Source: Takakia lepidozioides (lineage: Eukaryota; Plantae; Bryophyta). From it: a DNA stretch of 64,000 nt. The notes beneath the pieces were generated by a model, which saw nothing but the letters and a program-made list of their open reading frames with translations, made no database searches and was not told the DNA's origin. Location of the stretch: positions 2,604,001 through 2,668,000 of the forward strand of contig CM060731.1 in the NCBI GenBank assembly GCA_030704615.1, read 5' to 3'. Numbering within the stretch: position 1 is the stretch's first letter; every line of letters starts with the position of its first letter. The translations under genes were made by a program, and so were the position numbers. Shown here piece after piece: positions 1 to 64,000 of this stretch.

Positions 1-465
1 AGGAACCGATATAGGGAAACACCCCCATGATACACTAGCTGTAGGTCATGACTAATTGTTCTGAGCGGGAGGAGTACTTAGAGATATCCAACTCTTCTAT
101 CTTGGAGTATCCACCTCGGATAGCGAAGGGATGGGTGAGTAAAAGCCGCTCAACATTTGACGACCATACTGGGGAACTGAGTCAAGAACAACCAGATGTG
201 ACAGGCATCTGGTAGGATCATGGTGGATGGAGAATCAAGGAATTTGATGTGATCAAATTCCCTGTGAAACTGAGAAAGAAAGATTGTCCAAACAATTCTT
301 TCAGAGGTTCTTGGAACCGCCAGACGGTTGCAACGAAAATATTCTCAAGAGAGTGCATGATGCTGATCTAGAGTGGGGTTTGGAAAAATGAGTGATAAAC
401 CACTCCGCCGTGCCTCAGCCCCAGCCACCCCCCGCACACCACCTCTCGCCTCGGCCCTTGTAACA
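1..465. mobile_element. Possible LTR fragment truncating the 5' end of the family-A ParB-MTase gene
   Basis: Ends in TGTAACA (459-465), an LTR-like terminus, right where protein similarity to the family-B ParB exon begins. No other support. Confidence 0.25.
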
Positions 466-3400
466 GAGAACATCAAGCAGAGTTGGGATGCATGCTGGCG
501 GGAAGTGAACAGGGAGTTCGAGGCCAAGCTGTCCAAAAAGGCCTCGACAAAAGCGTTTATGGGAAAGATATTTTTTGTTTTGGACGGGAACCATAGACTG
601 CTTGCCTGGATGGATTACATTTCAAGCTTGCACTCAGACGAGATCGAATGGCATTGGAGCGTGGTTTCCATGGTACTCGATCAAAGGATGTGTCACGCAA
701 CTTTTGACAGCCATGCACGACATAAATAAGTAAGTTATCAACCTTGTTCCCACCCGATCTGCGCTTTTACACTTGGAAATTGTCTTATAAGTTGAAGGTT
801 TTTTTCAAGTCGAATGAAACCTCCCATGTGACGACCAATCTCTGCCACACTCTATTCCGTATCCAGAAGATAGGGTTGATGCCACTGGAGTCATTCACGA
901 ACATGCTCAGGCCTCAGCAGATGAAGAGGTGTGCTGAAAAGAAGACAAGCACATGGTACAGCCTAACAAGGGAGGCTTTTCTTGACTACATGTACACGGT
1001 AAGCTTCTTGACATCTATTTGTTTGTTGTCAGGGTGAATTTTTCCAAGAAACGCCTATGTTTGATTTTTTACATTGGTAATGTATGCAGCAAGAAATAGC
1101 AGAGACTGGCTTGAAGGCGAAAGCAGAATACTATGCATCCCACACAGAAGAGCAGAGGTCTGCAACTGGGCTTGAGGACATTATGAGATTTGAGATGAAC
1201 AATCAAAGGAAGAACAAATTCGCATAGCAGATCCAAGTCTAGGCACGGAATTTCTGGAGCAGGTGAAAGCACACTATGACAAGTATGGCTCCAAGCCAGA
1301 AATGACCCGAGAGAAATTGCATCGCCTTTCCATATCAATGGTGGACAATGCAACCAAAATCAGGTGGTTGGAGATCTGGAATTCGGATCCACTTGTGAGA
1401 GACACCAACATGTTCCCAACTCCTGAGAGGGACTCGAAAACACAAGCAATAAAAGTTGTGAGCGATCACACATTCGACCAGTGGCTGCACAAAGCAACCT
1501 TCTGGATCCAGGTAAGGCATTTGCAAAACCATTTTGAAATGATTGTGCACATTCGTGCTCTCTCCCAAATTCTTATGATCTTGCTTGCTGCAGTTGGAAA
1601 AACGAGCGGTGGCTGCACTTGGGGAGTCAATGGAAGACTACAAAATCCAGATGGCTCAACCCCGGATCACACTGGAGGCCTATATCAGGAGATGGAAGCT
1701 CGCTGTCTGGAACATCTACTTCTTCAGGGAGTTTGAGAGAAACAAAAGAATCTCCAGATCCCACGAATTCAAAAACCAGTACAACAGCGAGCAAGCAATG
1801 AAACGAGTGTTGTACATGTTTGACCTCCCAGAAACTGGTGTGTTGCTAGAGGTGTGTGTTTCAATATTCTTGTGTCATGTTTTCTATGGAGAATTTTGAA
1901 TTTGCAGGTCTCGAGGGAGTTCTGAGGGCTCTGGAAGTAAAGCCGCGCAACATTGCATCAACGCAAGCTTGTATCGCGGTTGCAATGCCCAGGTCTTGAT
2001 CTTCATGCATGTGTGGTTTTGGTTTCACTTGCCTGTACGTGGGGTCTCCAATGGTGTCGTTTTTTGCATTGTAGCCTGTTAAAGGGCACAAACCGCAAGA
2101 CAAATCAACCTTGCGTCAACGCAAGGCTGATGGAGGGCCATGGATATTTCAAGGGTCAGTAGGTTTTCCTGAATTATTTGGCTTTTGTTTGCTGTCGTTT
2201 CTTGTTCCGCTTCTACCAGGATGAACATGAAGTCTGTCTAGAGTGAAACGGTGTTTAGGGCTTATACTGTACCGCCAAACAGCCTTGCATTGACGCAATA
2301 TTGTTTGACAGTCTGGATTGCTAGATAGGGCCCACGGAAATCGCACAATTTCCATAATATTGTAGGGTAGTTAGTGTCATCAAACACCATGGATAGGTAT
2401 TTTTGGCAGAGGTATTCAACCTTGCGTCAACGCAAGGTTGAATCCCCATATGAACAAATCTTCGAATGGTTGTTTTCTAGCAATGTTTTCCATTTCTACT
2501 GTACGTGAAATCAACCTTGCGTTAACGCAATGTTGAATTCCACTGGTCAATCCCTGTCTTTTTTCATGCAACATTATCACATGTGGATCCGCCAATCAAC
2601 CTTGCGTCAACGCAAGGTTGATTGGGGATTCCAAGTTTTGCATGCGATGGATTGTGATAATGGACTTTTTCATCTGGTAAGTGTTCGTTGAAAGTGCAGT
2701 TCTCAACATTTGGGGATTTCCTTTTAAGCTCGAATCAACTTTGCGTCAACGCAAGGTTGATTCGGGCTGATAAATGTTCGTTTTGACGGGTTTATGATCT
2801 GCTTTCCAAAACCCTTCTGATGAGGTATGCTTTGTGAGCTGTTCAAATCGAATGACTGTCTGAGTTTTTGGTGTGTGTGAGTCAAGTACATGTATCATGT
2901 CCTCATACCGGGAAAGTACCTTAGCGATGACCCTGACTTCATCTACTCATGGGCTGACCCCTGCAATGACAAGACAATGTACACGGCTGGTATTGCCAGA
3001 GACTGGAGCAGGGCGCATTTCAGAGACTATGGGTGGTACCTCGATCTGCCAAAACAGGACACACCATTCGATGAAGTGGTTCTGAGAAACCTTAATGACA
3101 ACGCCGCGGCACTTGCCCCGCTTGCTGACAAAGACATTCAGGACAGAATCATTCAAGCTCTGGCTACAAAAGAGCCTGAGAAATCGGCTACTCCAAAACG
3201 GAAGGGGAAGATTGTCGGGGATCCGAAGGGGAAGGGGAAGAATGCAGCTACGCAGGAACAAGGCCCCTCACAGGGCGCTGAAAGACAACCTTCTCCAACT
3301 AGGAGGGATAAGAGAACACCAAAGTCGAGGGAGCAGCCTTTCGAGGCGAGAGAGCATCCATCCAGGGTTTTGGGCCAGTTCCACCGTAAGGTGGTGAATG

Positions 3401-4347
3401 AAAGTTTTCTGGCAATGATGGAATCCAGGAAGTCCACATTCAAAGGGGTGCTGTCAAAATCATGGGACATGCTTGTTTCGTTCCTTACTCAGGTAAGCAC
3501 ATATGTCTTTACTGTGGCATGAATGATTTTGTTTTGGCAACTCGTTTTGACTTAGCAACAAGATTGATTTCGTATTGGATTTTGATTAGGCTTGTGATAC
3601 TGTCTTTTGTTTTTTGGTACAGGTCACAAAAAGGCCGGATTGGGTGAATGGAGTTCAGCAGGCGTACGCGACTGACCTTGTGGTCCTGGACATTCCTGAC
3701 GGTTTGCCCGTCCCTGATGTGTTACCTTCCAATGCAACCCCTACTTGGAACAAATCGGATTCTTGTTACTAGCAGTGGGCTTTCTCATTCAGCAACAAAT
3801 TCCTTTCTGACTCAAGGGCTCTTCTTCTCATGCAGTCAAAGGACATGTCGGCACGGAGAACTCTTTTCAGCTACATGAAAGCTTCCGGGTTTCGCGTCAT
3901 CAAAACTTGGACATGCATCAACACCCTGCCTCTTACGAAGGGCGAGTTCCCGGGGCAGAAAGTGAGTTGGTTCCTATCAATGAAAGTTTCGTGCTTCTCC
4001 AGAAAGTGTCAAAAGTAGGTTATGTCTTTTTGCTCATGCTCTCTTCGAAATTTGTGGCAGACTCGGGTGGTCGAAGATTTGTGCCTGGTGAGGGTGCGGA
4101 AGGACACCCTTCCTCCTGGTATTGTTGAGTTCCAGTTGAGGGACCTTGCAGCTCACATTGACCCCACCTGCGAGCCTGTCGAGGATGATGTAATCTTCAA
4201 TTACGTGGACTCGGGTCGAACTACGAAAAGGTCGAATGGTGTCCCTTGGAGAGGTGCCCGGGAGAAATCCCCAGCTTTTATGCAGACTTTGGTGGAGACA
4301 TGCAGCCGTCACGGTGGTCGAGTAGTTGACTTGTCTATTGGCACAGG
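466..4347 (+). pseudogene. Family-A spliced gene: ParB/Srx-like domain fused to a beta-class N6A/N4C DNA methyltransferase-like domain (copy A1, truncated at both ends)
   Basis: Exons match the family-B protein: FFVLDGNHRLLAW (~570-610), SHVTTNLCHTLFRIQK, EKLHRLS, TLEAYIRRWK, WYLDLP, VVNESFLAMME, DLVVLDIPDG (~3675-3703; motif IV-like) and REKSPAFMQTLVETCSRHGGRVVDLSIGTG (motifs X/I). GT-AG introns. In-frame TAG at ~3770. Confidence 0.75.
1948..2764. repeat. Dispersed array of the 26-bp palindrome TCAACCTTGCGT-CA-ACGCAAGGTTGA (family-A site) in a long intron
   Basis: Good copies at 2105-2130, 2416-2441, 2511-2536, 2596-2621 and 2735-2760. Degenerate copies near 1948 and 2282. Spacers are unique and irregular. 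Confidence 0.9.
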
Positions 4348-7155
4348 TGGGGCCCTCACGGCAAGCGCGGGGAGGCTCATCTTTCTCGAGTTGAGCCTCA
4401 CCACGCCTAGCTATGGCGTCGTAGTGTGGATTCCCCATGGCGTGGGGTGCACTTGGCTTGACTTGTATTTGAGTGATGAGTTTATATATGCATGAGTTTA
4501 TGCTTCAGCTTTATGAGCTCGCATGAGCTTGTGCTTGTATTCTTCTTCTTTATCACTCGAGAAAGATCAGCTTGTATTTGTTAGTGCTAGATACGAGTTA
4601 GTTGTAGCACTTGTGGTTTTTGCTTGAGAATGAGAGAAATCAGGTTTGGATGCGAGGAGCGTCATCAAGTTCGTGGTTGTTAGGAGCAGAGGCGATGTGG
4701 GTTATGAGGTGGTAGACCTTGGCATTCGAGCTTCAGCTTCAGAGATGAAAGCACCATGCTGCAGGTAATTCCAGAGCACCTTGATGGTTCCAGATTGTGT
4801 ACATGCATGAGCAAGCACGATTGGGAAGAGGATCAGTCAAGAGCAGGTTATAGTGGCTTTGGTGGCAAAGTTGAGAACGGCCTTGGGAATGCGAGCTTTC
4901 ATTGTGTGAAGGATTGCAAGACCAAGCTAAAGGGCTAATTTGGCTTGGGGCAAATCAGTGCACTTTGTGGAGTATGTTGAGATTGGGTTTCAATCTCGAG
5001 CTTCAGCATTGAAAGGGCTCTTGCCATCGCAAGAGCAGGGCTAGAACAAGAGCTAAGAGGTGCGGCAAGGCCATGGAATGTGCACCTAGGGTTTCAGAGC
5101 TTGGAAGAAGAACTCTTGCACCACAAGAGGAGTGTCTTGTGGCTGGAAATGTAAGCCTTAGGGTTTCAGGAGCTTGGCAAAGGCTGTGGAGTGCTTAGTC
5201 TTGTCTTAGAGAGCATCAAGGAGCCAAGGACCCAAGATAGGAGGCTGATACCTCTTGTGTGAAGGGGTTGCATGGTGGAGCATGCATGCAGCCCATTGAA
5301 GCTTCCATCTTCAAGCTTGGAGGGCAAGCAAGGAAGAGGGAAGGGCTGATTTCTCTTATGTGAGGGCAATGCATGTGTGGAGCATGCTTTCAGCCTGTTG
5401 AAGGCTTGTACTTTCAGGTTTGGGGGTGCAAGAATGGAAGGAAGGGGCTGGTTTCCCTATAGGGCATGTGTGGAGCATGCCTTCAGTCCATTGGGCTTTT
5501 ATTTTCAAGCTTTAGAGAGCTAGAATGGAAGGGCTAGGGCTGGTTCCCACTTGGGTGAAAGAAAAGCACTTGTAGGGCATATGTGAGTTGGGGTTTCAAC
5601 CTCAAGCCTAGATAGAGCATGGCTCTTGAAGTGGCAGGTGTAGGGGGCTGGAATAGGCTCTAAGACACATGCTATGGCCAAGGAGAGCGCTTGAATGAGT
5701 GCTCACAAGGGCTGGAAACCAGCAAGGCTTGGTTGTCTGCCATTGAGTTTAGTGGTGTGTTTGGGGAGTCTAAGTGAGAAAGAAGGCTTGGTTTGTGGCA
5801 ACCATCTTCCTCATGGCTTAGGACTATTATTGGTGGTGTGTGGGAGCCGAAAGAGCAAGAATACCTTGCTGATTTCCTCATAGCCGCCATAGCTTGGTGC
5901 AAAGAAGCCTAGAGTCCAAGAGACACAAACCCTAGCTTGGCGTGGCCTGTGGGGCTGTGATGGGCTGTGCCATGTGGCCTTTGGGGCTGTGACAGGCTGT
6001 GACCTGTGGCCTGTGGGGCTGTGATGGGCTGTGACTGGCTGTGCCCTGTGGCCTGTGGGGCTGTGATGGGCTGTGACTGGCTGTGCCCTGTGGCCTGTGG
6101 GGCTGTGATGGGCTGTGATATGTGACCTGTGGGGCTGTGACCGGCTGTGATAGGCTGTGACAGGCTGTGGCCTATGATGCTGTGACCTATAATGCTGTGA
6201 CCCTATCACCTATGTAGGGCTGTGACAGGCTGTGACCTGTGGCCTGTGGGGCTGGGACAGGTTGTGACCTGTGGCCTGTGGGGCTGTGATGGGCTGTGAC
6301 AGGCTATGATCTGTGCCCTGTGGGGCTGTGATGGCCTGTGTGGGGCTGTGATGGCTGTGACCTATGGGGCTGTGGCGGGCTATGGCCTGTGGGGCTGTGA
6401 TGGCTATGACTGGCTGTGGCTTGTGGGCCTGTGATGGGCTGTGGGGCTGTGGCCTGTGTGGGGTTGTGACGGCTATGACCTGTGATTTGTGTGGGCCTGT
6501 GCTGGTCTGTGGTGGCTCGTGTTGACATGTGGACGGCCTGTGTTGACTCGTGGAGGCACTGGTGGACTGCCTGAGGACTAGCATGTGGTCTTGAAGGCCA
6601 AATTTTGAAGCTTGTGGAGGGCGGTTTGAGGAGTATCTTCATGATATTCCCATGGTCATGCAAGTGAAGGAAGAGAGGAGAGGAAGAGTGTTGGGATGAG
6701 GGCATGCTGGGGATAGGCATTGCTTTAGCTTCTCTTCCTCGTAGTTTTCTACCCTCTCATTAGGCCAAGACCTTTCCGTAGGTGGAGGCAAGAGTCAGTC
6801 CGGGTTTGGGCTGGGGTGTCCTTGCAGGAGCAACACCGTGGAGTTGTTTTTGATGTGGGGGAGTTGTCATTCTGATTTCTTGTGTTTGGATCCCCTCCAT
6901 ACCTACATGCTTGACTGTGCGCCATGTTAGTTTTGTGTGGGCGCTTGTTTTTATAGGTGATTGGTCCGGATTTGATCACCGGCCAGTCCTAGAGCATGCT
7001 GTCAATGGTGAGGCTGGGGTGATGACCAGTCAGACCATCATTGTTTCTCCTGTGGTGAGGTTGGAGGTGATGACCAGCCAACCATAGGAGTGCTTGCGGT
7101 GGATGCAGGTGCAGGTGTAGGTTATGTTAGGAACCTAGTATTCCAAACCGCAACA
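4348..7155 (+). mobile_element. Solo-LTR fragment (~2.8 kb) related to the LTR of the DNMT-bearing Gypsy element
   Basis: 6690-7155 is closely similar to 47568-48036 and both end in ...CCGCAACA. The 5' block GGCTCATCT...GTTGAGCCT is shared with ~45288. The left end looks truncated and no TSD is seen. Confidence 0.7.
5940..6500. repeat. GGCTGTG/GGCCTGTG-rich minisatellite inside the LTR
   Basis: Tandem degenerate units such as GGCCTGTGGGGCTGTGATGGGCTGTGAC. Confidence 0.9.
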
Positions 7156-8016
7156 GTGGGTTTTCTCCTTCAGCAACAAGTTCATTTCTGACGCTGGGGC
7201 TCTCGTCCTCGTCCAGGAAAATGATACGTTGGCTCGCAGATCTCTCTTCGCCTACATGAAGGCCGCTGGGTTTTGAGTCATCAAAACATGGATATGCATC
7301 AACTCCCTGCCTCTTTTGAAAGGAGAGTTCCCTGGACAAAAGGTGAGCCGTGCTTTTCCAATGGCATGTTAGAATTTCCTGTTGCATTCCTCGTTTTTTG
7401 TTTGCCTTGCATCACTGTTTGTGTGGGCTTCTTGCAGACTCGGGTGTTTGAGGCTCTGTGTCTTGTGAGAATGCGCAAGGACAGCCTCCCACATGGCATT
7501 GGTGAGTTTCAATTGAGGGACTTGGCGGCTCACATCGACCCCAGTTGTGACGCTGTGGAGGACGATGTTATTTTCAATTACGTGGATTCGGGGAGGACGC
7601 TGAAAAGGTCGAATGGTGTCCCTTGGAGAGGTGCGCGAGAGAAATCCCCAGCGTTCTTGCAGACACTCGTGGAGACATGCTACCGGCACGGTGGGCGGGT
7701 GGTGGACTTGTCCATGGGCACAGGTTGGATGTCTGTTTTCATCATGTTTTTTAGCTACAATGGCATCCATTTCGTCTGCTACAACATGTTCTTACTTTTA
7801 CTTATGGCTTGAATTACAGGGGTGTCTTTCCATGCCTGCAAGAGCGCGAGCAGACACTTCTTTGGCATGGAGGGGGATACAGAGCTCTTTTCGAGCAAAC
7901 TTGAGCGGCTGTCGTCGGGCTCAACATCTGCCCCCCAGACACAGGCGGTTTTGGAGGAGCCAGACGCTGCTGAGCCCGAAGATCTTGATGTGGACTCAGA
8001 TTTTGAATGTGAGTAA
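7156..8016 (+). pseudogene. Family-A methyltransferase-like C-terminal exons (copy A2)
   Basis: Diverged duplicate of 3773-4347 that continues further: REKSPAFLQTLVETCYRHGGRVVDLSMGTG, intron, then GVSFHACKSASRHFFGMEGD (motifs I-II of the N6_N4_Mtase fold) and an acidic tail. Confidence 0.75.
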
Positions 8017-8139
8017 GTCATGTTGATGGTCTTGTGTGCAGTTGTTTACTTGCGAGTCTGTAGAGTCTGCTGGAGAGGTAATTGGAATGGTATGCTGAGA
8101 GGACTGCTGCCGTGAGACTCATGAGATTCGTCTTGCAGG

Positions 8140-8562
8140 GTGCACTGGAGTGTTGTTGTCATCGACGTGCGGAAAGGCTGCTACACTCACATGAACTCCA
8201 TCGAGTCTTTGCATGGTTGCCCATATGTTTTGTCATGGATACGGAAGCTGCATGCGGAGTGTTTAGGCTACACTGTTGATTCACCGGGTTGGGAGGAGGT
8301 TAGGGCATTTTAGTTCAACCAGCCTGAAGTGCCCCAACAGCCATTCAGCTGGGAATGCGGGTTTTACGTCATGTCATTCATCCAAGGATATTATGAATGG
8401 CTACAAAGTGGGCATAATAGAACCTCTTCTAAAAGGGCAGAGAGAGGAGTACCTTTCACGAAACACTGGTTTACGTTCAAGTTTGCACTTGGCCAACGGA
8501 TGCAGTGTCTTAAGTACATCTTGACTGGTTTGACCGTTGCTGAGAAAGCAGTATCCTCATAG
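8140..8562 (+). pseudogene. Ulp1/C48-type cysteine protease remnant (typical MULE cargo)
   Basis: VHWSVVVIDVRKGCYTHMNS (catalytic His region) and PQQPFSWECGFYVM (Gln/Cys motif), frameshifted. Confidence 0.7.
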
Positions 8563-8698
8563 ATATCCATCTGGGCCCGAGATTAGAGGTGCACCATAGG
8601 ACACATTTGTCATGTAAGCATGCTTTTGAGCATTTGCAACGAAATAAAATATAACTTTGCATACACATCCTATTGGTCACATATGAGTGCAGTGTGGA

Positions 8699-10601
8699 GG
8701 GGAATGCTAGAGTGTGAGCCTAGCCACGCGAGCCCAGGAGCCTGTGAGCCCAAGAGCCTGACGTGAGCCCAGTCCACGTGGCACGAGAATGAGGGAAGCT
8801 GCAAGGTGTATTTCCCGTTATGCACCCATTACCGTGGAAACACGGCAAACATGACAAATCGGCAAATACAACAAACACGGCAAACCCTAATCCTAACCCT
8901 TAGCGAACTGCCATGTTCGTGAAGGGAAACAGGCTGGGAATTAAGGTGACGTCATTACAGCGGAAACACGGCAAACCGAGGAAACACTGCAAATCGTAAC
9001 CTCAAACCCTAACCCTAACCCTTAGCGAACTACCTTGTTCGCGGAGGGAAACAGGGCTGGGAATTAAGGGGGTGTAAGGCCCATGAGAATTCAAAAAAAT
9101 AAAAATAAAAATATTTATTTATTTATTTCCCGGCATTTGGATAGATGTCGTCGATGATCATCGTGAAATCAAGATCATGAAGAAATTGAGTGCGTTGACG
9201 CACTCAATTTCTTCGTGATCATCGACAACATCGACGACGGTGTTGTGCGGGTCCGGATTTTTACCTTGGGTACCCGGAGGGTTGAAAATAAAAATAAAAA
9301 AATAAAATAAAATATTGTTTTGTTTTTCGTCCCCCCCCACCCCCCCCCGCGGAGAACTGAGTGCGTCAACGCACTCAATTTCTTCATGATCATCGACAAC
9401 ATCGATGACGGTGCTGTGCCTGAAAATCCCGTTGGCGAAAAAAAGGTCCAAATAAGGCAGTTTTCGCCAAAAACTAGGGGTCTCAAACAGGTCCTCGCCT
9501 GTGGACCCATGGGAGGAGCACAAATGTAGCCATGGCGGGCCCCATGCAGGATGATCTGACGGGCCAGATGAGGAGTGGGTTCAGGATTGTGGGGCCTCCT
9601 CCGTTTCCCAAGGAGATGCTCGTCGCCGGTCTTGGGAGAACTATACACCTCATTTATACCAATTAACCTATGGTTTTCATATAGAATAGAAAGAGTTCAT
9701 TCGTCCTACGGTTTTCAACTATTTCTGCACTTCACCTTCTATTGCTCATCAACATCCATTTGATTCGCAAAATATGGCAAGGGTGGAAATGCATGTAGCC
9801 TACCAATTCGAGGAAAATTACCTAGAGTGGGCCACTTGCACTAGCCTACACCCAATATATATAGCCACTCCTACCCCTTTTCAAAATCCCTAAAAAAAAC
9901 CCTGGTTAGGGTCCGGGTTACCTATCCGGATCCGGACCTGTGCCATCACCAAAAACTCGGACCCTGACCCGGGTTCATTTTTAAAATGAACCCGTAATCG
10001 GACCCGGACGCGCCAGCTAGGTCCAGAACCCATTAAACCCGCTACTCGCGGGCCAGAGTTGGTATAGCCATCTTCCCTAGTTCACTAGTTGACTTTCTAG
10101 AGAGTTTTACTTTCTAGATAGTTCTACTATTGTTGGTGGGTTGAAAAACAACTCTCTAGTGGGTGTGGCTGTTGCAGGAGTATACTTATAAAAACAGTGA
10201 CCAGAGAAGGTTGGGGCTTGGTGAGAGTGGGGCCAAGTAGGATCACGGCTTGGGGCTTGTCTTCAAGGTGGAGCGCTTGGGGCTAGTGTAGGGTGGGACC
10301 AGCTGCGTGAAGTGCTTGGGGGTGGGAGTGCTTGGGGTTGACGAAGTAGGGCTGGGGGAATTGGGTCGATCGTCGTGCTTCTAAAGGGGACTCAATATTG
10401 CCGTGTTTGCCGTGTTTGGAAGTTTTGCCGTGTTCACCTCTTCTTCCAAAATATACGCTTCCACGGTAATAGGACCCCCTCTAAACCCTATCCTCGGTTA
10501 TAGGACTTGCTTCTCCATCCTCTAAACCCTGGGCTCATGCTTAGCAAGCGTGACCCAAGCTCCTGGGCTCATGCGGCTAGGCTCACGCCGTAGCTACGCT
10601 C
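8699..10601. mobile_element. Non-autonomous Mutator-like element (1.9 kb)
   Basis: 9-bp TSD CAGTGTGGA at 8690-8698 and 10602-10610. Imperfect TIRs GGGGAATGCTAGAGTGTGAGCCTAGCC / GAGCGTAGCTACGGCGTGAGCCTAGCC. Inner inverted blocks ATTACCGTGGAA and AAACACGGCAAA at ~8828-8990 and ~10398-10470. Confidence 0.8.
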
Positions 10602-10699
10602 CAGTGTGGAGTAGTCGTTGTAGACTTGTGACCAATTCACTGCATGTTGTTAAGCGGACTTACCCCTGCACACACAATCATTTTGTTTAACATACCAAG

Positions 10700-11240
10700 G
10701 GAGTCCACTGGTCAGCAAACAGCTGAGAGTTAGTAGACTGCCAGAGTACGGGAAGAGGGTATGCCTAGGCTTGTGAGCAGACAGAGGGCAATGTCGCCAG
10801 ACTGACGAGAGTCCGACAGACTGAGGAGTTAGGACCAGTCCGGCAGGCTGGCAGATGTGATTTGGAACCATGAGTCTGCACTGGTGAGCAGACTGTCGAG
10901 AGTCACCGGAGTGGTAAAGTATAAGCGGATGGCATTGGCCAGTAGACTGCCAAGTCTGGTCAGCAGAGTAAGTGAGAGTCCACCGTACTGAGAATGACCA
11001 GTCTAATGGGCAGACCGCATGAGGCTCACTGGTCAGCCACATGCAGGCACGTTCAGAACCGGGAGACTGGTCTGCTCAGGAGAAGGCTGGCACAGCAGAC
11101 TGTTTGAAGACTGAGTCCCAGCCTGATACAGCAGACTGGTTCAGACACCAGAAGACTCGTTGAGCAGACTGGTTCAGACGGTAGAAGACTGGTTGAGCAT
11201 ACTGGTTCAGATGCCAGAAGACTGGTTTATCAGGCTGGTT
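10700..11240. repeat. CAGACT/AGACTGG motif array including 3-4 tandem 33-bp units
   Basis: Units like GCAGACTGGTTCAGACACCAGAAGACTCGTTGA at ~11131-11235. Dispersed AGACT motifs upstream and again at 12625-12730. Confidence 0.75.
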
Positions 11241-11337
11241 GGCAGATAGGTTGGAAGTTTGGTGCACATGCAATCGTACTGCCGAAATTTTATTTCATCG
11301 GGAGAATGATACTGTGCCATTTCCTACATTTCTTACT

Positions 11338-12586
11338 CTACTTTACAACTGGTATATGGTCTGCGACCCTCCGGATTGTGGAGTATATGTGTGCTGCAGG
11401 TGTTGGGGCACCAACCCTCTTCCCTATTTTGCGTAAGACCCTGGGTCGCGTTTTCCATGCCTCAACGAAATCTTGTTTCCTTTTCAGCGACATATTGTTG
11501 TTGTCATTTACAGGACAGAAGCTCTTTGCTGCCGCACGGTGCAACATTCCTGCAGCACTCTTGGCGAGAATATCAACAAGCTGCCCCCTACAGATACGAA
11601 GAGAAGACAACACATGTTTCTCCAGGTATTTGTCGTCCCCAACAATGCGAAGTATGTCTGCAAATTCTTCATCCATGGAGGATGGTACGAGGACAGGTTC
11701 CGCATCATAGGGGAAGTCATCTGTGGAAGGGCCCTCTGTTGCATTTCCCAAACCCTCTTCGTCGCCGACACTTGCATGAACCCTAAACACATTATGCAAT
11801 CCTCCATGAATGGTTCCCAGCGCAGTGCCACAAGCGCGCACTATGAGTCCATCCTGCAAGGGTGGATGAAGTAACTTCAGGACTCGGACTTGATGCTTGC
11901 ACAAATTGCCCTTCATTGCCCATGGGCAAGTGCAAAAAGCCCATTCGCATCCGGGGTTGTAAACAATGTAAATTGTGTTTGGGTGATTGGTGCTTAGAAC
12001 ATAGGCTGGTTGCCCAGGATGGAACGGAAGAGTGACATTGCAAGCTGGGATATCGCGTGCCGCAAGCACAGAACTGGACATATACTTATCCTGTTTGTCA
12101 TTCCTTATGAATCCGTGCGTCTTCAGGTGAATTGCATACCAGTAGTGTGTTAGCACACGGCCTGTGAGTTCCCATATGAGCCAATCCACTCTACGCCTAG
12201 TCATTTTGCCTTTCCCCATCCTCAGTCTTGCCTTCAAGTTTCCATGGTATGCCTCAATGCTAGCATTGGTGTCTTGACTGGCATGCGGAACATGGCGAGC
12301 TGCTGTACACCACATTGCTATTTTAGGACGCCATTCCTTATCGATGTAGTCCAGAAATTCATGCCCATTCGGATATTTCTTTCTCATGCGTCGGAGCATT
12401 GTTGCTACCCATGCAAGACCTTCTTTGAGATTGCTTGGTCCACCTCTACAGTACATGAGGTCTCCCATATCTTTCAGCAAGTTTGCGGTAGTGATATGAT
12501 CTTTGGTTTTCACGCATGATTGCTTCACCCAAGCCCGCTGGACATGCCAAAGGCACAGGAAAATGAGCATTCCTCGAAAAACAGCC
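11338..12586 (-). CDS. MULE/MuDR transposase, C-terminal exon with SWIM zinc finger (5' part missing)
   Basis: LCLWHVQRAW (CxxH), DTNASIEAYH (catalytic E) and CTCPWAMKGNLCKHQ (SWIM). Splice acceptor at ~12587. Confidence 0.85.
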
Positions 12587-13250
12587 CTGCAAAGTACACA
12601 TGCCCACATGAGAGACTTCAAAGAGGACTTCGCCAGTGGACTTGGGTACTAACCCAGTAGACTCTCTGGTTGACTGGTCTGCCCGTCTGTTTCAAACGGA
12701 TTCAGGCAGCAGACTCGCCCACTCTGACCTGCCATGGGACTCATGATGGCTTCATAATTCCACTCAACATAAGATCATAAATATTACAGAGGGGTCGCTT
12801 TGACTATGATATTTCGCGTTTTTTTTTAATACGTCGCATTGAACATTAACCCGGGGTTGCAGCTCTAAAATTTAAATTTAAATTTTTTTTGGTATGAAAT
12901 AGGTGCTGGTGAGGTCACGTCCCCATCGGTACACGGAGGATGATTTCCGGAACGTTTATGCAGCTGTACAGCAACCCAACCCGGGTTCGAACAATGGTGT
13001 GGTTGACATACCTCCACGAGCACCTCGGCGCCGTAGACTCGATGATGTGCCAATTGTACCACATGTGCCTGAACAAGCTCCCGGGCATCCCATTCCGCTT
13101 CCTTTGCCGCCTCAAGGCCCTAGGCCTCCAGGTCCAGAGCCATGAGGCCCCAATCGGCCCACATTCGAGGAACCCCCGCCGAAGGAGTGGTGGGCACGGA
13201 CACTACCGGGGTTTCAACCAGTCATGCGTCAGGCACACATTGTTGAGGAC

Positions 13251-14187
13251 CACTACAAGAGAAATGGGCTTGCGGATGTGGCAAGGGTGAGTCTCTAAGA
13301 ACCCATCTTCCCCGCCGTCGCCGAGGCTGCGACGCTCCGTTGCAATTCCCCGATGTCACAACATCTCGGGGGCGTCGCAGAAAATTGGTTCTGGGAGTAG
13401 ATTGTAGAGCATAATGGGCTTGACATCCTCAGACTACAGCCATTGTCCAACAATAAGTTGCAATGCAGCTTCGCAAAACTTAGGCCCTTGATAGATATTT
13501 GTTCTTGAAGAACTTTGGGGACAAGTCTCGGTGCAAATTCCAGCTGTGAGAGCTCCTGCAGAGTACTCATAATCTGCAACACAATGATAGGATTGAAATA
13601 GTGATAGTTACCAGGAGGTAACTCTTGATATGTATATATATACTTGGACTGCTTTTGTGATACATAAATGTATTGTAGATGTGTTGGTTAGAGTGTAGTG
13701 TCTTAGAAATGTTATAACGTGGAGGTCCTAGGTTCAAATATGCATTGCCTAATTTATGTAGAACAATGTGTGAACTGCCATTGGACAAAACCGGAGTCAA
13801 TGGTCAACACCGAGTCAATGGTCAACTAGTTTTTGAAATTCAAAATTCAAATTCAAATTCAAATGTCCCCCCCTAAACAAGGTCGCAGATTTTTTTTTTA
13901 AAATTTTTTTTAATTTTTTTAATTTAATTTTTTGGGGTGCGAGGCCCGGACGTCGCAAGTCGCGCCGACGCCGTGGCGTCGCAGGTCGCGGCCGGGGGGT
14001 TTTCGATTCCCCAACAACATTAATTAGCGACGTTCCGGGAACTACGTCTCTGCAACATCTCTACGACTTTTCGACGTCGCAAAATGCCCCCGGCGCACCT
14101 CGGGCGCCTTAGAGTATTTCCGTCGCTAGGTTGGAGGTCGCTGGGGCATCGCTAAAACCCCCCCCCCCCCCCCCAAACGTAGTAGTG
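13251..14187. mobile_element. Short CACTA (En/Spm) derivative
   Basis: Starts CACTACAAGAGAAA and ends ...TAGTAGTG. Subterminal GTCGC/GCGAC repeats at both ends. The 3-bp flanks (GAC/TCT) do not match. Confidence 0.6.
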
Positions 14188-17100
14188 TCTGCCCCCCGGG
14201 GCTGTTTTTTTTTCCTTTGTGTTTCTTCGCCCCATCGCTTGTTTGCTTCTTCGCCCCCTTTTGTTCGCTCGCGCGCAGGTACCTGCCCAATCCCCCTGCG
14301 GGCTGTCAAAATGCAGCTCGCGCAAGGGGGTTTTTTTTTGTGTGTTTTGCTCGCCCCCTGACGTGTACTCGTCGTCTTGCCTGTTGCGCAGCTCGATTTC
14401 TCGTCGTCTTGCCTGCTGTGCAGCTCAGCTGCTTACTCTCTCACTCACTAAGTAAGTGCCGCGCCTACTTCCAATACAGCCCCACTAACGGCTATCTAAA
14501 AAATTGAGTTATGTTTTTTTTTTGCCTGTTTTTAATTGTTTGGTTGGTGGGTTTTGTTACACCAGCAGTCAGTAGCTCAGTTGGTTAGTGCACTGAGTGC
14601 CAGCCAGATTATTGTTTTTGTTACTTTAGTTAGTTTTGTTTGTTTGTTAGTTAGGGTTCAATTTTAAACTTTTTTATCTTAGCTAGTTTTGTTTGTTTGT
14701 TAATATGTTCTATGGTACCATCCCTATTTTTTTTGCTTCTTTTGAGGTCATGGGCATTTGTTTGCATTGTAGGCATGGCCCGGGATGAGGACAAGACCCC
14801 TCGTCGCCCTCCTTCCGGGAAGAAGAAACGACATGATAACCTGGATCTGCCCCCGCGCATTACTCGTTCGGCAAGGAAGAGAGGCGAGGTGGGTGCCTCG
14901 GCGGATGTTTCTGCCTCCCCACCCCCCGCGGCTGCTGGTCCTGCCTTGGCTAATATTGCTGCCCCGGAGTCCCCCGGCGGCAGGCCCCCCACCCCCCCGG
15001 CCGGTCCCTCCGGCAGAGGTAGGGCATACACCACCCGCATATCCCCGAATTATTCAGGAGGGCCCTAGGAAGGGTTATCTCGATATCCCGGATGGCCCTA
15101 GCCCTAATTCGCATATGAAGGCTGTCCTGGAACGTTCACGGGCAGCCGTGCTTGAGGCAAGAGAGAGGGAGAGGGTCGAGCGGACTTTGCGCCATGGGTT
15201 GGGGTCAGAGGTGGAGGAGGGTGGTGATGCTAGGGATAGTTCATCATGGCAACATGAGGCCGCCGCCGAGGCTGCGGCGGCAGCTATGTTATCTTTAGCC
15301 CCCGGTGGTGCGGCGCCCTCTCCCTCACATGTTCATGGCAGCACCGGGGGTGTCTCCACCTCGACCAGACGTCGTTTGGTGGATGCCGGAAACCTCTTGC
15401 CAACTTGGAATGCCGCCTCTCCCACCAAGAAGGCGGCGCTCTTGGCGCAATAGGGCATTCCCATTACGGCGACCGTTGCCTTTGACCACCAGGTAAATAT
15501 ATCCTATCCAGATTTGTTCTTAGTTTTTCTCATCTTTTTTGAACTTGTAAATTTTAGAAGATGAATAAATTAGGTGGTTGATTCTACTGGCATGTGTTTA
15601 ATTTGCAGGGTTCGGCCTCCTTTAGCTCAATGCAGAGTTACACGATGGGGGCACGGCCCCTAGAGGTCCCACTTGTCATTGATGAGGGGGCTAGAGAGAG
15701 ACGCATGCAAAGAGAGAAAGAAAGTGAGGATTGTTGAGAAGGGAAAAGGCCTATCATTAGAACCCCCAAAGAAGAAAAAGAGGCCTTGCAAGGATGTCGT
15801 AGAGTTGAGAGATGTACGGGTGGGGGAGGGCACTAGTAGTCAGCCCAATGTGTTGGGAAATACAAGTGGGGTTAGTGGGAAGAACTCTGATGTGGTAGCG
15901 CCCAGAAGTGGTAAGGGAGGGAAGACCAAAAAGCGCAAAAAGAGGGGAGAGAATGTTGTACTTCAGATCCCACCTTTAGAGGTGAACCAATTTGGATATC
16001 CTGTGGGGGAATTTTGGGAGGTCATGAAGAAATATGCCTTCCCAAAGGTAGCTAGGTGGTTCCCTTGGCATGTGGAGTGGACCCAAATTCCGTGGGTGCA
16101 TCATAGAGAGTTTGTGGATGAGGTAGAAAATGTCTTTGGGGGTCATTGGAATGAGACCCGGTTGATGGGGCTGATCAGGAAGAACATGAGGGACAAGTGC
16201 GAGGATGGAGATCCAAAACGCAACAAAGAGGGGGCTCGTTCCCAAGAGGCCTCCAACCTGTTCGCAGGTATGCCATCTCACTCGTCTCTTGTCTTTCCAT
16301 TGTATTTCCCCCCCCCCATGTGTAAGCCTCTTCATGCATGCTTTCATGTATATGAAGAACTAATAAATGAGGATGGATGCCTAGAGTCTTGGGAGATCCT
16401 CATTGCCGAGGAGACTAATGGCGAGAAGAATCCGAAGTTTGCTCGAGGTCGTGAGGCAGCCACCCTCCGCCTAGAGAAAGGGGATTCCACGCACAAATTT
16501 GGCCCCGGAGGAGCCAAATTGTTCGCCACCCGCTTTGTAAGATCTTCATTCCCTATCGATTTTGTTTTTTTGTTTTTTTTCTTCAAGTATGTTTTCGCTA
16601 ATCTTCTCTATCTCTTTCTAATGCGAATATTTTATTTGTTTATACTCTTGTGAAGACAAAAAAGTTTGGGAGACAACCCTCCATTGAGGAGGTGGAGTAT
16701 GCCAAGATCCATGGGTATGTGGGCCTCGTTACACGAATGAAGGCATGTAAGATGCTCAAGAACAGGAGGAGGAAGAAGAGGTTGTCCTCTAAGGTTCAGC
16801 TAGGTACTGAGGGTGATGACGGGGAGAACCACGATGATGAGAGTGGCGATAGTGAGGATAGTGAGAGTGATGATAGTCATGTGAGTGAGACGGACACCGA
16901 CGGTGATGGTGATGACGATGGTGTTGACGACAATGATGCAGCTAGTGAGGGATCTAGCCCCGAGAGTTTGGAGGGCCAAGGTGAGTAGTAGGGATGATGT
17001 ACACGATCTTTTCAGGTCAATTTTCATGTATATATGTATATACGCATGCGCATGATGTGGTGCTCCCACAATCCCAAATTCCCTAAACCTAAACCTAGCC

Positions 17101-17997
17101 CTAAACTCACAATCCTAATCCAGGCCTCAAACCTTGGTGCGACCTCCCAGGCGTCGCAAATCTACAAAAGAAAAGAAACCAGACCATCGGGGGCTGCCCT
17201 AAAATTCTATTTGAAATAAAGCGTCGCAGGTTTAATGCGACGCCCAAAGCGTCGCAGATTGGGGCCACCATAATATTGTTTTTTAAAAATAAACCGTCGC
17301 AGGTTTACTGCGATGCACAGGATGTCGCAGATGGGGGCCACCCTAAAATTTGATTTGAAATAAAACCGTTGCAAATTAACTGTGACGCGTCTGCCGTCGC
17401 ACATTGGGGCACGTATTGGGGCCCCCAAAACCGTCGCAGTATTACTGAGGTCGCAAGCAGGGCACCTATATATATATAAATAATAAGCCGAAAGAAAAAA
17501 CAAAAAAGAATTTCAATTACCCGAAAGGCGTCGCAGTTTTACTGCGACACATCAGACGTCGCAGGAATGGATTAAACAAGAATATTTTATAATTAACAGT
17601 AATTATTTAAAAACTTCAAATAAAATGCGTCGCACGGAAAAGGCGACGCCCGGTACGATGCAGCGGGGAAGCGACGCACAGGGCATCGCTCTTGAATGCG
17701 ACGTTGTGCACGTCGCATGCCAGGCGGTGCATGCTTGAACCACATGCGACGCCGAGGTCGTCGCATGTGTTACCGACGTCAGGCGCGTCGCAACACTTGG
17801 GATCCTGGGTGGCGCAATCTGCGACCCCCCTGGCGTCACCTTAAGTCCGGAATCTGCGACACCCCCATAGCGATGCATTTGCGACGCCAGAGGCGTCGCA
17901 GATTTGCGATTTCCGCCGGGGTGGAAATCCACGATTAGCGTCGCCTGGGGCGTCGCTAGCGCCCCCCCCCCCCCCCCCCCCGCAAAATGGTGTAGTG
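14188..17997 (+). mobile_element. CACTA element fragment (ORF2 plus right end)
   Basis: Dense GTCGCA/TGCGAC subterminal repeats at 17140-17960, a poly-C tract, and the terminus GGTGTAGTG at 17997. Confidence 0.65.
14775..16988 (+). pseudogene. Multi-exon CACTA ORF2/TnpA-like gene
   Basis: EVNQFGYPVGEFW...ARWFPWHVEWTQIPW...VENVF resembles the conserved block of plant En/Spm ORF2 proteins. Low-complexity N-terminus, acidic C-terminus, stops present. Confidence 0.5.
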
Positions 17998-18078
17998 AGT
18001 GCACCAAAACCCTTAATTCGGAAGGACATGTAGCGTGTTGGCAATGAAACAGACTCCTAACTGTCAAATCCCCGGGAA

Positions 18079-18253
18079 AGTAGTCGTTGCCGACTATAAC
18101 TCTCAGAGATTGCACCCCTGTCCAGTAGTCGCCATGGACTATGACACCAAATGATCCTAAACCCGTGTCATAGTCGGTGCCGACTACGACTCCCAACTAT
18201 TCGTTAGTATGACTGCCAACCAGACCTCGTCCGGGAGTCGTTGTCGACTATGA
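18079..18253. repeat. Four copies of the imperfect palindrome TAGTCG-N4-CGACTA
   Basis: TAGTCGTTGCCGACTA, TAGTCGCCATGGACTA, TAGTCGGTGCCGACTA and GAGTCGTTGTCGACTA. Confidence 0.7.
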
Positions 18254-18701
18254 CGCATCGCTACCCCAGAGACTCTACCTCATCCGTAAAGGATGAACGC
18301 ACACCATGGCAATTACCAACCATTGTCATCCAGCATAAGGATGAACTACGTAGAAGGAAACAGCGACAGAAACCAAGATCATCCAAGAGAAGGATGAAAG
18401 TCACACAAAACCGTTACCAGAAGCCAAGTGCTTCTTGGTAATCGCCGGCCGAGCACTTAAAGCTAACTGCGCTTTAAAGCCAGAAGGACAGCACAACAGG
18501 ATTATCTCCATAGGAACTTCTAGAGAAGTGCAAGTGGAAACCCAAAGGGCAGAACCCCTACTTAAACCCAGAAAGACTTTCCATACTTCCTCTTCTGCGA
18601 ACTGGAAATTGTTGTCTACGCAAATTCCAGTGTGCTTTATACTACTATTGATACAGGAATTGGCTCTCCAATTCCTTGCAGCAACAACAAAACTTAGAGA
18701 A

Positions 18702-19289
18702 ATGGCAGGCACCAAGCGGAAGACACAGGGATCCTTTTCGCATATTACTTTCAAGATCAGCGTCGTCTTGAGGAAGATTGACGAAGATGCAGAGACGCAG
18801 GCAACACTGACGAGTCTTGGCTTACGGTACTTCATTAGTACCCTGGATTGGAACCTCAAGCATGATGATCTGTGTAGGGAGTTCTTGGAGAACTACAACA
18901 CCAACAGTCGGTCTACGCGCGTCCGCAACACACAAATCCTACTGACCGAGCAATACTTGGCGGAGGTGTTCCATCTTCCCAGTCAGGACGTCCCAGTGAC
19001 ATCAACAAACCCCAGAGGTTTGTCATTACAGACCTGTTTGAGAAACTCACACAACCCGACCAAGGCTATACATGCAAGGACAGCAAAGACCCCGACTTTG
19101 AGAAGGTCGGCCCAGTGCTTAGCGCGTTGTTTTGCCTTAGGAAAAACCACAGCTACTGCACTAAGGAGCTGGTATAACAGGTTTTGATTTGCCTCAATGG
19201 GCAAATCGTTAACAGGGCAGGCTTCTTGTTGAAGAAGCTGATCGAGGAGCTTACCCGCTGACGAAGAAGAAGAACCAGCTGAAATTTAC
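18702..19289 (+). pseudogene. Retrotransposon accessory-ORF-like fragment (putative plant transposon protein)
   Basis: LCREFLENY...TRVRNTQILLTEQYLAEVFHLP pattern. Frameshifted and cut by the LTR at 19290. Confidence 0.45.
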
Positions 19290-20012
19290 TGTCGCGCACC
19301 TCACTTCGGTAAGCTCCCCTTCAAGTCATAGTTACTCGCTTTGATGCGCGCGCCTAACTCCCAAACTGGCCGCCGGGCCAACTCGGAGCTTCGGCTGCTC
19401 ACCGGGACATAACGGTCCCCCTTTGCTCCTCCACAAGACCCTCTCTCAATTTGGGCCTAGTGGAAATTCCCTTTGGTTGTTGGCAGTCCGGAACAGCTCC
19501 CCACACCTTGGTCGCTTTCCGGCTCGCACGCTTACTTACTAGTTTTGGTCACCAATGGGCTTGCACCGTTCTCGGGGTTACTACTCCCTATATATACTTC
19601 TGTGACTGTCCGCGGGGGTTTCACAAGCAACACAGTCATTTTATGGCGAACCACCACGAAAACCCTCGATTCCCGGTGATGAGTCGCGGTGAGTCTTGGC
19701 CCACCCACCACAGCCCCATTGGACCGTGATGAGTCCCAAGACTCCCCACGACTCCCACCACAAGGTCTTTGCCCCATGGTGAGTCCTATGTCACCCCCAC
19801 TAAGACCCACTAAGCTACCACCACTCCTCGTGGAACCACCCCCACCGCAACCCGGTGTGCGGGGCTCCACCTAGTGAGCACCTCCGCCTCCTTGAGTGCT
19901 TTGGGCACTCAAGGGTGCTTCGGCCCCGTACCTATTGTTGCCACTACCCCCACCACAGGGGCAGCCCCTCTTGTGTCCCGACCCCCTGTCCTCAAGGCAA
20001 AGGGCCGCGACA
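19290..20012 (-). mobile_element. Chromovirus 3' LTR
   Basis: TGTCGCG...CGCGACA ends. Direct repeat of 61091-61820. PPT-like GGTAGGGGTTG adjacent on the minus strand. Confidence 0.9.
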
Positions 20013-20929
20013 CAACCCCTACCAGCAGGGAGTCGATGTCCTCATCGACTTGTCCATTTGTAGAAACTAACTTCCAAGATGTGGCGTCCCATATCAAGGA
20101 GTTTGTTTCTGTACCATGGCGTCCCATGGCAAAGAACCAAACCCCCTACTTGACTCTACTCTCCACTAGCTAGTTCGGCCGACTTCCTCCAAGTCCCGGC
20201 CAAGGGTGGAGCCTCTCAAGCTCCTCCCAGTGCACTCTTCTTGGCCCACTTCAAGGCCAAGGAATGATCCTCCCCGAGGATCGAATCACCTTACTGCAAC
20301 AACATTGCTTGCGATCGCTCATGATGCCGCTTTTGGCATCACCTTGGGTAAGGGTTCACCTTGAACCCTTTTTGACTAGGAAGATAACCTTGAACCAACC
20401 GTGCGCCCCAATCACTACAATTGGGTCCGCCTTGGAATGCTGGCCTGAGGTACGGGAACACGCCGAAGCCACAGTACGACTTCGTCCCGAGGTTACACGA
20501 ACGGAAGCACGTAGCTTCCGCGTTAATCCGCACTACAAGACAACCCCCTCGGTAGCGCAGTTATAGTACGTGCACGCGCTAGGTGCACACTAGCACGTGA
20601 ATTCCCAAAGAAGGCGCAAGTTTCATTGCCCATTGGATGGGAGTCACCCAATTTTGGCACTGCGCAAACACACGATTAATCCAATTTACCTCTCCCACTT
20701 TTGTAAGCTAGCATGCATTCTACACACTAGCCAACCATACCATGCATCACCATTCCAAACAAAATAGGACGCACAACATTTGGAAACCATTTCATTTATA
20801 ACAACATTTGTACAATACAAGTTTTTGCAATCGGATTCCTGAGCTAGCTAAGCCGGGCTAAGCATACATTTCCTCCCCCACGATCCAAGGTTTATGTCCC
20901 CATCAACGCTTCTTCCGCTTTTGAGGTTG

Positions 20930-22281
20930 CCCTTCGAAAGCTGCAACCGCCTCGGATGCGGTTCCCATTTCTGAGGCACGCACCTAACTTGCCTCCACTT
21001 GATGATAGCCCTTCCATTTCACGAGATACTCCGTTTCTTGATTCTTGAACCTCATCGACTTAAAGCACTGCCTCCACCTCATACTCAGGTTCATTTTCAT
21101 GATCCAACAGCACATGAGGCGGATGCAATACTTGATGCCGATTCGGACGCGCTTCATCTTTGAAGTAAGGCTTCAAAATGGAGACGTGGAATATCGGATG
21201 CACCTTGCTATTTGCCGGCAGCTCCAATTTGTACACATCCTCATTCATAACCTTCCGGATGCGAAAGGGCCACGCATACGGAGGTACGAACTTCGGACTC
21301 ACTTCCGGAGGTAGTCGAAAATTCTTTGATGTTCAACCAGACCTCTGTGCCTGCCTCAAACTTAACTTCCCTCCGCTTCCGATTCGTCTGCCGTTCATAC
21401 CATTTCCTAGCTTTGGCAATGTTATACTTTGCGAGCTTCAACAAACGCTCGCGTTCTTCCAGCATCGCTGCTGCTGCCGGTTCCTCAACGTCCTGGGCGG
21501 TCCGACTTGTCGGCACCAAAGGTGCTTTTCCATAGACCAATACGAAAGGGGAAACTCCCGTTGCGGAGTGTTTTGTGTTATTATAACAGAACTCTGCCGC
21601 ATCCAAGTGCTCCACCCAGTCTGATTGGTCTGCCGACACATAATTCCGCAAGATTTGCTTCACCACGGAATTCACTCTTTCCGTTTGGCCGTCGGTCGTA
21701 GGTCGGAAAGCGGTGCTCATCTTGAGCCTCGTCCCCATTTTCTTCCAAAGTGCCCTCCAAAATTTACTTGTAAACTTTGGATCGCGGTCCGAGACAATAT
21801 CCTTTGGAAGTCCATGATGCTTGAAGACGTGGGCGAAGTAAAGTCGCCCCGTTTCCTACGCCGTTGCCGTCTCCTTGGTGGGGATGAAATGGCCCATTTT
21901 ACTGAACCTATCCACCACCACCATGATTGCATTGAATCCTTTTGATAGGGGCATAGCAGTCATGAAATCCATCGAGACACTTTCCCAAGACCCCTCTGGA
22001 ATCGGCAAGGGTTGTAACAGCCCCGCTTGCTTTTTGTACTCGCTCCGGTTTTGTTGGCATGTGGTGCATGTCTTGACATACTCCTCGGCCTCCTCCCTCA
22101 GTTTGGGCCAAAAATACTCTTTCTTCAAGAGTGCCGCGGTGCGCTTGGTTCCGCCGTGGCCCGCAAGCGGGCCATCGTGGCATTCTCTCAAGAGACTATC
22201 TTTGATCCTTCCCTTCGGCACGTAGAGACGCTTTTGCTTGTACCGGAGCAGTCCATTGTGCAAGTGGAACTGCGATTTAAC
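20930..22281 (-). pseudogene. Ty3/Gypsy chromovirus integrase plus chromodomain
   Basis: HHCC (CHDGPLAGHGG...CTTCQ), SMDFM, VVVDRFSK, TDGQTERVN, VHPIFHVSILKPY, then EYEVEAVL...YLVKWKGY. Frameshifts present. Confidence 0.9.
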
Positions 22282-22879
22282 TGTCATGGTCTTAGTCATG
22301 GTTAACTAGAATTACCTACTTCTAGTTAACTAGGACATTTTGGATATTTATATTTGTATTTTGTGTGTTGGGACTTCATTTGGTCTCACATGCCAAGTGA
22401 GGTGTCAAACCTCACTGGGGGCTGCTATTTCATGAGCCATGAGCCATGAGCGGCATGAGCCATGAGCAGAGTCGTAAGTGTGGAAAAAAACATGAGCAGC
22501 ACTATTTTCCGGAAATGAGTGTCCGCGGGAATAGGGTTTAGGGTGCCACGGTCATAGGGGGAGAAGGACCTCCCGATGAAGGAGGTTCGGCAATGTTATT
22601 TAGAATTATATATTGAAAGGCAATGTTTCGCGAATGGTAGGGTGGTACTGATCTGTACAATGGGGGCCCATTTCAGCCTACCAGCCACTTGCAAAATCCA
22701 CCCACACTCCCAATCCCAAACGAAATGAGCAATGACGCATTCTCGGAACGATGGACACAGAATAGAATAAAAAGAGGGCACAATGAGGTTTTTATCGATC
22801 CACATGAATTGCATTTGAAGCACGTCTACTGTGCTGATTGTGCAATCAAATCTTTAGCCCTGTGCCTATTGAATACAAG

Positions 22880-23709
22880 TCACGTTGTCAATGGGACTTC
22901 GACTGCTCTCAGAACTAGCTCATGAGTCATGGGGCTCCTCCATGTAAAGTCGATTGCAGCCGTTGTACCGCCCCTAGTGATGTTCACCACAATGTCCTGC
23001 CCTTCAATCATACCACCATCGAATATGGAAATCTTCACGTTTTCGTCGTCCACACCAATGCGAATGTCCCCATACAATGGAGAAGAGGAGCGCACTCCTC
23101 GAGGAGAATAGGTCTCTCCGATGGAGTCCACCCACGTCCAGTGGCAGCAGTTCCACCGCAACAGCATAGCAGTGCGCCTTCTTCTGCATGGGTGACCGTC
23201 GTAGCTGGGAAAATCGGAATCGAGGATGCGCAGGAGCCACGGACTCCTCAGACCAAGATCGTCACCCCGCTCGAAGGCGTAGTGGCCTACGATATACTCA
23301 AAAGCCACCAATGTTTCCACAATCGAACCAGTATCTTCTGTGTAATCTGTGTACCAGATAACAATGTCTCCCGATGTGGCCGAATACATTGCATAATCGA
23401 TGCCTCCAAAGGGGCAGTCGTCCCGGTTCCGGAAGCACGGCATCCTTGCAAAGGAGGACCTGAGGACGACTTGGATGCCGATGACCTTGCGGACAGCTAC
23501 GAAGCCCTTAGATTTTGGAAATGATACGAAGCGGAAGAGCAGTCCGGCCTCCAAAATGGAGCATCTGGGTCACACGTACCCACCGACGGAGGTGGAACGT
23601 GTTCATCACGCCAGCGGTGGATGAAGCCATACATCTTTCTCATCAACAAGTTATAGTTTGAGATTTGCCACCGAAGTCCATCCCCCCGGATGGAAATTCG
23701 GCGCCGCAT
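22880..23709 (-). pseudogene. Cargo ORF of unknown function, weakly OTU-protease-like
   Basis: 224-aa ORF plus an upstream frame. IRGDGLRW, PFGGIDY and LLRWNCCHW occur in OTU motif order, but no catalytic Cys follows GDG. Confidence 0.25.
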
Positions 23710-24820
23710 TTACATCGAAGAGGGGATGGACTTCGTCGTGTCCAGTGGCTATCGGCCCACCTGGCAGTGACTGCCCATAGTTTGCATGGCAGGGTAGGAA
23801 ACTGAAACGGCTACATTCATGCAGCAGCCAATCTTCATCGGTCCAGGATCCTGTACGGGGGAAATTTAAATGTGCCCTGGAGTGTGCCCTGGAATGTACC
23901 TCACTTCTGTATGACTGTGTTTCATTGTGTTGAATAACTCTCGGATTTGGCCCACTGTTTACAATTTGATGTCTCATTTCTACAATTTGTCTGTCTGGTT
24001 GAATAAAGCAGAGTAACCGGTATGTGAGTCATGTGTCAAGAATATACCAGAGTAACGCCATGTCGGACATTGAAATGCGGCACCGCATTTCCATGTCCGC
24101 ATCGAAATGCGGCACCGCATTTCCATGTCGGACATCGAAATTCGGCACCGCATTTCCATGTCGGACATCGAAATGCGGCACCGCATTTCCATGTGGGACA
24201 AGAAAATGCGGTGGATCATTTCCGTCCAGGTACACGAAATACCAACTCGGGTCTATAAATTGATCAGAAAACGAGGTTGGCATTGCAAATGCGGCGACGC
24301 ATTTCCAGATTGGCAATGGAAACTTCTTTTTGGACAAGGGAATGCGGTGCCGCATTTCCGTCCAACACTTCGAAAAGTGCACCTATTTCCGACCAGCGCG
24401 ATGGAATGCGTTACCGCATTTCCGAGAGAGGGTCTGCAAATTGACAAATTGCGATGTCCGTTCTGGAAATGCGGCGCCGCATTTCCATGTCCGTCATCGA
24501 TTTTTTTTTTACAATGGAATGCGGTGCCAGTTTTTGCTGATGGGTCTGCAGTTCGAACAACCACCATCCCCAATATGGAAATGCGGCACCGCATTTCCAA
24601 TCCCGCCATGTCGGCCTCCTTGTTCGACCTCCTTGTTCGACCTCTGTAAGCGTGGTGGCATCCATGCAATGAGCGGGAGAGGCCAAAACTGGCGTGTGGA
24701 CAAAGGAAATTTTGGAAATGCGGCACCGCATTCCCAATTCAGATTACTTTTTACTATGCCAACATTGAAATGGATAAATTAGTCCCTCCCCTGTTTTGGA
24801 AATGCGGTGCCGCATTTCCA
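23692..24820. repeat. Family-B palindrome array GAAATGCGG-NN-CCGCATTTC (left arm)
   Basis: About 13 copies, four in ~33-bp tandem units (24072, 24104, 24137, 24170) and the rest dispersed. Confidence 0.95.
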
Positions 24821-25007
24821 AAAGAGGTTCTTAGAGTTGCCAAAATTTTGGAAATGCCCTGACCCATTTCTGATTTTGGGAGCGTCCTGGTTTGGGCGAT
24901 TGTGTGGCTGGAATGCACACTGGAGAGGGGTCACGAATGTCGGGCAGAATTTTCTTTATATACTCTGGAAGAGAATTTACATTTACAGAGACTTCATTAA
25001 AATTCTA

Positions 25008-28000
25008 TTAATCTTGAAAATCATCGGAATCCTCATCCTGTTCTAGACTGTCCTGCTCCTCCTCCACCCCCTCAGTGCCTCTCTCATCTCCAGCGGACTG
25101 CTCGTTGGCCAGGCTTTCGAAAATCCCATCTTCCCCTTGCGGAACTGTCCATCTCACCTCCGTTGGGTCGTCCTCCTCCCTGTCTGCGTCGCTCTCATCC
25201 GCTGAATCACATATGTACTTTCGTACTCGTCTACCTGTCTGAGCTGCTGCCAACTCTTTCCTTATCCTTCTGTCCTCCCTAGCCCTCTCCAAAATCTGCT
25301 CTACTTTACTGGGATTCTCACTTCTTCTAATCGCTGTATTTGCGAGTTTAGCTGCATAACTAGGAAGGGAGTAGTCCCTCACCGGGCTCGTCATGAAGTC
25401 GGCCCTCGCAAAGAACGGGACATTCTTCCTGGCAGGAAGTGTAGGCCCTACATGTTTCGACCCGGACCCTGCAATCCTGCACATGACAATCATCAACGAG
25501 ACTAATGAGAACCACAGTCGGGAAATTCCTTTGACATAAATGACCCAGAAGGCTTTGCAAACTTACAATGTTTGCACTCACTCGTATTCCGGGTTCTCCT
25601 CTGCATCAATGTCCACTGTGTCTTCCTCGGACTCCGACGAATCCGAGGAGACTTCCGCTCTGTCGGGAGCCTTCACATTCCGTTGCAGCCCCTCCAGATG
25701 GGATCCCCACACGGATGAATCCTCCTCGTAGGCAAAGAGGTGCCGGTCGGAAAACCGCCCAGCCCACATTGAGGCACCTGTTACAATGCCATCCACACAT
25801 TACCACATGGCGCTTCAGATGTTGCGAACTACATTCTAACGAGAATTTGCAGAACAGCAGAGATCAAGATTCTGCATACCTGTCCCACAGATGAGGTCCA
25901 GCACTGTGCCCTCCACGTCTGTGCATGTCTCCATAATTGTCTGAATGAAGGCAGGGCTCCGAGTCCGTGAGTACCGCAGGGGTTCCGTTGAAGTGAGGCT
26001 ATGAGGGAGAAGTTCCTTGGGAACGTTGTTGAACAGAACGTCGTAATCGAGTGGGTCGCAGTTCGGGTCAACCTTTCCTCCCTCCTTCCGGAAAGCAAAG
26101 GTGGAGTTTTCCTTCACAAAGCAGTATGCATCGAACTGCTTCGTCTGCATACACAGGGGGAAAACGATTAGAAACCGAATGCGGCACCGCATTTGAAAGC
26201 ACCCAAGCAAATAAATGGACGAGTGCCAGTGTCGTAATCACCTTCTTCCCTTCCGACCGAAGGCCCAGTGTGTTGATGCACGTCCACTTCTTTTTCAGAA
26301 TCGGGACGGCGCTCTTGCGGGTCCACTTCGCAATTCCTGTCTGAGTGTTTTTTCCTCTGCTCGCCAGGACAACCACACAGCCTCTGTCGTCCAACACCAT
26401 GCGGGCAAGCCCGAATCCTTTCTTCCAAAAGTCCTCCGAGTACCTGTTCCAAGATGGCAAAGCTTGCAGTCCTTCCACAGGCTCTCCGTCCGGAATATCC
26501 AAGATGATCATATCGCAAGACCACTCGGTGGCATTTCCGCCCCTCCTACAATCCTTGTCTGCACACACCCTCTCAAAGAACGAGACCATATTCTGAAATC
26601 CTGGGGTGTCGGAAGGCTCTTCGGCAGTCGCCTTCTTCAGTGCTCTGCCCTTCAGACCCTCCATGGTCTTCATGTATGCCAACTTGGCTGCCCGTCCATC
26701 CAAAGCCGCCAAGAAACTCTCATTTACACACTGGACTACAGTTTCGGGAGCCACTTTCGGCCTCTTCATTTCCACCGGCTCGAAAGGGTGCCCCCCTGGG
26801 GGGTTGAAGAGTGCCTTCTTTGCCGAGCCAGTTCTCGTGCCTCTGGTGACAACGGTGGGCACAGGGGAGGCAGCCTGCGTTTGGGGGGGTGGGCTGGTTG
26901 CAAAGTCTCCATCGGAGTCCTCTTCCTCACCCTCTTCCTGAACAGGCTGTTTCTGCTTCTTCGTTTTGGCGGGTGTCACAACAGCTGCTCCTTGCTGGCG
27001 AGTCCTCTTCTTCGACCCCTTCTGTTGGGCCTGCACAGCTGCATCCACCGTCTTTTGTGCCATCTCAGCTGCCTTTCTGGATTCTTCCAGAGCAGCAGAT
27101 TCCTTTGCCGACTTTGGCCCAGCAGGGACACGTCTTTCCTTTCTCTTCTCTTCTGCCAAGGCGTGCAGATCTTTCTCAGACTCGTCAACAATACCGCCAG
27201 ACATGTCCAGGTACCACGGGCATCCAACGAGATGCGCGGGATGCCATTGTTTCTGCATCTCGGGTGTGTAGACACAGCTTGGGCCCGCCACGGTCCAAGC
27301 CATGAAGAACGGGGGCTCTTGAGCGAGGGCCCCTGTCTGAAGGAGCACGTATTTCATATACCTGCAAGGCAGTCAGCATGCGTGAGCAAAACTTGAGACC
27401 AACCTACTGGCAGAGTGCCACCGAAAACATAAAATGCGAATGCGGTGCCGCATTTCCGAGACAAACCTCGTAACCAGGCTTCGCATACAAGGGCAGCTGT
27501 GCTTCACCTAAACAATTCGCATTGCAGCTTTCCCCGCTCCCTCCTGATGTGTAAACTCCACGCTCCTTCTTGCTGTCTGTAGCTCTCTGGCGAAAAGGTT
27601 GTCCTTGTACGCACATCTGAAACGTGTCACGTAGTCTTCCAATGTCTGTGTTCCATCCCATTTGACGTACAAGCCGAACGAATTTGTGTGCATTACGACT
27701 TGCTCCTTTGCATTCGACATTACCTGCGATTCCCAAATGCATTGTCACGTAGCAGTTCAGGGAATTCATGTCAGAAAAGCAAATCTGGGGAAGTACCTTG
27801 AATTACCTGGAACCACCAAGTCATACGGTTGAGCCACACATCCACTGCAGGGTCGGAAACTTCCAGTGGAAAAGACCACATTGTCCTTATGCTCTCGGAT
27901 GCATTCCAGATCGACAGCCACCGTGTCTGCCATTTCCGATCCAATGTCAGTGGCTGGAAGAGAGTGGCTATTGCTAGGAAGGAAATTCAGTGCATTGAAA

Positions 28001-29275
28001 CCTCACCTTCTCTTTCGCCTCCACACATGCCGTTGAGAGGTGATGCAGTTTCTCCAATTGCATGGTCGGCTGCATGGCCCGAGAATAGTGTTTTGCAATC
28101 TCGGGGATGAAGTCCTTTCCAAGTGCCGGATCTGCAATTGCCACCAGCTTCACAAGCTTTGACTTGTATTTGGTTCTGGACTTGACACCGGCTTCCTTCA
28201 AGTGCTCAGTCAATGACTGCAACGTTTTGACCTGCCCCTCACTTTCCATGAAGAAGCGTTTGGCATGGGCCAAATCCAGCTTGATGTTTGACTGCCAACA
28301 AAAACATGCAGAAGAGTTACATTCGATTCATAAGGAAACATTACTGGAAATTGGGGAAGGATGAGCAGAGGGAATTGGAGCACGACTTACTTCGTATATC
28401 ACCTCCACCATTCCATCCATAGTGAGACGATACCATGTCCGGTCTGTTTTTGCAACGGCTTTCTGAATGAGCTCCGGCTCCAGCATTTCCGCAAACATCT
28501 GCGGATCAGTAAGACCAGTTTTCCTCACCCTGTACAGCATATGTGCCATGTGGGTATGCACGTACGCATTCTCAGTGACCCTGCAAGGCACACTCTCCAG
28601 TTCAGTACACGGAAGCACGGAATCAAACCAGAATGGAAACCGAAATGCGGCACCGCATTTCGAATGTGCTAGGGAGGGTATGAGTATCTTACGAGTTGAG
28701 GTCCGCCATGGCATTCTTGAGGAGGGAGGAGTCTGCCGCCTTCACCTTGAGGATGACACACTCCACCATGTAATGCCAGCCAATGTGCTTGGCATGGTTC
28801 TGCTTGATGTACTCCCACCAGGCGAGAAGTCGGTGATTCCCGTCCCACACAAAGAACATTTTTCCCGACATATGGCCGAAGTCGGGATCACCCTTCAGCG
28901 TCGCCTCGAATTCGTGGTTGCGAGTGTGCCAGTGGGTATCCCACGTTGACAATTCATCGGCAGTGGGTCCACGGGTTTCGCCGTCCTCATTCTCTATGGA
29001 AACGTAAAACGCTGCCGATCCCAGACGGTACCCTTCTCAAAATGCAAACTTGAGCTTATCCACATCTCCGGGAAGGGCCTGCCTGACGATGGGAAGGGAG
29101 ACCATGCGACAGAGTGGGATTCGAAGAGTCCGCTGGAATACCCTGCTGCCCAGAACTCTGCCAATGCTACTGTGTGTCTCCTCCAACATTTTATCCGCTG
29201 CACTTTTGAAATCCTCCGGAGACATGTCTGTAGGTGCCGGTAGTGGCTGAGCAGCTGGAGCATCCTCAACTGGAG
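25008..29275 (-). pseudogene. Family-B spliced gene: ParB/Srx-like domain plus beta-class N6A/N4C methyltransferase-like domain (copy B1, 5' end deleted)
   Basis: ParB-like: IPLCRMVSLPIVRQALPGDVDKLKFAF*EGY...FFVWDGNHRLLAW. MTase-like: CDMIILDIPDG...FWKKGFGLARMVLDDRGCVVV, RSPAFIQTIMETCTDVEGTVLDLICGTG, intron, ASMWAGRFSDRHLFAYEED. Intron positions are shared with family A. Confidence 0.8.
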
Positions 29276-29500
29276 CTGTCAGGAGATGTTATTTCGTCGC
29301 CGAATCGGCCATCATTGTCCTACTCACTGGCTATGGAATCAAACCTCCCACCTTCATGCATGTAGCTTGAAACAATACTTTCCACTTCAATGTGCGACTT
29401 CCAATTGTCGATGGACTCCGCAGATCCACTTAGATGGTGCCTGTGAGCCTTGGTCTCTCGCTATACTGAACCTCGCACTTGCCAACTCCGTGCGGTGTTC

Positions 29501-32500
29501 GATGGCTCCGAATTCCTACGCTATAGTTTGCTGTCCTCCGCAACTTGGGAGAGCCTGGATCCCAAACGAGGGAGGACTTTGCAGAGTGACTGAAACTTAC
29601 CTTTGTTCCAAATTCAAGCTCAAACCGGGCACAGTTTATTTGGAAGAAGAAAGGAAGGATGTTCCTGGACAGGTTGACGAGACCATTGTCGTGCTAGGTA
29701 ACGACGGAGGTTGCGGAATCGAATGGCACGTTCCCCGTCAGACACCATCCTGTACCGAGCTGTGGGAATGCCCATTCCCTTTCCGAATCAGTCGCTGCCC
29801 ACACCATCCACAAAGGAGTCCGGAAACCGAGAGGCGGCCACTGCCAACAGAGAGGTATGCAACGATAATCATTCCCGACCTGGACCGTCAAGACCCTCCA
29901 TAGCTTCTCGTGTGGACGTATTCGACATTTCCGACGAGGAAGATGATTGCATTGAGGTACCCATGTCCTCCACACGGTCGTTCAAATCCGGCATGGACGT
30001 CTCTGTAGGTGCTACGCATGTGCCCTCGAGCATAACTCCAACCCGGTCCATTGTGCAGCTCCTACGACAACATCACCTCGATGGTTCTCGCTCCGAGCTG
30101 GCTGCTCTCGACTATGCCAAATCCCAGTCAGAAAGGTAACGTTTCTGCCTCCCGAAGTCGATGGCAATGTCATCTTCGAGTTTCCACCTGTTTCTTCGTC
30201 AAAGAAAGCCTCCGGGATGTTAACAGACATGGATCGAAAGCATGACGGACACCCCTGGTGTGTGACGAAGACCAGTAGCACGAAAATTGCTGATGGTGTT
30301 CGTGTACGATATGTCCTCTGTGCGGGGAAGCTGAGGTGCCTCAATCCCACCTGCTTCCACTTTCTCTCCAAAGGAGGGCGGAGAAACGAGACGGATTGGA
30401 CTGGCACAACGCATCATCCATTCATTGTCTCCAGCCAAGCTCCTGCGGGTTCTTTCAAGTGTGCACATTGCAAAGAACCACCGACGTGCATGTCCATGTG
30501 CAGAGCCAAGCAATATTACGTAATCCATTTGCTCCCGGACTTGACTAGAGCTTGCATACACGTTGGGGTCCACTGCCACCCCTTGGCGAGAGGCAACATG
30601 CGTGAGGCTGTGCAGGAAGCACACGACATCATAAAAGAGGAGGTGAAATTGAGCCCCGGAGCCAGACCAAAGCAGATTCAGCTGAAGGCAGCCCACAAGA
30701 TTGCTCTTGGCAAAATCATGTCTGAAGATGGTTCCGACCGAGAGCCCTTGACCGAAGACGAGATGCGTGACCTCTTGGAGTCCGTCTCGCACGTTTGTAG
30801 TCCGAATGTGCGGAATCACATCGTATCTTGCAAGCAGGAGTTCGGCAGGGGGTCGGACATGTACTCAATCCTGGAGGTGAAACGAATGACTGGATATGAC
30901 TACATCCAAGGTAGCAGGTTTCCAGGGCAAGGCAGCGAATCCGATCGTTGTTACATTTTCAAAATGTCGACGTGTGGGCCTGGGAGTGGAGTCGACTTGG
31001 TCACTCGCATGACAACTGGAAACTTGTCGAATGCTTGGGTGATGTTTGATCACATCAAGCGAATTACAAACCATCAGTGGGTGACTATGGTGCGCATGTT
31101 TATGACTATCACTCCAAGAGGCTCATGACGATTGCAATCTGCGAGATGAAAGGGAGGACACACAGTCCGAGATGCATCTGTGGGAGGGCATAAACCAGCA
31201 GATGGCAAGGGCGGGATTGCCAGAGCCCAATTTCAGGGGATTCATGGCAGACAACGCTCAGGCCAACTGGGCAGCGGTGCGGCGTGTGTACGGTGAGGAC
31301 CCCAATGTTCCAATGGAGGGGAAAGAGAGATCATGTGGATTCCATTGGATGCAGAGTCTATCCCACTACACTACCAAATTTGTTGCTAGCTCATTCCAGG
31401 CTGAACACCGTGTCCTTTGTACGGCGTGGAAGGATGCACCCACATTTGATGACGCGGAGGTTAAGTTTGCTATCATCGAGGCTTGGTGGAACACGTCAGG
31501 TGCAGTGGAGACAACCAATCTGGGAGCATTGCACAGCTGGTTGGGGTGGTGGCATTTTCGGTATCGACAGTTCGGACAGTACATGCGGGAGGTAGGCTGC
31601 TGTCAATTTCGTTCATTTGTCTTTCTGTTACGGACATTTCAATTGGTCCCTCACCGTTGTTTGTGTCCTTCTAGGAGCGGTGCTTGGATTCCGACACGGA
31701 CATGCCGAACACGAATATGGCAGAATCGGTCCACTCCTCCTGGCGAGCGTCTTCTGCCGCACATCTGGTGGACGTAGTGACGGCCACAACGGAGGACATC
31801 GACAGAGCAATCATGCAGCAAGCCACGTACTACAAGTTCCTGAGCGGCAAACAATGGGGCTTTGGGCCGGACAGGGAGGAATTGTTGGTACGAACAGCTT
31901 CGAGGTCCAAGAATCCAGTGAAATGGGCGACAGCATTGCGAGAGAAGATCAAAGGGACGCCTCTGCACCGCAGAGGTGAACACCTAGAGGGGGACGTCCG
32001 GACTCGCCCTGTCAGGCGGAGGATTGAAGAGGAACCCGGGTGCGAAGAGGATTCCTGGAGATCCGACAGGAACATTCGGACAGCACCTCGAGGTCCCGTC
32101 ATGTTGCCGCACAATGTGTCTTCCAGCAGTGGAAGCCCAAGAAATTCCAGATCGCCGTCGCCTTCAACGGGGATTTCGTGCAACAAATTCCCACCGCTCC
32201 CTTGCCCCACATTCCGCCCGCTGTTATGCAGTATGGCCAAGCCATTGTGGAGACGACTGTGTCTGCCTCACAGTGGAGAATTGCTCGCACAAAGCCGTCG
32301 TTTCGAGGAAGGTGTTCCGCAATTCGTGTGGATACACGGCAACGTTGTTTAGAGATGATAAGGAGGAATCCAGATGGGCTGTCCCTGCTCCTACTTTTAC
32401 AGGAAGATTTGTCCATGCAAAGTTTGCGGAGGCGACAACCACCCAGTTCTGGTTCTGCAGGCACGACATTATGACTTGCGTGTATGGAAAGCCCAAGTAC

Positions 32501-33103
32501 GGCATACAGACAATGCCAGAGGCTCCCCCGGTGTGGCCGGTGGAACCAGGCTGCGATCTGAGTCAGGTTGAGGCCGACGCCCTTACCGCCGCAGGATTTC
32601 GGATGGTGCAGCGCACTGACGTGCCCAGACATCCATTTCCGCTTCCACAGCCTCCACCACCGACCCCTGAGAGAGCAAGAACAATGGGACACGACAGCTC
32701 TAAGCATCCTACACACCGTTGGGGGAAACCGAAGAGGCGGCGACCTCCCTCAAAAGTGAACGAGACAAGGATGGGGAATGCACTTCGGATGAACTGTACA
32801 ATCCAGAGCTCGACAGAAGTGCCCCCACCAGGATTCGGGCGTGTGTATCAGATGGCCACGGCGGGCTCAGCTGTTCGCAATGAGGTGTACACCATCACCA
32901 TTTCAGAATTACCCACCTGCAATTGCACCGACTTCCAGATCATGGCGAACAAGGGGGCATCATACTGCCCTTGCAAGCATTTGTACTACGTGTACCTAAA
33001 GAGACTCCGTTGTAATTCCACAACTCATCACTTCATACATGCACCAGGGTTGAGCCCCCAGGAGGTTCACACTCTTCTGAATATGGATCCAGGGGACCAG
33101 TGA
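29501..33103 (+). pseudogene. MULE DDE transposase with N-terminal GCM/WRKY-like Zn domain and C-terminal SWIM (copy B1)
   Basis: CAGKLRCLNPTC...CAHC...HVGVHCHP; WVMFDHIKR, FMADNAQAN, CGFHW and TNMAESVH (D-D-CxxH-E); CNCTDF...CPCKH (SWIM). One intron at ~31592-31674 and a few frameshifts. Confidence 0.85.
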
Positions 33104-33952
33104 GCTTGGCTTGCGGTCCACATACAATGGTACGCCCATCCTTTTCGGATAGTAGAACTGTACTGCTGCCAGTACCTCAGACTCTGGCCACACAAAGGTC
33201 CGACATATGTCTTGCCTACCAGTAACCTGTTTGCTCGAACTAAGATATTACTATATCGTTCACTTGTTTCCACGTGCATGTATTTTTGTATGTTGGAGGG
33301 TTCATGTTTTTCTGCTTTCCGAAAACTTGCTCTCCTCATTCGACCTCCGACAAGGAAATGCGGCGCCGAATTTCCAAGTATGTCGTAGGTACCCCCAGAG
33401 GCGGCCTTCGCCAACACCAACCCGCTCCGAAATTTCGCACGTGCGAACCCTAATGCGGCACCCTATTTCCCAGTTCAGTTGCAAACCTTTCCCGCCGAAT
33501 ACCCGAAGAAGACAGAATTGTGAAGTACTGCAGACTGTATTGGTGCAGACTCCATTGGTTCAATCGCGGCAAAAGGGTCAGCTTCATTCCAATGTTAAGG
33601 CATGTAAAACCGCGGAATACTCTATACAGGCCAGTATGCGACGTCCTTTTGTAGTGGTATACTGGATTTCCCGTTGCACGGTCACTTATTTCCATGAGCG
33701 GATCTATAAAACCATGAGCGGACTTGTTACTGACGACATATCTTCGCCGCATTACATGATCTGGAACGTCCAAAAACGGCAAGGTCAAATAAAAAACTAT
33801 TATTTTAATACTTGTTTAATCTGCCGCATTTCCAAATTTGGAGGAGTCCGCTCATGAAATCCGCGTATCTTAGACTTCGGCTCACCGCTCATGCGGCTCA
33901 TGCGGCTCATGGCTCATGGCTCATGGTTTCTGCTCATGAAATAGTAAACCTC

Positions 33953-36900
33953 CATTGAGGCACCTGTTACAATGCCATCCACACATTACCACATGGCGCT
34001 TCAGATGTTGCGAACTACATCCTAACGAGAATTTGCAGAACAGCATAGATCAAGATTCTGCAAAACTGTCCCATAGATGAGGTCGAGCACTGTGCCCTCC
34101 ACGTCTGTGCATGTCTCCATAATTGTCTGAATGAAGGCAGGGCTCCGAGTCCGTGAGTACCGCAGGGGTTCCGTTGAAGTGAGGCTATGAGGGAGAAGTT
34201 CCTTGGGAACGTTGTTGAACAGAACGTCGTAATCGAGGGGGTCGCAGTTCGGGTCAACCTTTCCTCCCTCCTTCGGAAAGCAAAGGTGGAGTTCTCCTTC
34301 ACAAAGCAGTATGCATCGAACCGCTTCGTCTGCATACACAGGGGGAACGATTAGAAACCGAATGCGGCACCGCATTTGAAAACACCCAAGCAAATGAAAT
34401 GGACGAGTGCCAGTGTCGTAATCACCTTCTTCCCTTCCGACCGAAGGCCCAGTGTGTTGATGCACGTCCAATTCTTTTTCAGAATCGGGACGGCGCTCTT
34501 GCGGGTCCACTTCGCAATTCCTGTCTGAGTGTTTTTTCCTCTGCTCGCCAGGACAACCACACAGCCTCTGTCGTCCAACACCATGCGGGCAAGCCCGAAT
34601 CCTTTCTTCCAAAAGTCCTCGAGTACCTGTTCCAAGATGGCAAAGCTTGCAGTCTTCCACGGGCTCTCCGTCCGGAATATCCAAGATGATCATATCGCAA
34701 GACCACTCGGTGGCATTTCCGCCCCTCCTACAATCCTTGTCTGCACACACCCTCTCAAAGAACAAGACATATTTCTGAAATCCTGGGGTGTCGGAAGGCT
34801 CTTTGGCAGTCGCCTTCTTCAGTGCTCTGCCCTTCAGACCCTCCATGGTCTTCATGTATGCCAACTTGGCTGCCCGTCCATCCAAAGCCGCCAAGAAACT
34901 CTCATTTACACACTGGACTACAGTTTCGGGAGCCACTTTCGGCCTCTTCATTTCCACCGGCTCGAAAGGGTGCCCCCCTGGGGGGTTGAAGAGTGCCTTC
35001 TTTGCCGAGCCAGAGTTCTCGTGCTCTCGTGACAACGGTGGGCACAGGGGAGGCAACCTGCGTTGGGGGGGGGGTGGGGGGCTGGTTGCAAAGTCTCCAT
35101 CGGAGTCCTCTTCCTCACCCTCTTCCTGAACAGGCTGTTTCTGCTTCTTCGTGTTGGCGGGTGGGATGTCACAACAGCTGCTCCTTGCTGGCGAGTCCTC
35201 TTCTTCGACCCCTTCTGTTGGGCCTGCACAGCTGCATCCACCGTCTTTTGTGCCATCTCAGCTGCCTTTCGGATTCTTCCAGAGCAGCAGATTCCTTTGC
35301 CGACTTTGGCCCAGCAGGGACACGTCTTTCCTTCTCTTCTCTTCTGCCAAGGCGTGCAGATCTTTCTCAGACTCGTCAACAATACCGCCAGACATGTCCA
35401 GGTACCACGGGCATCCAACGAGATGCGCGGGATGCCATTGTTTCTGCATCTCGGGTGTGTAGACACAGCTTGGGCCCGCCACGGTCCAAGCCATGAAGAA
35501 CGGGGGCTCTTGAGCCAGGGCCCCTGTCTGAAGGAGCACGTATTTCATATACCTGCAAGGCAGTCAGCATGCGTGAGCAAAAGTGAGACAAACCTACTCG
35601 CAGAGTGCCACCGAAAACATAAAATGCGAATGCGGTGCCGCATTTCCGAGACAAACCTCGTAACCAGGCTTCGCATACAAGGGCAGCTGTGCTTCACCTG
35701 TAAACAATTCGCATTGCAGCTTCCCCGCTCCCTCCTGATGTGTAAACTCCACGCTCTTCTTGCTGTCTGTAGCTCTCTGGCGAAAAGGTTGTCCTTGTAC
35801 GCACATCTGAAACGTGTCACGTAGTCTTCCAATGTCTTGTTCCATCCCATTGACGTACAAGCTGAACGAATTGTGTGCATTACGACTTGCTCCTTCGCAT
35901 TCGACATTACCTGCGATTTCCCAAATGCATTGTCACGTAGCAGTTCAGGGAATTCATTTCAGAAAAGAAAATCTGGGGAAGTACCTTGAATTACCTGGAA
36001 ACACCAAGTCATACGGTTGAGCCACACATCCACTGCAGGGTCGAAAACTTCCAGTGGAAAAGACCACATTGTCCTTATGCTCTCGGATGCATTCCAGATC
36101 GACAGCCACCGTATCTGCCATTTCCGATCCAATGTCAGGAGCTGGAAGAGAGAGTGGCTATTGCTAGGAAGGAACTTCAGTGCATTGAAACCTCACCTTC
36201 TCTTTCGCCTCCAACACATGCCGTTGAGAGGTGATGCAGTTTCTCCAATTGCATGGTCAGCTGCATGGCCGAGAATAGTGTTTTGCAATCTGGGGATGAG
36301 TCCTTTCCAAGTGCCAGATCGGCAATTGCCACCAGCTTCACAAGCTGTGACTTGTATTTGGTTCTGGACTTGACACCGGCTTCCTTCAAGTGCTCAGTCA
36401 ATGACTGCAAACGTTTTGACCTGCCCCTCACTTTCCATGAAGAGCGTTTGGCATGGGCCAAATCCAGCTTGATGTTTGACTGGCCAACAAAAACATGCAG
36501 AAGCGTTACATTCGATTCATGTGGAAACATTACTGAAATGGGGGAGTAGGGAGGATGAGCCGGGAATTGGAGGACGACTTAATTTGTTATCACCTCCACC
36601 ATTCATCCATAGTGAGACGATACCATGTCCGGTCTGTTTTTGCAACGGCTTTCTGAATGAGCTCGGGCTCCAGCATTTCCGCAAACATCTCGCGAATCGT
36701 GAGACCAGTTTTCCTCACCCTGTAGCATATGTGCCATGTGGGTATGCACGTTACGCATTCTCAGTGACCCTGCAAGGCACACTCTCCAGGTCAGTACACG
36801 GAAGCACGGAAACAAACCAGAATGGAAACCGAAATGCGGCACCGCATTTCAAACGTGCTAGGGGGTATGAGTATCTTACGAGTTGAGGTCCGCCATGGCA

Positions 36901-38122
36901 TTCTTGAGCAGGGAGGAGTCTGCCGCCTTCACCTTCAGGATGACACACTCCACCATGTAATGCCAGCAATGTGCTTGGCATGGTTCTGCTTGATGTACTC
37001 CCACCAGGCGAGAAGTTGGTGATTCCTGTCCCACACAAAGAAAACATTTTTACCAGACATATGGCCGAAGTCTGGATCACCTTCAGCGTCGCCTCGAATT
37101 CGTCGTTGCGAGTGTGCCAGTGGGTATCCCACGTTGACAATTCATCGGCAGTGGGTCCACGAGTTTCACCGTCTCATTCTCAATGGAAAAGTAAAACGCT
37201 GCCGATCCCAGATGGTACCTTCTCGAATGCGAACTTCAGCTTATCCACATCTCCGGGAAGGGCCTGCCTGACAATGGAAGGGAGACCATGCGACAGAGTG
37301 GGATTCGAAGAGTCCGCTGGAATACCCTGCTGCCCAGAACTCTGCCAATGCTACTGTGTGTCTCCTCCAACATTTTATCCGCCTGCACTTTTGAAATCCT
37401 CCGGAGACATGTCTGTAGGTGCGGTGGTGTGGGGTTTAGTGGCTGAGCAGCTGGAGCATCCTCAACTGGAGCTGCACCTGGGGCCTGTGTGCGGGCAATT
37501 CTGCCATTGCAGAGGCTCCTCCGAGGCCTGTGCTCATCGGTGGTGAGGTTGGCTGCGAACGTTCGCGGCAGCACCTCTCCGGTACCAAATTGAGATCAAC
37601 GGTCGATCACTTGCCTTCGCTGCCAGCAGAGTCGGCCCCAACATCTGCAGGCGGGAAATCCTCCAGGAACTGAGCTTCAGCTCGTGGAAGCGGTTTGCGG
37701 GAGATTGTTCGGCCGTCGCCCTGATTGCCTTCTGCTTCATCATCCTTGCAGGTGAAGGTGTCTGCTGCAATGAATCTGTCTTTTACCCGACTGCTTCATT
37801 CGCGTGGGGGGGGTGAATCGGGCCTGAGCCGGTTCAGAAGCCAGTAGAGGGACGGGCTGATTCTTCTTCGACTTTGCTGGAGAGAAGGGGCCCGACCCCT
37901 GCTGGCGATTCTCCATGACCGAAGAACGCGAGTCGATCTCTGGGGCTTTGAACTTGCCCTTCGAAGCCGCGTCTTTGAATCGCACAGGGCTAGGCCGGAA
38001 GGAATACCGCGCCGGGGATCGGGGATGGGTGGGTGTACGTGCTGCAGCTAGCTCCTCGGACTCTTCTGCGGCGCTTCGGATTCTGCGATCCCTCCAGCAC
38101 GTCCACCTTTCCTGTTAGGCAT
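33953..38122 (-). pseudogene. Family-B ParB-MTase gene, copy B2 (retains the N-terminus)
   Basis: Near-identical to 25767-29275 with many indels. Extends upstream through a low-complexity N-terminus to a candidate ATG at 38122. Confidence 0.7.
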
Positions 38123-38749
38123 GCAACATGTTCTGCATTCAAGTCTCCTAGCATTCAGTCTAAGAAATTACAGAAGCAAAATGGGGGGTTCGGTGCTCAA
38201 TCAGCTGCCGCAGCCCGATCGCATGGAGCTCTCACTGGTGGCTGGGGTACTGAGGGGCTGCTGCTCGGAGATGGCAATCTCCTCCTGTAGACGCATCTGC
38301 TTCCTCCCCTTCGGCAATGGCCTACGTCCGAGAGTATAATTTCCGGAGCTTGCGACGAGGTCTCCTGTCTGGTGCACGAACTCCCCCCCTCTCAGGTTCG
38401 AGCATAAGAAGAACAGAGAGAGGGAAAAGGGGCAAAGAGTGCAGATGGAAAGGGCGCGAGAGGGGTGACTGAGGAGACACGACAAAAGTAGATGAAACGG
38501 CGGTGAATGCACCACTGGGTCCGAAAGGGTTGGACGAAAGGTCTCATCGTGGACTTTGCGTCATTACGAAAATTCGAATCGTTCAGGGTACGCCATGCCG
38601 TCCGAAAAACAAACATCATTATCAACGGTCAGGCCGCGCGCCTCATGCCCTTTCAGTCAGATAGAGTGCCGACATGTGCAGCAATTCCGTTGCTCCACGT
38701 GTTCACATTTCAAGGCATTTCCGTCCCAGCGTCTGATGAGTTGGAGCGA

Positions 38750-40270
38750 AAATGCGAATGCGGCGCCGCATTTCCGTTAAGTACCATCACGAAGCTACAC
38801 ATCCGTACTTGTTGGAAGAAAATGCGGCACCGCATTTCCGTTCCACCTTCACATACCTTATTGTTGAACGGAAATACGGTGCCGCATTTCCGTCCACAGC
38901 TCCATGTATGAGATTCAAAAGGGAAATACGGCGCCCCCGCATTTCCGTTCTGGAATGTCGAAAGGTGCGATTCGGACGGGAATGAGGCACAAAATTTCAG
39001 TTCCCGGGTTCATGATTTTCAATGTGAACGGAATGCGGTATACGCATTTCCGTTCCCCCTTCACATACGTTAGTTGATGAACGGAAATGCCGTGCCACAT
39101 TTCCGTTCGGGAAAGTATATAGAGGTCTCACCTGGACAGGAAATGCGGTGCCGCCATTTCCGGTCTGGAAAGTTTGAAGGTCTCACATGGATGGAAATGC
39201 GGCAACACATTTCCGTAGCACAGCTCCAGGCCCCATATACAAACGGAAATGCGGCGCCGCATTTCCGTTCTAGAATGTCGGAAGGTGCGACTCGGACGAA
39301 AATGCGGTGCCACATTTCTGTTCCCGTTGCGCACGATTTTCAGTCAGAACGGAAATGCGGTACCCGCATTCCGTTCTGTAGAGTATTAACTTGCTGACGC
39401 TGGCGGAAATGCTGTACCGCATTTTCGTTCCACAGCTCCATGCCTCACATACAAAACGGAATGCGGCGCCGCATTTCCGTTTTGGAATGTCGGAGCGACG
39501 GTGCGACCCGACGGAAATGCGGGTACCGCATTTCAGTTCCGATGTGTTCAGGATATTCATCAGAACGGAAATGCGGGCCGCATTTCGTTCTGGAATGTTG
39601 GGAGATGCGACTCGGATGGAAATGCGCGCCGATTTCAGTTCCGATGGTTGACGATTTTCAGTCAGAACGGAAATGCGGGGGTACCGCATTTCCGTTCTGG
39701 ATAGTATGAATGTCAAGCGGTCGGAATTGCGCGTATGAAGCTGTCGAATCGCACTCGGCTCCATGCATTCAGATACAAAATGGAAATGCTGGCGCCGAAT
39801 TTCCGTTCTGGCAAGTCGGAAAGTGCGACTCCGACAGAAATGCGGGTGCAGCGCATTTCGTTCCTTGTTGGTGTCAAAATTCTCAATCAGAACGGAAACA
39901 AAGGTACCGCATTTCCGTTCCACCTTCACAGCAGCATTTCTATCCCTCAGGCCATGCATCAGAACAAAATGGAAATGCGGCCCGCCGAATTTCCGTTCTT
40001 GGAATGTCGGAAAAAGTGCGACGCGGACGGAATGCGGTGCCGCATTTCTGTTCCCGTTGTTCATAATTCAATCAGAACGGAAACGCGGTAGGTGGGGTAC
40101 CGCATTCCGTTCCACTTCAATACCGTGCTTGCTGGATGGAAAGGCGTTTACCGCATTTCCGTTCTGGAGAGTATAAAGGTTTCCCCGGACGGAAACTCGG
40201 TGCGGCATTTCCGTCGCTCTGGTGAATGACCAAGAAGCAAAACGGAAAATGCGGCGCCGTATTTCCGTCC
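38750..40270. repeat. Dense family-B palindrome array between the divergent ParB-MTase and transposase genes
   Basis: Roughly 30 copies of (ACG)GAAATGCGG-NN-CCGCATTTC(CGT), spaced ~40-60 bp apart. Confidence 0.92.
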
Positions 40271-40699
40271 ACCAGCAATCGAAGAATCACTTGGGACGGG
40301 AAATCTGGAACCTGAATGGGTTGCATTGTTCCGAAACAACATTGCGGCCAGTCTTGATGAGCACAACTGGTTGTCTGACCGTTTTAACTAACAGTCCTGG
40401 CACTTGTCAGTGCGAACGTTCCTGTATGCACGAGAATACTGGATCCCCCTCAGGAGAAACTGGTCAGGAGATGTTAGGATGTTTGGATTTCGTCGCCGAA
40501 TCGGCCATCATTGTCATCTACTGGCTATGGAATCAACCTCCACCTTCATGATTTGTAGCTTGAAAACAATACTTCCACTTCAATGTGCGACTTCCAATCG
40601 TCGATGGACTCCGCAGATCCATTAGATGGTGCTGTGAGCCTTGGTATGTCGGCTATATTACTGAACCTCGCAAAATGCCCAACTCCGTGGCGGTGTCGA

Positions 40700-43600
40700 G
40701 GGCTACGAATTACTACGCTATAGTGTTGCTGTCCTCCGCAACTGGGACGAGAGCCTGGATCCCAAACGAGGGAGGACTTTGCAGAGTGACTGAAAACTTA
40801 CCTTTGTTCCAAATTCAAGCTCAAACGGGCACAAGTTTGTTAGTTGGAAGAAGAAAGAAGGATGTTCCTGGACAGGTTGACGAGACACTTGTCGTGCTAG
40901 GTTAACGACGGAGGTTGAGGAATCGAATGCACGTTTCCCCCGTCAGACACCATCCTGTACCGAGCTGTGGGAATGCCCATTTCCCTTTCCGAATCAGTCG
41001 CTGCCACACCATCCACAAAGGAGTCCGGAAACCGAGAGGCGGCCACTGCCAACAGAGAGGTATGCAACGATAATCATTTCCCGACTAGACCGTCAAGACC
41101 CTCCATAGGCTATGTGTGGACGTATTCGACATTTCCGACGGAGGAAGATGATTGCACTTGAGGTACCATGTCTCCACACGTGTCGTTCAAACCGGCATGG
41201 ACGTTTCTGTAGGTGCTACGCATGGTCCCTCGAGCATCATTAACTCCAACCCGGTCCATTGTGCAGCTCCTACGACAACATCACCTCGATGGTTCTCGCT
41301 CGAGCTGGTTGCTCTCGACTATGCCAAATTCCCAGTCAGAAAGGTAACGTTTCTGCCTCCCCGAAGTCGATGGCATGTCATCTTCGAGTTTCCACCTGTT
41401 CTTTGTCAAACAAAGCCTCCGGGATGTTAACAGACAGGGATCGAAAGCATGACGGAATACCCCTGGTGTGTGGCGAAGACCAGTAGCACGAAAATTGCTG
41501 ATGGTGTTCGTGTACGATATGTCCTCTGTGCGGGGAAGATGAGGTGCCTCAATCCCACCGCTTCCACTTCTCTCCAAAGGAGGCGGAGAGGAACGGAGAA
41601 GAAAGAGAACGACGGATTGGACTGGCACAACGCATATCCATTCAGTGTCTCCAGCCAAGCTCCTGCGGGTTCTTTCAAGTGTGCACATGGCAAAGAACCC
41701 CCGACGTGCATGTCCATGTGCAGAGCCAAACAAAATTACGTAATCCATTGCTCCCGGACTGACTAGAAGCTTCGCATACACGTGGGGGTCCACTGCCACC
41801 CCTGTGGCGAGAGGCAACATGCGTGAGGCTGTGCAGGAAGCACACGACATCATAAAAGAGGAGGGAAATTGAGCCCCGGAGCCAGACCAAAGCAGATTCA
41901 GATGACTGAAGGCAGCCCACAAGATGCTCTTGGCAAAATCATGTCTGAAGATGTTCCGACCGAGTGAGCCTTGACCGAAGACGCGATGCGTGACCTCTTG
42001 GGTCCGTCCTCGCAAGTTTGTAGTCCAAATGTGCGGAATCACATCGTATCTTGCAAGCAGGAGTTTCGGCAGGGGGTCGGACAGTATTCAATCCTGGGAG
42101 GGTGAAACGAATGACTGGATATGACTACATCCAAGGTAGCGGTTTCCAGGGCAACGGCCAGCGAATCTGATCGTTGTTACATTTTCAAAATGTCGGCGTG
42201 TGGGCCTGGGAGTGGAGTCGACTTGGTCACTCGCATGACAAAAAACTGGAAACTGTCGAATGCTTGGGTGATGTTTGATCACATCAAGAGAATGACAAAC
42301 CATCAGTGGGTGACCATGGGTGCGCAATGTTTATGACTATCACTCCAGAGGCTCGTGACGTGCAATCTGCGAGATGAAAGGGGGAGGACACACAGTCCGA
42401 GATGCATTTGTGGGAGGGCATATAAAACAAGCAGGATGGCAAGGGCGGGATTGCCAGAGCCCAATTTCAGGAGGGGATTCATGGAAGACAACGCTCAGGC
42501 CAACGGGGGCAGCGGTGCGGCGTGTGTACGGGTGAGGACCCCAATGTTCCAATGGAGGGGAAAGAGAGATCCTGTGGATTCCATTGGATGCAGGAGAGTC
42601 TATCCCACTACACTACCAAATTTGTTGCTAGCTCCTTCCAGGCTGAACACCGTGTCCCTTGTACGGCGTGGTTGGAAGGATGCACCCACATTTGATGACC
42701 GGAGGTAAAGTTTGCTATCATCGAGGCTTGGTGGAACACGTCTGGTGCAGTGGAGACAAAACAATTTGGGAGCATTGCACAGCTGTGGTGGTGGGTGGTG
42801 GCATTTTCGTTATCGACAGTTCAGACAGACATGCCGGGAAGGGGGGGAAGTAGGCTGCTGTAATTTTCGTTCATTTGTCTTTCTGTTACAGACTTTCGAT
42901 GGTCCCTACCATTGTTTGTGGCCTTTCTAGAGCGGTGCTTGGATTCCGACACGGGACATTGCCGAACACGGAATATGGCAGAATCGGTCTACTCATCCTG
43001 GCGAGCGTCTTCTGCCGCACATCTGAGTGGGACCGTTCGTGACGGCCACAACGGAGGACATCGACAGAGAAATCATGCAGCAACACGACTACAAGTCCCT
43101 GAGCGGCAAACAATGGGGGTTTGGGCCGGACCGGCAAGGGAGGAATGTTGGTACAACGAACAGCGTCGGGGTCCAAGAATCCACTGAAATGGGCGACAGC
43201 ATTGCGAGGAGAAGATCAAAGGGACGCCTATGCCCGCGAGGTGACACCTAGAGGGGGACCGTCCGGAATCGGCCCTGTCAGGGCGGAGGATTGAGAGGAA
43301 CCCGGGTGCGAAGAGGAGAGGATTACTCGAGATCGCACGACAGGAACATTCGGGACAGCAGCATCCAGAGGGATGGTCCTCCATTTGTCATGGTTACGCA
43401 CAATGTGTCTTCCAGAAGTGGAAAAGCACAAGACAAGAATTCAGATCGCCGGTGCTTCAACCGGGGAAATCGTGCAAAAATTCCCACCGCTCCCTTGCCC
43501 CAGATTCCGCCCGCTGTTATGCAGTATGGCCAAGCCATTGTGGAGACGACTGTGTCTGCATCACAGTGGAGAATTGCTCGCACAAAGCCGTCGTTTCGAG

Positions 43601-44387
43601 GAAGGTGTTCCGCAATTCGTGTGGATACACGGCAACGTTGTTTAGAGATGATAAGGAGGAATCCAGATGGGGCTGTCCCTGCTCCTACTTTTACAGGAAG
43701 ATTTGTCCATGCAAAGTTTGCGGAGGCGACAACCACCCAGTTCTGGTTCTGCAGGCACGACATTATGACTTGCGTGTATGGAAAGCCCAAGTACGGCATA
43801 CAAACAATGCCAGAGGCTCCCCCCGTGTGGCCGGTGGAACCAGGCTGCGATCTGAGTCAGGTTGAGGCCGACGCCCTTACCGCCGCAGGATTTCGGATGG
43901 TGCAGCGCACTGACGTAGACAACCATTTCCGCTTCCACAGCCTCCACCACCGACCCCTGTGAGAGCAAGAACAATGGGACACGACAGCTCTAAGCATCCT
44001 ACACACCGTTGGGGAAACCGAAGAGGCGGCGACCTCCCTCAAAAGTGAACGAGACAAGGATGGGGAATGCACTTCGGATGAACTGTACAATCCAGAGCTC
44101 GACAGAAGTGCCCCCACCAGGATTCGGGCGTGTGTATCAGATGGCCACCGGGCTCAGCTGTTCGCAATGAGGTGTACACCATCACCATTTCAGAATTACC
44201 CACCTGCAATTGCACCGACTTCCAGATCATGGCGCAAGGGGCATCATACTGCCCTTGCAAGCATTTGTACTACGTGTACCTAAAGAGACTCCGTTGTAAT
44301 TCCACAACTCATCACTTCATACATGCACCAGGGTTGAGCCCCCAGGAGGTTCACACTCTTCTGAATATGGATCCAGGGGACCAGTGA
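40700..44387 (+). pseudogene. MULE transposase, copy B2
   Basis: Homologous to 29501-33103, heavily frameshifted. Confidence 0.8.
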
Positions 44388-45237
44388 GCTTGGCTTGCGG
44401 TCCCCATACAATGGTACGCCCATCCTTTTCGGATAGTAGAACTGTACTGCTGCCAGTACCTCAGACTCTGGCCACAGAAAGGTCCGACATATGTCTTGCC
44501 TACCAGTAACCTGTTTTGCTCGAACTAAGATATTACTATATCGTTCACTTGTTTCCACGTGCATGTATTTTTGTATGTTGGAGGGTTCATGTTTTTCTGC
44601 TTTCCGAAAACTTGCTTTCCTCATTCGACCTCCGACAAGGAAATGCGGCGCCGCATTTCCAAGTATCGTCGTAGGTACTGGTAGAGGCGGCCTTCGCCAA
44701 CACCAAACCGCTCCGAAATTTCGCACGTGCGAACCCTAATGCGGCACCCTATTTCCCAGTTCAGTTGCAAACCTTTCCCGCCGAATACCCGAAGAAGACA
44801 GAATTGTGAAGTACTGCAGACTGTATTGGTGCAGACTCCATTGGTTCAATCGCGGCAAAAGGGTCAGCTTCATTCCAATGTTAAGGCATGTAAAACCGCG
44901 GAATACTCTATACAGGCCAGTATGCGACGTCCTTTTGCAGTGGTATACTGGATTTCCCGTTGCACGGTCACTTATTTCCATGAGCGGATCTAAAAAACCA
45001 TGAGCGGACTTGTTACTGACGACATATCTTCGCCGCATTACATGATCTGGAACGTCCAAAAACGGAAGGTCAAATAAAAAACTATTATTTTAATACTTGT
45101 TTAATCTGCCGCATTTCCAAATTTGGAGGAGTCCGCTCATGAAATCCGCGTATCTTAGACTTCGGCTCACCGCTCATGCGGCTCATGCGGCTCATGGCTC
45201 ATGGCTCATGGTTTCTGCTCATGAAATAGTAAACCTC

Positions 45238-48036
45238 AACCTCACTTGGGACATGGGGATGGGTTTTCCCCTTGTGAGTGTTGAGGAGGGCTCATCTTCT
45301 TGTAGTTGAGCCTCCATGAGCCTCTCCCACCTCCATAGCTCTAGGTATTGAGAGGGAGTGTGGTGAGGGCTTTGTAGGGTGGATTCCTTTAGCAAAGGTG
45401 CCCTTGGCTTGACTTAGTTTATGTGATTGAGTGGATTCATGAGTGGAGTGTTTCCATTGTGTGTTCACTTTCATTATCACTACAAGAAGATCACCTTATG
45501 CTTGTGAGTGCGGAGTGTAAGGATTAGTTTTAGCACTTGTGTTGGTGTACACCAAGGAGTGAGAGAGCTAGGAAAGCTCAAGTATCTCACAAGGCTTGCA
45601 AGGTGCTGCAAGGAGGAGTGTTTTTGCATTGCATCAAAGAGGTGGAGAGCTCAAGGAGAGAGCTCTTGAGTTACAAGACTTTGCAGAGGTGGAGAGCTTA
45701 AGGAGAGAGCTCTTGTATCACAAAGCTTGCATGGTTTTGCAAGGTAAGTGCTTGCACTAAGGGTTTGAGAGCTTGGAAAAAAGCTCTTGCATCACAAGAA
45801 AAGCGTCTTGTGTGTGGAGAAGATAAACACTAGGGTTTCAAGAGCAAGCTCTAGTACTTGTTCATGGTGTGAAAGAGAAGCCAAAGAGCGGCACATGCTT
45901 GGGTTGGAAACACCATAGAAGGAGTACAACAAGGGTAGCTTGAGGAGCATTGAGTAGCTCAAGAGAAGCTAAGAAGTGGTTGTTCTATCCATGGTGAAAT
46001 GAAGCCAAGTGGGGTTTCATTTGGTTGACAAACAAGCAAGCGAAGGCGCTAGAAGGGAGTGCTTTTGCTAGTTCTATGAGTTCTTTGGATTGCTCTTGGT
46101 GAAGCAAGTGATTGACCAAGCAAGTGGCGCATGTGTGGAGCATGCTTTCCAAGTGTGGCTTCCAATTCAAGCTTGAGGAGAGCTAGAAGGTGAAGTGAGC
46201 AAGTTCATTCCTTGTGTATGAGGTGGTGTGTGTTGTGGAAGGAAAGCCAAGGAGCTACATAGGCTAGGGCTTGAAGACAACAAAAGCAACCACTTGGAGA
46301 GCATCAAGAAGCTCAAGATGACTCCAAAGGAAGCATGTGGGTGAGAATTCTATCCATGATGATGTGAAACCAAGCCTAGAGTATTGAAGAGCTTGGAGCA
46401 CATGTGGGAGATCATTGGAGGTGGTCTTCATGAAGAAAAGAGATTGTGGCTCACGGCATGCATAGCAACTTCAACCATACATTAGCATGTGACAAGACAA
46501 GGAAGGGGAAGGTGAAGCTCATGTATTCATTCCCTTTTTGCTTAAGTTTTGTGGTGGATGGTTGATCAAGCAAGTGATGCTTATGTGGAGCATGCTCTTT
46601 AGGGCTTGTGACTTCAAGTTTGAGAAGATGAGCTCTTGAATAGAGGTGTGGATACACATTATGATGAATGAAGAAACACCTAGGTCAAGAGGTGGAAGTG
46701 TGTGTGACTAGCCCATGCAAGGGAAAGCACATGGAAGATGGCATACAAATTCAAATTCAAGCAAGGCTTGGCGCTTGTCATTGGGCACATTAGCTTGCTA
46801 TGAGTTCCAAGGAGATCAAGAGGAACTTGTCAATTTGGGATGAATGCATTGCAAAGTAAGATAATGCAATCTTGCATGCATGTTAGGGGGGAAGATACCA
46901 TGAAGAAGGTGTTTCTTACTATACTCTACAAACCCTAGTCTCCATACTCTTCAAGAAACTGTGTATGGGCTCCCTCTGCCCATCATACACTTTTGTGAAC
47001 AGAGTATGGAACCCCTCTGCCCAACATACTTTTTTGTGAACAGTATGGAACATACGTTTTGTGAACAGTGTATGGGCTCCCTCTGCCCCACCATACACTT
47101 TTGAACAGGTATGGATACAAGTGGAGAGACTTTGCCTACCATACGTTTTCATTAAAAGTGTATGACATCTAGGGTGTATCTGGAGGAGTATTGCCTTTGG
47201 AGGATCTTTGGGGGGTCCTTTGAGGAGCTTTTGTAAGACACTTGAAGAGCTCTTGAAGGGGTGTTTGGAGGACTATTGGGGGTCCTTGAAGACCAATATT
47301 TGGCAAACATTTGGAGCTTTGGAGGGCTATTTGGAGGACTATTTTGGGGTCCTTGGAGGCTAATATTTGGCAGCTTAAGGAGTCTTTGGCAACTTGTCTG
47401 AAGGACTTTTTGGGGTCCTTGAGGGCCAAGATTTGGCAGGCTTTGGGGGCCTTAGTGAGATTGTTTGAGAGACATCTTGAGGGCTCTTGGAGAGTTATTG
47501 AGAGACCCTGGAAGGTAGTTATGTCTGTTGGTCATGAGCAAGAGCGTTTAGAGATAGGGGGAGACTAGTGGGATGAGAGCATTCTGGGATTAGGAATTGC
47601 TTTAGTCTCTCTTCCTCGTAGTCTTCCACCCTCTATGTAGGCCAAAACCTTTCCGTAGGTGGAGGCAAGAGTCAGTCCGGGTTTGGGCTGGGGTGTCCTT
47701 GCAGGAGCGACACTGTGGAGTGTTTTTTTTGGTGTGGGGGAGTTACTGTCTTGATTTTCTTGTGTTTGGATCCCCCCCACACCTGCATGCTTGACTGTGC
47801 GCCATGTCAGTTTTGTGTGGGCGCTTGTTTTCATAGGAGGTTGGTCCGGATTTGATCACCGGCCAATCCTAGAGCATGCTGTCGGTGGTGAGGCTGGGGT
47901 GATGACCAGTCAGACCATCATTGTTTCTCTTATGGTGAGGCTGGGTTGATGACCAGCAGACCATATGAGTGCTTGCGGTGGATGCAGGTGCAGGTTTATG
48001 TTACGAACCTAGTAGTCTAAGCCATAAGCCGCAACA
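45238..48036 (+). mobile_element. Main part of the 5' LTR of the DNMT-Gypsy element, with internal short tandem repeats (~46940-47500)
   Basis: Similar to 4348-7155, ends in CA, and is directly followed by gag. Confidence 0.7.
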
Positions 48037-48099
48037 GGTTCTCTACCCGGTTACCTTGTGGAAAGGGGGATTAGAGACAGTTTACAACAGGTGTGGTTG

Positions 48100-50650
48100 T
48101 GAGTTTTCATCACGGAGGTGCCACCAGTTGCTGAGGAGAGTGCCGGTACGAGCACCAGCGATACTAGTGGGTATACAAGACGAGGTGTGCGGTTTAGGCC
48201 ACCTTCACCTTCAGTGTCTTCTGAGGAAGGTTCAGACTCAGAGTTAGGAGGATTCTCGCCGAGGGTGCAAGCCATTTCCGTGCCATTGTTGTGGGATACG
48301 ATGGAGGAAATGTATGGAGCTACCAAGGGGCCACGTCGGTACTCTGGAGCTGTGGGCACCATCGAGCTTGATGATTTCATACAAGTTTGATAGTTGGTGT
48401 GATTTGCAGCAGATGCAATCCACAACTGTTTACGCCTTTTGGCGTGGAAGGGGCTGTTTCAGCACCTTGAGGGGCCGCCCATGGATGACTACCATGAGTT
48501 TAGGCGGGGACATGAGGTGGATTGAGGAATGGCGGGTGTATTGGTCACCTGACTATGTCTCCATCACTAGAGGCACAAGGGCAGTGGTGACACCGGCAGC
48601 TACACCGGCAGCTTCTGCAAGCAGCAGTGGGACGTCAAGTGGAACAGGAGCTGGGAAGTCCACCCAAGCTCCTGCTGCAGCACCAACACCTGCCTGCCTT
48701 TAACCCAGTTGTGGAGTTCTTCGAGGAGTTGAGGAGAAACTACCAAGGGATAAGGACAGAGAAGTTGCGGAGTTTGCAAGAGTTCCAACGAAGGTCTACT
48801 GAGAGTTTGAGGGAGGCTTACACGCATGAGGCGCTTGATAAACGTAACCCAAGGGGTTACAGAAGCTCAAGCAGTCCAGTTCTGGTATGGGATCCTGGAC
48901 AAGGCTGAGGAGAAGGGTGCGGATGCAACTCTCCTACAAGTGGACCAACCCACCTTAGCAAATGTGTTTTTGCTGGCAGAGCGGATAGAGCTCAATATGG
49001 TGGAGGAGCGAGTGGTCATGGTGGGGTTTGGTAAGGACACAACGAAGTGGGGCTCCTAGCCAACAACAACCACTACCCCCAACGTGCTCAAGGCAACAAG
49101 GGGGCTCAGGCGAAGCCCAGGGAAGGGCCGAGAGGATCTCAATTGCAGAGGTCACTTCCTTCATTCTCAGGCCAACAACAGTCGGGTGTGACATGTTGGG
49201 ATTGTGGAGGACCCCATGTTAAGAGAGATTGCCCGGAAGAGGCAAAGGGCCGGCACAGGCACAGCCTACACAACTACAATGTGGGCATTGTGGCAAGTAT
49301 GGGCATGAAGAGGCCCATTGTTATGACTTGCATCCTGAGCTACGGCCAGGCCAGTTCCAAGGGAACAATGGTGGCCGAGGACGAGGCAATGTAGTCCAAG
49401 AGGTAGAGGAGGCAGAGGTCCGTAACCAAAACCAAGGAGCACAGGGTCAAGGTCAAGGTCATGACCAAGGCATGGTGGATAGACTTGCCCAGCTAGAGCA
49501 ACGTCTTGCTGCCATGGCCACTACTCATGTTGCGCCAGCTCCAAGGCTTGAGGTTCAAGCCCCACCTGCACAACCTCCTATGCCTAGGGAAGACCAGATT
49601 GGTATGGGCTTCATGTGTGGAGCCGCACTTGCAGGACCATTGCATGTGGACTCTGCAGCTGCTGTCACTCGAGCAGCAACGCGTGCTCCTGAGCCAAGAG
49701 GAGCGGATGTGGATTTTGATCCACAAAGAGGGGAAGCAAGTCGGCAGACAAGGCTTCCACAGTCTTTCACATTGGCTGAGACAGTGCCAACTATGCCATC
49801 GATGGCACCCGCTCGCCCAAGTGTGTCAGAGTAGAGCCACGAGTGTCATTGGGGAGAGTTGGTATGGCTCGGAAATGCCAGTGGGTGGTGCAAAGCAAGG
49901 TGCAGCCAGTACATTGTTGGGGGCGGCTACGGCAATTTGCCAAGCTCCATTGTTTTCTGCCACGACAATTGCAATGCCGGGGATGCGGCCAGCTGCAGTG
50001 TTTAGACTGGCAGCTGACTCTGTGAGAGTGGTGATGCATCGGCACTATCTGCGGGATAGCGGATCAGGTGGTGCATGGATGCCTTGGATTCAAGGGTGAA
50101 AACAGCCACAGCTGCGCCATGGCAAGCGGCAGCTGCAAGGTTGCAGGAGTTGCCAGCTAGACCAGCCATTGAGCGTAGTATGGTGACTCCTGGGTAGTCC
50201 TGGTGGACAATCAGGATGGTGTGTTTCAGTTGGGTGGCCCAGCCGGGAGGAGGTATAGGCCACTGCGGGTCTTGTTGGACTCGGAGCACAGCCATTGATG
50301 TTGGGGAGAGCAGCAATTGCAGGCTTGGGCCTTACAGAGGCGGATTTGGAGCCTTGTCCTTTCCAAATTCAAACATCTTTGGGCGGTTTAGAGAAGGCAC
50401 GAGGGATTACACGCCATGAGCTCTTCATTCGATTGCAGCCAGATCATCCTACAGATGGCTCTGTCATGAGAGCTAAAGCCATTGTTACGGACGCGATGTC
50501 TTATGATGTGCTTGTTGGTGGGCTGTGTTATACCCGATGGGCTTTACTTTGGACTTTTGGGAGGAAACGGCATCCTACAGGCCGGAATGGCAGTCAGGGG
50601 ATGGTCGACGTGCACTGCTCCCAGTGCGGTTTATTGGGAATGTAGCGGTG
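48100..50650 (+). pseudogene. gag (two Zn knuckles) and aspartic protease
   Basis: CWDCGGPHVKRDC and CGHCGKYGHEEAHC; VLLDS at ~50270; YDVLVG. Frameshifted. Confidence 0.75.
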
Positions 50651-50984
50651 GATCATAGGAACATGATGCCCACATTGGCTGCATTCTCAGGGGTGGTGGC
50701 TTGGGGTGGTGAGCTCTTGGAGGGCAATAGCCATGCAGATGATAGGCCACCACCTGATGAGGACAAACAATTGGCATACAAGGCTGATTTGCTTCCTCAT
50801 GTGTCTGTTCATATTCCACTGTGGGGTACAGTTGGAATTTGCATCGAGTAGCAGGCGAGTGTGTGCACCAAGCATGGCAGGAGGCCTATCCATTGGTGAG
50901 TGAGGGGAGTTCAGTGACATCACCTGGACCTCCTCAGTTAGCTCCTTTGGATACAGTGCCCATTACCTGGCAACCACCTGACTC

Positions 50985-51930
50985 AGGGATTTGTTTGCTA
51001 GACCTGTTTGGAGGCATGAGCACTGGGCTTGCAGGAGTGTTGCAAGCTGGGATTAAAGTACGCAAGTACTTGTATGTGGAGAAGGATGAGATAGCTCGGC
51101 GTATTTCTATGCGCCACATCGCCTTGCTCACACACCGGTATCCTGAGTTTGCCTCTCTCAGCAATTCAAGGGTATCAAAAGGCCTTGCCAGCAGACATTA
51201 CCTTGCTGGGGGCGGATGATTTGGACCGGCATGGTGCCATTGACTTGGTGATAGCTGGATGGCCTTGCCAAGGACACTCTCCCGCAGGTCATGGGAACGG
51301 CTTGCATGATGCACGATCGCATTTGTTTTGGGAATGTTGAGAGTGTTGCGTGACTTGCAGACGAGGCAAGTGCAACCTCTAGCCTATATCTTGGAGAATG
51401 TTCCTCTTATGGGGGACTCTCGGGCCAGGTTATGGCCAGTGTGCATCAGGTGCGGTCTTGGATTGGATCGGCGGTGCTATTGGATGCAGCAGCGGTGGGA
51501 TCACGAGCGCATCGACCTCGATTGTGGTGGACCAATCTTGCACCACCAGAGCTGCTCAAGAGAGCATACGATTCCATTCAACGGCCACCCAATCTCACAG
51601 TTGAGGGCATTTTGGACCAAGGGAGGCAACCACAGAGGGTGCGACATGATGACCGTCCACCTCTAGCAGTGGTAAATCGAGTGGGCAGCCACGTGCGGCC
51701 TTGCCTACGCTCATGAGCTTTCCCTCGTCTCATGCTTTTTGAGACAATGGTCCTGGGTTGATTTGGGACAGTGTGCTACAGCAATTGGTGGAGCCCAATG
51801 CAGATGAGCGAGAGCGGGCAATGGGATTTGCCACGGGCACTACAGCTGTGCCAGCTCTGTCAGAGGCATCACGCGACATGTGTTGGGTCAAGCAATGGAT
51901 CTAAATTGCTTGACATGGGTCATTGGCTTG
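50985..51930 (+). pseudogene. DNMT3-like C5-cytosine methyltransferase domain inside pol
   Basis: LLDLFGG (I), YVEKD (II), IDLVIAGWPCQGHS (IV), YILENV (VI), AHRPRLWWTNL (VIII), ERERAMGF (IX) and VLGQAMD (X). Confidence 0.9.
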
Positions 51931-52449
51931 TGCATGGCTGAGCAACGGAGGTTGCAGACAGTGGTGGCTACTTCTGCACTCCCATTTGGTATTGTATCCC
52001 CTCTGCCAACCGGGACGGTTGGGCAGTGAGTGGGGGCGAGCACAGGATCATGGGGTGCAAACACCCATGGCAGATGTGGGATGAGATGCGGAAAGAGAGA
52101 GTCCTTGGATCTCTCAAGCAGCAATATGAGGAGTGGGGAGAGCCATACACTGAGGATCAGTTGGAGGCCAAGGTGGCCAATTTTTGAAGAGGTTGAGAAT
52201 GTTTCTTCCCAGAGGATGTTCTCAAGGTGGTTATGGAGCAAGTGGAGGCTACGCCACAGTCAGATTGGGCGGACAAGGCCCAAGAGGTTGCTATCTAGCA
52301 ACCAAAGGATTCGTCTCCTACCCCCAAGCCTGATGTACCCAAGGTTGCAGTCACTGAGGACAATTGGGAACCAGATGTTGGACCTACAGTCACCGGAGGA
52401 GAGAGACGGAGGATCCAGCGATTTCTAAGGGCTTATAGAAATTGCTTTG

Positions 52450-55410
52450 CCTTCGGTTTGAAGGATTTGGGGAGTTTGAAGGGTCAGGAGATTCGTATTG
52501 ATTTGGCAAGTGACACGCCAATCTTTCGAAGGCCCTACCGGTATAGTGACATGGAGAGGTCATTGATCCAGTCACGGACTATGGAGTTGTTCAAAGCTGG
52601 ATTGGTGGAGTTGTCAGGCGGGGAGTATGCCTCGGCAACGGTGATGCCAGCTAAGAAGGATATCTATGGCAATTGGACAGAAAGAAGGATGTGTGGGACT
52701 ATCGTCCTGTGAACCGTCAGACTAAGTCCGATAGATATGCCATGCCAACTCCAGAGGAAATCTTTGATGCCATTGGGCATGCGAAGGTGTTTAGCACATT
52801 GGACTTGCGATCCGGTTACCACCAGTTGCCAATCAAAGAGGCTGACAAGCAAAAGACGACATTCTGGGGGATTGACCAACATGGGAAGGATTGCTTGTAC
52901 CAATGGCGCTTCCTACCGTTTGGGTTGAAGAATGCTCCTCAGAGTTTCAGAGGGTTATGGATAGGATTCTCGCGGGGCTAGACTTTGCCCGGTGTTACAT
53001 TGATGACATCATCGTCTTTAGTGCTACGGTTGAGGAGCATGAGAGACACCTTCAGTGGTGTTTGAGCGCTTGAGAGCGCATGGGTTGAAATTGCACCCTG
53101 GGAAGTGCAAGTTCTTCCACAACCAGATTGAGTATCTGGGCCACATGATATACCCTGGAGGATTGGGTGTTCAAAAGACAAAGGTGGAGGCCATTGCACG
53201 CATTCCACGCCCATAGATGTTAGCAGAGTTCGTGCTTTCATGGGTTGGCAAACTACTATCGACGGTTTGTCAAGGGATTTAGCAGCATTGCAAAGGCTCT
53301 TACTAAGTTGACCAAGGTGGGTCAGGAGTGGCAGTGGGAGGAGGAGCAGGAGGAAGCCTTTGAGGAACTCAAGGCTCGATTGACTTCTGCACCTATTCTG
53401 AGGCGGCCTATTCGGGGGCGGCCTTTCCAGCTACATACGGATTGGAGTATGCTGGGGATTGGAGCAGTGCTCACACAGATGGATGATGAGGGAAGAGAGT
53501 TCGTAGTGGCATATGCTAGCCGCTCAAACAATGATGCCGAGGCGAAGTATAGTTCCTATGAAGGGGAGTGTCTAGCTGCGGTATGGGCAGTGGCACATTT
53601 CAGATGCTACCTCTATGGCAATCTCTTCACCCTTGTCACGGATCACCAACCATTGAAGTGGTTGATGGAGTCAGACAAGCTTACAGAAGCTTGCACGGTG
53701 GGCACTTATGCTTCAAGAATACGACTTTCAGTGGTGCATCGAGCCGGTATTGTCAATCGGGATGCAGATGGATTGAGTCGTAATCCATGCACGAGCGCAT
53801 GATGATACTGGAGCTCGGTGGCATGGTGAGACGGATGAGGAGATGGTGCCAGGATGGCATGCATCTGCTTTTTGTGCATCCTAGCAATGGGAGCTCAAGC
53901 TGGTCCATCCCATAGCATTGGTCATGTAGATGGTGTGCATGACAATCGGGAGATCAGTGAGGAGCTTGGTGGTGCTAAGGATGTGCATGAAGATGCAGCA
54001 GTGCTGGCCTACCTTCGTACTAAAGAGACAGCAGCCAGTGTGACTGCTAAGGAGAGAGATCGGATCTTACAACGAGCCAAGAGGTTCAAGTGGGAGGGGA
54101 CTCACCTACTCCGAGTATAGGAGGATGGACGTGAGGATTGTGCCTCATCCAACACAACGAGCGCGATTGGTACGCCATGCCCATGAGGAGTTGGGACATT
54201 TTGGGGTGCGGCGCACTCATAGTTTGCTGCAAGGACAGTACTGTGGCGGGGCATGCACACGGATGTGCAACAGTTAGTGGCAAGGTGCATGGTGTGTGAT
54301 AGAGTGCGAACTTCTTTCAATGCACCTACTCCACAATTGCATCATTTACCCATTATGGGTTTGGGCTATCGTTGGAGTCTTGACTTCGCAGGCCCATTGC
54401 CACTAACGATTCGCCATAACAAGTATGTGCTGGTGATGGTGGAACATTTCTCCAAGTGGATTGAACTGGTGGCATTGCCTAACAAGGCAAGTGAGGGGGC
54501 TGCGTATGCATTCTTAGATCGAGTGCTTAGCCAATTTGGTGCTCCAGCCGAGGTACTCACGGACCAGGGGAGAGAGTTCTTGGTGTGAGCAAGCCTTGAT
54601 AGATCACCGCACTACTTCTCAGGATCATTCCGAGGCTGATGGCCTGGCAGAGAGGGTTGTACAAACAGTCAAGCGAGGCTTGCGCAAGTATGGCTTGCAG
54701 AAGGGACACTTAGGAGATTGGGACCTTCAGCTACCTTGGTTGGCCATGGGCTACAGGTTTAGCAAACAAGCATCACTTGCCTCGTTCTCGCCTTATTTCC
54801 TTCTCTTTGGCCGAGAGCCAGATTTGCCTGCATCTATTCGCAGGGAGACTGCAGTAGTTTTCAACCTTGATGATCTGGATGTGTGGACACAAGCATGTGC
54901 CCAGCGGGCAGAGTTGTTCAAGAGAGTCATGCCTATGGCTTTTGAAAACCTTGCTATTGCCCAACATCGAGACACATTGAGGTACATCACTATACGTGGA
55001 GGGGGATATCGGCCAGGTATTCGGCGTTTCCACCTTGGGGACTATGTGTATCTGTAACAGACAATGCCTACAACTTTGGATGTCACAGCAGGGCGTGTGA
55101 TTCTAAGGGTCCGAGAGGTGTTGCCTTCAGGAGTGTTGATTCTGGAGGGTCGAGATGGCATGGTATGGAAGGACCATGTGCGCAATTGTGCGCCATGTCA
55201 CCTTCCACATGTGGATGGAGGATAGATCCCAACCTTGCAGTGGTACCTGCAGGGTTGCGTTGCATGCTATGTGGGCATGCTGGTGGTGCCGCGACCATGT
55301 TGGTGTGTGACAAATGCTCAAGGGGGTGGCACATGGGATGCTTGACACCGCCACTTGAGGAGGTTCCTAGTGGAGAATGGTTGTGTCCACGATGCCTTGG
55401 ACATAGGTAA
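52450..55410 (+). pseudogene. Reverse transcriptase, RNase H, integrase and C-terminal PHD finger
   Basis: LDLRSGYHQ, LPFGLKNAP, YIDDII, LHTDWS, TDHQPL, WSLDFAGP, LTDQGREF, GLAER; CMLC...CDKC...WHMGC...WLCPRC (C4HC3). Confidence 0.92.
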
Positions 55411-55555
55411 TGAGCATGACAATGGTGGAATTGACAAGTGATCCAAGGTCTAGCTGATGGGAGCTCAATGCCATGGATACTTAATTGAAGATCATGGATT
55501 GCAGGAAGGCAAGTTACAGTGGGGCTACTTTTGCACCTGGCCTCTTGATCTATTG

Positions 55556-56085
55556 TGTCGTGCGCATACATATCGCTACACAACTACATCGCTGTCCAAA
55601 CCACACCACACATATATGCACAATAAAGTAGTCTGCCACAATGATAAACAAGCTAAAAAGGACACACACTCTCAACACAAGAAATATGAAATCCATCGCT
55701 ATCACTCTTTAAAATAGAAGTCAAGCCAGGGGCACCCCACTCTATGGGGACTCCACCCCACAACAACTTACACTCCCATCATAAGCACACTAAGATCTAA
55801 ACGCATGAAGGAGCTCGGTCGCGCAAGCTCAACTCGAGAGAGATGAGCTGCGCGACTGCCGCTCTCGTGAAGATAAGACGGTTCAGGTGTCAAACTAAAC
55901 TTGATACCTGATTTAACACTTGACCTAAATCCAAGTGTTAAATACAAATAACTAGCTTTATTCTAGTTGTTTTCACACTGTGCTTATTTAACTTGACAGC
56001 TGTCGTGCGCATACATATCGCTACACAACTACATTGCTGTCCAAACCACACCACACATATATGCACAATAAAGTAGTCTGCCACA
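55556..56085 (-). repeat. Two 85-bp TG...CA direct repeats (55556-55640, 56001-56085) flanking a 360-bp LTR 5' fragment
   Basis: The repeats differ at one base. On the minus strand a PPT-like CTAGGGGGGCGAT precedes the 56085 copy. The middle part is similar to 4370-4470. Confidence 0.8.
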
Positions 56086-56341
56086 ATCGCCCCCCTAGCT
56101 AGTGGATAGGTCCCTCTACCTCCAGATAGCTACAAGATGTAATAGCCACAGCCGTACTAAGTCCTCTATCACTGTCCCTATTGCACTCAAACCCTATAGA
56201 CCAAGAGGCCGGGTACAAGAGTAGCCCATCGTTAGTCGCCGTCTTGCAATCTGTGAACTTGAGCCAGGACCTCGTGTGTTCAAGGTCTCCTAGCTGGGCC
56301 TTGCGTTTCTTGTTAGCCTTCCATGGTTGTATCCACTCCCA

Positions 56342-59255
56342 CTATCCAATGCAATGTGGACATAACCAATCCCCATCCGGAACCATCTCAAGAGGTGGAG
56401 TCAAGCATCCCATATGCCAACCTCTAGAGCATCGATCACACACCAGCATGGTGGCTACCCCCCTAGCAGACCCACACAACATGCACCTCAAACCTGCAGA
56501 TACCACTGCCAAGTTTGGGCCTATCCTGCCATCGACATTCGGAAGGTGACATGGCACAATTACGCACATGGTCCTTCCAAGTTATGTCATCCCGACCCTC
56601 CAACCAAGACGCCTGAGGGCAAGACCTCTCGAACCCTCAAAATAACACGTCCTGCAGTCACATCCAAGGTCGTAGGAGCAGTTTGTTGCACATAGACATA
56701 GTCACCAGGGTTGAATCTCCGAACCCCAGGACGATAGCCCCCACCACGTATGGTAGCATACCTCAACGTATCACGGTGTTGTGCAATGGCAAGGTTCTCG
56801 AAAGCCATGGGCATGACTCTCTTGAACAACTCTGCACGCTGCTCACATGCACGTGCCCACACGTCCGGATCGTCAAGGTTAAGAACTGTAGCAGCTTCTC
56901 TGCGAATGGATGTAGGCAAATCCGGCTCTCGGCCAAAGAGAAGAAAGTATGGTGAGAAGGAGGCAAGTGATGCTTGCTTGTTGAACCTGTAGCCCATGGC
57001 TAACCAGGGTAACTGAAGGTCCCAATCTCCTAGGTGTCCCTTCTGCAAGCCATACTTGCGCAAACCCCTCTTTACTGTCTGAACAACTCTCTCTGCCAAG
57101 CCATCGGCCTCAGGATGATCCCGAGAAGTGGTGCGGTGGTCTATCAAGGCCTTGTCACACAAAGCCTGAAACTCCCCCAAGAACTCTCTCCCTTGGTCTG
57201 TGAGTACCTCAGTTGGAGCACCGAATCGGCTAAGCACACAATCCAAGAATGCATACGCAGCTCCCTCACTAGCCTTATCAGGCAATGGAACCAATTCAAT
57301 CCACTTGGAGAAGTGCTCCACCATCACCAACACGTACTTGTTGTGGCGCATGGTCAGTGGCAACGGCCCTGCGAAGTCAAGACTCCACCTGTAGCCCAAT
57401 CCCATGATCGGAAAAGGGTGCAATTGTGGAGTAGGGGCGTTGAATGAAGCACGCACCCTGTCACACACCATGCACCTAGCCACAAATGTTGCACCTCTGT
57501 GTGCATACCACGCCACCAATACTGCCCCTGCAGTAGATTATGAGTGCGTCGCACCCCAAAATGCCCCAACTCCTCATGGGCATGCCGCACTAACCGTGCC
57601 CGCTGTTTGGGTGAGGCACAATCCTCACTCGACCATCCTCCCACACTCGGAGCAGGTGTGTCCCCTCCCACTTAAACCTCTTGGCTCGTTGTAGGATCCG
57701 ATCCCTCTCCTTGGCAGTCACAGTGGCTGCAGTGTCTCCAGTGCGGAGGTAGTCCAGCACAATTGAATCCTCATGTATATCTTTGGCGCCACCTTGCTCA
57801 TTGCTGGCCTCAGGGTCCTCACACACTTGATCTACAGTCATCCCTGTTGCAGGTCCAACCTGGCCTTCCGCTGCCAAGATACACAGAAATGCAGATGCAT
57901 GCCATCCGGGCACCATCTCCTCGTCCGTCTCACCATGCCACCGAGCTCCAGTGTCATCCTGCTGGCTCGTGCATGGATTGCAACTCAACCCATCTGCATT
58001 GCGATTGACCAAACCCGGTCGATGCACCACCTGAAAGTCATACTCTTGAAGGCTGAGTGCCCACCGTGCAAGCTTCCCTGTAAGCTTGTCTGACTCCATC
58101 AACCACTTGAGTGGTTGGTGATCCGTGACAAGGGTGAAGAGATTGCCGTATAGATAGCACCTGAAGTGTGCCACGGCCCACACTGCAGCTAAGCATTCTC
58201 CCTCATATGAGCTATACTTAGACTCTGCAGCATTGTTCGAGCGGCTAGCATAAGCCACTACGAACTCTCTTCCCTCATCAGCCACCTGTGTGAGCACCGC
58301 TCCAAGCCCCAACATGCTCCAATCTGTATGCAGCTGAAAAGGACGCCCCCTGATAGGTCGTCTCAAGATGGGTGCCGAGGTCAACCTCGCCTTGAGCTCT
58401 TGAAAAGCTTGTTCTTGCTCATCTTCCCACTGCCACTCCTGGTCCACCTTGGTCAGCTTGGTTAGAGCCTTTGCAATGGCACTAAATCCCTTAACAAACC
58501 GTCTGTAATAGTTTGCTAGGCTCGAACTCGGTTCACATCCGTGGGGCGTGGAACCTGTGCAATGGACTCTACCTTAGTCTGCTGTACCCCCAATCCTCCA
58601 GGATATATCATGTGACCCAGATACTCAATCTGGTTGTGGAAAAACTTACACTTTCCCGGATGTAACTTCAATCCGTGCGCCCTCAAGCGCTCAAATACCC
58701 CCTGAAGGTGTCTCTCATGCTCCCCCACCGTAGCACTAAAGATGATGATGTCATCTATGTAGCACCGAGCAAACTCCACCCCTGCTAGAATCCTGTCCAT
58801 GACTCTTTGAAACTCAGCGGAGCGTTTTTAAGCCCAAATGGTAAGAACCGCCACTGGTATAGGCAATCTTTCCCGTGCTCATTGATCCCCCAGAATGCCG
58901 TCTTTTGCTTATCCGCCTCCTTGATCGGCAACTGGTGATATTCGGATCGTAAATCCAACGTGCTAAAGACCTTGGAATGCCCAATGGTATCAAAGATCTC
59001 CTCTGGTGTCGGCATGGCATACCTATCGGACTTGGTCTGACAATTTACAGGCCGGTAATCACCGCACATACGTCTCTCCGTCCAATTGCCATAGACATCC
59101 TCTTGGCTGGCATCACTGTGGCTGAAGCATACTCTCCACCAGAGAGCTCCACCAAACCTGCCTCCCAGAGATCTTGAGTCCTCATCTGAATCAAAGACCT
59201 CTCCATGTCACTGTATCTATAGGGTCTCCGAAAGATTGGCGTGTCAGTGGCTAAC
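56342..59255 (-). pseudogene. Second, inverted copy of the PHD-Gypsy pol (RT, RNase H, integrase, PHD)
   Basis: ORFs 58785-59069, 58516-58800, 57590-58447, 56587-57519 and 56342-56569 parallel 52500-55410. Confidence 0.92.
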
Positions 59256-59281
59256 TCTCCGTTGCTCAGCCATGCACAAGC

Positions 59282-59612
59282 CAATTATTTCACAGTTGAA
59301 GGCATTTTGGACCAAGGGAGGCAACCACAGAGAGTGCGACATGATGATCGTCCACCTCTAGCAGTGGTCAATCAAGTGGGGCAGCCACGTGCGGCCTTGC
59401 CTACGCTCATGAGCTTTCCCTCGTCTCATGCTTTCCAAGACAATGGTCCTGGGTTGATTTGGGACAGTGTGCTACAGCAATTGGTGGAGCCCAATGCGGA
59501 TGAGCGAGAGCGGGTAATGGGATTTCTCACCAGCACTACAGATGTGCCAGCTCTGTCAGAGGCATCATGCCGCCAAGTGTTGGGTCAAGCAATGGATTTA
59601 AATTGCTTGACA
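59282..59612 (+). pseudogene. Isolated DNMT C-terminal fragment (motifs IX-X)
   Basis: Near-identical to ~51590-51917: ERERVMGF...RQVLGQAMDLNCL. Confidence 0.85.
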
Positions 59613-61038
59613 GTTGAAGAGGAACATCGAACGCCAACCTTGTCGCCAATTGCGGTTCTCCTTTGGCAGAACGCACCTCAATAGATGCCCCCACGTCACT
59701 TGTCGGGAGTCCCAGCTTTTGTGCCGTTGCCGGTGTCATGAAGGAGTGTGATGCTCCTGTGTCCACCAACAACGACACGTTAGTTCCGGATATTATCCCA
59801 TCCACGAACAATAACTGACTCCCTTTACGTAAGGCGTCACTTTCCTGATACAACTCACAAGAAAATTTGCCTACCTTGCAAGTCCTGGTGACCACTGCTT
59901 CCACCAAGCGAGTGATGGTATCTTCCGACAGCTCTGTGGTCGCCCGAGTCATGTTCAATTGCCGGGGCTTCGGGCACTTCTTGGCCATGTGCCCGGGCTC
60001 CCCGCAATTGAAACACACTCCATCAAAGGTCGCCTTCTGTCCGCCATAGGCCGCTCCACCCACTTTTCCTTTCGAAGCACCGGGTGCCGCCTTGACTTGT
60101 GAAGGCCCTCCCTTTGATTTCCATGTGCCATTGTTGCCGCGTGGCCTATCCCACTTCTTTTCCGGTCGGAAGGAGTCACCTTCCCGCCGGGTCTTCTTGT
60201 GGTTCAGCTCCGTACGGCCTTGCCTTTCACCCTTAGGGACATCCGAGAAACATTCAGCCCTCTCAATTGCCTCGTTCAAAGTCTTAGGTGGCTTCTCCTC
60301 CAACTTTCGCCTGGCCCATGGGGCCAGTCCTGCCACAAAGTTGAAAACCATTTCTGGTTCTACCATGTCCGCGACTTCGAGCAACAGCACATTGAAAGCC
60401 TGGACATATCCCCGAATGTCATCTGTTTGCTTCAAATTCCTCATCTTGTCCCGGGCGAGCCAGGACGCGTTGAGGGGCACAAATTGCCTCTTCATCAATT
60501 CCTTGAACCCACTCCAGTTCAAGGTTTCCGGGCTTGGACCTCGGTCGTGAAGGTGTTTCTGCCACCATTGTTGAGCATAGCCCCTAAAATAGGTGGGAGC
60601 CACTTCCACCCGATCCTCGTCACTCAACTTGGCCGCCCGGAAGTACTGCTCTAGCTCCAAGAGCCAGGTGTTGAGTGCCTTCCGATTTCGGACGCCCTCA
60701 AAGGTGTCGGGTTCCTTAGGCTTCACCTTAAACTTTGCCTTAGTGGAAGTGGCATTAGCCGCCTTCAACACGTCTTTCAACGACCCGCCAAATTGCGCCA
60801 ACAACCCTTCCCAAAAGGCCGCCGGCATGGGAGGCATCTATTGGTCGGTCGGAGCTCTCAGGGATTCCTCAGGCTCCGACTCCTCATATTCCTCCCGCTC
60901 TTGAGCGGCCTTGTTTTCGGAAACATGCATCGCTTCCTCAAACGGCCGCCTCGGTGACACGTCGCCCCCATCGGGCTCACCGGGATCATCATCTTTTAGG
61001 CCGTTCCGCTTTCGCTTTGGCTTGCCCGACCCCATGAT
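59613..61038 (-). pseudogene. Chromovirus gag and protease (truncated)
   Basis: KPKEPDTFEG, LKQTDDIRGY, CFNCGEPGHMAKKC and LLVDTGASHSF. Confidence 0.9.
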
Positions 61039-61076
61039 GAGGCCAATCCCAAGGACAATCGCGTACTGAACTCTAA

Positions 61077-61088
61077 GCTCTGATACCA
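61077..61088 (-). promoter_or_regulatory. Primer binding site for initiator tRNA-Met
   Basis: TGGTATCAGAGC on the minus strand, 2 nt after the LTR end. Confidence 0.9.
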
Positions 61089-61090
61089 AG

Positions 61091-61820
61091 TGTCGCGCAC
61101 CTCACTTCGGTAAGCTCCCCCCTCAAGTCATAGTTACTCGCTTGATGCGCTCGCCTAACTCCCAACCTGGCCGCCGGGCCAACTTGGAGCTCCGGCTGCT
61201 CACCGGGGCATAACGGTCCCCCTTTGATCTCCCAAAGAACCCTCCAACAGTTTGGAACCAGCGGAATTCCCTTTGGTAGTTGGCAGTCCGGAACAGCTCC
61301 CCACTCTTTGGTCACTTTCCGGCTCGCTCGCTTACTCACTAGTTTTTGGTCATCAACGGGCTTGCACCGTTCTCGGGGTTACTACTCCCTATATATACTT
61401 CTGTAGCTGTCCGCGGGGGTTTCACAAACAAAAAACCATGCCATTTTATGGCGAACCACCACAAACACCCTCGACTCCCGGTGATGAGTCGCGGTGAGTC
61501 TTGGCCCACCCACCACGGCCCCTATGGACCGTGATGAGTCCCAAGACTCCCCACGACTCCCACCACGAGGTCTCCGCCCCAGGGTGAGTCCTATGCCACC
61601 CCCACTAAGTCCCGCTAAGCTACCACCACCCCTTGTGGAGCCACCCCCACCGCAACCCGGTGTGCGGGGCTCCACCTAGTGAGTGCCTCCGCCTCCTTGA
61701 GTGCCTTGGGCACTCAAGGGTGCTTCAGCCCCCCATACCTATCGCTGCCACTGCCCCCACCACAGGGGCAGCCCCTCTTGTGTCCCAACCCCCCTGCCCT
61801 CAAGGCAAAGGGCCGCGACA
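61091..61820 (-). mobile_element. Chromovirus 5' LTR
   Basis: TGTCGCG...CGCGACA ends; repeat of 19290-20012; adjacent PBS. Confidence 0.9.
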
Positions 61821-61849
61821 GCTCGTGTTTTGAATTGACGTCAAGCAAG

Positions 61850-62830
61850 ATGGAGTATGTCACTAGCAAGGTTTGATTTTGTTATTACATACCGTCCCGG
61901 ACACCTTCAAGGAAAACCAGATGCTCTTAACAATCGTATCTTGCGCCAAAAGAAAGGGAACTAGCAGATTATATGCTCGCGATACTACTCACGCAGTGGC
62001 GAGGAAACAGAAGAACAGAGAGTAATCCATCATCTTGAAACCAGCAAATCTCCAATTGAATATGCTATCCATGTCCATCTATGACAATGCATAGATCATA
62101 AAGGAGATTCAGGAAGCACTGAAGAGCGACCAATTTGCTACGACACTATGAAGTCAACTAAATCAATCTCGAGACAACCCACACGTTACAAACGACTTCG
62201 AATTCAAAGATTACTTACTTTATTTTAAGGGATTTCTCTATGTACCTCCAGGACCTACACAACTGCAAATTCTTCAAACATGTCATGATCTTCCGGCTGT
62301 AGGACATTTCGGCTTCAACAAAACAAAGGAATTGATATCCAGGGACTATTGGTGGCCGTAGATGTGGAAACTCGTTAAAGAAGTTATAAAATCTTGCGAC
62401 ATGTGTGCTAGAGCGAAGGGACCATGACATCGACCTTACGGCCTTCTTCAACCATTACCCATTCCCAAGGGGCCATCATCGTCCGTGTCTATGGACTTTA
62501 TTACAGACCTTTCAAGTTCCAAGACCACCGATTCAATCCTTGTTATTATAGATCGTTTTACGAAGATGACACATTTCATTCCATGTAAAAAGACGGTTAC
62601 CGGCGACCAAATTTTGGAGCAGTATCTTCGCTGTACGATAAATTATCACCAAGATAATTGGACGGATCTTCTGTCATTGACTGAGTTTGCCTACAACAAC
62701 ACTATACATTTCTTCGACCAAGCAAACTCCATTTTTTTCCAATTATGGTCATCATCCCCGAGCAAACCCTTTCCACATGAAGACTGTTGGAGGCCCTGCT
62801 GTAGAAAACTTTGCTACTCATCTTGCTACG
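61850..62830 (+). pseudogene. Degenerate Ty3/Gypsy integrase region of another element
   Basis: CHDLPAVGHFG...CDMC, GLLQPLPIP, SMDFITDL, IIDRFTKM and EFAYNN, with stops and deletions. Confidence 0.8.
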
Positions 62831-62899
62831 ACCACATTTTGTTGAGCTATATTGATGAACATTTCACATGCATCCTTTATGCTCCTACATTTGAAATGC

Positions 62900-64000
62900 A
62901 TTTCAGCAAAAGCAGTCTCCAGAATGGTATCTGATGCAATTCCAACAATGTTGATGTCAGCATGGACCATTCTGCCCCTGTCCCAGGGCAGCCAGGCTAG
63001 CACAAGCGCCGAGAATGCACATGAACGTGACTTCGACAAGAGCAGTCTCCAAGATGACATCTGGTGAGATTCCAGCTTTGATCAGTTCAACATGGACCTC
63101 TTTGCTCTATTCTCAGTTTCCTAGGCTGGCACGTTGTTAGGCATCAACCCTTTGTGCGTCATTTGCTCATACATCCCAAGGGCCTCTCTACCACACCTAA
63201 GCTGAGTATATCCTGCGGTCATTGCACTCCATGTTACTTCATTTTGTTCAGTCATATTGTCGAACACTCCCTTCGCATCCTCAATGCACCCACATTTGGC
63301 ATACATATCCACCAGAGCACTGTTCATAATGACATCTGGTACAATTCTAGCTTTGACAATGTCACCATGAACCTCTTTGCCCTTCTCTAGGGCTGCTAGG
63401 CTTGCACATGTATGTCAAACACCAACAAACGTCAGGCTTCACCCCTTCCCACATCATACGCTCGTAGGTCTTTATAGCCTCCATCCCGCGCCCCTGCTGT
63501 GCATATCCTGCGATCATGGCACTCCAAGACACCACATCTCGATCGGCCATATGGTCGAACACTCCCTTTGCATCTTCACTACTCCCGCATTTGGCATACG
63601 TCCACGAAGGAATTCTTCATGATGACATCTGGAATAATTCCAGCTTTAATGTCCAGGGCTGCCAGTCGCGCACACGCATTGCAAACACATACAAAAGTAA
63701 CCTGGTCTGGCTTCACACCTTCCCGTATCATTTGCTCATAGGTTTCCAAAGCCTCGACCCTGGCACACCCATGCTATGTATATCCTACAATCATTGCACT
63801 CCAGGACACCACCTCACGTTCCGATATTTTGTTGAACACTCCCTTTGCAGCCTCGATGCTCCCACATTTGGCATACATGTTCATCAGGGCAGTGTTCAGA
63901 ATGACATCTGGTGCGATTCCAGCTTTGACAATGTCTCCATGGACCTCTTTGCCCTTTTCCAGGGCTGCCAATTGCGCACACGCATTGCAAACACAAATGA
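62900..64000 (-). pseudogene. PLS-class pentatricopeptide repeat gene remnant
   Basis: Repeated LVDMYAKCG.IE.AKGVF...VSWSAMI.GY motifs with frameshifts and stops. Runs off the window end. Confidence 0.85.

Follow-up and report, generated by a model that had tools for sequence, protein, structure and literature searches.

Family-specific palindromic sites beside predicted ParB-like and methyltransferase-like genes in putative Mutator-type transposons of Takakia lepidozioides

Transposons with a ParB-type helper gene are already known, the design having been reported for algal elements in 2025. The accessory gene of Sola1-1_Ec32 from Ectocarpus belongs to a single brown-algal Sola family (PMC12477816), whereas the elements considered here are from a land plant and apparently Mutator-type; the main text of that paper does not contain "palindrom", and its relevant passages hold no comparison of sites with proteins. 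Red-algal Plavaka elements carry PAG3, a ParB joined to a 2OG oxygenase, and PAG2, an N6A methyltransferase with a SET domain (10.1101/2025.02.11.637652). PAG3 is likewise a ParB-like accessory gene found beside tandem inverted-repeat arrays across families; the same source proposes self-binding for it and places homologues in Mutator elements of Chondrus. In Plavaka, however, ParB is fused to the oxygenase and the methyltransferase is a separate gene, whereas here the ParB-like and methyltransferase-like parts are fused, and the passages of that paper on these genes give neither the repeat sequences nor their relation to a protein tree (10.1101/2025.02.11.637652).

The Bostrychia paper names VANDAL/VANC as the one transposon system known both to bind its own sequence and to modify it. 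VANDALs are likewise Mutator-like, with an accessory protein and a co-evolving family-specific motif located in introns and in intergenic and terminal non-coding DNA (PMC5735166). VANC motifs are 8–9 bp long and in one orientation, in contrast to the two-fold symmetric sites of 18–28 bp seen here, and binding and demethylation have been demonstrated for VANC, whereas in the present case the ParB and methyltransferase folds are predicted and binding is presumed (PMC5735166). As in VANDALs, a family-specific motif lies in non-coding DNA and changes with the accessory protein. Pfam scans matched no plant transposon accessory family, and fold matches point to ParB. In bacteria, ParB/parS, Noc/NBS and KorB (structures 6sdk, 7bm8, 7ng0 and 8qa8) place a helical DNA-binding domain after the CTP-binding fold, an order that the modelled protein appears to share, and related proteins recognise different palindromes by means of a few residues at the interface (PMC7383237). 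The proteins described here differ from these in being eukaryotic, transposon-borne and encoded by intron-rich genes, with long helical insertions and a fused methyltransferase-like domain; no ParA partner was seen, and the arginine motif reads DGNHR.

The window, the whole 64-kb stretch of Takakia DNA that was analysed, contains two such families, A and B. The earlier note had treated positions 466–8016 as one gene of family A, but the region consists of two broken copies with LTR-type DNA between them. The first copy, A1 (457–4356, forward strand), is truncated on either side by LTR-type DNA. It starts with the exon for the ParB/Srx-fold core (457–729, FFVLDGNHRLLAW), followed by three exons for a helical middle region (792–1817), the predicted counterpart of the ParB DNA-binding domain, an enlarged phase-2 intron (1818–2885), an exon in which a low-complexity linker lies between the WYLD and NESFLA blocks (2886–3492), and beta-class amino-methyltransferase-like exons (3623–4346), with DIPDG in 3623–3961 and VVDLSIGTG in 4061–4346. 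There are frameshifts near 681, 799 and 1212 and a stop at 3770, and the intron acceptor at 2885 ends in AA. No RNA run was listed for region A; a single contig, whose run was guessed to contain RNA, passes from the end of the second methyltransferase exon into sequence resembling the next exon, a weak hint of splicing. The LTR-type retroelement fragment downstream (4357 to ~7135), which includes a tandem repeat, is outside the gene and is missing at this position in another copy. The second copy, A2 (7140–8016, forward), retains just the last three methyltransferase-like exons, which match A1 at 74.7% identity over 584 nt, and is followed by a fragment of a Ulp1/Peptidase_C48 gene (8125–8559, forward; E 3e-4 and 3e-3). 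Both termini of element A have been replaced by LTR-type DNA in the window.

Element B (22417–45237) has inverted ends bracketed by a 9-bp target duplication (AACCTCACT, at 22408 and 45238) as in Mutator/MULE elements, and an internal partial duplication (25767–33952 repeated in 33953–45237). Its gene (25011–29290, reverse strand), a fusion of ParB-like and amino-methyltransferase-like parts, is head-to-head with a putative transposase (29500–33100, forward), an arrangement like that of the algal accessory genes, whose fusions are ~1,100–1,200 aa long. The putative transposase was recognised by eye from a D..D..CxxH..E pattern and a SWIM-type zinc finger, which would mark a Mutator/MULE DDE transposase; its pieces gave no Pfam match and no meaningful NCBIfam match. 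A smaller Mutator-type element of 1.9 kb, C (8700–10602), is bounded by inverted ends, has a target duplication of 9 bp (AGTGTGGAG) and lacks a ParB-methyltransferase gene.

Families A and B are homologous intron-rich genes. The exon-by-exon protein alignment claimed in the earlier note was borne out by tblastn matches of B blocks in A, with E-values of 1e-17 for the DGNHR exon, then 7e-12, 7e-9, 6e-8 and 3e-3, followed by 7e-8 for WYLD/NESFLA, 2e-10 for DIPDG, 3e-14 and 5e-15 for SPAF..ETC, and 4e-7. The two proteins are identical at 175 of 522 aligned residues (34%), and the enlarged intron of A1 is in the same position as B intron 27507–27362. Beyond these, named homologues were found only in Riccia and Adiantum. 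Single window exons matched no ParB or methyltransferase family in Pfam, a word-based search of the B ParB exon against longer proteins found no match, and sequence searches against solved structures gave nothing informative. With one short peptide pattern, 16 matches in prokaryote genomes and 100 in viral contigs were obtained, none of them confirmed as a relative.

The ParB assignment comes from fold comparison. A Riccia protein (P0153, 1,207 aa) is also a ParB and amino-methyltransferase fusion. The structural model used is of a homologue from the liverwort Riccia rather than of A or B, and its core has pLDDT values mostly above 85. It matches ParB, Noc and KorB over the CTP-binding and DNA-binding domains with Z of 7.6–8.9, compared with 4.2–5.6 for sulfiredoxin. 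The best of these is 7bm8 (Z 8.9, rmsd 2.4, 100 aligned residues), consistent with a ParB/Srx N-terminal fold; KorB gave Z 7.8 (rmsd 2.8, 95 aligned) and the DNA-binding domain alone (6s6h) Z 4.5. 6sdk aligns over its full 199 residues to positions 148–518 of the model, at an rmsd of 9.1, and comparison with ParB across the two domains gives an rmsd of 8–14 Å. The top 12 Foldseek rows were all ParB or Noc, none of them reaching E 0.001. The arginine motif of ParB, Noc and KorB has the consensus GxxRxxA, and both A and B read GNHRLLA; among stored homologues DGNHR occurs 106 times and EGNHR 18 times. Fungal DUF3723 was also considered as a relative and rejected: an ESM Atlas lead was sub-threshold (score 0.85), Pfam gave no support, and no paper joining DUF3723 and ParB was found in the literature searched.

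The methyltransferase label held as a fold assignment, with a catalytic motif that is altered. In the proteins shown, the best match to PF01555 has an E of 2e-7, below the curated cut-off, the motif order is that of the beta class, and 14 of 17 Riccia members match the Pfam N6_N4_Mtase family. CcrM, HpyAVI and PvuII were near the top of the structural matches, obtained with a low-confidence model (mean pLDDT 44). As in the beta-class amino-methyltransferases CcrM, M.HpyAVI, PvuII and rotifer N4CMT, the catalytic-motif position precedes the SAM-binding motif. The catalytic consensus of that class is (D/N/S)PP(Y/F/W). At this position A and B both have DIPDG, without the aromatic residue of DPPY; D[LM]P[ST]G accounts for 28 of 33 motif matches among stored proteins, one protein has DVPFG and one locus (L001) has DIPEN. 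Marchantia DN4MT1, in contrast, has TSPPY, whereas nearly all of the proteins here lack the aromatic residue (10.1101/2021.02.12.428880). Given DIPDG or D[LM]P[ST]G in place of a DPPY-type motif, the domain is judged from its sequence to be more probably altered or non-catalytic than a module that writes 4mC/6mA in the canonical way.

Family A does have a palindrome of its own. Seven copies of TCAACCTTGCGT-NN-ACGCAAGGTTGA, 26 bp long, are found between 1947 and 2760 (starting at 1947, 2105, 2279, 2416, 2511, 2596 and 2735), all of them in the enlarged intron; these are the only ones in positions 1–8700 at up to six mismatches, and 100 shuffles of the sequence gave none. Because an exact-palindrome count was swamped by AT repeats, later counts tolerate CpG decay. 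The window contains 21 copies of TGCGNCANCGCA, where 0.12 would be expected. In family B, GAAATGCGG-NN-CCGCATTTC forms an array downstream of the gene (24058–24823) and another upstream (38750–40270), in the interval between gene and transposase that survives only in the duplicated half of the element, and there are single sites in three introns (26177, 27438 and 28643). When searched as 20-mers with up to four mismatches, the A site has seven matches in A1, none in the preserved part of A2, none in B and one in element C, while all 40 matches to the B site are in B. Neither is therefore present in the other family's element, as had been claimed; the sites are non-coding and are found nowhere else in the window. 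The two palindromes of element C, TTGAGTGCGT-CA-ACGCACTCAA at 9179 (to 9214) and 9356, have the same 12-bp core as A.

The earlier note had also proposed a fixed CA centre within a shared TGCG core, and this was only partly upheld. Among 34 B sites the centre is CG in nine, CA in ten, TG in 12 and TA in three. Since other families use TTCGG, CTCGG or GTCGG, the core shared across families is limited to CG-[G/T]-NN-[A/C]-CG. A second palindrome type, CCGAGCT-NN-AGCTCGG, also exists and is the only one at two loci (L032 and L035). Arm CpGs are mostly retained (12 of 14 half-sites in A and 62 of 68 in B), a central CpG is mostly CA or TG, and flanks are mostly unconserved beyond ~11–14 bp from the centre. 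A host transcription factor family could be imagined to bind these sites, the element families drifting among words it tolerates; the promoter-proximal and intronic positions would suit this, and one factor might fit the common CG core. It is nonetheless very unlikely, given the absence of sites from the rest of the window, the sharp difference between A and B arms of 9–14 bp within one genome, and the natural reader, a predicted ParB-fold protein, encoded beside them.

The intron with the A sites is ~1,070 bp long, against ~90–230 bp in relatives, and might itself be a small nested transposon whose palindromes are foreign to family A. The block 1820–2885 lies between direct repeats (GTACATGT), starts with TTGAC, ends with GTCAA and has no proper AG acceptor, and run X1 shows reduced contig cover across 1885–2512, contig depth being a weak measure. 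The block falls, however, exactly at a phase-2 intron common to B and to five other loci (L001, L023, L051, L053 and L056), the direct repeat is in coding sequence for Tyr-Met-Tyr-Met, and relatives retain a site in the same intron. A 9,055-bp contig, from a run labelled as another species, covers A 457–3657 at ~95% identity with this intron included, and has three further A sites ~390–700 bp upstream of the gene. A nested origin is thus the least probable of the explanations considered, and the sites are better regarded as belonging to family A.

Homologous loci were compared over a set of 45 distinct ones from metagenome contigs. Arrays (at least three palindromes near the gene) are present at 27, either within introns or in the upstream DNA, so a general lack of arrays, one of the outcomes named beforehand as a refutation, was not what was found. 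The other 18 have fewer than three sites, most of them with little flanking DNA; three (L004, L015 and L009) have no array despite 3–10 kb of upstream DNA. Array positions range from 450–1,700 bp upstream of the helper gene through its introns to downstream of it. The two large B arrays are 1.6 kb and ~5 kb from the element ends, and just two or three sites lie close to the right end. This placement bears on the possibility that the palindromes are sites for the Mutator transposase, as internal or subterminal enhancers, with the ParB-methyltransferase gene merely a fellow traveller. The sites are within the transposase's own element, two long palindromes persist in element C although it has no helper gene, and a 2026 preprint describes sequence-specific activation by transposases themselves (10.64898/2026.08.24.746577), but the clustering of arrays round the helper gene and away from the ends makes this reading unlikely. 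A B-like transposase is present at just eight of 21 loci with at least 4.5 kb of upstream DNA, head-to-head in seven of them.

Array structure varies. Part of a B array (24058–24211) is tandem with a period of 32–33 bp, and arrays at four other loci (L013, L051, L068 and L076) are tandem with a 51-bp period. AATGGCCAC repeats with a 25-bp period (L041, L063 and L068) were set aside as an unrelated satellite. Tandem arrays would be expected if the palindromes were neutral, with local duplication spreading a word that descends with its element and self-correction maintaining its symmetry; template switching can perfect near-palindromes. This too is improbable, to about the same degree as transposase sites: spacing between the A sites is uneven and most of their flanks are unrelated, isolated single sites occur in three separate B introns, and one orthologous intron retains a site at 12 of 22 loci whose proteins are only 26–55% identical, with the CG-[G/T]-NN-[A/C]-CG core persisting across those families.

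Motif type follows the protein tree, contrary to the second refuting outcome named. On the tree of 20 loci with at least three sites, five motif types require four changes, the minimum, against a mean of 11.8 when types were shuffled (none of 5000 shuffles was as low as four); the tree was built with FastTree from concatenated blocks of mostly decayed copies and has weak support among some clades. The Mantel rho was 0.72 with 27 loci and fell to 0.51 when the window elements and L003 were left out (24 loci). At the orthologous intron site the letters of each clade are found in both arms in the TACTCTCGG clade (three loci) and the AACTCTCGG clade (two loci), while in the TTCTCTCGG clade (four loci) the site is a hybrid with one arm of the old type. 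The outer letters AA, TA and TT are each found in separate clades. A candidate recognition helix, K[DE]HYS[AT]FCKH, is nearly identical in three clades that differ in the outer two letters, and no simple residue-to-base code was found in it. Agreement of motif type with the protein tree is partly expected without co-evolution because sites and gene are inherited together, and since they share one element the match speaks for co-inheritance and concerted change rather than for binding. It is in that form that the predicted co-divergence of protein and site within families is supported.

Taken together, the explanation favoured, with some confidence, is that A and B are plant Mutator-type transposon families whose helper is a predicted ParB-like clamp with a methyltransferase-like domain, the palindrome being probably the site of its own protein. 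Because each family's palindrome changes in step with its protein, each protein likely recognises its own element. A protein dimer would read the two palindrome arms, as ParB reads parS, and might then load and spread with CTP; a shift in specificity would be followed by replacement of all the sites of a family, in both arms. The likely purpose would resemble that of VANC in VANDAL elements, namely to keep the element transcribable and mobile despite cytosine methylation by the host; alternatively, the helper may regulate its own promoter, as KorB does. CpG (observed/expected) and CHG ratios (0.16–0.51 in LTR DNA, 0.53–0.72 in parts of A1, 0.68 in the B gene and 0.93 in one Gypsy stretch) do not mark the elements out as protected from CpG depletion.

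ParB-type helpers have so far been proposed from single algal families. What is new here is a large land-plant family and the switching of sites from family to family; literature searches, confined to papers open without subscription, found no land-plant description of these elements. The family offers a matched series of proteins and candidate sites, with two divergent pairs (A and B) in one genome. A bolder and rather doubtful extension is that seedless land plants hold a large Mutator radiation with a nuclear load-and-slide system, in which a CTP-gated ParB clamp, loaded at a private palindrome, would carry a methyltransferase-fold module along its own element, there to write a private mark (4mC or 6mA) through altered chemistry, or else to keep out host 5mC; the families, hundreds in number, would on this view amount to a natural library of orthogonal protein–site pairs. 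If self-recognition itself is confirmed, these elements would represent a second system of this kind in plant transposons, one that arose independently and was assembled out of bacterial parts, and they would supply orthogonal DNA-binding pairs.

The helper genes of families A and B, transposon-borne fusions of ParB-like and methyltransferase-like parts, are homologous exon by exon, as the earlier note proposed: ten blocks of gene B (25011–29290, minus strand) match region A in the same order (E 1e-17 to 3e-3), with 34% protein identity over 522 residues. Its assignment of 466–8016 to family A stands insofar as A copies are present, but the span is composite, with copies A1 (457–4356) and A2 (7140–8016, 74.7% identical to A1) separated by LTR-type DNA, and an Ulp1 protease fragment after A2. 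A1 is disrupted by frameshifts, a stop and the loss of a splice acceptor; a copy from a separate run differs by additional letters at 681 and 1212 and by one letter fewer at 799.

Family A has its own intronic palindrome (arm ACCTTGCGT), with seven copies within 1947–2760 and none in 100 shuffles. The mutual exclusivity claimed for the A and B sites also holds: over 20 bp with up to four mismatches, element B contains no A-site match, while all 40 matches to the B site (arm GAAATGCGG) lie within B. The latter form arrays downstream (24058–24823) and upstream (38750–40270) of the helper gene, and three of its introns have one site each. Arm CpGs are retained in 12 of 14 half-sites in A and 62 of 68 in B. 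Recognition of these family-restricted palindromes by a host factor seems quite improbable. The Mutator-type element C (8700–10602), which has a 9-bp target duplication (AGTGTGGAG) and no helper gene, contains two long palindromes that share A's 12-bp core but not its arms, one of them with 17-bp perfect arms; C is possibly a third-family derivative, or served in trans by A's protein.

Element B (22417–45237) has inverted ends and a 9-bp duplication (AACCTCACT). Its transposase gene, head-to-head with the helper gene, shows D..D..CxxH..E and SWIM patterns by eye, with no match in a Pfam scan; that this transposase is what binds the palindromes is unlikely. Positions 25767–45237 are a partial tandem duplication (93–96% identical), the second half of which has many small indels resembling long-read errors and alone retains the 5' part of the helper gene and the upstream array. 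The duplication may be an assembly artefact. A further gene in the left arm (22883–24028, minus strand) had no Pfam match and no usable Atlas match.

The surrounding window is transposon-rich eukaryotic DNA (GC about 50%, GT-AG introns), with a PPR-repeat gene at its end (about 63000–64000) the only host-like gene noticed. By eye, two CACTA-type ends at about 14190–17990 carry arrays of short subterminal repeats like GCGTCGCA, and in a Ty3/Gypsy-like retroelement (about 50900–51950) a C5 cytosine methyltransferase-like stretch apparently precedes the reverse transcriptase, with an apparent PHD-like finger beyond the integrase (55200–55410). A 3-kb inverted repeat (51592–59612, 80% identity) represents two related Gypsy-like elements facing each other.

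An 8-bp direct repeat borders the block of A sites, hinting at a nested insertion that carried them, but this repeat lies within coding sequence and homologues have a phase-2 intron at the exact codon; nested insertion is highly improbable. Counting A and B, 12 of 22 loci have a palindrome (score at least 10) in this orthologous intron. A contig of 9,055 bp, from a run labelled as another species, spans 457–3657, including the intron, with 159 differences and 38 gaps, and has three more A sites about 390–700 bp upstream of the gene. Given the shared intron position, the intron sites in relatives and these upstream sites, the A sites are part of the element.

Named homologues belong to the liverwort Riccia sorocarpa and two ferns, Adiantum nelumboides and A. 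capillus-veneris; the host is probably a seedless land plant. A profile of the two ParB exons found 453 clusters (50% identity, E up to 0.001). A metagenome scan with the pattern F[FY]V[WY]DGNH, which biases the sample toward members of that type, gave 197 relatives, the best 80 of which collapse to 45 distinct loci, many probably from few hosts. Most are decayed and AT-rich, with gene blocks ordered as in A and B. In a de novo palindrome search allowing for CpG decay, arrays were far more frequent than in shuffles. Using 15 candidate arms from the de novo searches, at least three sites were found near the gene in 27 of the 45 loci, mostly 450–1,700 bp upstream, some intronic or downstream, so that homologues do carry arrays as the earlier note expected. 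Most of the other 18 have short flanking DNA; L004, L015 and L009 have no site in 3–10 kb of upstream DNA. In one clade (L013, L051, L068, L076), an array of 51-bp period occupies the intron preceding the MTase exon, about 2.4–2.7 kb downstream of the ParB exon, and the intron where A and B both have sites contains none.

The primary arms differ by protein-tree clade (AACTTTCGG, TACTTTCGG, TACTCTCGG, AACTCTCGG, TTCTCTCGG); that of L003 is AGCATTCGG, and L002 and L011 have single TGTCGG-AT sites. To avoid circularity, 31 loci from the five main clades were rescanned using nothing but the inner 7-bp core, and the two outer letters were then read, keeping 20 loci with at least three sites and dropping 11 (a TA/TT tie in L021 was read as TA). 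The motif class tracks the protein tree: the five states need four changes, the minimum, against a shuffled mean of 11.8 (0 of 5000 at four). Mantel correlations, with consensus arms from preselected patterns, were 0.72 (27 loci) and 0.51 (24 loci; p 0.0002 each). Because kin share labels, this agreement taken alone is not proof of co-evolution. Three features exceed plain descent: sites at unrelated positions inside one element have the clade's letters alike; both arms of the orthologous intron site differ in concert in two clades, a third having a half-updated hybrid; and identical outer letters reappear in separate clades. Tandem duplication with palindrome self-correction could produce part of this. 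Neutral repeat turnover as the origin of the palindromes is unlikely.

The primary sites do share a core, CG-[G/T]-NN-[A/C]-CG, but the one claimed earlier (TGCG-N-CA-N-CGCA) was too narrow. Centres of 214 sites are TG (85), CA (76), CG (31), TA (7) and other (15), as would be expected if a CpG at the centre had decayed or if a CA had been fixed long ago. Three clades have a second palindrome, CCGAGCT-NN-AGCTCGG, interleaved with primary sites; it occurs in upstream arrays of L008, L016, L022, L023, L025, L043, L044, L059, L062, L070, L074, L075, L078 and L080, and L032 and L035 have solely a related type. Its outer letters are clade-specific, and its arms resemble the primary site's outer arms.

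The full-length Riccia member P0153 has 1,207 aa. For an N-terminal model of another Riccia member (672 aa; 72 sequences; pLDDT 74.6 on average and mostly above 85 in the core), the first 12 Foldseek rows were all ParB or Noc, none reaching E 0.001, and a fold search of 48,161 chains put KorB, PadC, a ParB-N domain and sulfiredoxin at the head of its ranking. When realigned, ParB, Noc and KorB spanned the CTP-binding and DNA-binding domains (rmsd 8–14 Å with both included) with Z 7.6–8.9, versus 4.2–5.6 for sulfiredoxins. ESM Atlas look-alikes of P0153 residues 165–680 were fungal DUF3723 (score 0.85, under the reliable range), which may be a ParB-like protein. Pfam N6_N4_Mtase matches the C-terminal domain in 14 of 17 members. 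A model of low confidence (pLDDT 44) matches beta-class enzymes, CcrM and M.HpyAVI among them. At the catalytic position A and B have DIPDG and the Riccia members D[LM]P[ST]G; neither motif has the second proline and the aromatic residue of the consensus for such enzymes, and the SAM-side motif is kept in part. Retention in liverwort, fern and metagenome copies suggests some function for this domain.

The palindromes are probably the helper protein's own sites: a dimer would read the palindrome, and drift in specificity would lead to replacement of sites throughout the family. We infer the binding itself, the use of CTP, the spreading and any chemistry. VANC (PMC5735166) and KorB serve as analogies for the purpose, which is likely to be anti-silencing or autoregulation. 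Self-binding is proposed, without a test, in the available text on ParB-MTase helper genes of the Ectocarpus Sola element (PMC12477816), and likewise in that on ParB-oxygenase genes of red-algal Plavaka elements, which adjoin inverted-repeat arrays (10.1101/2025.02.11.637652). The ParB-HTH-fused MTase family of chlorophytes and chytrids, as far as the available text of Iyer et al. describes it (PMC4738411), has a different MTase group. The openly available main texts searched contained no land-plant description of such elements and no comparison of sites with a protein tree. The protein–site pattern, of a recently noted kind, is real and has good support; its added value is a switch of sites from family to family, which makes the idea of self-recognition directly testable.
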